Part shown: piece by piece, positions 1 through 64,000 of the stretch | Numbering within the stretch: position 1 is the stretch's first letter | How the letters are laid out: each line of letters starts with the position of its first letter | DNA from: Oscillospiraceae bacterium | GTDB lineage: Bacteria > Bacillota > Clostridia > Oscillospirales > Acutalibacteraceae | Assembly: GCA_031270605.1 (NCBI GenBank) | Contig: JAISXG010000070.1 | Location: 10,482 to 74,481, forward strand | Length of the DNA: 64,000 bases | Direction of reading: 5' to 3' | Notes under the pieces: model-generated | Told to the model about the DNA's origin: nothing | The model's input: the letters and a program-made list of their open reading frames with translations, nothing else | Databases searched by the model: none | Made by a program: the position numbers and the translations under genes

Positions 1-959
1 AAATCGGTAATGATATTGTCGATTGCCTTTTCAACCATCACGTCCGGGATCTCACCCTCAACCTTCTCAGCCAAAGCGTCAAGCACGGCGGTTTCAATCT
101 TTTTGTCGGCGCTCTCCTGCTTTCCTTTAAGAATAGAGGCCTCAACGTCTTTTTTATATTCCTCAAACGTGTCAAACTCGCTGACATCCTTTGCGAACTC
201 ATCGTCAAGCTCGGGCAGCTCTTCCACACGGATGGAATTGAGCTTGATTTTGAACACGGCGTCCTTGCCCGCAAGCTCTTCCGCGCCGTATTCTTCGGGG
301 AACGTCACATTAATGTCAAAGGGTTCGCCGATGGAGTGGCCGATAAGCTGCTCCTCAAACCCGGGGATGAACTGCCCCGACCCGATGGTGAGCTCGTGCC
401 CCTCGGCCTTGCCGCCGTCAAAGGCGACACCGTCGACATATCCTTCAAAGTCGATGTTCGCGATATCTTTGTCCTGCGCCGGCCTGTCGTCAACGTCCAC
501 CTGGCGGGCATTGTGCTTTTGGGCATGCTCGATTTCATGCTCCACTTCCTCCACCGTAACGCTTACGTCTTCACGCGCAGCGGAAAGGCCCTTGTATTCA
601 CCAAGAGCGATTTCGGGCTTCACGGTCACTTTGCAGGTCAGCTCAACGCCGTCGGCGCCGATTTGTTCGATATCAAAGTCACGGGGCGAGTCAACGGGCG
701 AAATGCCGGACTCTTGCACCGCGGCCTCATAAACAGCGGGAAACACTTCTTCAAGCGCGTCGTCATAAAAGACGTTCTCGCCATACATTTTTTCAATAAA
801 TCTTCTTGGGGCCTTGCCCTTTCTGAAGCCGGGCACATTGATTTTGCCCTTTTGCTTGTGATACACCTTGTTCACGGCGCCTTCAAATGCCGCGCCGTCA
901 ATTGAGAGTGCGAGCGTGTACTCGTTCACTCCGGTTTTTTCTGCTGATTTTAAACTCAT
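1..959 (-). CDS. tig: Trigger factor, N-terminal and PPIase domains; the 3' end runs off the window
   Basis: Absent from the ORF track because there is no stop in the window. Reverse translation from the ATG at 959 reads MSLKSAEKTGVNEYTLALSIDGAAFEGAVNKVYHKQKGKINVPGFRKGKAPRRFIEKMYG..., which carries the trigger-factor GFRxGxxP signature. The + ORF 10..732 is an S-rich shadow. Confidence 0.85.
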   Translation of the reverse strand, partial: MSLKSAEKTGVNEYTLALSIDGAAFEGAVNKVYHKQKGKINVPGFRKGKAPRRFIEKMYGENVFYDDALEEVFPAVYEAAVQESGISPVDSPRDFDIEQIGADGVELTCKVTVKPEIALGEYKGLSAAREDVSVTVEEVEHEIEHAQKHNARQVDVDDRPAQDKDIANIDFEGYVDGVAFDGGKAEGHELTIGSGQFIPGFEEQLIGHSIGEPFDINVTFPEEYGAEELAGKDAVFKIKLNSIRVEELPELDDEFAKDVSEFDTFEEYKKDVEASILKGKQESADKKIETAVLDALAEKVEGEIPDVMVEKAIDNIITD

Positions 960-1258
960 ATGAATCCAATCCTTTCCCGTGCCCGCGCAAAACGAAAAAC
1001 ACGCATTGCCGCAAAGCGGGCATTTCTCAAAACAACGCAACAAAGTCAGTTCAACGTAGTATTTTAACACAGAAACGCAAGAAATACCACATCTTTTTTC
1101 ATTTCTCCGATAACGCATATAAAACACAAAAAAACACGCGGGTTTTTATGTGTTTTTACCAGTTTCGGCCTGTCTGAACCCGCAATAACGATCAAACAAA
1201 CCAAATCGGGGACGCAAAACAGACAGTTTGACCAAAAATTAAACTATCAAAATAGGAA

Positions 1259-1969
1259 TTAAAATTTACGGATCAGCTTGGGGCAAAATTTTAAAAAATC
1301 GCCTGAAACCAGCGAAAAACGAATGCCGCTGTGCACAAAATCGCGGTAACGGTCTGTTTTTTCGCCGTGCACATGCCCGAAAAAGCACTGCGCCACGGGA
1401 AAAGATGTGAGCACCTCCATCATCGGCTCGCAAACCTGCAGCTCGCTCACCGGCGGATAGTGCAAAAACACCAGCAGCTCCTTTTCAAAGGCGAGCGCCT
1501 GTTCAATAGAGCGCCGCAGCCTGCCCGCCTCACGCAGCAGCACTTTTTCGGCATTGTCGGCATCGTCGTCAAAAAACCAGCCGCGCGAGCCGCAAACCGC
1601 ATAATCGCCGATTTCATAGGCATTATTATAAAGAATCCGCAAAGAATCAAAACCGTTTTCACAAAAAAACTTTTGAATTTTGTTGGCGGTCGACCACCAA
1701 TAATCGTGATTGCCCTTGAGTAAAATTTTTTTGCCGGGCAGCGCGTGCAAAAAAGCAAAATCCTCGCGTGTTTCAGAAAGTTGCATGCCCCATGAAATAT
1801 CGCCGGGGAGAATGACCCAATCGTTTTCGCCGACAATTTTGCGCCAGTTCTGCTCAAGCCGTGAAGTATAATCCTCCCAGCCTGAAAAGATATGCATCGA
1901 TTTGTCTGTTTGAAAAGACAAATGCGTGTCCGCAATAGCAAAAATTGACATGCGATTCTCCAAATTCAA
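1259..1969 (-). CDS. Metallophosphoesterase (calcineurin-like phosphoesterase family)
   Basis: 236 aa with the motifs AIADTHL, PGDISWG and LKGNHDYWW. Confidence 0.8.
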   Translation of the reverse strand: MNLENRMSIFAIADTHLSFQTDKSMHIFSGWEDYTSRLEQNWRKIVGENDWVILPGDISWGMQLSETREDFAFLHALPGKKILLKGNHDYWWSTANKIQKFFCENGFDSLRILYNNAYEIGDYAVCGSRGWFFDDDADNAEKVLLREAGRLRRSIEQALAFEKELLVFLHYPPVSELQVCEPMMEVLTSFPVAQCFFGHVHGEKTDRYRDFVHSGIRFSLVSGDFLKFCPKLIRKF

Positions 1970-2058
1970 AATCTGACTCGTATATCCGCGACAAAATCAC
2001 CAACAATAGACTCAGGCTCCGAACAACAATATGAATCTACGAAAGGATGGTCATAATC

Positions 2059-2238
2059 ATGAATAAAAGCAACGATCCCAACGCATTGCCGGGAATTCAC
2101 TGCGATGCGAAAAACTGCGTTTATAACGCGGAAAACTGCCACTGCACGGCAAACGAGATTTCTGTCGGAACAAAAAATGCCTGCTCCGTCAATGAAACTC
2201 TTTGCGGCACTTTCAAACTGAGCAGCATGGCTGAATAA
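2059..2238 (+). CDS. DUF1540 small Cys-rich protein
   Basis: Repeated C..NC.YN...C.A motif (HCDAKNCVYNAENCHCTANEISV). An ATG at 2047 is an alternative start. Confidence 0.6.
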   Translation: MNKSNDPNALPGIHCDAKNCVYNAENCHCTANEISVGTKNACSVNETLCGTFKLSSMAE

Positions 2239-2252
2239 AACATTGAACAAGC

Positions 2253-2282
2253 TTCAAGGGAACACATTTGTGTTCCCTTGAA
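2253..2282. terminator. 14-bp perfect hairpin between convergent genes (candidate bidirectional terminator)
   Basis: ttcaagggaacaca/tgtgttcccttgaa inverted repeat seen in the sequence. The T tail is weak. Confidence 0.5.
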
Positions 2283-2311
2283 CACTTTATAATTTTATAA
2301 AATTTTATAAA

Positions 2312-3811
2312 TCAAATTAAACCCAACATACCAAGCACCACGCCCTGCATATCCTCTTTTTCGCAAACCTGCGAAAACCGGGGTTGTTGCCCTTTAAGGG
2401 CCTTGAGCTGCTGGGGAGCGGCGACACCTGTGAACGCCTCAAGTTCTTTGAGCATGGAAAAGTCGTCCTTCGCTTGCACGGCGCCGCCCTTCACCGCGTC
2501 CAGCACATCCGCGCAGAACTTGTAGGGGCTGGCGGTCGAGGCGATCACGCTCACGGTTTTGTCGCCCGTTTCTTTTACATAATCCTCATACACACGCACG
2601 GCGACGGCGGTATGGGTGTCAAGCAGGTAGCCGTTTTTCTCAAAAGTATTTTTTATGGTTTCTTTTGTGGCGGCGTCGTCGCAATAGCCCGCGGCAAATT
2701 CCGACTGCAGCAAAGAAAGCACCCCACCGTTCACGGCGTAGCTCCCTGTTTTCGCAAGCGAAGCGAACCACTCGCGAATCTCGGCGGCGTTTCCGCCGTT
2801 CATCAAAAACAAAAGGCGCTCAAGGTTGCTTGAAATCAAAATATCCATCGAGGGCGACGCGGTGGCAAAAAACTGCCGGTTTCTGTCATAGGTTCCCGTT
2901 TTCATAAAATCGGTCAGCACATTGTTCGCGTTTGAAGCGCAAATAAGTTTATTCACGGGCAGCCCCATATGCTTTGCGAAATAGGCGGCGAGAATGTTGC
3001 CGAAGTTGCCCGTGGGCACCACAAAATTCACCTTGTCGCCGTTTTGGATTTTGCCCTCGCCGAGCAAATCGCAATAGGCCGAAAAATAATATACGATCTG
3101 CGGCACAAGGCGGCCCCAGTTGATGGAGTTTGCGGAAGAAAAGCTGAAATTGTTTTCATTGAAAACGGCCTTGATTTTTTCATCTGTAAAAATCTGCTTC
3201 ACGCCGGTCTGCGCATCGTCAAAATTGCCCGCGATGCCGCAAACGCCCACGTTTTCGCCCTTTTGGGTCGTCATTTGCAGCTTTTGCATGGGGCTGACTC
3301 CCTCGCTGGGGTAAAACACAAGAATCCGCGTGCCCGCAACGTCGCAAAATCCCTCAAGAGCCGCCTTGCCCGTGTCACCTGATGTGGCAACCAAAATCAC
3401 AATCTCCTGCCCGATACCCGCCTTTTTCACGCTGCCGGTCAAAAGATAGGGCAGTATTTGCAGCGCCATATCTTTGAACGCGCAGGTCGGCCCGCGCCAT
3501 AATTCAAGCACATGCGTCCTTTCGCCAAGCTTTACAAGCGGCACGGTTTTTTCGTGAGAAAATTTGCCGCCGCCATAGGCGCCCTTCGCATATTCGGCAA
3601 GCTCCTCCTCTGAAAAGTCACTCAAAAACAGCGAGAGCACGCGCACCGCACGGCCGATGTAGTCAAGCGAGGCCAATTCCTCAATAAAATCAGACGAAAC
3701 CTGCGGAGTGAACTCGGGCACAAACAGCCCGCCGTCGGCAGAAATGCCCTTGGCAATCGCTTCGGCGGACAAAACTGCCAGGGATTGATCTCTTGTTGAA
3801 GTATAACGCAT
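2312..3811 (-). CDS. thrC: Threonine synthase
   Basis: 499 aa. MRYTSTRD...GGLFVPE N-terminus and the PLP-lysine context CAFKDMALQ. Confidence 0.9.
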   Translation of the reverse strand: MRYTSTRDQSLAVLSAEAIAKGISADGGLFVPEFTPQVSSDFIEELASLDYIGRAVRVLSLFLSDFSEEELAEYAKGAYGGGKFSHEKTVPLVKLGERTHVLELWRGPTCAFKDMALQILPYLLTGSVKKAGIGQEIVILVATSGDTGKAALEGFCDVAGTRILVFYPSEGVSPMQKLQMTTQKGENVGVCGIAGNFDDAQTGVKQIFTDEKIKAVFNENNFSFSSANSINWGRLVPQIVYYFSAYCDLLGEGKIQNGDKVNFVVPTGNFGNILAAYFAKHMGLPVNKLICASNANNVLTDFMKTGTYDRNRQFFATASPSMDILISSNLERLLFLMNGGNAAEIREWFASLAKTGSYAVNGGVLSLLQSEFAAGYCDDAATKETIKNTFEKNGYLLDTHTAVAVRVYEDYVKETGDKTVSVIASTASPYKFCADVLDAVKGGAVQAKDDFSMLKELEAFTGVAAPQQLKALKGQQPRFSQVCEKEDMQGVVLGMLGLI

Positions 3812-3862
3812 TGCGAACCCGTCTTTCTTATACTAAACCGGAAGGCTTAGTATGATAATGAT

Positions 3863-3899
3863 AAAAAATGCGTGCAGGCATGTTCTTTGCCGACACGCA
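3863..3899 (-). terminator. Intrinsic terminator after the dipeptidase gene
   Basis: On the - strand: TGCGTG..GGCA...TGCC..CACGCA stem followed by TTTTTT. Confidence 0.5.
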
Positions 3900-3950
3900 A
3901 GAAAACGCATTGTTTTTATTTTAACAAATGAAACCCGAAGTGTAAAGCCA

Positions 3951-4898
3951 TTAGGCAAGACTCCCAAAAAATTTATCGGCATTACCATAAAAAATACGTT
4001 CACAAAGGGCTTCGTTCATATTTTTAGACAAAAGATATTCATAAATATCCCGCAGCTTTTCAACGGCGGCAAGCTCCGGCAGGGGGTCGCAGCCGTCAAG
4101 GTCGCAGCCCATGGCGAGAATGTGCTCCGCGCCCGTGTCAAGCGCATGGGAAATATGCCTGTAAACCGCGTCGAACGAAGCGTCGCCTTTGTCGCCCAAA
4201 AAGTCGGGGCAAAGATTGATGCCCATCAGCCCGCCGCGCTCCACAAGGCAGCGGATCTGCGCGTCGTCAAGGTTTCGCCTGCGTCCATACTCATTTTCGG
4301 TCAGGTCACAGTTTGAGTGGCTTGCGACAAAGGGCTTTTTTGCGTGCTCGGCAACATCCCAAAACCCGCGTTTTGACAGATGTGAAACATCCGCGACCAT
4401 AGAAAGCCGCTCCATCTCGCGCAGGGCATTGATGCCAAAAGCGGTCAGGCCCGTGTCAGGCTCTGCCCAGCAGCCGCTGGCAATTTCATTTTGCGCGTTC
4501 CAAGTCAGCGTCATCAGCCGCACGTCGCAGTCAGACAGGTGCCGCAGGCCCTCAATGGTACCTGCCGCTGCCGCGCCCCCCTCAACGGAGAGAATGGCTT
4601 TCATTTTTGTGTCTTTCGAGTCAAAATACGAAAAAATCAAGTCACTGTTTTTCTGCATCTGTTTTTCATAAAAAGCATGTACGCGGTCAAAATACGCAAC
4701 CGCCGCCTGCCCCCGCAGCGTGTCGGGAATAAACACCGCAAAAATTTGCGCAAAGGCGTCATAGTCCGCCGCGCGCTCAAGCGACACCTGCAGGTCGTTC
4801 GCAAACAGCTGCTTGCCCTGCTCCTCCAGCACGGTGATGGTATCGCAATGCAAATCAAACAATTTCATAAGCGCGATCCTCTCGTCAAAGGTCATCAA
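3951..4898 (-). CDS. Membrane dipeptidase (peptidase family M19)
   Basis: 315 aa. DLHCDT metal-binding N-terminal motif and overall M19 layout. Confidence 0.8.
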   Translation of the reverse strand: MMTFDERIALMKLFDLHCDTITVLEEQGKQLFANDLQVSLERAADYDAFAQIFAVFIPDTLRGQAAVAYFDRVHAFYEKQMQKNSDLIFSYFDSKDTKMKAILSVEGGAAAAGTIEGLRHLSDCDVRLMTLTWNAQNEIASGCWAEPDTGLTAFGINALREMERLSMVADVSHLSKRGFWDVAEHAKKPFVASHSNCDLTENEYGRRRNLDDAQIRCLVERGGLMGINLCPDFLGDKGDASFDAVYRHISHALDTGAEHILAMGCDLDGCDPLPELAAVEKLRDIYEYLLSKNMNEALCERIFYGNADKFFGSLA

Positions 4899-5269
4899 AA
4901 CGCGTTCTTGACGTGATTGATGGTATAGTCTTTACCTGAGAACAACACCTCGATAATATCAAAGCGTATTGCGGTGCGAAGCTTTTCAGTCCCGTGCGTC
5001 TTTTCAGCCGCAAGAAACGCCGCCGCCGTGCCGCGCACACGCTCCTGCTTTTGCGCGTCCACCGCGTCCGCGGGGGCAAAGAGCGTTGTTCTGTCGCGCG
5101 ATTTCACTTCCACAAACACGCACACGCCGTTTTGCTCGGCAACAATGTCAATCTCGCCGCTTTTCGATGCATAATTTGCCGCAAGAATGCCATAGCCCGC
5201 GTCACGCAGAAACCGCGCGGCATACACCTCGCCCAAAAGCCCGATTCGCTGCGAATGCTCCATGTTCAC
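4895..5269 (-). CDS. yraN: YraN-family endonuclease (UPF0102)
   Basis: 124 aa. GEIDIVA...VFVEVKSR motif. 4-nt overlaps with both neighbours. Confidence 0.85.
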
Positions 5270-5874
5270 TCCCCCGCTTTCGCAAGGATTTTTTTCAGAA
5301 AGCTCTTTCTGTGCACAGGTGAAACACCGTACTTCTCAATCATTTCATAATGCAAAGCGGTACCGTAGCCCTTGTGCTTTTCAAACAGATACTGCGGGTA
5401 TTCCCCGGCAAGGCACAGCATGAAGCGGTCGCGGCTCACCTTGGCGAGAATGGAGGCCGCCGCAATCGAAACGGATTTGCCGTCACCCTTTACAATGCAC
5501 TGCTCGGGCAGACCTGTGCCCGGTGCGCGGTTGCCGTCCACCAAAACACAGTCCGCTGGAACAGAAAGCCCCGCGACGGCGCGGCGCATAGCGAGAAAGG
5601 TGGCGTTTAATATATTATATTCATCAATTTCGGTTTCATCCGCATAAGCCACAGAATAAGCGGTTGCGCGCTCACAAATCACATCAAACAGCGCGTCACG
5701 TTTTTTTTCGGTGAGTTTTTTTGAGTCATTCAAACCGATCGCCTCAAGCCCCGGGGGCAAAATCACCGCCGCCGCGAACACAGGCCCCGCAAGCGGCCCG
5801 CGCCCGGCCTCGTCCACGCCGCAAACGGCATGAAAGCCCCGCGCCGCTGCCGCCAGTTCATATTCATAGGTCAT
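5266..5874 (-). CDS. rnhB: Ribonuclease HII
   Basis: 202 aa. [14 protein letters not shown] catalytic motif. Confidence 0.9.
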
Positions 5875-5930
5875 TGCCCTGCCATCCTTTCACAAAATCA
5901 AAAGTTTTCTGAAAACAAGCGACTGTCATT

Positions 5931-6884
5931 TTATTTGCAATGAACACCTGCATCCCCCGTCACCGTTTGCAGCGTTCGCCGCACCGTTTCGGCATCCTGC
6001 GCGATCTGCGCACTCAATGCTTCAAAAGAATCAAATTTGATTTCAGGCCGCAAAAACTGATAGAGCCGCACCTCCACATTCTGCCCATAAAGGTCGCCGC
6101 TGTAGCCCAGCAGGCAGGTTTCGCTGCGCGGCTTGTCTGTGCCAACAGTCGGGCGCAGGCCGATGTTTGTCATTGCGTCATACCATTTGCCCTCGGCAAA
6201 GGCCCTTGCGGCATACACGCCGTAGCGCGGCACGGCAAAACCCTCGGGAAAGAACTGGTTAATCGTGGGAAACCCGAGCAACCGCCCGCGCCTGTCGCCG
6301 CTCACCACAAGAAAATCATAAGAAAACGCCCTGCCCAGCATAAGGTTCGCAAGGCGCACATCGCCTTCGGCCAGTTCTTTTCGGATGTTTGAAGACGAAA
6401 TCGGCAGGCCGTCAACACGCACTTCGGGAATTACGCGCAGCACTACGCCTTTTTCTTCACAAAGGCGCGAAAGTAAGGCGATATCGCCCTCTCCCCTTTT
6501 TCCGAAAGAATAGTTATAGCCGCATGAAATGAATTTTGCACGAAAGCGGCCAAGCAATATTTCATAAAAAAACGCTTCTGCCTGCATATCCTTCAGCTCA
6601 TAAAAATCCAGTTCACGCAGCGAAACGCCGCACGCACGAAACAATTCGTCGCGAATGCGCCCCTCACACAGCGCCGGAGGGGCTTTTTTGTGCAGCACCG
6701 CCTGCGGGTGAGGCGAAAAGGTCAGAGCAACGGGCAACAGCCCGGCGGCACTGTTTGCCGCCGCGGCCTCGAGCACCGCACGGTGCCCCAAATGCACGCC
6801 GTCAAAGTTGCCAAGCGCAACGGCGGTTTCCGCTTGCAGTTGTTGTTCGGTCAAGTGCATAGAAAAGGTCATTCCTTTCTGCAA
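5931..6884 (-). CDS. ribF: Bifunctional riboflavin kinase / FMN adenylyltransferase
   Basis: 317 aa. GNFDGVHLGH nucleotidyltransferase motif and a C-terminal riboflavin kinase domain. Confidence 0.9.
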   Translation of the reverse strand: MQKGMTFSMHLTEQQLQAETAVALGNFDGVHLGHRAVLEAAAANSAAGLLPVALTFSPHPQAVLHKKAPPALCEGRIRDELFRACGVSLRELDFYELKDMQAEAFFYEILLGRFRAKFISCGYNYSFGKRGEGDIALLSRLCEEKGVVLRVIPEVRVDGLPISSSNIRKELAEGDVRLANLMLGRAFSYDFLVVSGDRRGRLLGFPTINQFFPEGFAVPRYGVYAARAFAEGKWYDAMTNIGLRPTVGTDKPRSETCLLGYSGDLYGQNVEVRLYQFLRPEIKFDSFEALSAQIAQDAETVRRTLQTVTGDAGVHCK

Positions 6885-6969
6885 AACGAAGCATACGCTT
6901 CGCCTGCAAACCTAAAAAACAAAAGATGCGGCAGCACTGCGCATCTTTTTGCAACGATTCAGACACGCT

Positions 6970-7863
6970 CTAAACCGCAAATATTTTTTTCGGGGCCAAA
7001 AATTCACCCTTTCCGGTATCCCATTCACCAAGACCCAAAAACGCGCCGTCGGGGGAATAAACGCGGTAGAAGCCGTCTTTTTTGATGCCCTGCACCCGTG
7101 TGACGTCAAGCTCGCCGCCGTTTTGAAAACGCACGCTCTGCGGGGCCGTGACCCAAAGGGCAGGGTAAGCGGAGAGGGCTTTATCCACAGGGATGATGAG
7201 CTTTTGCAGGGCGTTTTTTTCCGCCTTTTCACGGACTTCTTCCACAGTAAAGGCCTTCTTTATTAAAAATCCGTTGGACTGCGTTCTGCGCAGCGCGGTC
7301 AACACCGCGCCGCAGCCAAGCGCCGCGCCGATATCCGCCACAAGAGTGCGGATGTATGTGCCCGCCGAGCAATCCACTGCGATTTCATATTCGTCGTTTT
7401 CAAAAGCACCGGTCAATTCCAGCTTCTTGATGGTAACTTCGCGTTCCTTACGCTCCACCTCAATACCCTGGCGCGCAAGGTCATAAAGCCGCTTACCATT
7501 GTGCATCAGCGCCGAATACATGGGCGGAACCTGCACAATCTTCCCCCGAAACCCGGGCAGCAGCGCCTGCACATCCCCTTCGCCTGCATCCACACTCTGC
7601 GTTTCAAGCACGGTGCCGGTGATATCGAGCGTGTCTGTAACTGTTCCGAGCCGAAAGCGCGCAATATAAGCCTTTTGGTCACTGGGCAGCAGTGAAATAA
7701 ACCTTGCGGCACAGCCGAGCGCCACGGGCAAAACCCCCGTCGCCATCGGGTCAAGCGTGCCGGTGTGCCCGGCCTTTTTTTCGCCGGTGATTTTGCGCAC
7801 CTCCGCCACCGCGCGAAACGATGTGACGCCCTCACGTTTGTCAAGGCATAAAAATCCAACCAT
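6970..7863 (-). CDS. truB: tRNA pseudouridine(55) synthase
   Basis: 297 aa. GHTGTLDPMATGVLP catalytic Asp motif. Confidence 0.9.
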   Translation of the reverse strand: MVGFLCLDKREGVTSFRAVAEVRKITGEKKAGHTGTLDPMATGVLPVALGCAARFISLLPSDQKAYIARFRLGTVTDTLDITGTVLETQSVDAGEGDVQALLPGFRGKIVQVPPMYSALMHNGKRLYDLARQGIEVERKEREVTIKKLELTGAFENDEYEIAVDCSAGTYIRTLVADIGAALGCGAVLTALRRTQSNGFLIKKAFTVEEVREKAEKNALQKLIIPVDKALSAYPALWVTAPQSVRFQNGGELDVTRVQGIKKDGFYRVYSPDGAFLGLGEWDTGKGEFLAPKKIFAV

Positions 7864-7868
7864 AATCT

Positions 7869-8858
7869 TTATTCTCCCGTTTCTTTCAGCGCCTGCTCAA
7901 GCTCTTCGCCGATCGCATTGATCAGCGTTTCATACACTTCTTCAAGCGTGCGCCCCTTCAGCGCGCACCCGGCGGCACGGCGATGCCCGCCCCCGCCCAT
8001 TTTTGCGCAGATATTGGCGGCGTTTGCAGGGGCATTGGTCCGAACGGAGATTTTGTATGTAGCCCCGTCCTTCGTTTCTTTGATCGCGGCGCCCACCAGC
8101 ACCCCTTCTATCTGCCGCGGTATCGCGGTGATGGGATGGGTCTCGCTCTCGTCAGAGCCGCTTTTTTCATACATATCCTGCGTGATTTTGATGACGGCGC
8201 ATTTGCCGTCAAAAAACATTTTCATGGAAGACAGCGCCAGCGTTTCAAGCGCCGTATAGGTTTTGGTTCTTGTCTCAAAGGTGAGCTTATTGATTTTACC
8301 CGTGTTCAGGCCGACATCCACCATGTCCGCCGCCATACGCAGGCTGCGTGAGGTGGTGTTTGAATAGCGGAAACAGCCTGTGTCCGTCGTAATGCCGACA
8401 TAAATGCAGCGGGCGATAATTTCATCAATCGGCGCGCCAAGCTCGCGGATGATCAGCAGCACGGTTTCGGCGCAGGCCGCGGCCTCGGGCTCCTCTTCCA
8501 TGCAGATATATTTCGCCGTCATGCTGTTCGAGCCGTGGTGGTCGACGCACAGATCGATCCGTTCACGGTATTGCGCGGCGTATTCCTCGTCGCCGAGAAG
8601 GGACATGTCCGCAATATCCACGCTCACGATAAACTGTTCTTCAAAGTCCTGCACCTCGACGCCCCGGGGAATAAAATCAAAGATATGAGGAGTTTTGTCC
8701 GCGCACGCAACCCTTGCCTTTTTGTTCAGGTTGTGCAGCGCGCGGCAGAGCGCATAAGCGCACCCGAGCGTATCGCCGTCGGGGTTCTCATGCGCAAGAA
8801 TCAGAATATTATCCTGTTGCCTCAACAATTCTGACGCTTGTTTCACATCAATCCTCAT
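7869..8858 (-). CDS. DHH/DHHA1 phosphoesterase (NrnA-like oligoribonuclease / pAp phosphatase)
   Basis: 329 aa. HENPDGD, DHH (VDHHG) and GGGH motifs. Conserved position between rbfA and truB. Confidence 0.8.
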   Translation of the reverse strand: MRIDVKQASELLRQQDNILILAHENPDGDTLGCAYALCRALHNLNKKARVACADKTPHIFDFIPRGVEVQDFEEQFIVSVDIADMSLLGDEEYAAQYRERIDLCVDHHGSNSMTAKYICMEEEPEAAACAETVLLIIRELGAPIDEIIARCIYVGITTDTGCFRYSNTTSRSLRMAADMVDVGLNTGKINKLTFETRTKTYTALETLALSSMKMFFDGKCAVIKITQDMYEKSGSDESETHPITAIPRQIEGVLVGAAIKETKDGATYKISVRTNAPANAANICAKMGGGGHRRAAGCALKGRTLEEVYETLINAIGEELEQALKETGE

Positions 8859-9210
8859 GTTTGCTTTCCTTTCTTGCGGCGTCGAGCCGCTTAAACATTT
8901 CTATGCCCTGCTCAACGGAATCATCCGCCACAAATTTGATTTCAGGCGCCTTGCGCAAATGCAGCCGGCCGCCCACTTCACGCCGGACGATCCCCACCGC
9001 GCCGTTCAAAACCTTTACGGCTGCCTGCGCGTCCGCAATGCCCGAAAGAGAGCTGACAAACACCTTGGCAAAAGAATTGTCGCTTGTGAGCTCAACACGC
9101 ACCACTGTGAGCATACTGCCCGAAATGCGCGGGTCTTTCAGCTCACGGATAATGGCGATGATCTCTCTTTTGATGTCCTCCGATGTTCTGCTGCTTTTAT
9201 ATGCAGGCAT
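8848..9210 (-). CDS. rbfA: Ribosome-binding factor A
   Basis: 120 aa. Typical RbfA sequence in the conserved infB-rbfA order. Confidence 0.9.
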   Translation of the reverse strand: MPAYKSSRTSEDIKREIIAIIRELKDPRISGSMLTVVRVELTSDNSFAKVFVSSLSGIADAQAAVKVLNGAVGIVRREVGGRLHLRKAPEIKFVADDSVEQGIEMFKRLDAARKESKHED

Positions 9211-9270
9211 AACGCTCCCTTCCTTTCTGACGGCCCGCTTAGATGCAAAGCCGAATCAATCCTTTATAAA

Positions 9271-9422
9271 ACGGAGTTTCATTCCCGTCAGCAATGGTTT
9301 AACCATATCTTTCTCAAAACTGAACCCCGGGCGAAGAATGCGGTGGCACGGCTTGCCCGCGACAGACGGGGTTTCAGCCCCGTCAGCATTCTTCCCAATG
9401 GCTTAAAGCTTCGCTTTAAGCC
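9271..9422 (-). other. Structured spacer RNA between infB and rbfA: two related hairpins, an enclosing 9-bp stem and a 10-bp hairpin
   Basis: Copies acggagtttcattcccgtcagca (9271-9294) and acggggtttcagccccgtcagca (9366-9389). Stem gaagaatgc/gcattcttc (9333-9341/9386-9394). Hairpin ggcttaaagc-ttc-gctttaagcc (9400-9422). Confidence 0.4.
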
Positions 9423-9427
9423 TGTTT

Positions 9428-11908
9428 TTATTCATCGTGATATTCCTCAACAATAAACCCTTCCAGAATATCGCCCTCTTTGATATCGTTGAACTTATGC
9501 AGTCCGATGCCGCATTCATAGCCGGATGAAACCTCGCGCATGTCGTCCTTAAAGCGTTTGAGCGACGAAATTTCGTCCTCCGCGACCACAATGCCGTTGC
9601 GCACCACGCGGATTTTGCAGCTTCTGGTGATTTTGCCGTCCTGCACATAGGAACCGGCAATCACGCCCGCGGTTGAAAGCTTGAACACATTGCGCACCTC
9701 GGCGCGGCCCATCTCAACATCGCGGAACTTCGGGGCAAGCATGCCCTTGATGGCGGACTTAACATCGTCGATACAGTCATAGATCACGCGGTACATGCGC
9801 ATCTGCACATTGTCACGCTCGGCGTTCACAATCGCGACGGTGTCGGGGCGCACGTTGAAGCCGACGATAATCGCGTTTGACACCTGCGCCAGGCGGATGT
9901 CCGATTCGTTGATCGCGCCCACGGTTCCGTGAATGACACGCACGCGCACCTCTTCATTGGAAAGGCGCTCAAGGCTTTGGCGCACGGCTTCCACAGAGCC
10001 CTGCACATCCGCCTTCACAATAATGTTAAGGTCTTTCAGCTCGCCCGCCGCAATGGATTCAAACAGGTTCTCAAGCGTGACGCTCTTCTGAGAACCGAAC
10101 ACTTTTTCTTTCTCCTCATGCTTGCGCTGCTCCACAAGCTCGCGCGCAAGACGCTCGTCAGAAACGGCGTCAAACGCGTCGCCCGCGCGGGGCGTTTCGT
10201 CAAGACCGGTGATTTCAACAGGCACCGAGGGGCCTGCTTCGTCCACCTTTTCGCCGCGGTCGTTCGTCATCACGCGCACGCGGCCGACTGTGGTGCCCGC
10301 AACGATAATATCGCCGGTTTTCAGCGTGCCGTTCTGCACAAGCAGCGTGGCGACCGGGCCGCGGCCCTTGTCAAGCCGCGCCTCAATCACAATACCCTTG
10401 CCCGGGCGGTTGGGATTTGCGCGCAGCTCTTTCATTTCGGCCACCAGCAGCACCGATTCGAGCAGCTTGTCAAGATTCATTTTTGTTTTTGCCGAAACGG
10501 GCACGCAAATCGTTTCGCCGCCCCACTCCTCGGGAACAAGCCCGTGCTCGGTGAGCTGCTGCATGATTTTATCGGGTGCGGCGCCCTCTTTGTCCATTTT
10601 ATTGATCGCCACGACAATGCCGACCTCCGCGGCCTTTGCGTGGTTGATCGCTTCGATTGTCTGGGGCATAATGCCGTCGTCCGCGGCCACCACCAAAATG
10701 GCGATGTCCGTCGACTTCGCGCCGCGCGCGCGCATCTCTGTGAACGCGGCGTGGCCGGGCGTGTCAAGGAAGGTGATATCCTGCCCCTGCAGGTTCACCC
10801 GGTAAGCGCCGATATGCTGGGTGATGCCGCCTGCCTCTGTTTCTGTGACGGCGGTGTTGCGCAGCGCGTCAAGCAGCGAGGTTTTGCCGTGGTCGACGTG
10901 ACCCATGACCACAACCACCGGGTCGCGGCTCTGCAAATCGTCTTCACTGTCCGAGCTGTCGTCGATAATGCGGTCTTCAATCGTCACAATGACCTCGCGC
11001 TCAACCTTTGCGCCAAGCTCTGTCGCGACCAGCTCCGCAGTGTCAAAGTCTATTGTTTCATTGATCGACGCCATTACTCCCAAAGAGGTGAATAATTTTT
11101 TGATGACCTCCGCCGCCGTCATTTTGAGCTTCAAGGCCAGGTCGCCGACCGTGATTTCGTCGCCCACAACAATTTTGATGCTCTTTTTGGCGCGCTCGGC
11201 CGCAATACGCTTAAGGCGCTCAAACTCGGTTTCCCTTCTGTGGCTGCGCGTGCCCTGCTTGCGGTACTGCTGCGATTTCTGCTTGATTTTCTGCTTGGTC
11301 GTCTCCTGGTCCTTCAATACATTCTGGCCGGGAGTGATTTTTTCATATTTTTCGTCATATTTTTCGAGCTTGACGTCGCTTGTGCGCGTGTCAACGGTTT
11401 TGCGCTCACCCTTGGTTCTTGCCTGAATGGATTGATCCCCGCCTTCTTTTTTGCCCTCTTTTTTCACAAAGGGTTTTGCGGGCGCGGCCGGCTTATGCTC
11501 GGGCCGCTGGGCGGGGGGCGCGCTCTTTTTGCCTGATTGCTGCTCTGTTTTTGTTTTCACCGCTTGCATGTTTTCACCTTTTGGAGCCGGCGTTTTACCG
11601 CCCTGCGTATGTTTTTCCTGTTTTTGGGACGCACCTTGGGGGGCCGCCGCCTTTTCGGGCGCGGCTGCCTGCGACTGTTTTTTCGCGGCTCTCTCCTCAG
11701 CAGACAAAGCCGTCGCGAAATACGCGTCCAGGCTGGGCAATGCGGATTCCTGCGTCAGGCGGTCAAAAATATAGTCAAGCTCATCCGGCAGCAGCGCCGT
11801 CTGGTGCTTTTTCTCATCCGCAAATTGCTCCTTGAGCAAATCCACAATCCCGTTGCTTTTCATATTAAAGTCCTTGGCGACTTCATGCACTCTGTACTTA
11901 ATTACCAT
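9428..11908 (-). CDS. infB: Translation initiation factor IF-2
   Basis: 826 aa. GTPase motifs [13 protein letters not shown] and NKMD, with a charged low-complexity N-terminal region. Confidence 0.95.
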
Positions 11909-12218
11909 ACGCCGACCCCTCCTTGTTTCTCAGTTCCCTTAATGTATTTGCAAATCCTTCATCGTTTACGCTCATAACGCCTGCTTTTTTGCCGATTGCC
12001 GTTTTGATGTCTTCCATCCCGTAGTCTGTCACGATTAAGGGGGAAGATGCGCAAAGCGTTTTCATTTCTTCAACCAGCCGCGCCGACGCATCCGCCGTCA
12101 TGATGCAAAGAAACGCCTTTTTGTCCCGAATCGACTGCTTTGCGGCGTCGTGCCCCACGCTGAGCCTGCCTGCCCTCATGCAAAGCCCGAGCATAGATAA
12201 AAACCGGTCACTGTTCAT
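11898..12218 (-). CDS. L7Ae/L30e-family RNA-binding protein (YlxQ-like)
   Basis: 106 aa, in the conserved nusA-ylxR-ylxQ-infB position. Overlaps both neighbours. Confidence 0.8.
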
Positions 12219-12480
12219 GTTCGGTCAGCTCCCTTTCTATGCCGTCATAGACCTCTTCGGGCACCTGCACCTCAAACGCGCGCTCAAAACGCTTTGCCTT
12301 GCGTGCCTTGGCAAAGCACTCCCTGCTCTTACAGATGTATGCGCCGCGCCCGTTCTTGCGCCCCGTGAGGTCAAGGCTCACATCACCTTCGGGGGATTTC
12401 ACAACGCGCACAAGCTCCCGCTTGGGTTTCATCTCGCCGCATCCCGTGCATTTGCGCATCGGAACCTTTTTTTTCTGCAA
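12208..12480 (-). CDS. ylxR: YlxR-family (DUF448) RNA-binding protein
   Basis: 90 aa. RKCTGCGE...GRGAY motif. Confidence 0.85.
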   Translation of the reverse strand: MQKKKVPMRKCTGCGEMKPKRELVRVVKSPEGDVSLDLTGRKNGRGAYICKSRECFAKARKAKRFERAFEVQVPEEVYDGIERELTEHEQ

Positions 12481-12542
12481 AAAACCATCTCCGTTATTGA
12501 TTCAATGAAGGCAAGCCGCAAAGAAAACGGCAAGCCAAAAAT

Positions 12543-13622
12543 TCACAGCTGATACACCGCGCCACCCGCTTCGCTCTCGGGGCGGATGTCGATTTTCCAG
12601 CCGGTCAGCCTCGCCGCAAGGCGGGCGTTCTGCCCTTTGTTGCCGATGGCCAGAGAAAGCTGGCCGTCGGGCACGCTCACACGGCAGGACTTCGCTTCAA
12701 AGTCCTCAACGACCACGCTGAGAATTTCAGCGGGTGCGAGCGCCGCCGCGATAAAGGTGGGGATGTCGTCGCTGTAGCGCACGATATCGATCTTCTCGCC
12801 GCCCAGCAGGTCAACGACCTTGCCCACACGCGCGCCGCGCGGGCCGATGCACGCGCCCACGGGGTCGACGTTTTCGTCTTTTGAATACACGGCCATTTTT
12901 GTTCTTGACCCTGCCTCGCGCGACACGGACTTGATCTCGACCGTGCCGTCATAAATTTCGGGCACCTCGGCCTCGAACAGGCGTTTGACAAGGTTCGGGT
13001 GCGTTCTTGAAATCATGGCCTTGGGGCCTTTTCCCTTGTTGTCGTCCTCAACGTCCACAATATAAATCTTGATCAGGTCGCCGGGGTTGAACGTTTCGCC
13101 CGGCACCTGCTCGCCTTTGGGCAAAATCGCCTCGGCCTTGCCGATTTCAAGCGTCACATGGCCGGTTTTCTGGTCGACGCTCTGCACCTTGGCGGTGACG
13201 ATCTCCTGATTCTTGCTCTGGAACTCCTGCAGCACCTGGCCCTGCTCGGCCTCGCGGATGCCCTGGCGGAACACATGCTTGACCTTCTGCGCGGCGATTC
13301 TGCCGAACTTTTTGGTGTCGAGCGGAATTTCCACAATGTCGCCGGGCAGCGTGCCGGGCTTATATTGGTCAGCGTCCTCGGGCAAAATGTCAAGGTATGG
13401 GTCTGAAATTTCAGAAACGACGTTCTTGCGCACATAGACGCGCAAGGTATAATTTTCGGGATCTATTTCACAGACCACAGCGTCTTTTCCGCCGTAATCA
13501 TTCTTCGCCGCAACAATGATCGCGTTGCTGATGGTCTCATAAAGCAGCTTGGCAGGAATACCCCTTTCCTTTTCCAGCAGCTTTACCGCTTCAAAAAATT
13601 CTTTCTCCATTTTTCCAAACAC
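12543..13622 (-). CDS. nusA: Transcription termination/antitermination factor NusA
   Basis: 359 aa. N-terminal, S1 and KH domains, with the motif [11 protein letters not shown]. Confidence 0.95.
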
Positions 13623-13674
13623 GTTCCTTCCGCATTAAAATAAGATATCTTCTGTTCTTTCCTGAGATAAAGCT

Positions 13675-14160
13675 TTAATCAAACCCTTCAAAGTCGTCGA
13701 GCCGAACCCACGAGCAGGCCTTTTTGTCAACGAGAAAATCCTCTTCGCCCGCGCGGCGCAGGGTCACAACGCCGTTTTCATAGCCTTCGAGCGTGCCCGA
13801 AAGCTCTTTCACGCCGTCGACGGCCTTTTGCAGCTTGAGCTTGACGTCCGCCCCGATAAACTGCAAAAAGTGCTCGTCGCGCACAAGCTCGCGCTCGATT
13901 CCCGCGGAGCTGACCTGCAAATTATAGCTCTGCTCGATCGGGTCAAGCTCGTCGAGCGGACCGTCGATCGCATGATGCAGGGCAACGCAGTCGTCAATGG
14001 AAACGCCGCCCTCTTTATCGATAATAATACGCAAATACCATGTTGCGCCCTCCTTGAGAAAGCGCACGTCCCAGAGCCGCAGGCCGAGATCTTCGGCAAG
14101 GGGCCGGGCAAGCTCCCACACAACATTCACGGTATTGGAGCCTTTCTTTTTTTCGGCCAA
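13675..14160 (-). CDS. rimP: Ribosome maturation factor RimP
   Basis: 161 aa, in the conserved first position of the nusA-infB operon. Confidence 0.9.
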   Translation of the reverse strand: MAEKKKGSNTVNVVWELARPLAEDLGLRLWDVRFLKEGATWYLRIIIDKEGGVSIDDCVALHHAIDGPLDELDPIEQSYNLQVSSAGIERELVRDEHFLQFIGADVKLKLQKAVDGVKELSGTLEGYENGVVTLRRAGEEDFLVDKKACSWVRLDDFEGFD

Positions 14161-14343
14161 AACAAGCCCTCCTGAAATTTATTCGGTATCGTACCGCCTC
14201 CCGATGCAAACGGGGAACAGCATAAAACGGCATACCAAAAATAGTATTCCAAAAAAAATCGTTACATTTTCAAAATGAGCAAAGAAAAGAGCGGGTCGCC
14301 CCACTCTGTCTACTTTCCACTCTAATTGTCAACAGTATAACAC

Positions 14344-14371
14344 AGCTTGCCAAAAATAGCAAGCTTTTTTT
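14344..14371 (+). terminator. Hairpin plus T7 run separating the XRE islet from the rimP promoter region
   Basis: agcttgc-caaaaata-gcaagct followed by ttttttt. The orientation fits a + strand terminator although no + gene lies upstream. Confidence 0.35.
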
Positions 14372-14421
14372 AATAATTTCTTATAAAAATGGGAATTTCT
14401 GGATACTTATCATCAATTCGT

Positions 14422-14664
14422 CTATTTTATTTCCTGTTCAAGGCTGTCAAATTCGGGCGTGCTGAAAAATTCGCTTAATGTGATTTCCAGCCCATCGCAA
14501 ATTTTCTTGATGGTTGCGACTTCGGGGCTTTTGCTCTTCTGCCCTAAAATGCTGTAAATTGTGGAACGGTCCATGCCGCATAAATCGGCAAGACTGCCGG
14601 GGTTGTGCCCATAAAGCGCACATAATTGCAGAATTCTGTCCGCAATCGCATCTTTCAACGTCAT
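14422..14664 (-). CDS. XRE-family HTH regulator, paralogue 1
   Basis: 80 aa from the ATG at 14664, with a GGGGGG RBS 7 nt upstream. C-terminus LSEFFSTPEFDSLEQEIK is shared with paralogues 3 and 4. Confidence 0.75.
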   Translation of the reverse strand: MTLKDAIADRILQLCALYGHNPGSLADLCGMDRSTIYSILGQKSKSPEVATIKKICDGLEITLSEFFSTPEFDSLEQEIK

Positions 14665-14694
14665 AACCCAGCCCCCCAACACACCGCAGCTTGT

Positions 14695-14928
14695 CTATTT
14701 CAACAATTCATCATATGTGGTGCCTAAAATATCTCTTATCGCGCGTAATTGCACAGCCTGTATATGCTGTATGCCGCGTTCAATCTTCACAAGGGCTTCC
14801 CTTGTCATTGAAATGCCCCGCAAATCCATTTGCCGCACAAGCTCTGTTTGCCGAACACTTTTTTCTTTGCGGATGCGGCATATATTTTTACCAATTCGGA
14901 TTTCATCCTGTTTTATTTTTTGTTCCAT
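14695..14928 (-). CDS. XRE-family HTH regulator, distinct type
   Basis: The internal start MEQKIKQDEIRIGKNICRIRKEK... avoids overlap with the upstream gene. Classic HTH_3 layout. Confidence 0.65.
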   Translation of the reverse strand: MEQKIKQDEIRIGKNICRIRKEKSVRQTELVRQMDLRGISMTREALVKIERGIQHIQAVQLRAIRDILGTTYDELLK

Positions 14929-14944
14929 AGCATCATCCTGATAT

Positions 14945-15184
14945 TTATTGAAGCTCCTGCTCCAAACTGTTGAATTCGGGCGTATTAAAAAATTCACCAA
15001 GAGATAATTCAAGAGCATCACAAATCTTTTTTATGGTGATAACACTGATATTTCTGCGTTCCGGTTGAAGTAAACTATAAATTGTAGATGGAGATACACC
15101 CGCCATGCGGGCAAGTTCAGTATAAGAAATCTTTCTTTCAACACATAATTCTTTCAATCTCTTTATAAATGCATCTTTTAGCAT
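14945..15184 (-). CDS. XRE-family HTH regulator, paralogue 3
   Basis: 79 aa. C-terminus LGEFFNTPEFNSLEQELQ. Confidence 0.75.
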   Translation of the reverse strand: MLKDAFIKRLKELCVERKISYTELARMAGVSPSTIYSLLQPERRNISVITIKKICDALELSLGEFFNTPEFNSLEQELQ

Positions 15185-15235
15185 AACCTATCATCACCTC
15201 ATGGTAACAGATTAACAATTATTTTTCATAAATGT

Positions 15236-15251
15236 ATACGCACATGCGTAT
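15236..15251. promoter_or_regulatory. 7-2-7 palindrome upstream of XRE paralogue 3 (operator candidate)
   Basis: atacgca-ca-tgcgtat, seen in the 137-bp AT-rich spacer. Confidence 0.35.
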
Positions 15252-15321
15252 TCCTAATAAAATTTTTAGAGTTTATTTCTGTTATATAAGGGATGAAAAT
15301 AAAAAAATTGCATTCTATCAA

Positions 15322-15564
15322 CTACTGAATTTCTTGTTCAAGGTTATCAAACTCAGGTGTACTAAAAAACTCACTTAACGTAATATCAAGGCCATCACAC
15401 AGCATTTTAATAGTCAAAATTTTAGGATTCTGGCTTTTTCCATATAAAATATTCTTCACTGATGAAGGGGACAGGGCGGCACTCGTTGCTAATTTGTTAA
15501 TTGTGATATCCCGCTCATTACACAGCTGTAAAATTCGATTTCGTATAGCAGTTACTGTATCCAT
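15322..15564 (-). CDS. XRE-family HTH regulator, paralogue 4
   Basis: 80 aa. C-terminus LSEFFSTPEFDNLEQEIQ. Confidence 0.75.
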   Translation of the reverse strand: MDTVTAIRNRILQLCNERDITINKLATSAALSPSSVKNILYGKSQNPKILTIKMLCDGLDITLSEFFSTPEFDNLEQEIQ

Positions 15565-15601
15565 TCTATCACCTCCTTTTTAAAACAATATAACATTTTA
15601 C

Positions 15602-15648
15602 TTGCAAAAATAGGCTATACATGATACTATTAGGCTATATATAGCCTA
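15602..15648 (+). promoter_or_regulatory. Sigma-A-like promoter for the DUF1273 gene with an embedded operator
   Basis: TTGCAA (15602-15607), 17-nt spacer, TG-extended TACTAT (15625-15630). Half-site taggctata (15611-15619). Perfect 18-bp palindrome taggctatatatagccta (15631-15648). Confidence 0.5.
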
Positions 15649-15661
15649 TGAGGTGATATTA

Positions 15662-16129
15662 TTGAATCAGACATGCTGTTTTACAGGGCACAAAATCCTG
15701 CCCAAAGACCAAATTGAAACCATTACCAGCAACCTCAACCACACCATTGACAACCTCATTGCGCAGGGCGTAACCGACTTTCTTTCCGGCGGCCTGCTCG
15801 GCTTTGACCTGCTGGCCGCCTCGCTCGTCCTCGCAAAAAAAGAAGCAGGCGCGAACGTGCGCCTGCTGTTTGCCCTGCCCTATCCGCACCATGAACAATA
15901 CTGGACAGAGCGGCAGGAAACCCTCTTGCACAACCTCCTTTTGCACGCGGACGAAACCGTCTATGTCTCCGAAGCCTACCACCCAACCTATATGAAACGG
16001 CACAGCGCCTTTCTGGCCACCCACGCCTCGGTGTGCGTCTGCGCGCTCAAAAAGCCCCTTTGCGACACCCATCAAACCGTCCGCCTCGCCCGCGGCCTGC
16101 GGCTTCCGGTCATTAATATTTTGAAATAA
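15662..16129 (+). CDS. ypsA: DUF1273 / YpsA-like SLOG-family protein
   Basis: CCFTGHK motif near the N-terminus and overall DUF1273 layout. The likely TTG start at 15662 sits 5 nt after a GAGGTGA RBS; the track start 15653 is a GTG. Confidence 0.7.
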   Translation: MNQTCCFTGHKILPKDQIETITSNLNHTIDNLIAQGVTDFLSGGLLGFDLLAASLVLAKKEAGANVRLLFALPYPHHEQYWTERQETLLHNLLLHADETVYVSEAYHPTYMKRHSAFLATHASVCVCALKKPLCDTHQTVRLARGLRLPVINILK

Positions 16130-16191
16130 TCAGGCAGACACAAAATGCCCCCGAAGCGAAAACGCCTCGGGGGTGTGCTATTCAGTTCAGC

Positions 16192-16725
16192 TTACAGCTC
16201 CATGCCCAGCTTGACCGCCTCAATATTTTTGGGGATCAGGTGCGCTTTTTTTGCGGGAACCACCTTTTCAAACGTCTTCTCCACCGTTTCAAGGGAGGTA
16301 AAGCCCGTCACCGCGAGAAATTTGCCCAGCAAAATAATGTTGGCAAGCCCCTGCAAATTATGCTTCTCCGCAAGCTCCGCCGCCGGGACATAATAGGCCG
16401 TGATGTCCTCACGCTCCACTTTCTTGTCAATCAGCGTACTGTCAAGAATAATATTGCCGCCCGGGGCCACCGTGCCCACAAACTTGTCATAAGAAGGCAG
16501 GTTCATGACCACCAGCGTGTCCGGATTGAGCACAAGGGGCGAAGAAATTTCTTCATCTGAAATAATCACGCTGCAGTTCGCCGTGCCGCCGCGCATTTCG
16601 GGGCCGTAGGACGGCAGGTTTGTGACATTTTTATCGTCGTGCAGGCCGCAGTAGGAAATCACCTTGCCGAAAAACAGGCTTCCCTGCCCGCCGAAGCCGG
16701 CAATCAATGTTCTTAATGTGCTCAT
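16192..16725 (-). CDS. 2-oxoacid:ferredoxin oxidoreductase, gamma subunit
   Basis: 177 aa. GFGGQG motif. Last gene of a four-gene delta-alpha-beta-gamma operon. Confidence 0.85.
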
Positions 16726-17483
16726 TCTGCTGCGTCCCCCTTTTTCTCCGCCGTTTTGTCCTTATAAACGCCCAGCGGGTAATAGGGCAGCATGTTGTCG
16801 CGCATCCAACCGAACGCTTTTACGGGAGTCAGCCCCCAGTTTGTGGGGCAGGTGGACACGACCTCAACAATGGAGAAGCCCTTTTTGTCAATCTGCGTCT
16901 GGAACGCCTTTTTGATGGCCTTTTTCGCCTTGTTCACATTGCGCACATTGTCGACCGTCACGCGCTCGGCATAAGTCGTGCCGTCCAGCGTGGAAAGCAG
17001 CTCGCATACGCGCACGGGGTAGCCCGCCGCCGCGACGTCCCTGCCGTAGGGCGTTGTCTGCGTGATCTGCCCGGGCAATGAGGTGGGGGCCATCTGGCCG
17101 CCCGTCATGCCATAAATGGCGTTATTGACGAAAATCACCGTGATGTTCTCGCCCCTTGTGGCGGCGTGGACGGTTTCGGCCGTACCGATGGCGGCAAGAT
17201 CGCCGTCACCCTGATAAGTAAACACCACGTTGTCGGGAGCCGCGCGCTTCACGCCCGTGGCGACTGCGGGGGCCCTGCCGTGGGGGGCTTGGATCATGTC
17301 GCAGCCAAACGCGTCATAGGCCTTGACCGCACAGCCCACCGGCGCGATGCCGACGGTTTTGCCCGCGATGCCAAGCTCGTCCATCACTTCGGCCACGAGG
17401 CGGGTAATGATGCCGTGGGCGCAGCCGGGGCAATAAATATTCACAGGGAGCAGGGATTCTGTTCTTTGAAATACGGTTGCCAT
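16722..17483 (-). CDS. 2-oxoacid:ferredoxin oxidoreductase, beta (TPP-binding) subunit
   Basis: 253 aa. CPGCAHG and GDGD TPP motifs. Confidence 0.85.
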   Translation of the reverse strand: MATVFQRTESLLPVNIYCPGCAHGIITRLVAEVMDELGIAGKTVGIAPVGCAVKAYDAFGCDMIQAPHGRAPAVATGVKRAAPDNVVFTYQGDGDLAAIGTAETVHAATRGENITVIFVNNAIYGMTGGQMAPTSLPGQITQTTPYGRDVAAAGYPVRVCELLSTLDGTTYAERVTVDNVRNVNKAKKAIKKAFQTQIDKKGFSIVEVVSTCPTNWGLTPVKAFGWMRDNMLPYYPLGVYKDKTAEKKGDAAE

Positions 17484-18547
17484 TATGCGTTCCCTCCTGC
17501 CATTTTTTCAATTTCCGCCAGAATTTCGGCGGGCGTCGGGATGATGCCGCCGGTGTGTCCGAAGAAGGAGACGGGGCGGCTGCATGAAATCGCAAGACGC
17601 ACGTCGTCCACCATCTGGCCCATGCTCATTTCCACACACAAAAATTCTTTCGCATGCTCCGCAGCCTTTATCAAATCCTGTTTCGGGAAGGGCCACAGGG
17701 TGAGCGGGCGCACAAGACCGACCTTGACGCCTTTCTCACGCGCGGCCAGCACGGCGGATTTCGCGATACGCGCGCACGCGCCGTAAGAAACGATGACGTA
17801 GTCCGCGTCGTCCGTCATATAATTTTCAGCCAAAGCTTCCGTTTTTTCGATTTTTCTATATCGCTCAAACCGCTCTTTTACCGTACGCTCAAGCTCGTCC
17901 GGCGTTAAGAACAGGGAGTTGACAATATTGTGGGGGCGACGGCCGCCGTGGCCCGTTACCGCCCAGGGCTTTTCAACCATCTGCACCTCGCCCGGCTCGC
18001 AGAGCACGACCGGCTCCATCATCTGGCCGAGCATGCCGTCCGCAAGAATCATTGCGGGCATACGGTATTGGTCTGCAAGCGCGAACGCTTTGCCCACCAG
18101 GTCCACCATCTCCTGCACGGAGCAGGGGGCGAACACGAGAATATGTAAGTCGCCGTGGCCGGGGGCTTTGGTGGCCTGCCAATAATCCGCCTGCGAAGCC
18201 TGAATGCCGCCGAGGCCGGGGCCGCCGCGCTGCACATTCACGATCAGGCAGGGCAGGTCGGAGCCGCACATGTAGGAAATGGCTTCTGTTTTCAGGCTGA
18301 TCCCGGGGGAGGAGGAGGACGTCATCGCCCGCACGCCCGCGGAAGCCGCGCCCAGCACCATGTTCGCCGCCGCGATTTCAGACTCGGCCTGCAAATAGGT
18401 GCCGCCGATTTTCGGCATGCGCTTTGACATATAGGCCGCAAGCTCCGTCTGCGGCGTGATCGGGTAACCGAAGAAGTGGCGGCAGCCGTTGCGTATGGCG
18501 GCTTCTGCCAGCGCCTCGTTCCCTTTCATCAATACTCGTTCACTCAT
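17483..18547 (-). CDS. 2-oxoacid:ferredoxin oxidoreductase, alpha subunit
   Basis: 354 aa with a typical KorA/VorA sequence. Substrate (2-oxoglutarate versus branched-chain) cannot be decided from sequence. Confidence 0.85.
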   Translation of the reverse strand: MSERVLMKGNEALAEAAIRNGCRHFFGYPITPQTELAAYMSKRMPKIGGTYLQAESEIAAANMVLGAASAGVRAMTSSSSPGISLKTEAISYMCGSDLPCLIVNVQRGGPGLGGIQASQADYWQATKAPGHGDLHILVFAPCSVQEMVDLVGKAFALADQYRMPAMILADGMLGQMMEPVVLCEPGEVQMVEKPWAVTGHGGRRPHNIVNSLFLTPDELERTVKERFERYRKIEKTEALAENYMTDDADYVIVSYGACARIAKSAVLAAREKGVKVGLVRPLTLWPFPKQDLIKAAEHAKEFLCVEMSMGQMVDDVRLAISCSRPVSFFGHTGGIIPTPAEILAEIEKMAGGNA

Positions 18548-18580
18548 CTGTTTTCATTCCTTTCTGTTAGAACCTTTGCG

Positions 18581-18787
18581 CTACCGCTCCACCGTGATGG
18601 CGCACGCGGGGCACATCATGGCGCACGCGGCGCAGCCGGTGCATTTTTCATCGTCAATGCAGGCGGCGGGGTGGTAGCCCTTCTGGGTGAGCTTTTCACT
18701 GTCTAACGCGACAATGTGCCTCGGGCAGGCCTCCACGCAAAGCTCGCAGCCCTGACAGAAATTTTCATCCACAAAAATCTTCGGCAT
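18581..18787 (-). CDS. 2-oxoacid:ferredoxin oxidoreductase, delta subunit (2x[4Fe-4S] ferredoxin)
   Basis: 68 aa with two CxxCxxCxxxCP motifs. Confidence 0.85.
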   Translation of the reverse strand: MPKIFVDENFCQGCELCVEACPRHIVALDSEKLTQKGYHPAACIDDEKCTGCAACAMMCPACAITVER

Positions 18788-18830
18788 ATCTAAACCTCTT
18801 TTCCGGTATAAAATACATATATATCGGGGA

Positions 18831-19508
18831 TCACTTTCCCGCGTTCCACGGGAGATTCACAAGAACCTCCACAGGCATGATATTTTCAATTTTATCTTGC
18901 AGGCTGTCGGCAAACCGGGCGGGAACCGCCGTCGCCGCAAGGGGCAAGCCGGCAAACGCGCCGACCTCTTTTGCATATGCATAGCCCGCAAGCACGTCCT
19001 CAGGCGTTGTGAACTCAGCCACATGGGAATTGTTCACAATGCCTGTCACGGGAACATGCGAAGCCGCCTCAATCTCGCGCATCAGGCTCACTGCGTCACC
19101 CGGCAGGGCAATCAGGCTGCGGAATTTATTGACCACAAACAGCGCCTGCCAACTCTCAGACTTTAATATCTGCTCTGAGTAACGCCCCAGCGCATAGGCG
19201 CCCGCATCGTCGCCCCCCACGTCAAAAAACACAGTGCCGCTCTCTTCGCTGAACGCGGAATACACATCCGCGGGCAACGCCGGGGACTCCAGGGTGGTGT
19301 TCGCGGAAATCGGGGCGATCAGGCGAATACCCAGACGTTTAAGCTCCTCATGATAATCAGAGCTTCTGAAATAAGGGTTCACAATGTCGAGGTCAACAAC
19401 CGTCACCCGCTCACCGCGCTTTGCAAGGGCAGACGCACAGTTGAGGGTGAAATTCGTCTTGCCCGTTCCGTAATGCCCATAAACAATATTCAGCCGTTTG
19501 AACTCCAC
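18831..19508 (-). CDS. P-loop NTPase (MinD/ParA/CooC-like ATP-binding protein)
   Basis: GHYGTGKTN Walker A motif. Probable GTG start at 19508 behind a GGGGG RBS; the track ORF extends to 19562. Confidence 0.6.
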   Translation of the reverse strand: MEFKRLNIVYGHYGTGKTNFTLNCASALAKRGERVTVVDLDIVNPYFRSSDYHEELKRLGIRLIAPISANTTLESPALPADVYSAFSEESGTVFFDVGGDDAGAYALGRYSEQILKSESWQALFVVNKFRSLIALPGDAVSLMREIEAASHVPVTGIVNNSHVAEFTTPEDVLAGYAYAKEVGAFAGLPLAATAVPARFADSLQDKIENIMPVEVLVNLPWNAGK

Positions 19509-19598
19509 TGCGGCACCCCCTGCGCGCAAATGCGGCACGCGCCAAACAGCGCATGCCAGCATTTTGTTATCTTATGTTAAATCATAGCACAATCCCGC

Positions 19599-20441
19599 TC
19601 AATTCACAAGCTTTTCATAGCACTCTTTATAAAGCGCCGAGGTTTTCATGACAATATCTTCGGGAATCTCGGGCGGCGGGGTCACGCCGTCCATTTTATT
19701 GGCAATAAGCCAGTCGCGCACAAACTGCTTGTCATAGCTCGCGGGCGAGGCGCCCTCCACATATTTGGAAGCATCCCAGAAACGGCTGGAGTCGGGGGTG
19801 AAAATCTCATCCGCCAGCACGATGCCGCCATTCTCGTCATAGCCGAACTCAAATTTTGTGTCGGCGAGAATGATGCCCTTTGTCAGCGCATATTCATAGC
19901 ACTTTTTATAAAGCTCCAGCGCGATTGCCTCGATTTTTGCGGTTTCTTCCGCGCCGATAGCGCCGCGCAGCTTGTCCATCGTGATATAAATATCATGCCC
20001 CTCCGTGCTCTTTGTGGATGGGGTCAAAATCGGCGTTTCAAGCATTGAAGCAAGATTGTAGTCCTTGTCAAAGGTGTATCCGCAGAAAGAACGGTTCTTT
20101 TTGTATTCGTTCCACATGTTGCCGAACATATAGCCGCGCACGATGAATTCAAACTCCATCATTTTGATTTTTTTGACTTTGACGGTTCGGTCCGTATATT
20201 CTTCCTTTTGAAAGAACTCGGGCATGTCAGCAAGTTCTTCTGAAATGATGTGGTTTGTGACGATGTCCTTCGTGAAATCAAACCAGAAGTTCGCGATTTT
20301 GTTGAGCATAATGCCCTTTGCGGGAATCAGCGTGGGCAGAATCACGTCAAACGCCGAAATTCTGTCTGTTGTGACAATTACAAGCTCCCGCTCGTTGATT
20401 TCAAAGACCTCACGCACTTTTCCCGAAATGATTTTTTTCAT
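19599..20441 (-). CDS. purC: Phosphoribosylaminoimidazole-succinocarboxamide (SAICAR) synthase
   Basis: GKVREVF...DRISAFD motifs. The ATG at 20441 follows an AGGTGA RBS; alternative starts reach 20450. Confidence 0.9.
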   Translation of the reverse strand: MKKIISGKVREVFEINERELVIVTTDRISAFDVILPTLIPAKGIMLNKIANFWFDFTKDIVTNHIISEELADMPEFFQKEEYTDRTVKVKKIKMMEFEFIVRGYMFGNMWNEYKKNRSFCGYTFDKDYNLASMLETPILTPSTKSTEGHDIYITMDKLRGAIGAEETAKIEAIALELYKKCYEYALTKGIILADTKFEFGYDENGGIVLADEIFTPDSSRFWDASKYVEGASPASYDKQFVRDWLIANKMDGVTPPPEIPEDIVMKTSALYKECYEKLVN

Positions 20442-20738
20442 TCCCATCACCTTTTTTCACAAATTTCTATTGCGCACGCAATTGGCGAACGGGCGTCAAT
20501 TCCCGCAATCACAACACAAAAAAATTTTAACCGGTCTTTATGAAACAGAGAAAAATTTTTCATGTCTATATAAAAGTCTAAAAATTTTTAAAGAATACCA
20601 TAAAATAAGACAAAAATGAAACGCAGACCACCCGCATCAGCAAAACGCACAAAGCAAAAAATAAATCACAGCGCCGATTTATATAAACTCACGGCTTTCA
20701 TGCGCTCAAAAGGGCTTTTTGCCGCTCCTATAACAAAT

Positions 20739-20768
20739 GTAAGGGCAGGTTTTACACCCAGCCCTTAC
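20739..20768 (-). terminator. Hairpin after ispH-rpsA
   Basis: gtaagggc...gcccttac 8-bp stem, followed on the - strand by ATTTGTTAT. Confidence 0.4.
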
Positions 20769-20790
20769 AAAATATTACTGCATTTAAAAG

Positions 20791-22869
20791 TTATGCGTCC
20801 TCTTCGGCGGCCTGCTCGGCCTCTGCCTTTGCAAGCAGCTCGTCAATCGAAACAGCCACAGGCTCGTCGCCCTTTTCCGCGGCTTCCGCGGGCTCTTCAG
20901 CCTTTTCGGGCTCAAGCAGCGCTTTGATCGAAAGGCTGACGCGCTTTTTCTCAAAGTCGATGTCGATGATTTTTGCCTTCACGGTCTCACCCAGCGAAAT
21001 CGCGTCCTGCGGCTGGGCAATGCGCTTGTCAGAAATCTGTGAAATATGAATCAGGCCGTCAACGCCGGGGATGATGCTGCCGAACGCGCCGAACGCCGTC
21101 AAGCCGGCGATCTTCACCTCAACAACGCTGCCCACGGGGTAATCCCTGCGCAGGACCTCCCACGGATTGTCCTCGGTTTTTTTATAGCCAAGGGAAATCT
21201 TCTTTTTCTCCCTGTCAACGCTCTTCACAAAAACCTCAACCTCGTCGCCCACGCTCACAATGTCGGAAGGATGCTTGATCCTCTTCCATGAAAGCTCTGA
21301 ACGGTGCACAAGGCCATGCGCGCCGCCAAGGTCGACAAACGCACCGAAATCAGTCAGCGAAACCACCTTGCCGGTGTATTTCGCACCCTCTTCAATGCTT
21401 GACCAGAACTTGTCCTCGGCCTCTTTGCGCTCGGTTTTCAGCACTGCGCGGATAGAGCCGACCGCCCTGCGGCGTTTTCTGTCGACATCAATAATCACGA
21501 AACGCACGCTCTGGTTGAGCAGATCCTCAAGGCGCTCGTTTCTGGAAGCGGTGGCAAGCGACGCGGGAATAAATACGCGCACGCCCTTTGAGAAAACCAG
21601 AACACCCTTATTAATGACCTCAACGACCTTGCCCTCAAGAACGGTCTGTTCTTTTTCGGCGGTGATGATGTCGTCCCAATATTTCGAAGCGTCAAGGCGG
21701 CGCTTTGAAAGCATGACCGTGCCTTCCATGTCATTGGTTTTCATGATCATCAGCTCAAGCTCGTCGCCAACCTTCAACTCGGCCGCAGGGTCTGCGTCCG
21801 GGTCTGCACTATATTCGTCATAAGGAATATAACCGGTCTGCTTCCTGCCGATGTCAACCTGGATCTCCGTCGGCAGAATACGCACAACCGTACCCTTCAC
21901 TTTCTGGTCAGAGGTCATGCTCTTAAGGGATTCCTCAAGCGCCTCCTCAAAAGAAAGCTCGTCAAAATTAATTTCCTGTTCAGCCGCAGCTTCTTCGACT
22001 GCCGCGTTTTCATTTTCCTTAATAATGTCGGACATGGTGTTCCGTACCTCCTTAATGATACTGTCAGGCGTGGACGCGCCCGCAGTAATGCCAACCTTGC
22101 CGCACCCTGAAAAATCCAGGGATAACAGCTCCTCCGCCTTTTCGACCAGATATGTTCTGCAATTGCGCGCACACACACCCCTGAGCTTATCCGTGTTGGA
22201 GCTTGTTCTCCCTCCCACAACAACCATGCAGTCATGCGTGGCGGATAAAAGACGCGCTTCTTCTTGCCTTTCAGCGGTAGCGTTACATATTGTATCAAAA
22301 ATTTGCGGATTTGTATATAGCATTTTCACGATTTTTAAACATTTTTCAAATTCTTCCACTGAAAAAGTGGTCTGTGCGGCCAAAACGACCTCTTTATTTT
22401 TCGATTCAGGGTTTTTCTCAAAAAAGGCCCGCAGCTCCTCGGCATTGTTGAACACGAAGGATTCTCCCTTGCAATAGCTGCGGATGCCCACCACCTCGGG
22501 GTGGTTTTCGTCGCCCGCAAGCAGCACGAGATTCTCTTTTGCGGAATGTTTTTCGACAATTTTCTGTATTTTTCGCACAAACGGGCAGGTCATGTCACAA
22601 AAATCAAGACCCAGGCTCTTTGCCTTTTCAATGACCTCTTCCGGCACGCCGTGTGTGCGGATGAGCAGCACATATCCCTCGGGCACATCCCCGGGATCCT
22701 CCACCATCAGCACGCCCCTGCCTTCGAGATATGCAATGAACTGCGGGTTGTGGATAATCGGCCCGAGCGTGCAGACTTTTTTGCCCGCGTCGAGCAATTC
22801 ATATACCTTCATAACGGCTCTGTCCACACCGAAGCAGAAGCCCGCGGATTTCGCCAATGTAATTTTCAT
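20791..22869 (-). CDS. ispH: Fusion protein: 4-hydroxy-3-methylbut-2-enyl diphosphate reductase (IspH/LytB) plus ribosomal protein S1 repeats
   Basis: The N-terminal half has the IspH motif KSAGFCFGV. The C-terminal half has four S1 domains. The likely ATG at 22869 follows an AGGAGGTG RBS. Confidence 0.9.
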   Translation of the reverse strand: MKITLAKSAGFCFGVDRAVMKVYELLDAGKKVCTLGPIIHNPQFIAYLEGRGVLMVEDPGDVPEGYVLLIRTHGVPEEVIEKAKSLGLDFCDMTCPFVRKIQKIVEKHSAKENLVLLAGDENHPEVVGIRSYCKGESFVFNNAEELRAFFEKNPESKNKEVVLAAQTTFSVEEFEKCLKIVKMLYTNPQIFDTICNATAERQEEARLLSATHDCMVVVGGRTSSNTDKLRGVCARNCRTYLVEKAEELLSLDFSGCGKVGITAGASTPDSIIKEVRNTMSDIIKENENAAVEEAAAEQEINFDELSFEEALEESLKSMTSDQKVKGTVVRILPTEIQVDIGRKQTGYIPYDEYSADPDADPAAELKVGDELELMIMKTNDMEGTVMLSKRRLDASKYWDDIITAEKEQTVLEGKVVEVINKGVLVFSKGVRVFIPASLATASRNERLEDLLNQSVRFVIIDVDRKRRRAVGSIRAVLKTERKEAEDKFWSSIEEGAKYTGKVVSLTDFGAFVDLGGAHGLVHRSELSWKRIKHPSDIVSVGDEVEVFVKSVDREKKKISLGYKKTEDNPWEVLRRDYPVGSVVEVKIAGLTAFGAFGSIIPGVDGLIHISQISDKRIAQPQDAISLGETVKAKIIDIDFEKKRVSLSIKALLEPEKAEEPAEAAEKGDEPVAVSIDELLAKAEAEQAAEEDA

Positions 22870-22903
22870 TTGTTCAAACACACCTCCTGCGGCCATCCGC
22901 CGG

Positions 22904-23581
22904 TTATTCCCCGTTTGTGAGCTTGCTCAGAATCACGTCAAGAATCAGCCCCGTGGCCTCTTCAAGCGAAAGGCCCGTAGTGTCAACGCGAACGGAATCC
23001 TCGGCAGGCTTCAGAGGAGCGATCGCCCTGTTGGAGTCATTATAATCCCTTTGCCGGATTTCTGCAAGAATCGTTTCATAATCCACCTCGTTGCCCTTTT
23101 CCGTCAGCTCTTCAAAGCGGCGGCGGGCGCGCTCCTCGGCAGACGCGGTGAGAAAAATCTTCACATCCGCTTCAGGCAGCACCACGGTGCCGATGTCGCG
23201 CCCGTCCATCACGCAGTCGTTCTCTCGCGCAAGGTCTTTTTGCAGGTCAAACAAAAACGCCCTCACCTCCGGCACAGCCGAAACATTGGACGCGGCCATG
23301 GACGCCTCCGGCCTGCGGATCGCCTCGGACACATCCTCGCTTCCCAAAAACACCTTCTGTTCGCCGCCGGCATAACGCAGGCTGACCTGTGCCGTGGCAA
23401 GTGCGCGCACAACATCCGCGGCATTCGCCGTGTCAAGCCCCTGCCGCAAAACATGCACACCCACTGAGCGGTACAGCGCGCCCGTGTCCACATAAACATA
23501 ACCGAGCGCTTTGGCCGCCGCGCGCGCCATGGTGCTTTTGCCCGCCCCCGAGGGGCCGTCTATCGCTATATTAATCGCCAT
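22904..23581 (-). CDS. cmk: Cytidylate kinase
   Basis: IAIDGPSGAGKST P-loop. Start MAINIAIDG at 23581. Confidence 0.9.
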   Translation of the reverse strand: MAINIAIDGPSGAGKSTMARAAAKALGYVYVDTGALYRSVGVHVLRQGLDTANAADVVRALATAQVSLRYAGGEQKVFLGSEDVSEAIRRPEASMAASNVSAVPEVRAFLFDLQKDLARENDCVMDGRDIGTVVLPEADVKIFLTASAEERARRRFEELTEKGNEVDYETILAEIRQRDYNDSNRAIAPLKPAEDSVRVDTTGLSLEEATGLILDVILSKLTNGE

Positions 23582-23623
23582 TTTGAAACTCCTTTTTTGT
23601 TGTCGCATCTATCATCATTCATA

Positions 23624-24868
23624 TCATTCCGCGCAGACCGAGCGCCCTGCCAGCACCCCCGTTGAAAAAGCGATTTGCAGGTTATAGCCGCCGGTGTACG
23701 CGTCCGCATCCAGCACCTCACCCGCGAAAAACAGGCCGCGGCACAGCTTTGATTCCATGGTTCTGGGCGAAATTTCACTCACAGTAACGCCGCCGGAGGT
23801 CACGATCGCCTCTTCAATCGGCCGAAAACCGGTCACCGTCAAGGGCAGCCGCTTCAGGCAAAGAGCAAGCTCCTGCCGCTGTTCGCGCGTGATCTGGTTC
23901 GCCTTTTTTTCAAAGGGAATATCGCACAGCCGCAAAACCACAGGGATCATTGCCCGCGGCAGCAACTCAACCAGCGCGTTCACAACCGCCTTGTTCGCGT
24001 GCTTCGCAATGTCGCGCTGGATACGCGCATCCAGCTGTTCAAAGCGCAGCGCGGGCTTGAGGTCGATTTCAAGCTCATATTTTTCCCGCTTTATATCGCG
24101 CATATGCGAGCTTGCGCTCAAAACAATCGGCCCCGAAACGCCGAAATGGGTGAACAGCATCTCGCCGAAATCCTGAAATATTTCTGTGTAGCGCTCTTTG
24201 TCGCGCACCGTGAGGGCAACATTTTTCAGCGCCAGCCCCTGCAGCTCGCGGCACCAGTCCTCTTTGATCTCAAGGGGTACAAGCGAAGGCTCCGGCTCGC
24301 GGATGCTGTGGCCCGCCTGCTTTGCCAGCGCATAGCCGTCGCCTGTGGAGCCGGTCAGCGGGTAAGACACACCGCCAGTGGCGACGATCACGGCCTTCGC
24401 GAAAAACTCCCGTCCGTCCTCTGTTCGCACCCCGCGCACCCCGCCGTTTTCCGCAATCAATTCCGTCACCCGCGCCTGCAGCCTCTGCGCACCGCTCTTT
24501 TTTGCAAAAGAGTCCAAAGCGTCCACAATATCCGCCGCTTTGTCAGACTCGGGGAACACGCGGTTTCCCCGCTCCACCTTGAGCGGCACACCCCGCGCCT
24601 CAAAAAACTCCATGGTGTCGACAGGCATGAAGCGCGAAAACGCGCTGTATAAAAACCGCCCGTTCACAGGCACGGCCTCGATCAGCTCATTGAGCATCGT
24701 GCAGGCGTTCGTCACATTGCAGCGCCCCTTGCCCGTGATCATCAGCTTTCTCGCCACACGGGCGTTGCGCTCAAGCAGCAGGGTGCCAAGCCCGCGTTCG
24801 GCCGCCGTTCCCGCGGCCATCAATCCCGCGGCCCCGCCGCCGACCACCAAAACATCAAACTCTTTCAA
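23624..24868 (-). CDS. HI0933/YhiN-family FAD-dependent oxidoreductase
   Basis: 414 aa. DVLVVGGGAAG dinucleotide motif and GKGRCNVTN. Confidence 0.8.
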   Translation of the reverse strand: MKEFDVLVVGGGAAGLMAAGTAAERGLGTLLLERNARVARKLMITGKGRCNVTNACTMLNELIEAVPVNGRFLYSAFSRFMPVDTMEFFEARGVPLKVERGNRVFPESDKAADIVDALDSFAKKSGAQRLQARVTELIAENGGVRGVRTEDGREFFAKAVIVATGGVSYPLTGSTGDGYALAKQAGHSIREPEPSLVPLEIKEDWCRELQGLALKNVALTVRDKERYTEIFQDFGEMLFTHFGVSGPIVLSASSHMRDIKREKYELEIDLKPALRFEQLDARIQRDIAKHANKAVVNALVELLPRAMIPVVLRLCDIPFEKKANQITREQRQELALCLKRLPLTVTGFRPIEEAIVTSGGVTVSEISPRTMESKLCRGLFFAGEVLDADAYTGGYNLQIAFSTGVLAGRSVCAE

Positions 24869-24886
24869 ACAAAAGCTCCTACCTTT

Positions 24887-26104
24887 TTAATCCAAAATCA
24901 CCGTTTGGTCGGTGTATTCCGTATTGCCCGGCCGCTTTGCGGGCAAGCTCAAATTATAAACCGCCGTCGCGCGCGCCTCAAGGGCAAACAGCTCCCGCGC
25001 GCGGGTGGGCAGCGCGGCGATTTCTTTATACCTCGTCACAACAGGCAGCGCCGCAGAACGCTTCATGGCGCCCAGCAGCTCCCTGCCCCTGCCGTTGAAG
25101 CCCAACACGCGAATATAGGGCGGCGGGGACGCGGCATATTCCTCCAGAACCTCCAAAAACGCCGCAAGCACCACGCGCCGTACGCGCGAGAGGGTGTAAC
25201 GCTTGGTTTTCACGCGGGCATACAAATCCGCAAGGGATGCCGCCGCGCAAGCCGCATCCGCAAGCCGATTCTCCAGTCCTTCCGAAACATCGGGCAGCCG
25301 CAGAAAATAATCTTTATCCCGCTTGCGCAAATCCGCGAGAACGGCGGTTTCCAGCGCATGAAAATCCGCCGGCGCATGCCCCTTTTCGCGCTCCCGTTCG
25401 ATGATTTCACGCGTGGCGGCGGGAAGAAAGACACCCGATCCGCCACTGTCAGACGAATGCATCAACCGCCCCCGCAATGCGCTTGCGGACAGATAGCCTT
25501 CGCTCTCGCCCGCGCTGTCGTGCCCCGCGCCCACACGCCTGACGGCATACGGCACAACCGGTGAAGCAAGCGACAGCAGCGCCTTGCAGTATTCCACGCC
25601 CAGAATGTCGTTCGGCGAGCGCAAAACACGCAGAACCGCTTCGTCATCCGTCAAACAAGCCAACGCCCTTTCCCTCGCGGCGGGGAATGAATCGCCCTCA
25701 CGCAAGGCCTCTTTCAGCCCCGTGTCCCCGTCAAGACCGGCAACCAGCTTCGCGGCCTTCATCAGCAGCTGTGCGTCGCCGCACTCGCTACCAAACGAAA
25801 GGCGCGTAACGATTCCCGTTGCATGCGCAAGGCTCACCGCGCCGAAGGCAAACCGCTCGGCGGAGGCTGTGGCCCAGGGCAGCGGCAGCTCAACCACCAA
25901 ATCCACGCCGCCGCGCAGCGCCATTTCGGCGCGCGCACGCTTATCAATCATCGCGCCCTCGCACCGCTGCACAAAATTGCCGCTCATCACCGCGATCACA
26001 CAGTCCGCGCCAGCCTCACGGGTGCGCGCAACCTGATAGGCGTGGCCCTTGTGAAACGGGTTATATTCGGCGACAATCGCGGCAACCTCCACCTTTATAA
26101 CCAC
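24887..26104 (-). CDS. tmcAL: tRNA(Met) cytidine acetate ligase (UPF0348 / YlbM nucleotidyltransferase)
   Basis: 405 aa. AEYNPFHKGH HxGH motif and typical length. Confidence 0.8.
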   Translation of the reverse strand: MVIKVEVAAIVAEYNPFHKGHAYQVARTREAGADCVIAVMSGNFVQRCEGAMIDKRARAEMALRGGVDLVVELPLPWATASAERFAFGAVSLAHATGIVTRLSFGSECGDAQLLMKAAKLVAGLDGDTGLKEALREGDSFPAARERALACLTDDEAVLRVLRSPNDILGVEYCKALLSLASPVVPYAVRRVGAGHDSAGESEGYLSASALRGRLMHSSDSGGSGVFLPAATREIIEREREKGHAPADFHALETAVLADLRKRDKDYFLRLPDVSEGLENRLADAACAAASLADLYARVKTKRYTLSRVRRVVLAAFLEVLEEYAASPPPYIRVLGFNGRGRELLGAMKRSAALPVVTRYKEIAALPTRARELFALEARATAVYNLSLPAKRPGNTEYTDQTVILD

Positions 26105-26237
26105 CCTTTCACAGCAATCTGAAAGATTTATTTTTCAAAAAATATCCCTCTGGCAGACAAATTCAGTATTATTATTTCCTTTTTGGTTAAAAATACATCC
26201 AAAATGTGTTTTTATGTGCAATTATCCGCTTTTTGTC

Positions 26238-26266
26238 TTGCTTTTTCGAATCCCTGCATATATAAT
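26238..26266 (+). promoter_or_regulatory. Candidate sigma-A promoter of ackA
   Basis: TTGCTT, 17-nt spacer, TATAAT. Confidence 0.45.
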
Positions 26267-26419
26267 ATATCACGGCTTCATGAGATTCAAGTAATTTTTG
26301 AACCATGATCATGATTCAAGTATGTTTTGGCATGCAGAACGGCTAAAAATTGCCCCAGCCGCAAATCGTTTGCGGGTGCGGGTCTTTTGCCGTGTCTGTG
26401 GAAAGGATGAAGGAAAACC

Positions 26420-27622
26420 ATGTTAATTCTCGTTATCAACGCCGGCAGCTCCTCGCTGAAATATCAACTGATTGATATGAACGGTGAAATTTGCATTGCA
26501 AAGGGGCTTTGCGAAAGAATCGGCGTCGACGGTAAAATTGAGGCAAAAAATATGCGCACCGGTGAGGTGTATGAGGAAGAAACCGCAATGCCGAACCACA
26601 CCGTCGCTTTCCAGTCAGTCAAAAAAGCGCTCATCAGCGGCAACGCAAAGGTCATCGACGACCTCGCAGAAATCAAGGCAGTCGGTCACCGCATTGTCCA
26701 AGGGGGCGCTTTATTTAATAAGAGCGTGGTAATTGACAACGAAGTAATCGACGGCATTGAAAGCCTGTGCGATCTCGCGCCCCTGCACAACCCGGCGCAT
26801 ATTCAAGGCATCCGCGCGTGCATCGAGGTGTTCGGCAAGGAGGTCCCTGAAGTCGTGGTGTTCGACAACGCCTTTCACAGCACCATGCCTCCTGAAGCAT
26901 ATATGTTCCCGATTCCTTATGAATATTATGAGAAATACAAAATCCGCCGCTACGGCTTCCACGGCACCTCGCACCGCTATGTGAGCGCGCGCTGCGCAGA
27001 ACTGATGGGCCAGGATATCAAGGGACTCAAAATTATCACCTGCCACCTCGGCAACGGCGCGTCCATTACCGCCATCAAAAACGGTGAGGTGGTCGACACC
27101 AGCATGGGTCTCACCCCCCTTGACGGCTTCATCATGGGCACAAGGACCGGCGGAATTGACCCCTCCGCGGTGACCTATTTGCAGGCGAAAGAGGGTTGGA
27201 CACCCGAGCAAACCGATACTGTGCTCAACAAGAAATCCGGCGTATTGGGCATTTCGGGCATTTCGAATGACGACCGCGATGTGAAAGCCGCAGCGCTTGA
27301 GGGCAACGCAAGGGCAAAGCTCGCGCGTGATATCCAGTGGTATCAGATCCGCAAATTCATCGGCAGCTATGTTGCCGCGATGCAGGGCGTGGATGCAATT
27401 GTGTTCACCGGCGGCATCGGCGAAAACACCTTTGATTTGCGCGCGGATGTGTGCGAAAAGCTCGCGTTCCTGGGCATTGCGCTTGACGCGGCGGCCAACG
27501 AAAAAACCATTCGCGGCGCCGAAGGCGCAATCACCGCGCCCGATTCCCCCATCAAGGTTTTCGTCATCCCGACCAACGAAGAGCTGATGATTGCGCGGGA
27601 CACGCAGGATTTAGTCAAATAA
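26420..27622 (+). CDS. ackA: Acetate kinase
   Basis: 400 aa. LVINAGSSSLKYQL N-terminus. Confidence 0.95.
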   Translation: MLILVINAGSSSLKYQLIDMNGEICIAKGLCERIGVDGKIEAKNMRTGEVYEEETAMPNHTVAFQSVKKALISGNAKVIDDLAEIKAVGHRIVQGGALFNKSVVIDNEVIDGIESLCDLAPLHNPAHIQGIRACIEVFGKEVPEVVVFDNAFHSTMPPEAYMFPIPYEYYEKYKIRRYGFHGTSHRYVSARCAELMGQDIKGLKIITCHLGNGASITAIKNGEVVDTSMGLTPLDGFIMGTRTGGIDPSAVTYLQAKEGWTPEQTDTVLNKKSGVLGISGISNDDRDVKAAALEGNARAKLARDIQWYQIRKFIGSYVAAMQGVDAIVFTGGIGENTFDLRADVCEKLAFLGIALDAAANEKTIRGAEGAITAPDSPIKVFVIPTNEELMIARDTQDLVK

Positions 27623-27647
27623 AAAACTTTAACTTTCGCAATAGCAC

Positions 27648-27695
27648 CCTGCCGGTCAAAGGCAATGTTGCCGCCTTTGACCGACAGGTTTTTTT
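27648..27695 (+). terminator. Intrinsic terminator of ackA
   Basis: 16-bp stem with one mismatch, followed by TTTTTTT. Confidence 0.75.
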
Positions 27696-27776
27696 ATTCG
27701 CCGAGCGGCAGTTTCACCCCCTTGATTTTCCTATATGCTTATAGTATAATTACTTTGATTGAAGGAGTGATAAAGC

Positions 27777-28214
27777 ATGAAAATATCTTCGAAAGGGCGC
27801 TACGCCCTTCGCATGATGATTGACATTGCGCAGCATAACACCGGCGAATGGATCACCATCAAGGACATTTCAGAGCGTCAGGGGATCTCGGTGAAATACC
27901 TTGAGCAAATCGTGACAAACCTCACCAAAACCGGCCTGCTGCTCAGCAGCCGCGGCTCGCAGGGCGGCTATATGCTGGCGCGGGCACCGGAAAAATACAC
28001 TGCCGGCCAGATTCTTCGGGTGATTGAAGGCAATCTCGCGCCGGTGGCCTGCCTGGAAAGCAACCCCAACGTGTGCGAGCGTGTGAACGCCTGCCCTACG
28101 GTTCATTTTTGGGGGGGGCTCCATAAGGTGATCAACGAATATGTGGACTCTGTCACACTGCAGGACCTTGTGAACGAATCCAGCCAGAATCTGGGATACG
28201 ATTTCAGCATCTGA
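27777..28214 (+). CDS. Rrf2-family transcriptional regulator with a three-Cys Fe-S-type motif (IscR/CymR-like)
   Basis: 145 aa. SKGRYALRMM N-terminus and C-x6-C-x5-C (CLESNPNVCERVNAC). Confidence 0.85.
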   Translation: MKISSKGRYALRMMIDIAQHNTGEWITIKDISERQGISVKYLEQIVTNLTKTGLLLSSRGSQGGYMLARAPEKYTAGQILRVIEGNLAPVACLESNPNVCERVNACPTVHFWGGLHKVINEYVDSVTLQDLVNESSQNLGYDFSI

Positions 28215-28236
28215 AAAAATTATATAAATGAAAAGG

Positions 28237-28261
28237 AACCGGGGCAGCCCGGTTTTTTTTA
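28237..28261 (+). terminator. Intrinsic terminator after the Rrf2 gene
   Basis: aaccggg-gcag-cccggtt followed by T8. Confidence 0.7.
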
Positions 28262-28327
28262 TAATCCTGCCCAACCGTTCAGGAAAAACCCGCACTATAT
28301 ATGCAGAACGCTTCCGGAGGCTTTCAA

Positions 28328-29962
28328 ATGATCAAAGAAACGGCAGACAAGTGCATTTTGAGCTATCAAAAAAAGATTTTCGGCTTTGCCCTTGCCAAAA
28401 TGAGAAACATCGCCCAGGCAGAAGAGCTTGCGGCGGACATTGCCTGCGAGGTTTATGTTTCCTTTCTGCAGCAGGATGAGATTTTGAACCTTGACGGCTA
28501 TGTCTACCGCATTGCACAGAATGTTTTCGCAAAGCACATCCGCAGGCAAAATACAACCGCCAACATGAGCCTTTTTGAATGTCCGCTGCCCTGTTTTGAC
28601 GACACCCAGCAAAAACTGGAACAGAACGAAGCGGTGAAAAGGCTGCGCGCAGAAATTGCGCTTCTCTCCCGGCGGCAGCGGTCGGTCGTGTTTTTGCATT
28701 ATTATGAAAACAAAACCACAGCCGAAATCGCAAAGCTGCTGCAAGTCTCACCCGGCACGGTCAAATGGCACCTGTCTGACGCAAGAGAACGGTTAAAGGA
28801 TGGTTTGACGATGAATAACACAACACAAAACCTTGCGGTGAACCCCATCAAATTTATTTCCATGGGTCACAACGGCTCACCCGGCATAAACGGAGACACA
28901 GCAAGCATTTTCGACACCCGCCTCAAGCAAAACATTGCCTACTGCTGTTATTATAACGCCATGACAGTAGAAGAAATCGCCCGCACCCTTTCGCTGCCCG
29001 CCGTCTTTGTCGCGGATGAGCTCAAGGTCTTGGAGGAATACGCCTACCTCGACCGAACCGACAACAGCCGCCGGCCAAAGTTCCGCACAAACATGCTTCT
29101 CACAGATTTGAGAGCAGAGCCCGAACCGGGGCTGACAGAAGCAGACAAACTGCACAAAGCGGCGGCCAAAACACTTTGCGACGTGTTTTATCCGAAAGTG
29201 TTCGACGATTTTGATGCGTCTGCAAACAACTGGGGCCTTTTTTGCGGCGATGGTCAAAACGACAAGAATTATATGAAATATTCCCTCGTCATGCTCTGCA
29301 CGCGGTTTTTATTTGACACGGACGGCTGCAATTGGTGGCGCCAATATGCTGTCAAGCGGCCGGACGGCGGGCAGTTCATCGCGCACGCCTGTGTGGTCGA
29401 TGACTGCACGCAAAACGGGGATATCCGTTCGCCTTATTGGGTTTGCGGTTATATGCACAGAACCGAGCAGAACCGGTTCGCAAGCCTGCAGCTTGACTGC
29501 CACTTCGCAAGCCGCGAGGGGCGATGGATTGACAATCTCAATGCGGACTGGGCAGCACTCTATCGCTTCTTGAAACAAGATGATAAAAAACAAGCGCTGC
29601 CGGCGGAGGATTACAAGCGTCTTTGCGACAAAGGCTATCTGCTGGATGAGCAGGTTCAGGTTGTGACCTGCAAAACCAAAAAGCGAAACAAGCTTGACTG
29701 GCTGCACGAGCTGATAAACAAAAACATTCATGTCCCCCAAAGCATTTTCGCGCTGGGCAAAGAGCTGGACGCAAACAGGTTCCGGCTTGAAAAAGATCGG
29801 CACCCTCCCCACATGCGGCCGCTTGTCAGGCACTATAACAGCGACTCTCTTTCGTCGAGTGCAATGGTGCCTCATGTGGTAGAGGCCATGCTGGAACGCG
29901 GCATGCTGCAGCCGCTGACAGAACGGCAAAAAAAATCAGTCTTCACGATTATGGTTTATTGA
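28328..29962 (+). CDS. ECF-type sigma-70 family factor fused to a ~380-aa soluble C-terminal extension
   Basis: Regions 2 and 4 are recognisable (ELAADIACEVYVSF; TTAEIAKLLQVSPGTVKWHLSDARERLK). A long Cys/Trp-rich tail follows, with no hydrophobic segment. The ATG at 28328 sits 7 nt after GGAGG. Confidence 0.75.
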   Translation: MIKETADKCILSYQKKIFGFALAKMRNIAQAEELAADIACEVYVSFLQQDEILNLDGYVYRIAQNVFAKHIRRQNTTANMSLFECPLPCFDDTQQKLEQNEAVKRLRAEIALLSRRQRSVVFLHYYENKTTAEIAKLLQVSPGTVKWHLSDARERLKDGLTMNNTTQNLAVNPIKFISMGHNGSPGINGDTASIFDTRLKQNIAYCCYYNAMTVEEIARTLSLPAVFVADELKVLEEYAYLDRTDNSRRPKFRTNMLLTDLRAEPEPGLTEADKLHKAAAKTLCDVFYPKVFDDFDASANNWGLFCGDGQNDKNYMKYSLVMLCTRFLFDTDGCNWWRQYAVKRPDGGQFIAHACVVDDCTQNGDIRSPYWVCGYMHRTEQNRFASLQLDCHFASREGRWIDNLNADWAALYRFLKQDDKKQALPAEDYKRLCDKGYLLDEQVQVVTCKTKKRNKLDWLHELINKNIHVPQSIFALGKELDANRFRLEKDRHPPHMRPLVRHYNSDSLSSSAMVPHVVEAMLERGMLQPLTERQKKSVFTIMVY

Positions 29963-29977
29963 ATGCTTTAAAGCAAC

Positions 29978-30013
29978 AAAAAAGGAGCGAGCCCTCATGC
30001 CCACTCCTTTTTT
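29978..30013. terminator. Bidirectional terminator between the sigma gene and the JAMM gene
   Basis: aaaaaaggag...ctcctttttt, with A/T runs on both sides. Confidence 0.65.
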
Positions 30014-30079
30014 GTCATATAATCACTTTTTTGAATAACGCCTGTCTAATGAATTCGGTAATCACCCAAATAAAGGCAA

Positions 30080-30493
30080 TTAAAACTCCAGTTCAATCGC
30101 AATACCGCGCACCTTGCCGCCCTCAATGCGAAAGGCCCGCAAACAAGGCTCCTCAAGCGCCAAAGACAAAATGAGATAAAGCGCTTTTGGGTCCTGTGCC
30201 AGGCGGATGTCCTCATCAGAGGGGCGGGCCGGGGTCTCAGGGTGGGAATGAAAATTGCCGAGGGGTGCAATGCCCTTCGCACGCATATCCTTCACCGCCG
30301 CAAGCTGCTCGCGCGGGTCAATCGAAAAATGCTCGCTGCTGTGGTCAATATTTGTCAGCGGATATACTTGCTCAATATAAAATTCATCCGCCTCCGCCCG
30401 GCCCGCAATCAATCCGCAGGCCTCTTCGGGCAGAGCCGATTTTGCATGGTCAACGATTTTATTAAAATCATCATAGTTCAGGTGAATTCTCAT
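30080..30493 (-). CDS. JAMM/MPN+ metalloprotease (HcyD / Mec+ / QbsD-like)
   Basis: 137 aa. E..CG early motif and HSHPETPARPSDED (HxHx7Sx2D JAMM motif). Confidence 0.85.
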   Translation of the reverse strand: MRIHLNYDDFNKIVDHAKSALPEEACGLIAGRAEADEFYIEQVYPLTNIDHSSEHFSIDPREQLAAVKDMRAKGIAPLGNFHSHPETPARPSDEDIRLAQDPKALYLILSLALEEPCLRAFRIEGGKVRGIAIELEF

Positions 30494-31313
30494 GGCTCTC
30501 CCCCTCCGCTTTCAAGTCGCACGCGGGCACTTCATAATCAAACGGCTCGGTGATGGAAGGGTGCTCGCCGCAGACCGCGCAGTCTTTTCTTCCGGGCAAC
30601 TTGATGCGGCGAAACTCCATTGTGAGCGCGTCATAGGTCAGCAGCTTGCCTGTGAGCAGGTCGCCTTTGCCGATGAGGAACTTAATCGCCTCCATCGCCT
30701 GCAAGGACCCGATTACACCGCCCATAGCGCCCACAACCCCGGCCTGACGGCAGGTGGGGATCGCGTCCGGTGGCGGCGGCTCACGAAACACGCAGCGATA
30801 GCAGGGGCCTTCCCCCGGCACATAGGTCATCAGCTGGCCACCGAAGCGCAGAATGCCCGCGTGTGAAAAAGGCTTTTTCTGCAACACACACGCATCGTTA
30901 ATCAAAAACTTTGCGGCAAAATTATCTGTGCCGTCAATGATGAAGTCATAGTCTTGGATTAAGTCCATGATGCTCGCGGCATTTACATAAATTTGATAAG
31001 TATTCACCTGCACGTCCGGGTTAATCGCCTGCATCGTTTCTTTCGCGGACTGCACCTTTGCTTTGCCGATGTCCGCCGTGGTGTGAATCACCTGGCGCTG
31101 CAAATTGGAAAGGTCAACCGTATCAAGGTCCGCAATGCCGATGGCGCCCACGCCCGCTGCGGCAAGATAGAGCGCGATCGGCGCCCCGAGGCCGCCCGCG
31201 CCGATAATCAACACCTTGCCGTTGAGGAGCTTTTTCTGCCCCTTTGCGCCAACCTCTTTTAACAGGATGTGGCGGGAATAACGCTCCAGCTGTTCATTTG
31301 TGAAGGCCATCAA
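30471..31313 (-). CDS. ThiF/MoeB/HesA-family E1-like adenylyltransferase (HcyF-like)
   Basis: 280 aa. GAGGLGAP nucleotide loop and paired CxxC zinc motifs (CYRC, CAVC). Confidence 0.85.
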   Translation of the reverse strand: MMAFTNEQLERYSRHILLKEVGAKGQKKLLNGKVLIIGAGGLGAPIALYLAAAGVGAIGIADLDTVDLSNLQRQVIHTTADIGKAKVQSAKETMQAINPDVQVNTYQIYVNAASIMDLIQDYDFIIDGTDNFAAKFLINDACVLQKKPFSHAGILRFGGQLMTYVPGEGPCYRCVFREPPPPDAIPTCRQAGVVGAMGGVIGSLQAMEAIKFLIGKGDLLTGKLLTYDALTMEFRRIKLPGRKDCAVCGEHPSITEPFDYEVPACDLKAEGESHENSPEL

Positions 31314-31516
31314 GCGCCGCCCCCCATAAAGTATAAAAATTCAATGTTGTCACCGTCCTTGAGAACGGTGTCGGCAAACGCGCCGCTTTCCACAAAGTCG
31401 TCATTGAGTGAAACCGTCACATACTGGGGGGAGTCGATGTTCTCTTTTTCAATGAGCGCCGCAAGCGTTGTACCCTCCGCGTATTCTTTTTTATCTCCTG
31501 CAACAATAATTGTCAT
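31310..31516 (-). CDS. ThiS/MoaD-family sulfur carrier protein ending ...MGGGA (HcyS-like, Gly-Gly plus one Ala)
   Basis: 68 aa with a beta-grasp-sized sequence. 4-nt overlap with the E1 gene. Confidence 0.8.
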   Translation of the reverse strand: MTIIVAGDKKEYAEGTTLAALIEKENIDSPQYVTVSLNDDFVESGAFADTVLKDGDNIEFLYFMGGGA

Positions 31517-31553
31517 GGTGATTCCTCCAATTGTTTGGGCGTTCGTATTATTC

Positions 31554-31811
31554 TTATTCGTCGTCCACTTTTTTCACGAGCAGGGTGTATGTGCCATCGT
31601 CATTGTGGAGCAGCTTTAAAATCTGGTGGCCCTCCTCTTTTACACTGCGGGGCACATTCTGCACCGGCTCACCGTCATTGAGGCGCACGGCAAGAATTTG
31701 CCCGTCGTCCAGTTCATCCAAAGCAACCTTGGTTTTCACAAAGGTCACAGGGCACACAACGTCTGTGATGTCAAGATTCTCGTCTATTTTAATGTCCATA
31801 ATAAAATTCAC
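31554..31811 (-). CDS. TusA/SirA-family sulfurtransferase
   Basis: 85 aa. LDITDVVCP conserved Cys context. Collinear with E. coli TusA. Confidence 0.7.
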   Translation of the reverse strand: MNFIMDIKIDENLDITDVVCPVTFVKTKVALDELDDGQILAVRLNDGEPVQNVPRSVKEEGHQILKLLHNDDGTYTLLVKKVDDE

Positions 31812-32658
31812 TCATCTCTTTCTGAAACACATCCCAGCCCACACGCTCAATCGCCACGCGGAAACGCTCGCTGGGGTTTGCGTGCCGGTCAAAGAAATCA
31901 AGCGCGGCATCGGCCGCTTTAAAAACCTGCTCTTTGTCTTGCATAATGGGGAACAGCTGCTCGCCAAAGGCAATTTTGTTGCCGAAGGTGCCGCCGAACG
32001 AAAGAATATAACCCGGCTCACCCTTCCACGCGTCAAACGGGCAGGACTTCACACAGCGGCCGCAGTTATTGCACTTGTCTTCTTCAATCACAATTTTTTT
32101 ATCCTCTTCTGTGAGCGCCCCCTCACGGCAGGCCTTGATGCAAATACCGCACAGGGTGCAGGCCTCGGGAATCCATTCAATAAGATAACCGCCCTTTACG
32201 CCAAGGTCGTTTTCCTCGGCTTTCAGGCAGTTGTTCATACATCCCGTCACACCAAACTTGAACTTATGAGGCAATTCACGGCCGAAATAGCGTTCTGACA
32301 GCTCAACCGCAAGCGGGTAGGTGTCAATGCAGCCGGAGGGACAGACCTCGCTGCCCTGGCAGGCCGTGACGGTACGCACACGCGGGCCACACACGCCGGT
32401 GAAAACCTCTCCCTCCAAAAGCTTTTCTTTGACCGAGTCAATATCTTTGAGCTTGATGAAAGGAATTTCAACCCCCTGACGGGAGGTCAGATGCACATGA
32501 CCGGCACCATATTCTTTCGCAACCTCTGCAATGGTGATGATCTGCTCCGCCGTGAGGTTGCCCCCCACAACTTTCAAGCGCAGGGAAAAATGATTTTTTT
32601 GCTTTTGGCGCATAAATCCGCCGTTTTTCAGCGCTTTATAATCAACAGCCATGCTCAT
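31789..32658 (-). CDS. Small sulfite reductase-like protein (nitrite/sulfite reductase siroheme-[4Fe-4S] domain with an inserted 2x[4Fe-4S] ferredoxin)
   Basis: 289 aa. Cys clusters TACQGSEVCPSGC, GCMNNC, CTLCGICIKAC and CNNCGRCVKSCP. Confidence 0.75.
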   Translation of the reverse strand: MSMAVDYKALKNGGFMRQKQKNHFSLRLKVVGGNLTAEQIITIAEVAKEYGAGHVHLTSRQGVEIPFIKLKDIDSVKEKLLEGEVFTGVCGPRVRTVTACQGSEVCPSGCIDTYPLAVELSERYFGRELPHKFKFGVTGCMNNCLKAEENDLGVKGGYLIEWIPEACTLCGICIKACREGALTEEDKKIVIEEDKCNNCGRCVKSCPFDAWKGEPGYILSFGGTFGNKIAFGEQLFPIMQDKEQVFKAADAALDFFDRHANPSERFRVAIERVGWDVFQKEMSEFYYGH

Positions 32659-33893
32659 TCTCCTTTCATGCTCTCAATCGCCTGACCGAAATCTTCAATT
32701 AAGTCTTCAATATCCTCAATGCCCACACTCACGCGGATCATATCGTCATAAACCCCTGCGTCACTCTTTTTCTCTTCACTGGAATGCAGATAAATCGTGG
32801 ACGCCGGGTGGATTACCAAGGTGCGCACATCGCCGATGTTCGTGGCGATTTTGGGAATTTTCAATGCGTTCACAAGCCGGAATGCCCGCTCCTTTGAGCC
32901 TGCGCGCAGCGTTAAAATCGCACCGCCCTGCCCCTTTTCCATTTGAGAATCCACAAAGCCTTTATAAGGGCTGCTAGCAAGGCCGGGGTAGCTCACACCC
33001 GCAAGCTCACTTTGCGTTTCCAAAAATTCCGCCAAAGCGAGGGCGTTTGCACACAGCCGCTCCATGCGCAGGCCGAGCGTTTCCAGCCCCAAACAGTTCA
33101 AATATGCGTTCTGCGGCGCAATGCAGGGGCCGAAGTTGCGCCAAAGGTCACCCCGCAAGCGTGCGGTATAAGCAAATTTGCCCATTTTCTGATAACCTGC
33201 CAAAGCGGAAAAGCGTTCAAAATCCCACGCAAATTTGCCGCCGTCAACAATGATGCCGCTGAGTGCGTCGCCACTGCCGTTGATGTATTTTGAAGAGGAA
33301 TGCACCACAATGTCCGCACCGTGGGCAAGGGGGAGAATCAGCGCCGCCGTGGCCGTGGTGCTGTCAATCACCAACGGGATTTTATGTTGCTTCGCCAGTG
33401 TGGAAACCTCCGCAAGGTCAACCACGTCAAGGCGGGGATTGCCGAAGAGTTCAGCAAAAATCACCTTGGTGCACCCGTTAATCTGGGGTGCGATTTCCGC
33501 CGCCGTCATGTTTTTCACAAACCGTGTTTTGATGCCGAACCTTTCAAAGTCGGCCAGCAGGTCAAGCGTGCCGCCGAACAGCGCGCTTGAAGAAATGATT
33601 TCGTCTCCGCTCTCAAGAATGTTCAGCAAGGCCATGGAAACGGCCGCCATGCCCGAAGCACAGGCAACGGCGTCAACGCCCCCCTCAAGCGTGGCAATGC
33701 GCTTTTCAAACGCCATCACCGTGGGGTTTGAAATGCGTGTGTAAGCAAAGCCGGGAGCCTTGCCGGCAAAGACCTTTTCCAGCTGTTCGGCACTCTCATG
33801 CGCGAACGCGGAGGTCTGATAAACGGCGGGGAGGGTTGCGCCGGTGGTGTCAAAGGGATTTGTGCCTTGCAAAAGACGTGTGTTAAACCGCAT
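32655..33893 (-). CDS. metY: O-acetylhomoserine sulfhydrylase / aminocarboxypropyltransferase (PLP)
   Basis: 412 aa. Cys/Met-metabolism PLP family, with SSSKYINGSG as the PLP lysine context. Confidence 0.85.
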   Translation of the reverse strand: MRFNTRLLQGTNPFDTTGATLPAVYQTSAFAHESAEQLEKVFAGKAPGFAYTRISNPTVMAFEKRIATLEGGVDAVACASGMAAVSMALLNILESGDEIISSSALFGGTLDLLADFERFGIKTRFVKNMTAAEIAPQINGCTKVIFAELFGNPRLDVVDLAEVSTLAKQHKIPLVIDSTTATAALILPLAHGADIVVHSSSKYINGSGDALSGIIVDGGKFAWDFERFSALAGYQKMGKFAYTARLRGDLWRNFGPCIAPQNAYLNCLGLETLGLRMERLCANALALAEFLETQSELAGVSYPGLASSPYKGFVDSQMEKGQGGAILTLRAGSKERAFRLVNALKIPKIATNIGDVRTLVIHPASTIYLHSSEEKKSDAGVYDDMIRVSVGIEDIEDLIEDFGQAIESMKGE

Positions 33894-33925
33894 CGCGCTT
33901 CATCCTTTTCTTTAATCAATTTTTC

Positions 33926-33969
33926 TACGGCTGCGGCGCTTAAATCAATGGGAGCGCCGTGTAGCCGTA
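33926..33969 (-). other. Interrupted 14-bp hairpin at the ABC-ATPase/metY junction
   Basis: tacggct-g-cggcgct ... agcgccg-tgt-agccgta spans the ATPase stop codon. There is no T run on the - strand. Confidence 0.3.
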
Positions 33970-34695
33970 TTTATTTTTCTTTAAAGCAATACCGAAGACT
34001 TTGTCAACGGCGCCACTCTGTGCAATCTCCCGCGGCGCACCGCAGCATTGCAGCTTTCCGTCAGCCAGCAGCAGCGCATAGTCACTCCGTTCCAACGCAA
34101 GCGGAAGGTCGTGCAGCACCATCACCACGGTTTTCCCCCCGTCCGCAAGGGTGCGCAAGAGCGCCATCAATTCATATTGCACGCGGATGTCAAGATAAGC
34201 CGTGGGCTCGTCAAGCAAAATCAACGGTGTGTCCTGCGCCACAGTCATAGCAAGGCAGGCTCTTTGCCGCTGCCCGCCCGAAAGCGAAGTCAGGCGGCGG
34301 TGGGAAAACTCCCACGCACCTGTCAGGCGCAGGGCATTTTCAATGATGTCCCTGTCTTTTTGTGAAAGCACATGCCGCCGCGACAAATGGGGGTAGCGGC
34401 CGTGTGCGGCAAGGTCAAACACCGTGATGTCCGGCACCGTGCGCCACTGGGGAAAAAAGGAGATACGCTTTGCCCGCTCTTTGGGCGGCAAAACTCCAAG
34501 GTCGTGCCCCGAAACCGCTATGCTGCCCGCAGTGGGGCGAAGCAGTCCCGCGGCCAGACGTAGCAGCGTGCTCTTTCCGCAGGCGTTCGGGCCGATGAGG
34601 CAAGTGATTTTTTCGCCGGGAATCGAAAAGCTCAGCTTCTCTAAGACCGGCGTTTTTTTATCATATGTAAACGACATATCAGAAAACTCAAGCAT
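33940..34695 (-). CDS. ABC transporter ATP-binding protein (FecE/BtuD/FhuC class)
   Basis: Walker A GPNACGKST, signature LSGGQRQR, Walker B LILLDEP. The ATG at 34695 sits 7 nt after GAGAGGA. Confidence 0.85.
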   Translation of the reverse strand: MLEFSDMSFTYDKKTPVLEKLSFSIPGEKITCLIGPNACGKSTLLRLAAGLLRPTAGSIAVSGHDLGVLPPKERAKRISFFPQWRTVPDITVFDLAAHGRYPHLSRRHVLSQKDRDIIENALRLTGAWEFSHRRLTSLSGGQRQRACLAMTVAQDTPLILLDEPTAYLDIRVQYELMALLRTLADGGKTVVMVLHDLPLALERSDYALLLADGKLQCCGAPREIAQSGAVDKVFGIALKKNKYGYTALPLI

Positions 34696-34727
34696 AATAA
34701 AATCCTCTCGCTCGGATGAAAAACTCT

Positions 34728-35729
34728 TCAAGCCTTCTTTTTCCGCAGCAGCAGGTAAAGGAAGAACGGTCCACCTAAAAAGGAAAGTAAAATCCCCGCG
34801 GGAAGTTCATACGGGGCGAAAATCATGCGGCTCAACAAATCGCAAAACGTCACCAAAACCGCGCCCAGCAAAGCACAGACGGGCAACAAGCGGCGGTGGC
34901 CCGCCGCCGGGCAAAGCCTTCGCGCAAGGTGCGGCGTCATCAGCCCGACAAACCCGAGAAGACCGCAAACACTGACCGAAGCGCCGGCCAAAACAGAGGA
35001 AACAGTCAAAATCACGCCCCGGGCAAGGGGCACGCGCATGCCCAGAGAGGCCGCGGTTTCATCGCCCAACACAAACACATCCAGTTCCCCCGCAAACAGT
35101 GTTGCCGCCGCAAGACCCGCCGCGACATAATACACAGCAGGCATTAAGGCACTCCAAGTGATACCCGAAAAGCCGCCAATCATAAAACTGCGGTAACCGG
35201 CAAGAGATTCCGGGTAAAAGGTGTGCACCGCGTCAATTCCGGCAGACAAGATGCTGCCGATTGCCACACCCGCAAGCAAAATCGTGCCCCGGCGCGAGCC
35301 GGTGCGCGCGCTCACGGCAAAAATCAAAAGCGAAGCCAAAACAGCGCCGCCGAAAGCAAACGCAGGCGTCCAGCCGCTTGCGAGCGAAAGAAACGCGCCG
35401 CACAATGCCACGGCAAGCCCGGCGCCCGAATTGATGCCGAGCAGCGTGGGGCTGGCAAGGGGGTTACTGAGCAAAGTTTGCACCATCAGACCGCTCACCG
35501 CAAGAGACGCGCCACAAACCACATTTGCGGCAATGCGAGGCATGCGGATAAGCCAGAGAATCTGACTCTGCGTGTTCTGCTCACGCGGATGCAGCAGGGC
35601 GTTTATGAACTCAGAAAAAGAGAGATTCGCAGCACCTGCCGCCAAAGAAACCAATATAATAACAAACAGTAAAACAAGCAGTAAAAAAGGGAACCAGTTA
35701 CGGATACAGGATCGCCGCAAGCTTTTCAT
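34728..35729 (-). CDS. FecCD-family ABC permease (iron-chelate / cobalamin type)
   Basis: Polytopic membrane protein with FecCD layout. The probable ATG at 35729 follows a GGGGTGA RBS; the track ORF starts at a TTG inside the upstream gene. Confidence 0.8.
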   Translation of the reverse strand: MKSLRRSCIRNWFPFLLLVLLFVIILVSLAAGAANLSFSEFINALLHPREQNTQSQILWLIRMPRIAANVVCGASLAVSGLMVQTLLSNPLASPTLLGINSGAGLAVALCGAFLSLASGWTPAFAFGGAVLASLLIFAVSARTGSRRGTILLAGVAIGSILSAGIDAVHTFYPESLAGYRSFMIGGFSGITWSALMPAVYYVAAGLAAATLFAGELDVFVLGDETAASLGMRVPLARGVILTVSSVLAGASVSVCGLLGFVGLMTPHLARRLCPAAGHRRLLPVCALLGAVLVTFCDLLSRMIFAPYELPAGILLSFLGGPFFLYLLLRKKKA

Positions 35730-36639
35730 AGCTTTCACCCCACCGATCGTTGGGTTTGTAGTGATAGAGCTCCCGCTCAAGCACAAACCATTTGCCGTTT
35801 TTCACAGCGCTCAAACTCTTCCATGCGGGCTGCGTTGCAATCATCTGCTCAAACGCTGTCTTGACCTCTTTATCTTGCATGCCCAATGCCGTCACAAAAA
35901 TATATTCGGGGTCCGCCTGCAGAATGATTTCAAGAGAAAGCTCTTCCAAAAGCGAAGGGTAGTCGTCCGCAATATTTTTTGCGCCCAAGTCACGCAGCAC
36001 TTCAACTGCCACCGTGCCCTTATTCTTCACACCCGCACCGTTGGAAGTGAACCGCAGCTGCAAAACTGTCGGCCCTGTTTTTCCTTCGGCACGCGCAAGC
36101 GCTCCGGCAATTTTCGCTTTGGGCGTTGTAATTAACTGTTCCTGCAAATCCTCCCGGCCGGTGAGGCGCAAAAAGAGTTCGGCAATCATTTTATAATCAT
36201 CAAATGTGTCGCAGGTGAAATAGGCGGCGGGGATTTTCATCGCCGAAAGCCCCTCTTTGAGCGCAAGCTGCCCCGCAATGTCCGCCGAAAGAATCACAAG
36301 GTCGGGGTTCAGCGAAGCGATTTTCTCAAGGCTCGGCTCTTTTGACGCTCCCACCAGCACCGCGTCGCCCACATCGAGCTGCCGCTCACCCGCCGCGTCG
36401 TCCGTCACACCCACAAGCGTTCCGCCCGCGGAAAGCCAGATGTCAGAATAAGAAGCATACACACAAACCACCCGCTGGGGGGCATCTGCAAGGGTAATGC
36501 GCGTTCCTTCGGTGTCCGTAAACGAATACTCTATATTCTTCTCAGTGGCAGAAGTCACGTCAACCTGCGTTGCGGGCCGGCAGGCCGACAACAGGAAAAG
36601 AATCAAAACAAATATACAAATAAATATCGTTTTTTTCAT
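35698..36639 (-). CDS. ABC substrate-binding lipoprotein (FecB/BtuF periplasmic-binding-protein class)
   Basis: 313 aa. Lipobox LLSAC after a hydrophobic signal peptide. Confidence 0.8.
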   Translation of the reverse strand: MKKTIFICIFVLILFLLSACRPATQVDVTSATEKNIEYSFTDTEGTRITLADAPQRVVCVYASYSDIWLSAGGTLVGVTDDAAGERQLDVGDAVLVGASKEPSLEKIASLNPDLVILSADIAGQLALKEGLSAMKIPAAYFTCDTFDDYKMIAELFLRLTGREDLQEQLITTPKAKIAGALARAEGKTGPTVLQLRFTSNGAGVKNKGTVAVEVLRDLGAKNIADDYPSLLEELSLEIILQADPEYIFVTALGMQDKEVKTAFEQMIATQPAWKSLSAVKNGKWFVLERELYHYKPNDRWGESYEKLAAILYP

Positions 36640-36685
36640 AAAAACACCATTAAACCGTCAATCCTATATATTTAATATGATTTAA

Positions 36686-36714
36686 AGTATAGTATTTTTC
36701 CTATTACCTGTCAA
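36686..36714 (-). promoter_or_regulatory. Candidate sigma-A promoter of the ABC-metY-sir-carrier operon
   Basis: On the - strand: TTGACA, 17-nt spacer, TATACT. The leader would be only about 40 nt, leaving no room for a riboswitch. Confidence 0.5.
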
Positions 36715-36785
36715 CGATTTTATAAAATTCAGCAATGTATCCATAAAAAAGTTGCATTTGGTTAATAGTTTATATGGTTTCTACA

Positions 36786-36814
36786 TTGACTTTTCCATGC
36801 CCTCCCTGTATCAT
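36786..36814 (+). promoter_or_regulatory. Candidate sigma-A promoter of the SPL-hydrolase-MFS unit
   Basis: TTGACT, 17-nt spacer, TATCAT. Confidence 0.5.
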
Positions 36815-36855
36815 ACTATTCATATATAACATATAATTTTAGTATGAATAGTATG
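36812..36855. promoter_or_regulatory. 13-bp perfect inverted repeat overlapping the -10 element and early leader (operator candidate)
   Basis: catactattcata-N18-tatgaatagtatg. Confidence 0.45.
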
Positions 36856-36871
36856 TTTAAGGGGTGACAAG

Positions 36872-38230
36872 ATGGATTTTCCACAAAAAGGCCTTTCCAA
36901 AGAAGAGATTTTCCAAGCGCTGGACGATTATCAACAGAATGACGGCAACTATAAAAAGGGTAAAACCTGGAGCCTTGTTTATTATGCAGGCGAAGAGATT
37001 ACCCGTTTAACAGAAGAGGTTTATTGCAAGTTCTTTCACACAAACGCATTAAACCCCTTCGTTTTTCAGAGCCTTAAACGTCTTGAAACAGAAACTCTCG
37101 CAATGGCGGCGGATTTGTTTCACGGTGACGAACAGGTGGTCGGCACCCTCACCTCCGGCGGTAGCGAGAGCATTCTGATGGCGGTCAAGACCTACCGCGA
37201 TGAAGCGCGTGAGAAAAAGCCCCACATCACGCAGCCTGAAATGATCGCTCCCATCAGCGTTCACGCCGCTTTTGAAAAGGCCGCGCACTACTTCGGCGTC
37301 AAAATCATTCACGCTCCTCTTATGGATGATTTTCGTGTGGATGTCGCCGCGGTGGAAAAACTCATTACCCCCAACACTATTTTATTAATTGGTTCCGCAC
37401 CCCAGTACCCGCAAGGGGTTGTCGACCCCATTGAGGCACTTTCAGCTCTCGCATTAAAACATGATTTGCGGCTGCATGTGGATGCCTGCCTCGGCGGATT
37501 TACAATACCTTTTATAAAAGAGCTTGGCGGCGATATCCCCGCCTTTGACTTTGCGCTGCCCGGTGTGACCTCCATTTCGGCGGATCTACATAAATACGGC
37601 TTTGCGGCCAAGGGTGTTTCAGCGCTGCTCTACCGCAACGCGGGCATCCGGCAATATCAATATTTCGCATACGGCGACTGGCCGGGCGGACTCTTTATCT
37701 CCCCCAGCGCAACGGGCACTCGCCCCGGCGGCGCAATCGCCTCCGCGTGGGCGGCACTGAAATATATCGGCCGTGAAGGCTATCTTGAAATCACCAAAAG
37801 TGTTCTTGAAACCACAAAAAAAATTACGGACGGCGTGAAATCGATTCCCGAGCTATCTATTCTGGGCAATCCTCCCGCTGGAATTTTTGCTTTTGATTCC
37901 AAAACCCTCAATGTGCACGCGCTGGCGGATGTGCTGGAACACAAGGGCTGGATTATTGACCAGCAGGTCAATCCCTCCTGCTTGCACTTCATGGTCACGC
38001 CTGCTCATGCGGGCATTGCGGATGATTTTGTGCAGGATTTGAAAGAGAGTGTTGAAGAGCTTAAAGCGAACCCCGGCAACTATGCCGGCGGCAGCGCTGC
38101 ACTCTACGGCATGAGCGTCACGATTCCCGACCGGGGGCTTGTGAACTCGCTGATCAAAGGCGCATACAGCCGGTTCATGACCGAGGGCGGCACTTTCTCA
38201 TTTGAAGATTTGGGCAACATATTAGATTAA
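36872..38230 (+). CDS. Sphingosine-1-phosphate-lyase-family PLP enzyme (group II decarboxylase fold), soluble form
   Basis: 452 aa. Collinear with eukaryotic SGPL1: SGGSESILMAVKTYRD, HVDACLGGF and the PLP-Lys motif SADLHKYGFAAKG. No N-terminal TM helix. Confidence 0.75.
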   Translation: MDFPQKGLSKEEIFQALDDYQQNDGNYKKGKTWSLVYYAGEEITRLTEEVYCKFFHTNALNPFVFQSLKRLETETLAMAADLFHGDEQVVGTLTSGGSESILMAVKTYRDEAREKKPHITQPEMIAPISVHAAFEKAAHYFGVKIIHAPLMDDFRVDVAAVEKLITPNTILLIGSAPQYPQGVVDPIEALSALALKHDLRLHVDACLGGFTIPFIKELGGDIPAFDFALPGVTSISADLHKYGFAAKGVSALLYRNAGIRQYQYFAYGDWPGGLFISPSATGTRPGGAIASAWAALKYIGREGYLEITKSVLETTKKITDGVKSIPELSILGNPPAGIFAFDSKTLNVHALADVLEHKGWIIDQQVNPSCLHFMVTPAHAGIADDFVQDLKESVEELKANPGNYAGGSAALYGMSVTIPDRGLVNSLIKGAYSRFMTEGGTFSFEDLGNILD

Positions 38231-38247
38231 CAAAAAAGAGGGGACTC

Positions 38248-39951
38248 ATGATGTCACAAACTGCAACAAAAAAAACCGCGCTGGCACAAACACCGATTGC
38301 AATTATTGAAGAAACAACGAACTCGCTGCCCCGCGCGGCGTCGCCTGAAGAGGTTGGTATTTCTTCTCAGGCTATTTTGAATCTGCTGGATGAATATGAC
38401 AAGCAGGGGTATGAATATCATGGTCTCATGATTCTTCGCCACGGCAAGGTCGCATTTGAAACCTACCGCGCACCCTACGCAAAAGAGATTCCACACTCCA
38501 TCTATTCTTTTTCAAAGAGTGTGGCGGCCACATCCATCGGCTTTGCGGTGGAAGAAGGCTTGCTCTCCCTCCATGACCCGGTGGGCAAATTTTTCCCCGA
38601 ATACCGCCCCAAAAAAAACGCCGAGCGGTGGGACAAAATCACCATCTGGCATGTGCTCACAATGACAACGGGCTTTGCTTTTAACGTGTTTCATCAAAAC
38701 TCCAACCCCGACTGGGTAAAAGATTATTTACACTCCCATTTGCGTGACGAACCCGGTTCTGTGTTTCATTACACAAACGAAAACGCTTATCTTATTAGCG
38801 TCCTGATTCGACGCATTAGCGGGCAGACGCTGTTTGAATATTTGAAACCCCGCCTGTTTGACCCTCTGGGTATTGATGTGCCCTATTCAGAGGTTGACGG
38901 CGCAGGCAACCAGGGCGGCGGCTGGGGAATCATCTGGAAGCTTGAGGACTCCGCGAAATTCATCCAGTGCTACCTCAACAACGGCAAATGGAACGGCAAA
39001 CAGATCATCCCCGAATGGTGGGCAGTCGAAGCCACCAAAACGCAGGTATCGAACGCCGACAATATTAAGGCCGATTCTAAAGTGGGCTACGGCTATCAGT
39101 TCTGGATGTGCTCGCTCCCCAACACCTTTGCCTGCCGCGGCATGTTCTGCCAGCAGGGCGTGGGTATGCGCGACCATGACGCGGTGTTTGTATATGTGGG
39201 CGCCGAGGCAGACGAACAAAAGCCCTATGACGTGATTTATCCCCACTTCCCGGCAGGATTCTTGGATGAATCCGAAAAACATGAGGCTGACGAAACGGTG
39301 CTCAAAGAGCTGAAAAGCCGTGCGGAAAATCTCACCTTCCCCGCCCCTCCGGTTTCAAAACGTATTTCTGTCCTTGAAGAAAAGTGTAATAACAATGTTC
39401 TCCGTTTGCGCAAACACCTGTTTTTGAACACGATCGGCTTCCCTTTAAGCCTTTTGCCCATGACTGTCAACCAAATGGCGCTGGACCGCGCGGGCCATAT
39501 TGACAATGTCTATCTTGATTTCAAAGAAAATGAAGTATTCTTCACCTGGCAGGAAGGCAAAAAAGCGCAGTGGATTAACACCATTCCCCTCGGGCTTGAC
39601 GGCAAGTATCGCGAGGGCCGCATTAACCTTTCCGGCTTTGAACTTGACACTTACTCCTATGCCAACTGGGAGGATGACAAAACATTACTTTTAAACATCC
39701 GTCCCATCCAAACCTGCTGCAGCCGCACATTGCGAGTTGAATTCAAATCACACGACCGTGTAAAAATAATTCCCCGCTCGACACCTAGTTTCAAAAGCGT
39801 GGCGGATAATTTATACCACCTCTCCCATGCCTTTCTCAACAACAGCAAGCCGCTGTGCGCTCTTTCAAAATTCCTCTTTTCAATCGCCCCGGCGGTGATG
39901 GAGGCGAATTTTCATGGCAAACTCAAAAGCAGAAAGCAGTTTAAAAGGTAG
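38248..39951 (+). CDS. Beta-lactamase-fold serine hydrolase (family S12-like amidase/esterase), cytoplasmic
   Basis: 567 aa. SxxK (YSFSKS) and YxN (HYTNEN) motifs, no signal peptide, and a ~200-aa C-terminal extra domain. Confidence 0.75.
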   Translation: MMSQTATKKTALAQTPIAIIEETTNSLPRAASPEEVGISSQAILNLLDEYDKQGYEYHGLMILRHGKVAFETYRAPYAKEIPHSIYSFSKSVAATSIGFAVEEGLLSLHDPVGKFFPEYRPKKNAERWDKITIWHVLTMTTGFAFNVFHQNSNPDWVKDYLHSHLRDEPGSVFHYTNENAYLISVLIRRISGQTLFEYLKPRLFDPLGIDVPYSEVDGAGNQGGGWGIIWKLEDSAKFIQCYLNNGKWNGKQIIPEWWAVEATKTQVSNADNIKADSKVGYGYQFWMCSLPNTFACRGMFCQQGVGMRDHDAVFVYVGAEADEQKPYDVIYPHFPAGFLDESEKHEADETVLKELKSRAENLTFPAPPVSKRISVLEEKCNNNVLRLRKHLFLNTIGFPLSLLPMTVNQMALDRAGHIDNVYLDFKENEVFFTWQEGKKAQWINTIPLGLDGKYREGRINLSGFELDTYSYANWEDDKTLLLNIRPIQTCCSRTLRVEFKSHDRVKIIPRSTPSFKSVADNLYHLSHAFLNNSKPLCALSKFLFSIAPAVMEANFHGKLKSRKQFKR

Positions 39952-39986
39952 AAACTTCCGCCTCGCAGAGAAAGGATGATTTCATA

Positions 39987-41261
39987 ATGAGCCCTGCACA
40001 AACCGCAGCACTCTCCCCTCCAAAAATAAAAGAACAGCAAGCTTTGGGCATCGCCCGCATTTTGCTTTTGTCTCTGCCCTATGCTTGGATTTCAGTATTC
40101 AACAGTGTGCTTGACAACGGCCTGCCCGTTTTTCTTGTTGCTCCAATTGCAGACGGCGGCCTTGCTTTAAGCTTTACGGCCAAGGGCATTGTGATGGCGA
40201 TTGACAACATCCTCGGGTTGTTTCTACTGCCGCTGTTCGGCAAACTGTCAGACAGAAGTCAAACCCGCTTCGGCAAACGCTCGCCCTTCATCATCATCGG
40301 CGGCGCAGGCGCAGTCATTACATGGGCGGTCACCGGCCTTTTTCTCGGCATGCACGCAAAGTGGATGTTTTTGATTCTGCTTTCTTCGGCGCTCGGATTC
40401 ATCGCCATATCCCGCCCGGCGTCTCTTTCTCTGCTGCCGGACATGACGCCCCTCTCCCAGCGCCGCAGCGCCAACGCCATCACCCAGATTGTCAGCATTG
40501 TCTGCACCGTTGTGGGCATTTTATTAGTTTCTATTTTTGCCCCAAAGGGCTACGAAACCGTTTTTTACGGCACATCGGCCGTCATGCTGGTGCTGATTGT
40601 TTTATATCTGTTCACCGTGCGTGAAAAACAATGGGCTGCGGAAAGCGCTATTTTGATGAACGAAGACTCCGATGCAGTGCAAAGCACGCAATCCGGCAAT
40701 GCTTCCCGTTTTAACAGGCGTATGCTGCTCTGCGTTGTATTTTTCTTTTATGTAGCATATAACGGCCTTGTTTCCTCTCTCTCCAACTACGCAATGGAAG
40801 TGCTCCATCTCTCAAAAGATAAATTTGTGCTTCCTCAGGCAATGACGCTCGTAATGGCCTGTATCGTTGCCGTTCCTGTGGCGAAACTCTCCGCAAAGCT
40901 GCGGCGCAAAACATCACTGCTCATCGGTGTTGCAACCATGGGCACGGCGTTCACGGTTGCCGGGCTACAGAGCGGACTGAATGCATTGATGTTCATCAGC
41001 TTTTTGCTTGTGGGCGTGGGATTCGCTGCAGTCATCGTGAACCTTTACCCTTACATGCTGGAGCTTTCAGACCCCGATAAAATCGGCAGCAGCACAGGTG
41101 TTTTTAATACTGTGATGACGCTCGCCATGGTACTTACCCCCATTATGAGCGGCTGGCTTTCTGATCAAATCGGCATCATTATTTTGTTTCCCTACTGTAT
41201 CGCCGCGCTGGCGCTTTCGCTCCTTGCGCTTGTATGTATGAAAGATAAAAAGACAGGTTAA
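39987..41261 (+). CDS. MFS transporter (GPH / MFS_2-like loop motif)
   Basis: 424 aa, about 12 TM segments. Loop 2-3 motif GKLSDRSQTRFGKRSPFII. Confidence 0.8.
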   Translation: MSPAQTAALSPPKIKEQQALGIARILLLSLPYAWISVFNSVLDNGLPVFLVAPIADGGLALSFTAKGIVMAIDNILGLFLLPLFGKLSDRSQTRFGKRSPFIIIGGAGAVITWAVTGLFLGMHAKWMFLILLSSALGFIAISRPASLSLLPDMTPLSQRRSANAITQIVSIVCTVVGILLVSIFAPKGYETVFYGTSAVMLVLIVLYLFTVREKQWAAESAILMNEDSDAVQSTQSGNASRFNRRMLLCVVFFFYVAYNGLVSSLSNYAMEVLHLSKDKFVLPQAMTLVMACIVAVPVAKLSAKLRRKTSLLIGVATMGTAFTVAGLQSGLNALMFISFLLVGVGFAAVIVNLYPYMLELSDPDKIGSSTGVFNTVMTLAMVLTPIMSGWLSDQIGIIILFPYCIAALALSLLALVCMKDKKTG

Positions 41262-41294
41262 AACAGTTCACTTTAAAATTTGATAGTTTGTTTC

Positions 41295-41458
41295 TAGGCC
41301 TTGTTTGTAAAATAGGAATTTGACGAAAAGCGAGAGATTTTTTCGCAAAACAAGGCCAAAAATTGCAGGAATACTTGCCGTATTGCAAGATTTTTTAACG
41401 CAGATTTGCGGAAAAATATCCGTCTTTTGGGCAAGTTGTCATTTTCAAACAAGGCCTA
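41295..41458. repeat. 13-bp perfect inverted repeat pair bracketing the MFS/aminotransferase spacer, plus an internal third partial copy
   Basis: taggccttgtttg (41295-41307) and caaacaaggccta (41446-41458). The partial copy aaaacaaggcc is at 41347-41357. Confidence 0.45.
41363..41396 (+). terminator. Terminator-like hairpin plus T6 after the MFS gene
   Basis: ttgc-agg-aatac-ttgcc-gtatt-gcaa followed by g-a-tttttt. Confidence 0.45.
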
Positions 41459-41479
41459 ATAAGAAAGGATGGTCATAAA

Positions 41480-42814
41480 ATGCCCTCTTTAACAAAAGAA
41501 GAAGTTCTCGCACTTGATAAACAATATAACCAGCACCCTTGGCTGACCGGCACGGTGGAACCCCTCGCCATTGCCCGCGCCGAAGGTATTTATTTCTGGG
41601 ATTATGACGGTAAACGCTATTTTGATATGTCCTGCCAGTTGACCTGCTCAAATATTGGCTTCGGCAACGAAGCGGTCAACAACGCGATCAAAGCACAGCT
41701 TGACCGGTTTGCCTATGTCGCCCCCGCGCACGCGTTTGAAGCAAAGTCCGTGCTTGCCAAAAAGCTTGTTGAACTGGCCGGCGGCGGCATGGCAAAGGTG
41801 TTTTTCACCTGCGGCGGTTCGGACGCGAATGAAGCGGCCCTCAACATGGCCCGCACGGTCACAGGCCGCGCGAAGGTGCTTTCACGCTACCGCAGCTATC
41901 ACGGCTCAACGCTGGGCAGCGGCAACATCTCGGGCGACCCCCGCCGATTCTCCCTTGAACAACCTGCCGCAAACGGCTTTTTAAAATTTTTTGACCCTTA
42001 TGTTTACCGTTCGGACAGAGCATTTGAAAGCGACGCGGCAGCTTCAGCTTATTATCTCGGCCTGCTCGAATCGCAGATTCAGTATGAAGGCACAGACCAG
42101 ATCGCGGCGGTTTTTGTGGAGTCCGTCACCGGCGCAAACGGCGTAATCGTCCCGCCGGACGGTTATTTGCAAGGCCTGCGCGAGCTGTGCACCAGATACG
42201 GCATCCTGCTTGTGTGCGACGAAGTCATGGCGGGCTTCGGCCGCACGGGCAAAGCCTTCGGCTTCCAGCACTGGGGCGTCGAGCCGGACATCATCAGCTT
42301 CGCAAAGGGCGTTACCTGCGGCTATGTGCAGCTCGGCGGCATCATCATCAGCCGACAAATCGCCGACTTTTATAAAGACCACCTTTTCCAGTTCGGCCTG
42401 ACCTACAGCGGCCACGCACTGGCCTGCGCGGCGGGCGTCGCCTGTTTGGAGCTCTATGAAAGAGAAAACCTTTTTGAACGTGTCGCATCCCTCGGCAAGG
42501 TGCTGGGTGAGCTGCTCGAAGAACAAAAAGTAAAACATGCCTGCGTCGGTGATGTGCGCTACATCGGCCTGTTCTCGGCTCTGGAGCTTGTAAAAAGCAA
42601 AGAGACAAAGGAGCCTCTGGTTCCCTACGCAAAAGACGCGGAAGGCGTGATGAAGCGCATATTCGGCCTGCTGCGCGAACGCGGATTCTCCACCTACGGG
42701 CGTGAGAATAATATTAATGTGACTCCGCCCTTAACAATTACAGAGCAGGAGCTGCGCGAAGCCTTCGTGATTCTTGACGAAGTGCTCACGATTGTGGATA
42801 AAACCTTCATTTGA
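41480..42814 (+). CDS. Class-III (omega) PLP aminotransferase, taurine/beta-alanine:oxoacid transaminase-like
   Basis: 444 aa. GGSDANE, CDEVMAGFGRTG and ISFAKG (PLP Lys) motifs. Confidence 0.8.
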   Translation: MPSLTKEEVLALDKQYNQHPWLTGTVEPLAIARAEGIYFWDYDGKRYFDMSCQLTCSNIGFGNEAVNNAIKAQLDRFAYVAPAHAFEAKSVLAKKLVELAGGGMAKVFFTCGGSDANEAALNMARTVTGRAKVLSRYRSYHGSTLGSGNISGDPRRFSLEQPAANGFLKFFDPYVYRSDRAFESDAAASAYYLGLLESQIQYEGTDQIAAVFVESVTGANGVIVPPDGYLQGLRELCTRYGILLVCDEVMAGFGRTGKAFGFQHWGVEPDIISFAKGVTCGYVQLGGIIISRQIADFYKDHLFQFGLTYSGHALACAAGVACLELYERENLFERVASLGKVLGELLEEQKVKHACVGDVRYIGLFSALELVKSKETKEPLVPYAKDAEGVMKRIFGLLRERGFSTYGRENNINVTPPLTITEQELREAFVILDEVLTIVDKTFI

Positions 42815-42850
42815 CTGGTATTGCATCCGAAAGAAAGGAACGAACAATTT

Positions 42851-45319
42851 ATGGCAACTGTTATATATTCATCTCAGGAGCAGCGCCTGCAAAAAGAATC
42901 CAACAGCGGCGCCACAGGCTCGCGCGTGTCCGCCCTGCTTGAGCAGGTCCGCGCCGCCCGACCCGCCATCGACATAGAACGAGGCAAATATTTCACCGAA
43001 TCCTTCAAACAGACCGAAGGAGAAAAATTAATTCTGCGCTGGGCAAAAGCCTTATATCATTACGCGGCAAACGCTTCGGTTTATATTGACGACGGGCAGT
43101 TAATTGCGGGACGCATCGGCAAGGGCATCCGCTACGGCGTGCTTTACCCGGAGCTTGACGGCGACATTTTGGGCGAGGCCATCGCCTCCATCGCCTCCCG
43201 CGACACCTCCCCTTTTGACATCAGCGAAAAGGACAAGGGCATCATCCAAAACGACATCGCCCCCTACTGGAAGGGCAAAACCTTTCATGAGGCGCTCGCA
43301 AAGGCGATTCCCGCCGATACAAAGCCGCTCACATACAATAACGACGAAGAGTTCACCTCCCGTTTTGTCGTAAACGAAACCGCCTCTTTCCGTTCCTCCA
43401 TTCAATGGGTGCATGACTATGAAAAACCCCTGAAAATCGGATTTTTGGGCATTCGCGCCGAAGCGAAACAGGCCCTCTTTGCGCTTGACGAATTCAATCC
43501 GGTACATAATAACGAGAACAAGCCCTTTCTGCAGGCAATCATCCTTATGGCGGACGCGATCATTCTTTGGGCCCGCCGCCACGCGGAACTTGCCCGAAAA
43601 AAAGCCGCGGCCGAAACAAACCAAACGCGCAAGGCAGAGCTTTTGGAGCTTGCTGAAATCTGCGAAAGAGTGCCCGCCCACCCGGCGCGCACCTTCCATG
43701 AAGCCGTGCAGAGCCAATGGTTCATCCAGCTCTTCTCCCGCGTGGAGCAAAAAACAGGCACCATCATTTCAAACGGCAGAATGGATCAATATCTTTATCC
43801 CTATTATAAAGCCGACCTTGAGAGCGGCGCAATTACCCCCAATAAAGCACAGGAGCTGCTGGAATGCGTGTGGGTTTCCATGGCGCAATATGTCGACCTC
43901 TATCTCTCAAAAGCGGGCGGCGCGTTCAACGAAGGCTATGCCCATTGGGAGGCGGTCACCGTCGGCGGCCAGACGCCGGACGGGCAGGACGCAACCAATG
44001 ATTTGACCTACCTCATTTTAAAATCCAAGCGCGACTTTCCCCTCAACTATCCCGACCTCGCGGCGCGCATCCACATGCGTTCCCCCAGGCGTTATCTCTA
44101 TGACGTGGCGCAAACCGTCAAAGACGGCTCGGGCTTCCCCAAACTGATCAACGACGAGGAAGTCGTGCCCCTGCTGCTCGCGAAGGGCGCGCGGTTTGAC
44201 GAGGCCTATGACTACGCCGTTTCAGGCTGCGCGGAAGTCAGAATGCCCAATAAAGACACCTTCACCTCCCCCTGCGCCTATGTCAACTTTGCCGCGGCGC
44301 TCGAACTGGCTCTTTATAACGGCAAAATGCTGAAATACGGGGATGAACAGCTCGGATTGCAGACAGGTGAGCTGGAAGATTTTCAAGACTTTAATTCTTT
44401 CCTGCAAGCGTATCTTGCGCAGCAGAAACATTTGCTCAAGCATGCGTTCATTCAGCAATATCACGTGAACAAGCTGCGTGAGCATCATTTCGCCGCCCCG
44501 CTCTCCTCCGCGCTCAATGCGGTGTCCGTTGCGGCGCAAAGGGATATTCACACCGAATTCATCCCCGGCGGCATTGACCTTGGATATTATGAGTGCATCG
44601 GCTACGCCACGGTCATCGACTCCCTCGCGGCAATCAAAAAACTGGTGTTTGAAGAGAAAACCGTCACCGCCACCCAGCTCAAACAGGCCCTTGAAACCAA
44701 TTTTGAGAACGATGAGCTGCTGCGTCAGCGTCTGCTGCGCACCCCGGCCTACGGCAACGATGACCCCTATGCGGACGACTTCGGCAAGCTCATTGACAAA
44801 GAAGCCATCGCATTCACCGAAGGATATTGCAAAACGCTCGGTGTGCGGCTTGATTTGCGTTATGTGCCCTTCACCTCAAACGTGCCCTTCGGAAAGGTGA
44901 TTTCCGCGACGCCCAACGGCCGCTTTGCGTGGGCGCCCCTCTCCGACGGCTCGTCAGCCTCACAGGGTTCCGACAAAAAGGGCCCTGCGGCGATTCTTCT
45001 TTCAAATTTTCACACAAAGAACTATGACCGCAGCCACCGCGCCGCGCGCCTGCTAAATATCAAGTTCACCCCCGGCAGCATCGCGGGCAAAGAAGGCACA
45101 CAGCAGCTTGTGAATTTTATTGAGGGCTGGCGCGACCTGAAACTTTGGCACATCCAGTTCAACGTCATCAATCAGGAAACATTGCTAGCAGCCAAAAAGA
45201 ACCCCGAGCAATACCGTAACCTGCTTGTGCGCATTGCGGGATACAGCGCCTATTTCTGCGAGCTCTCGTCCGATTTACAGGATGATTTGATTTCACGTAC
45301 GGCGCACGGTGCAATCTAA
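42851..45319 (+). CDS. Glycyl radical enzyme of the Cys-x-Glu (eliminase/lyase) type, possibly a sulfonate C-S lyase
   Basis: C-terminal glycyl radical motif VRIAGYSAYF and thiyl loop VSGCAEV. NGRMDQYLYPYY and TFHEAVQSQWF are conserved GRE motifs. An ATG at 42851 or a TTG at 42821 could be the start. Confidence 0.85.
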   Translation: MATVIYSSQEQRLQKESNSGATGSRVSALLEQVRAARPAIDIERGKYFTESFKQTEGEKLILRWAKALYHYAANASVYIDDGQLIAGRIGKGIRYGVLYPELDGDILGEAIASIASRDTSPFDISEKDKGIIQNDIAPYWKGKTFHEALAKAIPADTKPLTYNNDEEFTSRFVVNETASFRSSIQWVHDYEKPLKIGFLGIRAEAKQALFALDEFNPVHNNENKPFLQAIILMADAIILWARRHAELARKKAAAETNQTRKAELLELAEICERVPAHPARTFHEAVQSQWFIQLFSRVEQKTGTIISNGRMDQYLYPYYKADLESGAITPNKAQELLECVWVSMAQYVDLYLSKAGGAFNEGYAHWEAVTVGGQTPDGQDATNDLTYLILKSKRDFPLNYPDLAARIHMRSPRRYLYDVAQTVKDGSGFPKLINDEEVVPLLLAKGARFDEAYDYAVSGCAEVRMPNKDTFTSPCAYVNFAAALELALYNGKMLKYGDEQLGLQTGELEDFQDFNSFLQAYLAQQKHLLKHAFIQQYHVNKLREHHFAAPLSSALNAVSVAAQRDIHTEFIPGGIDLGYYECIGYATVIDSLAAIKKLVFEEKTVTATQLKQALETNFENDELLRQRLLRTPAYGNDDPYADDFGKLIDKEAIAFTEGYCKTLGVRLDLRYVPFTSNVPFGKVISATPNGRFAWAPLSDGSSASQGSDKKGPAAILLSNFHTKNYDRSHRAARLLNIKFTPGSIAGKEGTQQLVNFIEGWRDLKLWHIQFNVINQETLLAAKKNPEQYRNLLVRIAGYSAYFCELSSDLQDDLISRTAHGAI

Positions 45320-45451
45320 TACGAATCCCTCATAAAAAGCTTGCTAAAAAATCCGCACAAAACCACATAAATCAAAGCTTTTGGTTGATTTTTTAGAGCT
45401 TTTTTAATCGGGAGTTCGTATCAATCTATTGAACAGTTCAGGGAGCGCAGC

Positions 45452-46300
45452 ATGACAGACCATGAAAAAACAGGCTATATTTTTAATATCCAGCACTTTT
45501 CTCTGCACGACGGCCCGGGCATCCGCACCAATGTGTTTCTCAAGGGTTGCCCTCTGCGTTGCCGCTGGTGCTGCAACCCCGAATCCCACGCGCTGCTGCC
45601 CGAGGCGGCGTTTGACAAGTCAAAATGCATTCTCTGCGGCGCCTGCTCTTTGGGCGCGAAAGAACCTGCAGTGCGCTTTGAACACGGTGAAAAGGTGATT
45701 GACAGGACGGCCCTGCATGCCAATGGCGAACGCCTTGCGCTGGTGTGCCCCACGGGCGCGATCAGCCTTTACGGCGAGCAGAAAAGCGTGGGAGAAATTC
45801 TTGACGAGGCCGAGCGTGACGCCGCGTTTTATTCCCGCGGCGGGGGCGGCATCACACTCAGCGGCGGCGAGCCTCTGTTTCAGGCAGAGTTCGCAACGGC
45901 AATTCTCCGTGAAGCAAAGCGGCGGCACATCCGCACCGCAATCGAAACCTGCGGACATGTGCCGTGGGAAACCCTGCGTGAGGCGGCTGAGCATCTTGAT
46001 TATGTGCTTTATGACATCAAAAGCCTGAATTCGGTAAGCCATAAAGAGCAGACGGGCGTGGGCAATGAGCAAATTCTTGAAAATTTCCGCCTGCTGTGCG
46101 AGCACTTCCCCGCCCTGCCGAAGCTGGTGCGCACACCTGTGATTCCCGAATTCAACGAACATGAGGCCCTCGAAATCAAGGCATTTGCCGAGAGTTTCCC
46201 GAACGTGACTTTTCAGGCGCTGTCCTATCATACCTTTGGCGTGAAAAAATACGCGATGCTCGGCAAAACCTATACAGGGTATATTAAAAATACAAATTAA
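45452..46300 (+). CDS. Glycyl-radical-enzyme activating enzyme (radical SAM)
   Basis: 282 aa. CPLRCRWCCNPE CX3CX2C motif plus a ferredoxin-like Cys insert (CILCGAC...CPTGA). Confidence 0.9.
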   Translation: MTDHEKTGYIFNIQHFSLHDGPGIRTNVFLKGCPLRCRWCCNPESHALLPEAAFDKSKCILCGACSLGAKEPAVRFEHGEKVIDRTALHANGERLALVCPTGAISLYGEQKSVGEILDEAERDAAFYSRGGGGITLSGGEPLFQAEFATAILREAKRRHIRTAIETCGHVPWETLREAAEHLDYVLYDIKSLNSVSHKEQTGVGNEQILENFRLLCEHFPALPKLVRTPVIPEFNEHEALEIKAFAESFPNVTFQALSYHTFGVKKYAMLGKTYTGYIKNTN

Positions 46301-46339
46301 AAAAGCCTGACGCAGCTTTTGCAAACGTCAGGCTTTTTT
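46301..46339. terminator. Bidirectional terminator
   Basis: aaaaagcctgacg...cgtcaggctttttt. Confidence 0.7.
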
Positions 46340-46351
46340 ATTATATAAAAA

Positions 46352-47728
46352 TTATTTAATATTTGGCAGGCTCGCCGCGGCGACAGACTGCCCGACACGG
46401 CGGGACTTTTCATCCGGGATGTTCAGGCTGATTTTCTTTGCAAGCTCGGGGAATTCTTCATCGAGCACCTTTTGCGCATTCTCAAGCAAAATCACGCCGC
46501 CGCTGCCGCTTGTCACACGCCCCATAATCAAAACGTGCTTGATATCATAAAACTCTGCGTAATAGGCGACGGCATAGCCGAAATACACGCCGATGGTCTG
46601 ATAAATGTCAGCCGCGCGAGTGTCGCCCGCCACCATCAGCTCCTGCACCGCGCTCAGTTTTTCAGCCGGGCTCAGGGTATCGTCGAGTTCAATTCCCGCT
46701 GCGGGGGAAAGCTTGATGACCGCGTCCTGCGAGAAATATTTCACACCGCAGCCATAGTCGCCCGACCATTCGTCGGCCATCGCGCCTTCATAAAAATCCA
46801 CGGGCACAAAGGCAAGCTCATTCAGCCAGCCGGTAATATTGCCCTGGCCGTCCACATAGCCGCCCGCTTCGCTCGTGCCCATGGCAACGCCCAGCACATT
46901 GTTGTCGCCCAGGTCCATCGCGCCGGCAAGGGCGGTCACGTCGCCGTCGTTCGCCACCTCAACCGGAATGCCCTCGCCGATTTCTTTGGCAATGTCAAGA
47001 TACATATTCTTTACATGCTTCTCAAACTGTTCGTCCGGCACTTTGAGAAACAGGGACGCGATCATAATGCGGTTGTCAATATAAACGCCCGCGCTCGAAA
47101 CGCCGATTCCGTCCACCCGGGGCATGTGTGAGGCCGCCGTTTTCATGGACTCGAGAATGCCGTTATAATGATACATCGGGTCCGCATTGAGCTTGGGGTG
47201 CCAGATAACCTCTTCAGAATACACCGCCTCGCCGTCAATTACGGCGCTGACCTTGCGGTCGCTGCCGCCCGCGTCAAAGCCGATGCGGCAGCCGTCAAGG
47301 TGGCGGCCTGCAGGCGTTGCCTGCTCGTGGTTTTCGGGGGCATCGGCAAAGCCGCGCAGCTCCACCTCAAAATCCTGCTCATACACCCGCGCCATGAAGT
47401 GCACGTCAAAGTCGCGCAGGCCCTTGTCGCTAAACGCTTCTTTGATTTTGCCGCCCACAAGTTCGCTGCCGGCGATAATCAGCTTATAGCCGCCAACGAC
47501 CCACAGCAGGGATTTTGCCAGCCGCTCCACAAAGCGAAAATTTTCTTCGTCGTGGCCTGCGCCATCTTTGAAAATCCTTGTTTTATAAACGGTTGTATAA
47601 CCGTTGTGCCGCTCACAGCCAAGCACCAAATCCTGCCCGTTTTCCGCCGTCTGCTCACGCATCCGCCTGCAAACAACCGAAAGGGGTTGAAAACTCGGGT
47701 CAAGCGTCGCCTTTACTTTTAAATCCAT
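46352..47728 (-). CDS. ROK-family sugar kinase-like protein with a ~150-aa N-terminal extension
   Basis: 458 aa. IGFDAGGSDRK phosphate-1 motif at about residue 157. Confidence 0.65.
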   Translation of the reverse strand: MDLKVKATLDPSFQPLSVVCRRMREQTAENGQDLVLGCERHNGYTTVYKTRIFKDGAGHDEENFRFVERLAKSLLWVVGGYKLIIAGSELVGGKIKEAFSDKGLRDFDVHFMARVYEQDFEVELRGFADAPENHEQATPAGRHLDGCRIGFDAGGSDRKVSAVIDGEAVYSEEVIWHPKLNADPMYHYNGILESMKTAASHMPRVDGIGVSSAGVYIDNRIMIASLFLKVPDEQFEKHVKNMYLDIAKEIGEGIPVEVANDGDVTALAGAMDLGDNNVLGVAMGTSEAGGYVDGQGNITGWLNELAFVPVDFYEGAMADEWSGDYGCGVKYFSQDAVIKLSPAAGIELDDTLSPAEKLSAVQELMVAGDTRAADIYQTIGVYFGYAVAYYAEFYDIKHVLIMGRVTSGSGGVILLENAQKVLDEEFPELAKKISLNIPDEKSRRVGQSVAAASLPNIK

Positions 47729-47745
47729 TGTTTTCTCTCCTAAAT

Positions 47746-48891
47746 CTATTTCTGATTCTGAAACTTGATTTTGCCGCCAATCACAGTGGTTGAAATGTTG
47801 AATTCTTCATCCGCAATGATGATGTCGGCATCCTTGCCCACTTCAAGGGAACCCTTTTGCCCCTGCAAGCCGAGCACGGCGGCGGGGCTGAGGGACGCGG
47901 CATTGACTGCCTCCCAAACCGAAACATCGGCATTCTGCCAGAAATTCAGCACAGCCTTGTTGAGGGTGAGCACACTTCCGGCAATGGTTCCATCCTCGAG
48001 CCGGCACTCAATGCCCTTCAAAATCACCTTTTGCCCGCCGAGAGTGTACTCGCCGTCCGCAAGCCCACCAGAACGCAGACAGTCGGTAATCAGCACAAGC
48101 TTGTCCTTTTTCAATTTATAAACAATGTCAAACATGGCGGGGTGAATGTGGAACTTGTCACAAATCAGCTCCACGCTCACAGGGGTATTGAACGCCGCGC
48201 CCACAACGCCGGGGTCGCGGTGGGCAAGGGGCGTCATAGCGTTGAAGAGATGCGTCGCGTGGCGCACGCCCGCAAGCACAGAGTCGCAGGCCTGATGATA
48301 ATTCGCGTCCGTATGCCCCATGGAAACCACAACGTCACTGTTCGCGGCGATTTCACGCACTGCATGGAAACCCTCATCCATTTCAGGCGCCAAAGTCACA
48401 AGGCGAATGATGTCGCTGTTCTTAATAATCAAAGCCGCATCCGGCCTTTGAATAAACGCCTCATTCTGCGCGCCCTTTTTCTTTGGGTTCACATAAGGCC
48501 CTTCCGTATGGAGGCCAAGAATGGCGGTACCGTTCCATGCGAGACTTTTTTCTTTCAGCCCGCGCACGGTATCCGCCACCTGCAGCAGCTCTTCGCGGGG
48601 AATGGTGACGGTTGTGGGCAAAAATCCCGTTACGCCGTTTTTCACAAGCCCCTCGGCCATTTTTTGAATGCCCTCCGGGTTCGCGTCTGAAACGTCCTCT
48701 CCAAGATAACCATGAATATGAATATCAATCAGCCCCGGGGCAATAAACCGCCCCGCCGCGTCGATGATTTCCGTGCCCGTGGGAATGTCCGCCGCGTCAA
48801 GAATCCCCTGAGTTTTATGGTCAAACAAAAGCGCCTTGCCGGCAAGTACCCTGTCTTTTAAAATGATCTTTCCGTTTATAATCGCTTTCAT
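47746..48891 (-). CDS. nagA: N-acetylglucosamine-6-phosphate deacetylase
   Basis: MKAIINGKI...PGLIDIHIHG motif. The 464-aa track ORF is an upstream over-extension into the Gfo/Idh/MocA gene. An ATG at 48912 is an alternative start. Confidence 0.85.
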   Translation of the reverse strand: MKAIINGKIILKDRVLAGKALLFDHKTQGILDAADIPTGTEIIDAAGRFIAPGLIDIHIHGYLGEDVSDANPEGIQKMAEGLVKNGVTGFLPTTVTIPREELLQVADTVRGLKEKSLAWNGTAILGLHTEGPYVNPKKKGAQNEAFIQRPDAALIIKNSDIIRLVTLAPEMDEGFHAVREIAANSDVVVSMGHTDANYHQACDSVLAGVRHATHLFNAMTPLAHRDPGVVGAAFNTPVSVELICDKFHIHPAMFDIVYKLKKDKLVLITDCLRSGGLADGEYTLGGQKVILKGIECRLEDGTIAGSVLTLNKAVLNFWQNADVSVWEAVNAASLSPAAVLGLQGQKGSLEVGKDADIIIADEEFNISTTVIGGKIKFQNQK

Positions 48892-48922
48892 GTTCTGCGC
48901 AGTCCTTTCCATTTGCCGTCTT

Positions 48923-50101
48923 TTATCTTCCCTCAATTGTGTTGGGGTAGCTGCTCTTCCCTTCGCCGTCAAGGAAGGGAGAACGCGTGTCGTTTTCATA
49001 GGTTGCCCTGTCTGTTTCGCTGCGGAAATCCGGGATTTTCTGCTCCGCACCGCCATTGAGCGCGCTGTGCCAGCCGAGAATGCCCACCGCCGCCATTGTG
49101 GCCGCGCGGTAAACATCAAAATAGGGCTGTTTCTTCTCAATCAGGCATTCGAGGAACTCCCGCATCACCCAATAGTCGCCGCCGCCGTGACCGCAGTGCC
49201 ACGCCTCTTTCACCTTATCGCCGAAATCAGCGCGGTAAAAAGTCTCTTCCTTTTCCCCTTCCGGGATGCTCCAATGGTTATAGGTCACGCGGATCAACTC
49301 ATCATCGGGCCGGCCCATCTCCACACCGCCGTTTTTGCAGCAAAGGCGGTACCAATTACCGTGGGGGCCGTATTTTGCCCAGCCTGTAATCTTAAACAGA
49401 GCACCGTTATCCATTTCACAGAGCATCAGCGTTGCGGAATCCTTACGCACTTCATCCTCATATTCCCACTCGTTATGCTTTGCGAACACGGCTTTCGCGT
49501 TCACCGCAAGAGGCATGGAATCCGTCATATACATCAACGGCGCAAGAGAGTGCGTGAGATAATAGCTTGAGGGCATCAGTGCACGCCAATGCTTGCTGTG
49601 AGGCGTGTAATTCCGGTAATCCTGTGTTTCCATGGGATGCACATATTCCCCGTCGGCATACAGCACCTCGCCGAGGGTGCCGCGCTCAAACACCTGCTTC
49701 ATTTCCATTGCGCCTTTGTAATAGGGATAATTTTCGGCAAGCATGTAAGTACACGCAGTCGCTTCCGCGGCACGGCACAAGTCCACACACTCCTTGAGCG
49801 TGACGGCCGCCGTGGTTTCACTGAACACATGCACGCCCTGTTCCATCGCCTTTATGGCAAAGGGCGCGTGCTGGTCAAAAAAGTTTGAGAGCACCACCGC
49901 GTCCATACCCGAAGCAATAAATTCATCAAAATCCTTGAAAAATACAACATTCTCAGCGCAATGGCCGCGAATGCCGTCATAGGTCGCCTCATTCCGGTCA
50001 CAGACCGCAACCACCTCGGCAAGGCCCGAAAGCTTTGCCGCCTTTGCATAAGAGCTGCCGCGCCGCGCGCCAAACACACCCAATTTGATTTTTTCAGCCA
50101 T
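48923..50101 (-). CDS. Gfo/Idh/MocA-family NAD(P)-dependent oxidoreductase
   Basis: 392 aa. N-terminal Rossmann motif KLGVFGARRGS. Confidence 0.75.
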   Translation of the reverse strand: MAEKIKLGVFGARRGSSYAKAAKLSGLAEVVAVCDRNEATYDGIRGHCAENVVFFKDFDEFIASGMDAVVLSNFFDQHAPFAIKAMEQGVHVFSETTAAVTLKECVDLCRAAEATACTYMLAENYPYYKGAMEMKQVFERGTLGEVLYADGEYVHPMETQDYRNYTPHSKHWRALMPSSYYLTHSLAPLMYMTDSMPLAVNAKAVFAKHNEWEYEDEVRKDSATLMLCEMDNGALFKITGWAKYGPHGNWYRLCCKNGGVEMGRPDDELIRVTYNHWSIPEGEKEETFYRADFGDKVKEAWHCGHGGGDYWVMREFLECLIEKKQPYFDVYRAATMAAVGILGWHSALNGGAEQKIPDFRSETDRATYENDTRSPFLDGEGKSSYPNTIEGR

Positions 50102-50334
50102 TTTATATCACCCCGTTTTTTTCATGAAGGTCTTTCAAATCCATATTATAGTATACCGCATACGCCTTTTCAAGCAATTATAACAATCTGTTCGAAAAGT
50201 TTTGCAAAATTCTGTGAAAGGCGATATAATATTGAAAGAATGCGAACGGACTGAACACTCGTCCGTCGCGACATTCGTCCGCGCCGCCGTATTCTTGGAT
50301 TAATTTTGAAACTTGAAAGGCTTGGTGATCATTG

Positions 50335-51387
50335 ATGCGGGAGCTTTATGAGAAAACCCTGCGCGAACTGCACAAAAACCCGGAATACACACAAAAGCTG
50401 GATGCATACCTTTCCATTGACCGGCTCCGTACGCTGTTCATTTCCATGATGGATGTCCCCCTGAAAACGCTCAGGCGCCTGCCCGTCCGTTTTGTGGGTG
50501 AAACATTGGATTCCCTCATTGACTTCCTCATAAGCGATGATGTGCCCATCAAGGCGGACGACAGCCGCAGCATCCCGCTCTGGAAAAGACCGCCCTGCTT
50601 TGTGCAAAACAGCAAGCAACCTTACATCATTCCATTTCTGCTGCCCGTCCGCGCCCCTGTTGTGGTGATTGCGCCCGGCGGCGGATATTCCAATGTTTCG
50701 TTGGAACACGAGGGCATCAAAATGGCACGGGCCTTTAACGCAAAGGGGTTTCACGCGGTGGTGCTCAATTACCGCGTTTCGCCCGCGCGCTACCCCGCCC
50801 CGCAGCTCGACCTCATCCGGGCGATTCAAATCACCCGCAGCAAGGCAGACGAGTGGAACATCATCCCCGACCAGCTTGCCCTCGCGGGTTTTTCGGCAGG
50901 CGGCCACCTGTGCGCAAGCACCGCCGCACTGCACAAAGAGCTTGCGTGGCAGAGCGGGAACTTGCAGCATGTCGACACATCCCCCAACGTCCTGATTCTC
51001 GGCTACCCGCAGGTTGACCTCTGCTTTCGCTACATGGGCCTGCTTTCAGGTATTTTTCTTTTAAACGCCGCGCCCGTCGGCGACTACCGGCGGCTGTCCT
51101 CCCACAATCTTGTCAAAGAGGGCTATCCCCCCACCTTTTTGTGGAGCGAAAAGGACGACCCGTTTGTAAAGGTCAAAGAAAACAGCGACCTGCTCAAAAA
51201 AGCGCTTGAACGCGAGAAGATTCCCCATATTTACCGCCTGTATGAGGGCGACATGCACGGCTCCGGCCTTGCCGAGGGCCGCCCGGCAGAGGTGTGGTTT
51301 GACGAAGCCGTTTCTTTTTTAAGAGATTCTTTTGGATTTGCCGTCGATGAAGGCGCAGACGCGAAGCAGCCTGCCCTGCAATACTGA
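50335..51387 (+). CDS. Alpha/beta hydrolase (esterase/lipase, HSL-like)
   Basis: PGGGY oxyanion motif and the GFSAGG nucleophile elbow. Confidence 0.75.
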   Translation: MRELYEKTLRELHKNPEYTQKLDAYLSIDRLRTLFISMMDVPLKTLRRLPVRFVGETLDSLIDFLISDDVPIKADDSRSIPLWKRPPCFVQNSKQPYIIPFLLPVRAPVVVIAPGGGYSNVSLEHEGIKMARAFNAKGFHAVVLNYRVSPARYPAPQLDLIRAIQITRSKADEWNIIPDQLALAGFSAGGHLCASTAALHKELAWQSGNLQHVDTSPNVLILGYPQVDLCFRYMGLLSGIFLLNAAPVGDYRRLSSHNLVKEGYPPTFLWSEKDDPFVKVKENSDLLKKALEREKIPHIYRLYEGDMHGSGLAEGRPAEVWFDEAVSFLRDSFGFAVDEGADAKQPALQY

Positions 51388-51411
51388 CGCCGTTCAATTT
51401 TCTGTGAAACC

Positions 51412-51440
51412 TTGATTTCTGTTTCATTCTGGGTTATAAT
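51412..51440 (+). promoter_or_regulatory. Candidate sigma-A promoter of the cyclophilin gene
   Basis: TTGATT, 17-nt spacer, TATAAT. Confidence 0.5.
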
Positions 51441-51477
51441 ACGTTTCATTATGAATCCTTGAAGGGATGATTTTGAT

Positions 51478-52149
51478 ATGAAAAAATTCGGCAAGCTGAT
51501 TCCTTTTTTGTTTGCGGCGCTTGTGCTTGTTCTTGTGGCGTGCAATCAAGCCGCAAAGCCTGATGAAACAACGGGTGAATCCACCACAGGGTTTGTGAAG
51601 CCGGCAGATGCGGAAGACCCTCTGGCAACCATTGAGCTTGAGAGCGGAAAGAAAATTCTTGTGCAGCTCTTGCCGGAGGATGCGCCGAACACGGTCTATA
51701 ATTTTATCAGCCTCGCTAACAAGGGCTATTATAACGGCCTGACCTTCCACCGCGCCAGCGCGGACACCCTGATCCAGGGCGGCGACCCGAACGGCAACGG
51801 CTCGGGCGGCCCGGGCTACAAAATCAAGGGTGAATTCAGCGCAAACGGCGTTGAAAACAATCTCAAACACACCCGCGGCACGATCTCAATGGCAAGGCAG
51901 GGCAATGACAACGACTCCGCGGGCAGCCAGTTCTTTATTGTGGCGGCCTATGCCTTCCCCGACTGGGACGGCCAATATGCGGCTTTCGGCCGTGTGCTTG
52001 ACGGCATGGAGGTCGTTGACGAAATCTCCCAACAGCCCGTCAAAAGCACTCAATCAGGTGCGCTTGCGGAGAATGTCGTCATCAAATCCGTCACAATCGA
52101 AACCCACGGAGTCGCCTACCCCGAGCCGGAAACCATTCCCGCATCCTGA
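51478..52149 (+). CDS. Cyclophilin-type peptidyl-prolyl isomerase, lipoprotein
   Basis: 223 aa. Lipobox LVAC, then FHRA..., GGPGY and SMARQG cyclophilin motifs. Confidence 0.85.
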   Translation: MKKFGKLIPFLFAALVLVLVACNQAAKPDETTGESTTGFVKPADAEDPLATIELESGKKILVQLLPEDAPNTVYNFISLANKGYYNGLTFHRASADTLIQGGDPNGNGSGGPGYKIKGEFSANGVENNLKHTRGTISMARQGNDNDSAGSQFFIVAAYAFPDWDGQYAAFGRVLDGMEVVDEISQQPVKSTQSGALAENVVIKSVTIETHGVAYPEPETIPAS

Positions 52150-52166
52150 TTGCATTGAACCGCACA

Positions 52167-52206
52167 AAAAGGTTTTGGGCTGCGACACCCAAAACCTTTT
52201 CTTTTC
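52167..52206 (+). terminator. Intrinsic terminator
   Basis: 13-bp perfect stem aaaaggttttggg/cccaaaacctttt plus a T-rich tail. Confidence 0.75.
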
Positions 52207-52284
52207 ATGCTTCAACGAATAAAAACCCCCGGTTTCACCCGGGGGAAAAATAAGAATACAAAATCTGCAACCGGGGGAAATGAT

Positions 52285-54036
52285 ATGACCACACGTGAGC
52301 GCTATTTCAACCTGCTCAAGAGCTGGTGTGACAGCCTTTTACGCCGGCAACTGCACGACTCTGCCCTGCCGTCTTTGGACGGCAGCCTGTGGTGCGATGC
52401 CTGCGCGGGGGTACACGGCCGCTGCTATGACGCGGTCTATCCGCTGCTGTATCTGGCGGATGAAACCGGCGAGACGCGCTATCTTGACGCCGCAAAGCAG
52501 CTCATGCGTTGGAGTGATAACCTGCGCTGCGACGACGGCAGCTATTACAACGGCCACCACAACGCATGGAACGGTACTACCGTGTTTTTTGCGGCATCAC
52601 TCGGGCGCGCGCTGCTGCATCACGGGCATCTGCTGGACGATGAAACAAAACGGCAGTGGGACGAGCGCCTGCACAGCATGGGCGACTGGCTGCACGATCA
52701 GCTGAACCTGAGCCTGTCCACAAACATCAACTATTTTGTGAGCAATGCCGGCGCTTTAGCACTGCTTGGCGAATACTTCCACGAAAGCCGCTTTACGGAA
52801 AAAGCCCGCTATTGGGCGGATTTTGCGTTGCAATTCATAGGCAGGGACGGCCTGCTCTTTGGCGAGGGTACGCCGATGGACTGCGTGACGGCACGCGGCT
52901 GCCGCGCGGTGGATATCGGCTACAATGTGGAGGAGTCTCTGCCCATGCTGGCGCTGTGCGCAAAGCTTCTGCGGGACGGGCGGCTGCTGCAGGCCGCACA
53001 AAAATCCATCCATGCGCATTTGGCCTTTATGCTGCCGGACGGCGGTTGGGACAACAGCTTTGGCAGCCGCAACTTTAAGTGGAGCTATTGGGGCAGCCGC
53101 ACTTCGGACGGCTTTCAGGAGGCCGCAGCCATTCTGGGGAACATCGATCCGCTTATAAATTATGCGGCTGCCTTGAATCTGGGGCTGTATGAGCGCTGCA
53201 CGCATGACGGGCTGCTCTACGGCGGGCCGCACTATGCCGCGCACGGCGAGCCGCCCTGTATTCACCACAGTTTTTGCCATGCCAAGGCGCTGGCCAGCGT
53301 CCTGGATGCCCAATTGCCGGAGCCACCGCCGGAAATCAAGCTGCCGGAAGCGCCCGCCCTGCGCTATTTTTCTGAAATTGACACCTGGAAGCTGCACTGC
53401 GGCGATTTCTTTGCGACCGTTACGGGCTATGATGTGGACTATGTGCGCGGCGGCCACGCCAGCGGCGGCACCATGAGCCTGCTCTGGCATACCAAAACCG
53501 GTCCGTTGGTTGCGTCCTCCATGACGCAGTATAGCCTGCGGGAGCCTCACAACATGCAGCTAACCCGCAGAAAGGCGATGCACCGCAGCCTGACACCCGG
53601 CATCCGCACGCAGGACGGCTATGCCAGCCATGACGACATTAGCGCGGAAATCCACTGCTCAGAAACGCCGGACGGCCTGCTTTGCAAAGTGAAGGCGCGG
53701 CTGTGCAACATCCGTTTCGAGCCGCGTGAGGAAGACGCGCAGTGCACGCTGGAATACCGCATCACGCCGCGAGGCGTTGCCATCAGCGGGAAAACCGGCG
53801 CTGAAAATGCGCGTTTTGTGCTGCCGCTCATCGGCCTGGCCGCAAACGGCATGAGCTTCACACCCGGAAAACTGCGGTATCCGTCGAGTACGGACGCACA
53901 AATAATTTGCCGCTCCGGGAATCTCAAAACCGAACCGCAGGCGATATTTTTCCTGTCCGGCGGCTTTGAGGCCTGGGAGGTTGTGCTGGAGCCGGATGCA
54001 AATGGGGCGTTTTCCTGTGAAATCACGGTGATGTAA
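52285..54036 (+). CDS. Hypothetical protein, Cys/His/Trp-rich, possibly an alpha/alpha-toroid enzyme
   Basis: 584 aa from the ATG at 52285, which follows a GGGGGA RBS; the track start 52207 lies within the upstream terminator region. I recognise no family motif. GC is visibly higher than in the neighbouring genes. Confidence 0.55.
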   Translation: MTTRERYFNLLKSWCDSLLRRQLHDSALPSLDGSLWCDACAGVHGRCYDAVYPLLYLADETGETRYLDAAKQLMRWSDNLRCDDGSYYNGHHNAWNGTTVFFAASLGRALLHHGHLLDDETKRQWDERLHSMGDWLHDQLNLSLSTNINYFVSNAGALALLGEYFHESRFTEKARYWADFALQFIGRDGLLFGEGTPMDCVTARGCRAVDIGYNVEESLPMLALCAKLLRDGRLLQAAQKSIHAHLAFMLPDGGWDNSFGSRNFKWSYWGSRTSDGFQEAAAILGNIDPLINYAAALNLGLYERCTHDGLLYGGPHYAAHGEPPCIHHSFCHAKALASVLDAQLPEPPPEIKLPEAPALRYFSEIDTWKLHCGDFFATVTGYDVDYVRGGHASGGTMSLLWHTKTGPLVASSMTQYSLREPHNMQLTRRKAMHRSLTPGIRTQDGYASHDDISAEIHCSETPDGLLCKVKARLCNIRFEPREEDAQCTLEYRITPRGVAISGKTGAENARFVLPLIGLAANGMSFTPGKLRYPSSTDAQIICRSGNLKTEPQAIFFLSGGFEAWEVVLEPDANGAFSCEITVM

Positions 54037-54054
54037 GCCGGATTCGCCGCGTGT

Positions 54055-54214
54055 TATAGTCGATTAACTCAAAAAGCGGTACAAGATTTGCGAGGATTAT
54101 TTTTGTTGAACAAGGCGGAGGACACAGCCTTACCGGCGTAAGGCAAGGACGACAACGCAGGTCGGCGGAAATAAGACCGCAAAGATGTATCGATTTTTGG
54201 ATTAATCGACTATA
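54055..54214. repeat. 160-bp MITE-like element, copy 1, with terminal inverted repeats tatagtcgattaa / ttaatcgactata
   Basis: Same-orientation second copy at 60504-60663 with 8 mismatches in 160 bp by eye. Contains the internal hairpin gccttac-cggc-gtaaggc. Confidence 0.8.
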
Positions 54215-54293
54215 AAAAAGCCGGCAAGCCGGAAACAAAATACGGCTTGCTTTACGGTGTCTTGCGAGAGCTTTGCATGATTTTTCCGCAATT

Positions 54294-54333
54294 ACAAAAG
54301 ACACCTCCCGCCTTCGCCTGAGATGTCTTTTGT
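54294..54333. terminator. Hairpin between convergent genes (hypothetical gene / mscL)
   Basis: acaaaagaca...tgtcttttgt 10-bp stem. Confidence 0.4.
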
Positions 54334-54399
54334 CTGCGGCCTGAAACCGCCGGCTTACTGGTGGTTATGATTGATCTTCATACTAAATTTACGATTCCG

Positions 54400-54954
54400 T
54401 TAAACCGCGTCTTCCTCTGCCGCTTCTTCCGGGGAAAGCGTCAGTTCCGAGGTGCAGTGCGGGCAGCGGGTGGCCTTTTCGTCCACCTCCATGCAGCAAA
54501 ACTCGCACAGACGCGGCTCTTTCTTTTCTTCCGGTTCTTCTTTCGGTTTGATGGGGCTTGTGATCTTGTTGAAAAACTTCACAAGAATGAAAATGATAAT
54601 TGCCATAATTAAAAAGTTGATCAGCGCTGATATAAAATTTCCGTAACTGATAACGGCAGTGGCCTTCTTCGCTGCTTCCAACGATTCATATTCCTGCCCG
54701 TCCAGTGCGAAATATAAGCCGCTGAAATCAACGCCCTTTGTGAACAAGCCGACAACCGGCATAAAAATATCATCCACTACCGATTTCACAATGACCTGAA
54801 ACGCCCCGCCGATAATCACACCGACGGCCAGGTTCATTACGTTGCCCTTTGAAATAAATTCCTTAAACTCGGCGACAACACCTTTTTTTGAAATTTTGGT
54901 GATTTCTGTGCCCAATTTTTTATTAATTTTTTTTATTTTTTCCGGTGATTTCAT
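54400..54954 (-). CDS. mscL: Large-conductance mechanosensitive channel MscL with a basic N-terminal extension and a C-terminal zinc-ribbon tail
   Basis: Core motif FKEFISKGNVMNLAVGVIIGGAF. The tail has CEFC...CPHC. Confidence 0.85.
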   Translation of the reverse strand: MKSPEKIKKINKKLGTEITKISKKGVVAEFKEFISKGNVMNLAVGVIIGGAFQVIVKSVVDDIFMPVVGLFTKGVDFSGLYFALDGQEYESLEAAKKATAVISYGNFISALINFLIMAIIIFILVKFFNKITSPIKPKEEPEEKKEPRLCEFCCMEVDEKATRCPHCTSELTLSPEEAAEEDAV

Positions 54955-55148
54955 GCTAATCCTCCATTCTTTTATGGAAAATCCCCTTAAAAGCTCAAAA
55001 AATCAAACACAAAACCTTGCCGGGCTGATCTTTTGAGGGGTTTTTATCCTGTCCAAACCGCGAAAACCGCAGTCTTTTGTAGAAAATCATACGGCAATCT
55101 GGTTTTTATGTCAAGAGTGTAAACTATTTATTTTATCTGAAAAGAGAA

Positions 55149-55176
55149 TTGACATATTTTAAGAAATCAGTATAAT
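55149..55176 (+). promoter_or_regulatory. Near-consensus sigma-A promoter upstream of alaA
   Basis: TTGACA, 16-nt spacer, TATAAT. This implies a leader of about 220 nt. Confidence 0.5.
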
Positions 55177-55406
55177 AATAAACGATGGAACAAAATCCGT
55201 TGCATAATAATCAATTTTGAACATGTCGTATAAAACTCAACGCCTACCCGCTGAAAGCCGCCCAAAAAACGAAGGGTTGCTCACCGCAGGCCAATCTTTT
55301 TTTAAACTTCGCCTAAAGGCGAAAGTTTTAAACCAGTCGTTGAGACAATAAACGCACACTTACATTCACCATTGGCAACACGCACGAATAGAAAGGTTGA
55401 ACCCTG

Positions 55407-56627
55407 ATGAAACCCATTGCAAAATCAAACAAACTCAACAACGTTTGCTATGACATCCGCGGCCCTGTGCTCGATGAAGCCGCAAGAATGGAAGCACAGG
55501 GAATTGAAATACTGAAACTGAACATCGGCAATCCCGCCCCGTTTCGCATGGCCGCGCCGGATGATATTATTGAAAACATGTCCAGAAACCTGCGCTATGC
55601 GGAGGGCTATTCTGACTCAAAGGGCATTCTTTCCGCGCGCCGGGCCATTCAGAGCTATTGCGCGCGCAAAAACATCCCGAATGTGGGCCTGCAGGACATA
55701 TATACCGGCAACGGCGTGAGTGAACTGATCGTCTCCTCCATGCAGGCGCTGCTTGACAATGGCGACGAGATCCTTATTCCCTCCCCCGACTATCCGCTCT
55801 GGACGGCAGCCGTGACCCTTGCGGGCGGCAACGCGGTGCATTATGTCTGTGATGAGAGCGCAGGCTGGCACCCAGACTTTGACGATATCCGCAAAAAAAT
55901 AACGCCCAAGACCAAGGGTATCGTGGTCATCAACCCCAACAACCCCACCGGCGCGCTGTACCCCGACGACGTTTTGATCGGCATCACAGAAATTGCGCGC
56001 GAACACGGTCTGATCATTTTTGCTGACGAAATTTACGACCGCATTGTCATGGACGGCCTCGGGCACAAAGCCATTGCGTCTTTCGCGCCCGACCTGCTGG
56101 TTGTGAATTTCAACGGGCTTTCCAAGTCCCACAAAATTGCCGGTTTTCGCTGCGGATGGATGGCGCTTTCGGGTGAAAAGTCCCACGCAAAGGGCTACAT
56201 CGAGGGGCTGAACATGCTCGCCTCCATGCGGCTGTGCTCAAACGTACCGGCACAGTATGTGATCGAAACGGCACTCAACAGCACCACGACCGCGCCGGAC
56301 CCGGCGCTGCTGCCCGGCGGCCGCATTTATGAGCAGCGCGAGACAATCTGTAACGCGATCAACGCCATTCCCGGCCTGAGCGTGAGCAGGCCTCAGGCGG
56401 CATTTTACATATTCCCCCGCATTGACGCAAAACAATTCAACATCACGGACGATGAGCGCTTTGTTCTGGACTTTTTAAAAGAGAAACACGTTTTGCTGGT
56501 GCACGGAAAGGGCTTTCATTATAATGAGCCGGACCATTTTCGAATTGTTTATCTGCCCGAAAAAGCAGTGCTGCTTGACGCAATGGAACGCATGGGGGAC
56601 TTTTTGGCAAACTATCGGCAGGCATAG
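55407..56627 (+). CDS. alaA: Glutamate-pyruvate (alanine) aminotransferase, AlaA type
   Basis: 406 aa. Collinear with E. coli AlaA: KSNKLNNVCYDIRGPV, LNIGNPAPF, SKSHKIAGFRCGW. Confidence 0.9.
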   Translation: MKPIAKSNKLNNVCYDIRGPVLDEAARMEAQGIEILKLNIGNPAPFRMAAPDDIIENMSRNLRYAEGYSDSKGILSARRAIQSYCARKNIPNVGLQDIYTGNGVSELIVSSMQALLDNGDEILIPSPDYPLWTAAVTLAGGNAVHYVCDESAGWHPDFDDIRKKITPKTKGIVVINPNNPTGALYPDDVLIGITEIAREHGLIIFADEIYDRIVMDGLGHKAIASFAPDLLVVNFNGLSKSHKIAGFRCGWMALSGEKSHAKGYIEGLNMLASMRLCSNVPAQYVIETALNSTTTAPDPALLPGGRIYEQRETICNAINAIPGLSVSRPQAAFYIFPRIDAKQFNITDDERFVLDFLKEKHVLLVHGKGFHYNEPDHFRIVYLPEKAVLLDAMERMGDFLANYRQA

Positions 56628-56653
56628 CACGCAACAAAGAAAGGGTGAGGCAA

Positions 56654-57217
56654 ATGCAGGACAGAAGAATCAAAAGAACCCGAAAAAGCATTTTTGACGC
56701 GCTGGTGGAGCTCATGCTTGAAAAAGACATCGGCAATATTACCGTGCGCGAGCTGTGTGAACGGGCGGATGTCAACAAAAGCACCTTTTATCTGCATTTT
56801 ATGGATATTTATGATTGCAGGGACTCCTGGTCGAACGAGCTGCTTGAAGATATTTTCAGCCGCATCAGTTTGATCACCTACGACGACATTCTCAACAACC
56901 CCGAGCAGTGCCTCAATGCTTTTTTTGATTTTTTTGAACAGAATCTTGTTTTTTATGAAAAGATGCTCAATTCACCTCTGAAAGCCAGTTCCATGCTCAC
57001 CTTTAAAGATAAAATCACTGAAATCATTCTGCAGTCAAACAACCTGACACTGCAAGGCGATTTTGAAAAGGTCGTTTCCGTTGCCTTTTACCTTGGCGGC
57101 GTGATTGACGCCTGCGTGCTTGCCATTCAAAGCCACGCCTTTTACCGCGAACGCCTGCTGCAGCTGCTTGCAAAGCAGGTTTCGTTGGGCATTGAAACAC
57201 AGCTTTCCGACGCGTGA
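56654..57217 (+). CDS. TetR/AcrR-family transcriptional regulator
   Basis: N-terminal HTH RIKRTRKSIFDALVELMLEKDIGNITVRELCERADVNKSTFY. Confidence 0.85.
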   Translation: MQDRRIKRTRKSIFDALVELMLEKDIGNITVRELCERADVNKSTFYLHFMDIYDCRDSWSNELLEDIFSRISLITYDDILNNPEQCLNAFFDFFEQNLVFYEKMLNSPLKASSMLTFKDKITEIILQSNNLTLQGDFEKVVSVAFYLGGVIDACVLAIQSHAFYRERLLQLLAKQVSLGIETQLSDA

Positions 57218-57256
57218 AACGGCGGCACCCGAAACAAAAAATAATTAAAAATAATG

Positions 57257-57287
57257 GGGCGTGTTTGAGAAACATCAAAACACGCCC
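57257..57287 (+). terminator. Hairpin after the TetR gene
   Basis: gggcgtgttt/aaacacgccc 10-bp perfect stem. The T tail is weak. Confidence 0.5.
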
Positions 57288-57402
57288 TCATAATTTTAGC
57301 CTATGGCTATTTTCTAATGAATTGCAAATTATACCATTTTGCTAAAAAAATTATATTTTTTTTCTAAACTCTATCAAGAACGACCAAAGCCGAAAAAGGG
57401 CA

Positions 57403-57430
57403 TTGATTTTCTTTTTTTTTGTGTTACAAT
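57403..57430 (+). promoter_or_regulatory. Candidate promoter giving a ~315-nt leader for the KimA-type transporter
   Basis: TTGATT, 16-nt spacer, TG-extended TACAAT. Confidence 0.45.
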
Positions 57431-57753
57431 AAGCTCAAAATCAAAACAAAAATAATACTTGGACCAAGCATTGTTTCACCGCAGAGCAGTTTCCGGCTCG
57501 GTTTGCGCCTGCATGTCCGCGGCCAAATGCTCTAAAAAACCTGCTACAGTATAGGGTTCTTTTTTATAGCCGAACCTGTTTTTATATCAATTCATATATT
57601 AATAAGCGTTGGAAACAGTACTAATGTAGTATACAATTATATTAAAAGCTTATTTTGTCAATATGCATTATCTTTTTGTTATGATTTGAATGTGATTCAG
57701 GTCACAGTCTGTTTGAATTTTTCGGTAAAATACAAGAAGGATGTTATAAGATC

Positions 57754-59613
57754 ATGAGAATTAAAAATTTGCTGATCGGAAGGCCACTGCGCAGCAACGA
57801 GCTCTCCTCTGAAAGACTCAGCCGCTTTTGGGGCGTTCCGATCATGGCAAGCGACGCGGTTTCTTCGGTTGCTTATGCGATTGAAGAAATTTTGATGGTC
57901 CTTGTGCCAGTGCTCGGCTTCGCTTCGGTCAAATACCTCGGCATGGTGGCCCTGCCCATTATTTTTCTGTTGCTGGTGCTGGTGGTTTCCTATTCACAAA
58001 TCATCAGCCATTACCCCCAGGGCGGTGGCGCTTATAACGTGTCTGCCGAAAACATCGGCAAAAAGACCGCGCTGATCGCGGCCTCTGCCCTGATGGTCGA
58101 CTATGTGATGACGGTCGCGGTGAGCCTTTCCTCCGCAAGCGCGGCAATCATCGCGGCGTTTCCCGCACTGGAGGATTACCCGGTGTTCATCGCGCTGATC
58201 AGCCTTGGCATCATCACCCTGCTCAACCTGCGCGGTATCAATGAATCCTCAAAAATTTTCGGCGTGCCGACCTACGCGTTTATTGTTATCATGGGCATTT
58301 TAATCGTCACGGGCTTTATAGGGCTTCTGAACGGTTCGGTGAAGCCGATCGTCTATGAAAGCGCCCCGCCCTCGGCCGAACTGAAGCTGGACCCGTTTTT
58401 TGTGTTTGTGCTGCTCAAGGCTTTTTCATCGGGCTGTTCGGCCCTGACGGGCATTGAGGCTGTCAGCAACGCGGTGCCCTCCTTCCGCGACCCTTCCATC
58501 CGAAACGCAAAGCATGTGCTCTACATCCTTTCGGGCGTGATTATTTTCGTGTTTGGCGGCGCGGCGCTGCTCGCAATGGAGCTCAATGTCGCACCTGTGC
58601 ACGGCAAAACGGTCATCTCTCAAATGGGGCACGCGGTGTTCGGTAACGGGACGCTGTTTTACGTTTTGCAGTTTGCGACCTCTTTTATTTTGATTCTGGC
58701 GGCAAACACCGCATACAGCGGCCTGCCGAACCTGCTTTCGATTTTGGCACTCGACAAATATGTGCCGAACCAGTTTGCGCAGCGCGGCGCGCGGCTCGGT
58801 TTTTCAAACGGTATTCTGTTCATCTTTTTTGCGGCCGGCATTTTGATCGTGCTGTTTCAGGCGGACACCCACCACCTGATCCCGCTCTATTCCGTGGGCG
58901 TGTTCCTGTCGTTCACCCTTTCCCAGCTGGGCATGGTCGTAAAATGGCTCAAAACAAAAAAGCCGGGCTGGAAGCACCGCATGCTGATCAACGCCGTGGG
59001 CGCGGTCCTCACCGCGGTGGGCGCGATCGTGGTGTTCTCAACAAAATTCGCGGACGGCGCATGGATGCTTGCCATTGTCATTCCCGCCATCTCGCTGCTC
59101 ATGTTCAAAATCAGAAAGCACTATGATTTTATCGGCGAACAGCTGAAAATCAAAAACTTCCGTGAAAATTATCACAAAAGCGTCAGCACAGACACCAATG
59201 CCTGCGTTGTGCTCGTAAGCTCCCTCAGCCGTTCCACGCTCAAGGCCATGAACTACGCCAACGGCATGTCCTCAAATGTCACGGCGCTGCACATCGCGCA
59301 AAGCGAAGAACAGGCGGAGGTCCTTCGCCGCCAGTGGCAGGAGCATGAAATTGATATTCCTCTCGAAGTCCTTGAATCGCCCTTCCGTGAAATCGTGCCG
59401 CCGATTGAAGAATATATTTCGCAAAAAGAAGCCGAGCTCAAGCCGGGTGAAGATATTTCGGTCGTTTTGATCAAGTTTGTGGAAGAGCATTGGTATGACA
59501 ACATCCTGCATAACCAGACCACCTATTTTATTAAGCGCACCCTCAACAAGCACCGTAATGTGGTGCTTGTCACGGTCCCTTATCTTTATAACCCAAACAG
59601 AAGAAAACACTGA
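57754..59613 (+). CDS. kimA: KimA (YdaO)-family K+/H+ symporter, APC superfamily with a cytoplasmic C-terminal domain
   Basis: 619 aa. Collinear with B. subtilis KimA: LIGRPL, SDAVSSVAY, YPQGGGAY, LLKAFSSGCSALTGIEAVSNAVP, HLIPLYSVGVF. Confidence 0.8.
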   Translation: MRIKNLLIGRPLRSNELSSERLSRFWGVPIMASDAVSSVAYAIEEILMVLVPVLGFASVKYLGMVALPIIFLLLVLVVSYSQIISHYPQGGGAYNVSAENIGKKTALIAASALMVDYVMTVAVSLSSASAAIIAAFPALEDYPVFIALISLGIITLLNLRGINESSKIFGVPTYAFIVIMGILIVTGFIGLLNGSVKPIVYESAPPSAELKLDPFFVFVLLKAFSSGCSALTGIEAVSNAVPSFRDPSIRNAKHVLYILSGVIIFVFGGAALLAMELNVAPVHGKTVISQMGHAVFGNGTLFYVLQFATSFILILAANTAYSGLPNLLSILALDKYVPNQFAQRGARLGFSNGILFIFFAAGILIVLFQADTHHLIPLYSVGVFLSFTLSQLGMVVKWLKTKKPGWKHRMLINAVGAVLTAVGAIVVFSTKFADGAWMLAIVIPAISLLMFKIRKHYDFIGEQLKIKNFRENYHKSVSTDTNACVVLVSSLSRSTLKAMNYANGMSSNVTALHIAQSEEQAEVLRRQWQEHEIDIPLEVLESPFREIVPPIEEYISQKEAELKPGEDISVVLIKFVEEHWYDNILHNQTTYFIKRTLNKHRNVVLVTVPYLYNPNRRKH

Positions 59614-59637
59614 TATGCTTTCGCGCACAGCAACACC

Positions 59638-59666
59638 AAAAGGCCGCACGGTACGCGGCCTTTTTT
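59638..59666. terminator. Bidirectional terminator
   Basis: aaaaggccgc...gcggcctttttt. Confidence 0.7.
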
Positions 59667-59683
59667 CATGTGAAAATTTCCGC

Positions 59684-60376
59684 CTATCTGCAAGACGGCA
59701 TGCGCATCGCGGGAATGGCGTTTAGGGGAATCTGAAACTCCGGCAGGCCGCTCGAATAGGGCGCAATGTCATACTGCTGAAAATAGATCACAAGCGCGCC
59801 GTTCGAAAGGAAAAACTGCTCTTCGTTAAAGGTCTGCTCCACCAGCTCGTCATAATTTTCAAAATAGGCGCCCTCGCCCGTCTGCATCTGCGCCGCGATC
59901 TGCCGCTTGATCTCGCGCTTGATCTGCTCCGCATATCGCGGGTCGCCCGGAAACAGCTCCGGCAGCGAAATTATTTTTCCGCTCCGCAGATTCCATGTTT
60001 CACTGGTTCTGATCACATTGCCGTGCGCGCCGCCGGTGAATTCATACTGGTCGTTATACAGGCTCACGGCGCAGTTGTGGTTATATGTGATCACGGTGTT
60101 CAAATCCAGCTCATAGCTGTTGAACGGGTAGCCGTTTGCCTTGCGGTATTTATAGTCGGCGATCGCCGAGTGGCGCATGGAGGTCGCGGCATATTTCAGC
60201 GCCCTCGCAGCCATGGCAAGATAATAGGCGTTCATTTTTTGTACCGCCGGGGCAAAACGCCGCGAGGAAAACACAGGGTATTCCACGCTTGCCCGCACCA
60301 TCTGCACGCCGTCATAAAAAAACTCTCTTTGTATCTCTTTTGTTTCAACCGAAACACTTTGCAGGTCCATATACAT
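59684..60376 (-). CDS. DUF4163/DUF3298 (RsiV/PdaC-type) domain protein
   Basis: 230 aa. The motif YEFTGGAHG is typical of DUF3298. No signal peptide or TM segment is seen. Confidence 0.65.
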   Translation of the reverse strand: MYMDLQSVSVETKEIQREFFYDGVQMVRASVEYPVFSSRRFAPAVQKMNAYYLAMAARALKYAATSMRHSAIADYKYRKANGYPFNSYELDLNTVITYNHNCAVSLYNDQYEFTGGAHGNVIRTSETWNLRSGKIISLPELFPGDPRYAEQIKREIKRQIAAQMQTGEGAYFENYDELVEQTFNEEQFFLSNGALVIYFQQYDIAPYSSGLPEFQIPLNAIPAMRMPSCR

Positions 60377-60503
60377 GGGTAAAACCTTCCTTTTTCAGAC
60401 TTTTCAGGGCATACTGTCCGCCACGTTAAGAAAACGCCCTCGCGTTTTCGCATAGCGACAGCCCTACTTATTCTTATAATATTAAAATGTACGCAAAATG
60501 TGA

Positions 60504-60663
60504 TATAGTCGATTAACTTAAAAAGCGGTACAAGATTTGCGAGGATTATTTTTGCCGAACAAGGCGGAGGACGCAGCCTTACTGGCGTAAAGCAAAGACG
60601 ACAACGCAGGTCGGCGGAAATAAGACCGCAAAGATGTATCGATTTTTGGGTTAATCGACTATA
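60504..60663. repeat. 160-bp MITE-like element, copy 2
   Basis: About 95% identical to 54055-54214 with the same terminal inverted repeats. Lies in a divergent promoter region. Confidence 0.8.
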
Positions 60664-60744
60664 TGTCCTGCGCTTTTGTTGACAGCAATATGGCATTCTG
60701 ATACAATATGCTCATGACGCACAGAAATCCGGAGGTAATATAAG

Positions 60745-61239
60745 ATGGATGAACAGGCTGTTGTTTCCTTGATTTACCGGCCGCAGAGAAAATGCATCCT
60801 GAAAAGGGCGCGGGCTGCGACAGGTTACTTCGAGCATGGCAGTGAGGTCGGGTTTGAGCACTGGAACGTATTAAAAAGCATTGAACCCTCTTTGTTCGGT
60901 GAACCGGTAGGAATGTGGTTTGCTGAAAATTTAAGGCCCGCCCACACCTCTGAATACGTAATGGGCATCGAAGTACCCCTGCATTACAACGCGCCGCCGC
61001 CTGTAGGGATGGATACGGTCGTTCTTGACGCGTGCCTGTACTTGCTGTTTCACGGCAGGCCTTTCCCGCCTGAGGAGCTGAAACGGGCCACCGACGCATT
61101 AAAAACCGAGGCAAAAAGCTATAACCCTGCCGCACGGAATCTGAAATGGGCGCCCGATAAAGCGCCCGTCATCGAATATGACCCTCTTTGTGAAAGAGGC
61201 TGCATGATCGCTTACCCTGTGGAAAGTTTACATGATTAA
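60745..61239 (+). CDS. Small GyrI-like / AraC-effector-binding-fold protein (tentative)
   Basis: 164 aa. The call rests only on general sequence character, not on a strong motif. Confidence 0.35.
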   Translation: MDEQAVVSLIYRPQRKCILKRARAATGYFEHGSEVGFEHWNVLKSIEPSLFGEPVGMWFAENLRPAHTSEYVMGIEVPLHYNAPPPVGMDTVVLDACLYLLFHGRPFPPEELKRATDALKTEAKSYNPAARNLKWAPDKAPVIEYDPLCERGCMIAYPVESLHD

Positions 61240-61284
61240 AAAAGCACGAAGTATTGTGTCATAAAACGGAAGGGTGTCTTCATC

Positions 61285-63012
61285 ATGAGTAAGAATAAAA
61301 AACTAAAAAAGGTCTTGGCGCTCGGCACAGCCACGGCAGCGGCGGCGGCCTATATGAAGAAAAAGAAGGTTTGCCCGATTTGCGTGGCAAAGCGCGCAAT
61401 GTCGGCGACGCGCGTGAACGCGTTTGCCCGGGAGGCGTATGACAACGGCGTGGCGCTCACGCCGCCCATGGGCTGGTCGAGCTGGAACACCTTCCGTCAC
61501 AAAATTTCTGAGGATTTGATTCTGGAAATTGCCGGCGCAATGGAAAAAAGCGGCCTGCGCGACGCGGGCTATCAATATGTGAACATCGACGACTGCTGGC
61601 AGTCCTCCCTGCGTGACTCGCAGGGCAAACTGATGGCGGACCTCACAACCTTTCCCGGCGGCATCCCCTCGCTGGTGCGAAAGCTCAACGAAAAGGGTTT
61701 CCGCGCGGGCATCTACTCCTCAAACGGCACGCTGACCTGCGAAGAGATGCCCGCCTCTTTGGGCAACGAAGCGCTGGACGCGGACACCCTCGCCGAATGG
61801 GGCATCGAATACTTCAAATATGACTTCTGCCACAACAAAACGATCCCGACCGCCGCGCCCGAAATTGACAAGCTCATCATCGGCCGCCCCCACGGCAGGG
61901 ATGAGCTTACCTTGCAGGCGGAGGACGGCGAAGCGCGCGGCAGCGCGAGAGTGCTCCAAGACGCACACCTTGAAACGGGCAAATATGTCGGCGGCCTTTC
62001 AGGCTCGGGCGGGCAGCTGATTTTTCAGGACGTTATGCTCCCCGAAGCGGGCGAATATGTGCTCACCGTCGGCCTGCGCAAAGCCGGTATGTGGGAAAAA
62101 TATGCCGAAATCGTCATCAACGGCGAAGACACATACCCCGTCACGATCCCCTCCACAAAGGGCTTCACCCACGAGGGGCGGCTGCAGGTTCTGGTGCAGT
62201 TCAAAGAGGGCCGCAACTCCATCCTGATTCACAACCCCATCGGCTCGCGGTTTGACAGCGCCGCAAAGCAATACACAAACATGGGGCGGGAATTGCGCCG
62301 CGCCACACGGGAATTTGCCGAAAAGCACGGCACCGAAGAAAAGCCGATCGTCTATTCCATTTGCGAATGGGGCCTGAACCTGCCGTGGCGCTGGGGAGCG
62401 ACCGCGGGCAATCTTTGGCGCACAACGATGGACATCAAGCCCATCTGGCCGTGGATCGTGACAATTTATGAAATCACCGCGCGGCTTTACAAATATCAAT
62501 GCGTCGGCGGCTGGAACGACCCGGACATGCTCGAGGTGGGCAACGGCAATTTGACAGACGACGAAAACACGGCGCATTTTTCGCTCTGGTGCATGCTCGC
62601 CGCTCCCCTGATTCTCGGCAACGACGTGCGGCGGTTTGTGGACGCAGAGGGTACTGTGGACAAGGACAATAAGGTGCTCAAAATCCTCACAAACAAGGAC
62701 ATGATCGCGATCGATCAGGACAAAAGAGGAATGCAAGGCCGCAAGGTTGTTTCGGGCATGATGGACATTCTCGCGAAGCCCCTTGAGAACAAGGAGCTTG
62801 CCGTGTGCTTTTTCAACAAGGGCGGCAGCGAGGCAAACGCTGAAATCGAGTTTGCAAAGCTGACGAACGAGAGTTTTATCGACCTGCCCAAAACCGAATA
62901 TTATGACGTGTTTGACGTTTGGAACAAAGTGCTTGAAACCAAGAAAGCAAAGCTCACCGCAACAATTCCGCCCCACGGCGTGCGCGTGTTCCGCGTCCGC
63001 GCGAAAAATTGA
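61285..63012 (+). CDS. GH27 alpha-galactosidase / alpha-N-acetylgalactosaminidase with an inserted CBM6/35-like module
   Basis: PPMGWSSWN, NIDDCW, YFKYDFC and SICEWG motifs. About 160 aa lie between the last two, where GH27 enzymes normally have a few dozen. Confidence 0.8.
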   Translation: MSKNKKLKKVLALGTATAAAAAYMKKKKVCPICVAKRAMSATRVNAFAREAYDNGVALTPPMGWSSWNTFRHKISEDLILEIAGAMEKSGLRDAGYQYVNIDDCWQSSLRDSQGKLMADLTTFPGGIPSLVRKLNEKGFRAGIYSSNGTLTCEEMPASLGNEALDADTLAEWGIEYFKYDFCHNKTIPTAAPEIDKLIIGRPHGRDELTLQAEDGEARGSARVLQDAHLETGKYVGGLSGSGGQLIFQDVMLPEAGEYVLTVGLRKAGMWEKYAEIVINGEDTYPVTIPSTKGFTHEGRLQVLVQFKEGRNSILIHNPIGSRFDSAAKQYTNMGRELRRATREFAEKHGTEEKPIVYSICEWGLNLPWRWGATAGNLWRTTMDIKPIWPWIVTIYEITARLYKYQCVGGWNDPDMLEVGNGNLTDDENTAHFSLWCMLAAPLILGNDVRRFVDAEGTVDKDNKVLKILTNKDMIAIDQDKRGMQGRKVVSGMMDILAKPLENKELAVCFFNKGGSEANAEIEFAKLTNESFIDLPKTEYYDVFDVWNKVLETKKAKLTATIPPHGVRVFRVRAKN

Positions 63013-63170
63013 CCGATATATGGCCGATTCGCTTCAAAACCGTCCCGACCTTTGCGGTCTTTTTCCGCCCCCCGACACGTCCAAAATGCTCGGAATACGA
63101 AAGTATTCCTGTGTTTTTGTCCTTTCGGAAACAAAACATCCTCGCAAAATCCAGAACACTTTTAAGCGAA

Positions 63171-63232
63171 TCGATATAAGAAACGCCTGCCGTCTGTTTT
63201 TACAGAGGCAGGCGTTTCTTATATCGATTTTT
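63171..63232. terminator. 21-bp perfect hairpin plus T5, terminator between the GH27 gene and spoVT
   Basis: tcgatataagaaacgcctgcc ... ggcaggcgtttcttatatcga ttttt. Confidence 0.8.
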
Positions 63233-63246
63233 CAATTGATTAAAAA

Positions 63247-63786
63247 TTATTCCTCTGTTTGTTTTCCGAGGAAAGAGGCCGCGACCTGCGCGAGCTTGAT
63301 GTCTGTCTGCGACGGCGCGGCGCCGCCCTCGTTGAACAGCAGCACGACCGAGCCGGTGATGTCGCCCGAGCCGATAATCGGGTAGGCGACCGCAGCCATT
63401 CTGTCAAGCCCCTCGACCGGCAACAGCGGGTGGGTGTCGCTCCCGGCGACATAGCTCGAGCGGTTTTCCATGATGGTTTCCAGCGCAGATGTAATCCTGC
63501 GGTCCATCGCGTCTTTTTTCGGCAGGCCCACGCAAGAAATCACATGGTCGCGGTCGGTAATCACAATGGGCATATTGGTCGCTCTGAACAGAACGTCCGC
63601 ATACTGGGAGGTGAACTCCGAAAGCTCGCCCATGGGGGAATATTTTTTAAAGATCACTTCGCCGTCCGCATCGGTGTATATTTCAAGCGGGTCACCCTCG
63701 CGGATCCGCATAGTTCTGCGGATCTCCTTGGGAATCACAACACGGCCCAAATCATCGATTCTTCTCACAATGCCTGTGGCTTTCAT
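63247..63786 (-). CDS. spoVT: Stage V sporulation protein T (AbrB-family regulator)
   Basis: MKATGIVRRIDDLGRVVIPKEIRRTMRIREGDPLEI matches the SpoVT N-terminus almost residue for residue. An ATG two codons upstream (63792) is an alternative start. Confidence 0.9.
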   Translation of the reverse strand: MKATGIVRRIDDLGRVVIPKEIRRTMRIREGDPLEIYTDADGEVIFKKYSPMGELSEFTSQYADVLFRATNMPIVITDRDHVISCVGLPKKDAMDRRITSALETIMENRSSYVAGSDTHPLLPVEGLDRMAAVAYPIIGSGDITGSVVLLFNEGGAAPSQTDIKLAQVAASFLGKQTEE

Positions 63787-64000
63787 TCTCATAACATCCT
63801 TTCACTGTAAGGTGGTGCTTTGCCTCTTTTTTGCCTTGTGCAAATACTTCGCATAGGTGAAAAAGGGCAAAATTTCCAGATTGTATTCCTTCAATGCTTC
63901 TTTCTTTCTGCCTTTTTCAGGTCAGCTTTGGGCGCGGCGAAAAAGCTTGCCGCAGCCCGTTCATTGCAAAGCCGCACGGCGTTTACCCTGCAGTCACACA

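Follow-up and report, generated by a model that had tools for sequence, protein, structure and literature searches.

The window, a stretch of 64,000 nucleotides (64 kb) from a gut Oscillospiraceae MAG, holds three plus-strand genes, for a taurine:2-oxoglutarate-type class III aminotransferase (41480–42814), a glycyl radical enzyme (GRE) of the IslA/IseG type, a putative isethionate sulfite-lyase (42851–45319), and a GRE-activating radical-SAM enzyme (45452–46300). All three open reading frames exist as described in a first-pass annotation of the locus. The unit is larger than that annotation recognized: upstream it reaches position 36872, and it also takes in a divergent operon for sulfur assimilation. 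On the same strand, the aminotransferase gene is preceded by genes for a PLP enzyme of 452 aa homologous to sphingosine-1-phosphate (S1P) lyases (SPL homologue; 36872–38230, assigned by PDB comparison), a two-domain beta-lactamase-fold serine hydrolase with the SxxK residues S87 and K90 (38248–39951; Pfam Beta-lactamase, 102 bits) and an MFS transporter (39987–41261; Pfam MFS_1, 156 bits). The divergent operon on the minus strand carries a small sulfite reductase gene together with genes of thiocarboxylate-type homocysteine synthesis. A consensus scan predicted a divergent promoter region serving both strands (36686–36814), with TTGACA-17-TATACT on the minus strand (36714–36686, 11 of 12 consensus matches) and TTGACT-17-TATCAT on the plus strand (36786–36814, 10 of 12), both of which are pattern matches only. 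Rfam models for riboswitches or other RNA control gave zero matches within the 64-kb window.

The start of the GRE gene had initially been set at TTG 42821, which has no ribosome-binding site. ATG 42851, preceded by AAAGGAA, is preferred, and the resulting protein of 822 aa is identical to NCBI MDR1630442.1 and comparable in length with its relatives (818–826 aa). Numbered from the TTG, the residues R191, Q195, C470 (in VSGCAEV), E472, R680 and G807 (in RIAGYSAYF) are located as quoted in the first-pass annotation, and the constant +2 offset that it had suggested is borne out by the alignment to IslA (PDB 7kq3), which pairs them with R189, Q193, C468, E470, R678 and G805. The literature, from which we took the roles of these IslA residues, describes them as sulfonate-binding and catalytic, as that annotation had stated, and the Arg/Gln/Arg triad is homologous to the sulfonate pocket of IslA, with all three residues in register.

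The closest characterised systems are IslA/IslB of Bilophila wadsworthia and IseG/IseH of Desulfovibrio vulgaris, isethionate sulfite-lyases with their activases, which show the same glycyl radical and Cys-x-Glu motifs. Apart from the residues named above, the alignment shows that the GRE keeps S190, S191, I192, T310-G-T312, W374, V680 and F682 of IslA, so that its signature, RSSIQ/TGT/W/RYVPF, is that of IslA and IseG, and RIAGYSAYF is the same in all three. HpsG, the DHPS sulfolyase (PDB 6lon), belongs to the same group of C–S-cleaving GREs and has the Arg/Gln/Arg triad, but differs at the matching positions, with RSALQ, A-S-A and RYVPI. The HpsG-specific pocket residues (A191/L192, A310-S-A312 and Ile682), which we take to accommodate the extra CH2OH, are missing from the GRE, and no sulfoquinovose or DHPS genes were found among the genes annotated in the locus. 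In the PDB comparison, IseG scored 1147, IslA 1102 and HpsG 1076 bits. The identity of the GRE to IseG (63%) and IslA (60%) is no higher than that between IseG and HpsG (64%), and the assignment therefore rests on the signature residues and on a neighbour-joining tree of 84 sequences, a distance method given here with no support values. In this tree, the GRE lies inside the IslA/IseG clade, IslA and IseG are nested among 80 relatives, and HpsG is basal, branching outside the clade that holds the GRE. The NCBIfam label "(2S)-3-sulfopropanediol dehydratase / HpsG" (1421 bits) was rejected, as authentic IslA (1488 bits) and IseG (1557 bits) score above the GRE on the same model, which thus cannot separate the two enzymes. 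Signature residues and tree together indicate a sulfonate C–S lyase of the IslA/IseG type, as the first-pass annotation had suspected. In the literature searched, we found no enzyme assay of any member of the Firmicutes clade to which the GRE belongs.

The first-pass annotation suggested that isethionate may not be the substrate of the GRE, because the cluster has no reductase and the thiyl loop reads GCAEV, a form it considered atypical; hydrated sulfoacetaldehyde, taurine and DHPS would be examples of other sulfonates. The loop turned out to be the normal Firmicutes form, with GCAE[V/C] dominant among the 80 relatives. Characterised enzymes already vary in the residue between Cys and Glu and in the residue after Glu (IslA GCIEI, IseG GCTEA, HpsG GCTET); Cys468 and Glu470 align, and GCAEV differs from GCIEI and GCTEA at those two positions only. 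The GCVEP loop is found in other eliminases such as CutC. The exact signature of the window GRE is common to 18 of 81 GREs, and at least 10 related loci combine GCAEV with an Fe-alcohol dehydrogenase (Fe-ADH) and the aminotransferase, several of them also carrying TauABC-type importer genes. A different substrate would fit the smaller Ala469 in place of the Ile or Thr of characterised enzymes, as well as the Asn at the position of H685 of IslA, IseG and HpsG. However, both the GCAEV loop and H685N are also present in loci bearing an Fe-ADH, and the residues known to contact isethionate are all identical to those of IslA.

The absence of a reductase, noted previously for the cluster, holds for the whole 64-kb window. 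No Fe-ADH, SDR or Zn-ADH was found among the open reading frames scanned, and tblastn of the window with 33 Fe-ADH sequences from related loci gave zero matches. The only candidate elsewhere in the window, a GFO/IDH/MocA oxidoreductase, was discarded as part of an unrelated NagA/ROK group. As a sign of another substrate, this absence did not stand up, since the gap is local and orthologous clusters encode the Fe-ADH. It is present in 27 of the 39 aminotransferase-linked GRE loci and absent from 12; it lies directly after the activase gene in the related loci L083/L084 and L089/L090 and beside the cluster in L001, and the orthologous cluster of L032 has it as well. In particular, the closest relatives, which share the same upstream genes, encode it. 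A local activase gene is also absent from some relatives (L001, L002 and L081), and the completeness of a cluster therefore says little about its chemistry. A nearby reductase is a feature of the context rather than of the GRE enzyme. With the reductase present in orthologous clusters, isethionate remains the best substrate call that the sequences suggest, and we consider action on another sulfonate very unlikely. Neither the "atypical loop" nor the missing reductase gives grounds for proposing new chemistry; judged by its sequence, the GRE module is an ordinary Firmicutes member of the isethionate sulfite-lyase family.

The neighbouring enzymes are in line with such an assignment. The aminotransferase is of the taurine type, as previously supposed: this class III enzyme aligns end to end (residues 1–442) with Toa of Bifidobacterium kashiwanohense (PDB 6jix, 498 bits), and its orthologues adjoin the GRE in 39 of 81 loci, mostly at 53–79% identity. 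Toa is known together with Fe-ADH sulfoacetaldehyde reductases of the SarD/TauF type, a pairing that recurs in the related loci but is missing from the window. The activase gene adjoining that of the GRE is of the cognate radical-SAM type, with a TIGR02494 score of 299 bits (cut-off 174) and a CX3CX2C motif at residues 33–40 (C33-x3-C37-x2-C40). An adjacent activase and a linked taurine aminotransferase are likewise found in the IslA/IseG systems, from which the window differs in its lack of a local reductase and of a TauABC or TRAP importer.

Taken together, aminotransferase, GRE and activase would constitute the Toa/IslA/IslB-type branch of anaerobic taurine desulfonation, used here for sulfur scavenging, a reading to which we assign a probability of roughly 0.8 on the basis of homology, active-site conservation, phylogenetic placement and recurrent gene linkage. 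From these we infer the catalytic activities, the off-site reductase and the assimilatory flow of sulfur. Taurine would be transaminated to sulfoacetaldehyde, which an Fe-ADH encoded outside the window, and inside the cluster in relatives, would reduce to isethionate. The activated GRE would then take a hydrogen atom from C1 of isethionate, Glu would deprotonate the hydroxyl, and sulfite would depart from the Arg/Gln/Arg pocket, leaving acetaldehyde. Finally, sulfite would be assimilated through the divergent operon instead of being respired. In the known IslA/IseG systems the context is dissimilatory sulfite respiration or a microcompartment, whereas here it appears assimilatory, judging from the genes.

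The divergent operon encodes a JAB/Mov34 metalloprotease (HcyD-like; 30080–30493, Pfam Prok-JAB, 92 bits) that could trim the C-terminus of a sulfur carrier, a ThiF/MoeB-type E1 adenylating enzyme (HcyF-like; 30471–31313, Pfam ThiF, 286 bits), a ThiS-type sulfur-carrier protein with the C-terminus GGGA, i.e., diglycine plus one residue (31310–31516, Pfam ThiS, 50 bits), a TusA-family sulfurtransferase (31554–31811, Pfam TusA, 70 bits), a small sulfite-reductase-like protein (31789–32658) and a MetY-type O-acetylhomoserine sulfhydrylase (32655–33893; Pfam Cys_Met_Meta_PP, 364 bits; TIGR01326, 420 bits), followed by three genes of a FecCD/Peripla_BP_2-type ABC importer identified by NCBIfam matches (33940–36639, with the ATPase at 33940–34731, the permease at 34728–35786 and the binding protein at 35698–36639), all on the minus strand. 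The small sulfite-reductase-like protein (289 aa) has a NIR_SIR domain with two ferredoxin-type clusters and shows homology to dsrA/B and nirA; it matches the AsrC-type model TIGR02912 at 145 bits, below the cut-off of this model, and its orthologues match Pfam NIR_SIR and Fer4. That a single operon encodes a carrier whose GG terminus is masked, an E1, a JAB protease and MetY presumably reflects protein-thiocarboxylate homocysteine synthesis of the HcyS type. The small sulfite reductase, TusA, MetY and the ThiS-like carrier, served by its E1 and the JAB protease, would then make homocysteine from sulfite. Krishnamoorthy and Begley reportedly described such a route (HcyS/HcyF/HcyD/MetY/Sir) in Wolinella succinogenes. 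Both operons encode a ThiS-like GG+1 carrier, a ThiF-type E1, a JAB protease, MetY and a homologue of sulfite reductase, while the window differs in its small, ferredoxin-fused sulfite reductase and in the addition of TusA and the ABC importer. The sulfite would come from a sulfonate lyase here, and in Wolinella from sulfate reduction.

The association between these genes and the GRE recurs in other genomes. Of 81 loci, 22 have sulfur-assimilation genes next to those of the GRE and 9 have siroheme genes there, the JAB protease gene adjoins GRE genes in about 12 related loci, the ABC importer trio is also found within the cluster in L081 and L089/L090, and in L083 the sulfur-assimilation genes are co-directional with the whole pathway.

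The upstream genes could extend the desulfonation pathway rather than compete with it. The SPL homologue shares the PLP fold of S1P lyases (StSPL, PDB 3mad; human SGPL1; yeast Dpl1p; Burkholderia S1PL2021) and scores 385 bits against StSPL and 377 bits against human SPL, but no more than 135 bits, reached by MfnA, against any decarboxylase in the PDB comparison. It keeps K311, the PLP lysine, the SPL-specific K317, Y105 and N126, and also D274 and H201. Unlike S1P lyases, it has no N-terminal membrane anchor or flexible segment, beginning at about residue 69–72 of StSPL, lies within sulfur-assimilation operons, and shows three changes in the phosphate head-group pocket (A103L, H129N and S353T), where S1P lyases have Ala or Thr at position 103. 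Among the 120 nearest homologues, nearly all have Leu103, Asn129 and Thr353, the variants being minor, and a scan for clade-specific residues gave no interpretable pocket change beyond these positions. The replacement of His129 by Asn was initially considered as proof of a non-phosphate substrate and then downgraded, since Burkholderia S1P lyases active on S1P have Q or R there, making H129 a weak marker.

In regard to gene linkage, clusters of three different gene orders combine the SPL homologue and the hydrolase with the aminotransferase, GRE and Fe-ADH; some of them include the MFS transporter and others do not, and their GREs come from four subclades. In orders A and C the transporter gene is next to that of the hydrolase, and in L089 a distance of 8 nt separates the SPL gene from the sulfite reductase gene downstream of it. 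TauABC-type genes are found in 0 of 8 SPL-linked loci and in 52 of 76 others (p = 2.4e-4); the MFS transporter stands in for the TauABC-type taurine importer that most related loci have. We further infer that the upstream trio probably produces intracellular taurine, starting from an N-acylated 2-amino-3-hydroxyalkane-1-sulfonate taken up by the cell. A metagenome scan with the SPL homologue retrieved L090, which duplicates the L089 cluster, and otherwise relatives of at most 59% identity in unrelated contexts, which add no further independent case.

A more specific proposal, our leading one though tentative, is that the MFS transporter imports capnine or a sulfonolipid of the N-acyl-capnine type, the hydrolase, as a proposed N-deacylase, removes the N-acyl chain, and the SPL homologue cuts the C2–C3 bond of the 2-amino-3-hydroxyalkane-1-sulfonate by retro-aldol cleavage, giving taurine and a fatty aldehyde. 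The trio would replace the taurine importer, and the two cleavage steps would parallel those of ceramidase and S1P lyase. PMC9304779 describes capnine as the sulfur analogue of S1P. A precedent for a taurine-freeing hydrolase linked to taurine-catabolism genes is given by the metal-dependent taurine-selective bile salt hydrolases (mBSH), which free taurine from a conjugate and are associated with Tpa/SarD/IslA genes (bioRxiv 2026.04.05.716488). In contrast to mBSH, the window hydrolase is a serine enzyme of the beta-lactamase fold and is paired with a C–C lyase homologue, which implies that the product it releases is not yet taurine. Amidohydrolase_3 genes of the mBSH kind were observed in 10 related GRE loci. 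Several features weigh against the sulfonolipid proposal. Homologues of the N129 subfamily are found widely, and below about 60% identity their gene contexts are unrelated. The structure model of the hydrolase (pLDDT 90.8) has family VIII esterases and amidases as its nearest folds, which are too generic to give a handle on the substrate, and a hydrolase predicted to be cytoplasmic, having no signal peptide, would together with an MFS importer suit a small polar substrate equally well. Capnine or sulfonolipid catabolism, or a lyase of this kind, was not found in the literature searched.

Alternatively, the SPL homologue could be a decarboxylase producing taurine from L-cysteate or a different sulfo-amino acid, which the hydrolase would release from a peptide or acyl conjugate. 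Such an enzyme would still deliver taurine, fitting the linkage to aminotransferase and GRE, and the fold is common to group II decarboxylases; MfnA is the best named NCBIfam match (256 bits, below the cut-off), and public annotations use decarboxylase-like names. The label "tyrosine/glutamate decarboxylase" given by NCBIfam, Pfam and public names was nevertheless set aside, as the PDB comparison favours S1P lyases. The protein is far nearer to these lyases and retains K317, listed among the substrate-binding residues of S1P lyase. To our knowledge, going by the MfnA and GadB sequences, K317 is absent from decarboxylases. Moreover, PMC11193023 describes a one-step cysteate sulfo-lyase route already known in anaerobes, and we consider a decarboxylase unlikely. 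It could also be argued that the protein is a true S1P lyase, acting on sphingolipids of the host or of Bacteroidetes, and a mere neighbour of the taurine genes, given its strong homology to S1P lyases and the cleavage of S1P in vitro by StSPL, from another Firmicute, as reported in PMC3148216. This would be highly improbable in view of the tight linkage to sulfite reductase and thiocarboxylate genes recurring in three gene orders, the sulfur-free product phosphoethanolamine and the altered head-group pocket.

Homology and gene linkage place the aminotransferase, GRE and activase of this gut Oscillospiraceae MAG within the known taurine/isethionate sulfite-releasing pathway, of which they are an unexceptional example. 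The IslA-type enzymes characterised until now serve sulfite respiration, while the genes of this locus point to a coupling of IslA-type GREs with sulfur assimilation in fermentative Clostridia of the gut, by way of siroheme synthesis, a small sulfite reductase and thiocarboxylate-dependent homocysteine synthesis. Furthermore, three independent gene orders link an SPL homologue and a serine hydrolase to taurine metabolism, and if these upstream genes make taurine from bacterial sulfonolipids, the pathway would be new. It is possible, although somewhat doubtful, that the locus is the first sulfonolipid catabolic route, leading through a serine amidase, a capnine-splitting SPL homologue, aminotransferase, reductase and IslA-type GRE to sulfite and on to homocysteine. 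If the sulfonolipid proposal is true, it would explain the recycling of sulfonolipids, which are abundant in the membranes of Bacteroidetes from the gut and the environment, and would assign a role to a large and so far unannotated branch of SPL-like enzymes, so that the "N129" bacterial SPL branch would include lyases for non-phosphate head groups.

The aminotransferase (41480-42814, +), the glycyl radical enzyme (GRE; 42821/42851-45319, +) and the activase (45452-46300, +) of the first-pass annotation were all confirmed as ORFs in the window. As the start of the GRE, the ATG at 42851, which is preceded by AAAGGAA, is more likely than the TTG at 42821, upstream of which no ribosome-binding-site-like motif was seen; read from the ATG, the 822-aa protein is the one recorded at NCBI. 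The six plus-strand genes at 36872-46300 match exactly the records MDR1630438-MDR1630443 of an Oscillospiraceae MAG, encoded there on a contig of 86,871 bp. The closest relatives are MAGs of Oscillospiraceae and rumen Clostridia, and those Oscillospiraceae relatives labelled as isolates Po218, Kf353 and the like presumably come from termite-gut surveys.

In regard to the identity of the GRE, the residues R191, Q195, C470, E472, R680 and G807 (numbered from the TTG) were each found as claimed, and both a HMMER alignment to the isethionate sulfite-lyase IslA (7kq3) and a MAFFT alignment pair them with R189, Q193, C468, E470, R678 and G805. Since the two alignments agree, and the roles of these IslA residues are confirmed by a GRE review of 2026 and by the paper on the IslA structure, the IslA numbering given in the first-pass annotation and its constant +2 offset proved correct. 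The best three PDB matches were the isethionate sulfite-lyase IseG (5ymr, 1147 bits), IslA (1102) and the DHPS sulfolyase HpsG (6lon, 1076), with identities of 63%, 60% and 56%, respectively, while the references themselves share 73% (IslA-IseG) and 64% (IseG-HpsG). Judged on sequence, overall identity cannot settle the type of this GRE, but signature positions can. The motifs R-S-S-(I/L)-Q, T-G-T, W374 and R-x-V-P-F are common to the window GRE, IslA, IseG and all but one of 80 relatives, apart from occasional changes at positions 190, 191 and 680; the HpsG signature reads R-S-A-L-Q, A-S-A, R-Y-V-P-I. In a neighbour-joining tree HpsG was basal, and IslA and IseG were nested in the radiation holding the window GRE. 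The NCBIfam "equivalog" label HpsG (1421 bits) was rejected as uninformative, because the same model scores IslA (1488) and IseG (1557) even higher. The GRE, the activase and the aminotransferase are new members of an already known kind. A second, divergent GRE (~45% identical) adjoining an activase fragment was observed in Desulfitobacterium sp. Sab5 (L069, ORF from 710); it lacks the thiyl Cys in the alignment, as GTVEH aligns at the Cys-x-Glu loop.

The thiyl loop GCAEV, previously regarded as atypical, does not stand out among these enzymes. Loop positions 469/471 differ among the characterised ones (I/I in IslA, T/A in IseG, T/T in HpsG), GCAEC or GCAEV is the form of the Firmicutes relatives, and 18 of the 81 GREs compared carry precisely the window signature, H685N included. 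Likewise, the missing sulfoacetaldehyde reductase was correctly noted, as none was found within the 64-kb window, but it is no misfit with the pathway, since an iron-dependent alcohol dehydrogenase of this type (Fe-ADH, Pfam PF00465) occurs in relatives with the same upstream genes. There it follows aminotransferase, GRE and activase (L083/L084; at 18881-19957 in L083), stands in the order GRE, activase, Fe-ADH, aminotransferase (L089/L090 and L032), or is transcribed away from the cluster's first gene (L001, at 3273-4307). Altogether, Fe-ADH is present in 27 of 39 loci with an aminotransferase beside the GRE, at least 10 of these 27 having GCAEV, and the usual order is GRE, activase, AraC-type response regulator, Fe-ADH, aminotransferase and a TauC/A/B-like ABC importer. 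Incomplete local clusters are common and no argument for new chemistry, because L001, L002 and L081 have not even an activase near the GRE. L010 (11811-13487) and nine other GRE loci hold, inside taurine/isethionate clusters, a ~560-aa amidohydrolase_3 protein, which probably belongs to a class described not long ago, the metal-dependent bile salt hydrolases selective for taurine (bioRxiv 2026.04.05.716488).

According to the proposed route, the aminotransferase would convert taurine to sulfoacetaldehyde, an off-site Fe-ADH would reduce it to isethionate, and the GRE would release sulfite and acetaldehyde by IslA-type direct elimination; sulfite would then pass through sulfide or a thiocarboxylate into homocysteine. 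This route from taurine to homocysteine, via isethionate and sulfite, is a well-supported prediction from sequence. A promoter-like pair lies at 36686-36814, and divergent from it runs a minus-strand operon encoding a Peripla_BP_2/FecCD ABC importer, MetY, a 289-aa sulfite-reductase-like protein, TusA, a ThiS-like carrier ending in GGGA, ThiF and a JAB protease, a composition which we take to be that of the Wolinella HcyS/HcyF/HcyD/MetY system. Of 81 loci, 22 have these sulfur-assimilation genes flanking the GRE and 9 have genes for siroheme synthesis there, and in L083 all genes from hemA through Fe-ADH share one orientation; from this we infer that the window GRE is a source of sulfite for biosynthesis.

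Several further features were observed in the window. The first genes of this operon, the importer at 33940-36639 (-), belong to the siderophore, haem and B12 class, and a FecCD-type importer is also part of the cluster in L081, L089/90, L052 and L067. In the stretch from the plus-strand promoter-like site to the gene starting at 36872, a 21-nt inverted repeat (36804-36863; 86% complementary, 18-nt spacer) could serve as an operator or form a hairpin in the 5' leader. Immediately adjacent to the JAB gene, 28301-29962 (+) encodes 553 aa with sigma-70 region 4 near the N-terminus and no annotation for the long C-terminal portion. A low-GC segment at 14422-15564 (-; 41.5% vs ~53% elsewhere), for which an Rfam search gave no match, contains a tandem array of four small, paralogous ORFs of the XRE-type HTH kind (86, 108, 79 and 80 aa), of which three end in SEFF(S/N)TPEF(D/N)(S/N)LEQE(I/L)(K/Q). 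Directly downstream of the activase, an amino-sugar module (46352-50101, -) comprises a ROK-like protein, NagA and a GFO/IDH/MocA oxidoreductase; its ROK-like and NagA genes have no counterparts in the related loci, and it has no connection to the taurine/GRE finding.

The unit extends beyond the genes flagged initially, with three same-strand genes upstream of the aminotransferase: a sphingosine-1-phosphate (S1P) lyase homologue (SPL homologue; 36872-38230, +), after a 17-nt gap a cytoplasmic serine hydrolase (38248-39951, +), and after a further 35 nt an MFS transporter (39987-41261, +). A 218-nt spacer (41262-41479) separates the latter from the aminotransferase and contains AAACAAGGCC twice (41348, 41447) and an inverse copy at 41292-41306; in L081 and L083 the two genes abut or overlap. 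The hydrolase has S87-x-x-K90 and no signal peptide, and its confident two-domain AlphaFold model (pLDDT 90.8) resembles family VIII esterases, the NylB amidase, PIB-1 and Lsa45.

Three gene orders were seen in which the SPL homologue and the hydrolase occur together with the aminotransferase and the GRE. The window shares with L001, L002, L064, L081 and L083-85 the order SPL, hydrolase, MFS, aminotransferase, GRE, to which activase and Fe-ADH may be added. In L089/L090, the block GRE, activase, Fe-ADH, aminotransferase is followed by the hydrolase on the opposite strand and then by SPL, sulfite reductase, TusA, ThiF, ThiS, JAB and a FecCD-type ABC importer. In L032/L170, GRE, activase, Fe-ADH and aminotransferase are accompanied on the other strand by siroheme genes, JAB, ThiS, ThiF, TusA, sulfite reductase and SPL, from which hydrolase and MFS diverge. 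The GREs partnering the SPL homologue fall in four subclades, and size matches suggest that SPL homologue and hydrolase occur together on at least 11 contigs. TauABC-like genes were found in 0 of 8 distinct SPL-linked loci, vs 52 of the 76 remaining loci with a GRE (p = 2.4e-4 by Fisher's exact test, the loci being phylogenetically non-independent). SPL homologues no more than 59% identical lie in unrelated surroundings, and a group 63-64% identical lies beside a sulfonate ABC importer of the SsuA type and a pair of variant radical-SAM proteins (NF045502). The operon of this group (L087:3793-11873, L088:3987-11844) also includes a GNAT; it lies close to metK, and in L087 to thiF, thiS and JAB genes as well, and looks like another anaerobic sulfonate cluster.

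Pfam and NCBIfam label the SPL homologue a decarboxylase, and a cysteate-type decarboxylase is the main alternative for its function. The label was set aside, as S1P lyases score far higher in the PDB comparison (Symbiobacterium enzyme StSPL 385 bits, human 377, MfnA 135, GAD at most 81); K311, K317, Y105, N126, D274 and H201 are kept. StSPL positions 103, 129 and 353, each listed as touching either the phosphate of the substrate or a phosphate ion in the site, are L/N/T here and, with few minor variants, in nearly all 120 nearest homologues, with the caveat that position 129 is Q or R in S1P-cleaving Burkholderia enzymes.

Capnine is 2-amino-3-hydroxy-15-methylhexadecane-1-sulfonate. Published work treats this compound as a sulfur analogue of S1P (PMC9304779). 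An SPL-type retro-aldol cleavage of capnine would yield exactly taurine, and N-acyl-capnines (sulfobacins) would need an amidase step first. By this analogy, our leading idea is a sulfonolipid feeder, in which the upstream genes would yield taurine from capnine or N-acyl-capnines; it would explain all three upstream genes together with the loss of the TauABC-type importer. In the literature searched, no publication dealing with the cleavage of capnine or sulfonolipids was found. The upstream genes would make taurine inside the cell, and the locus as a whole is a new version of a known pathway: an assimilatory IslA pathway in which an SPL-like, hydrolase and MFS feeder would replace the taurine importer.
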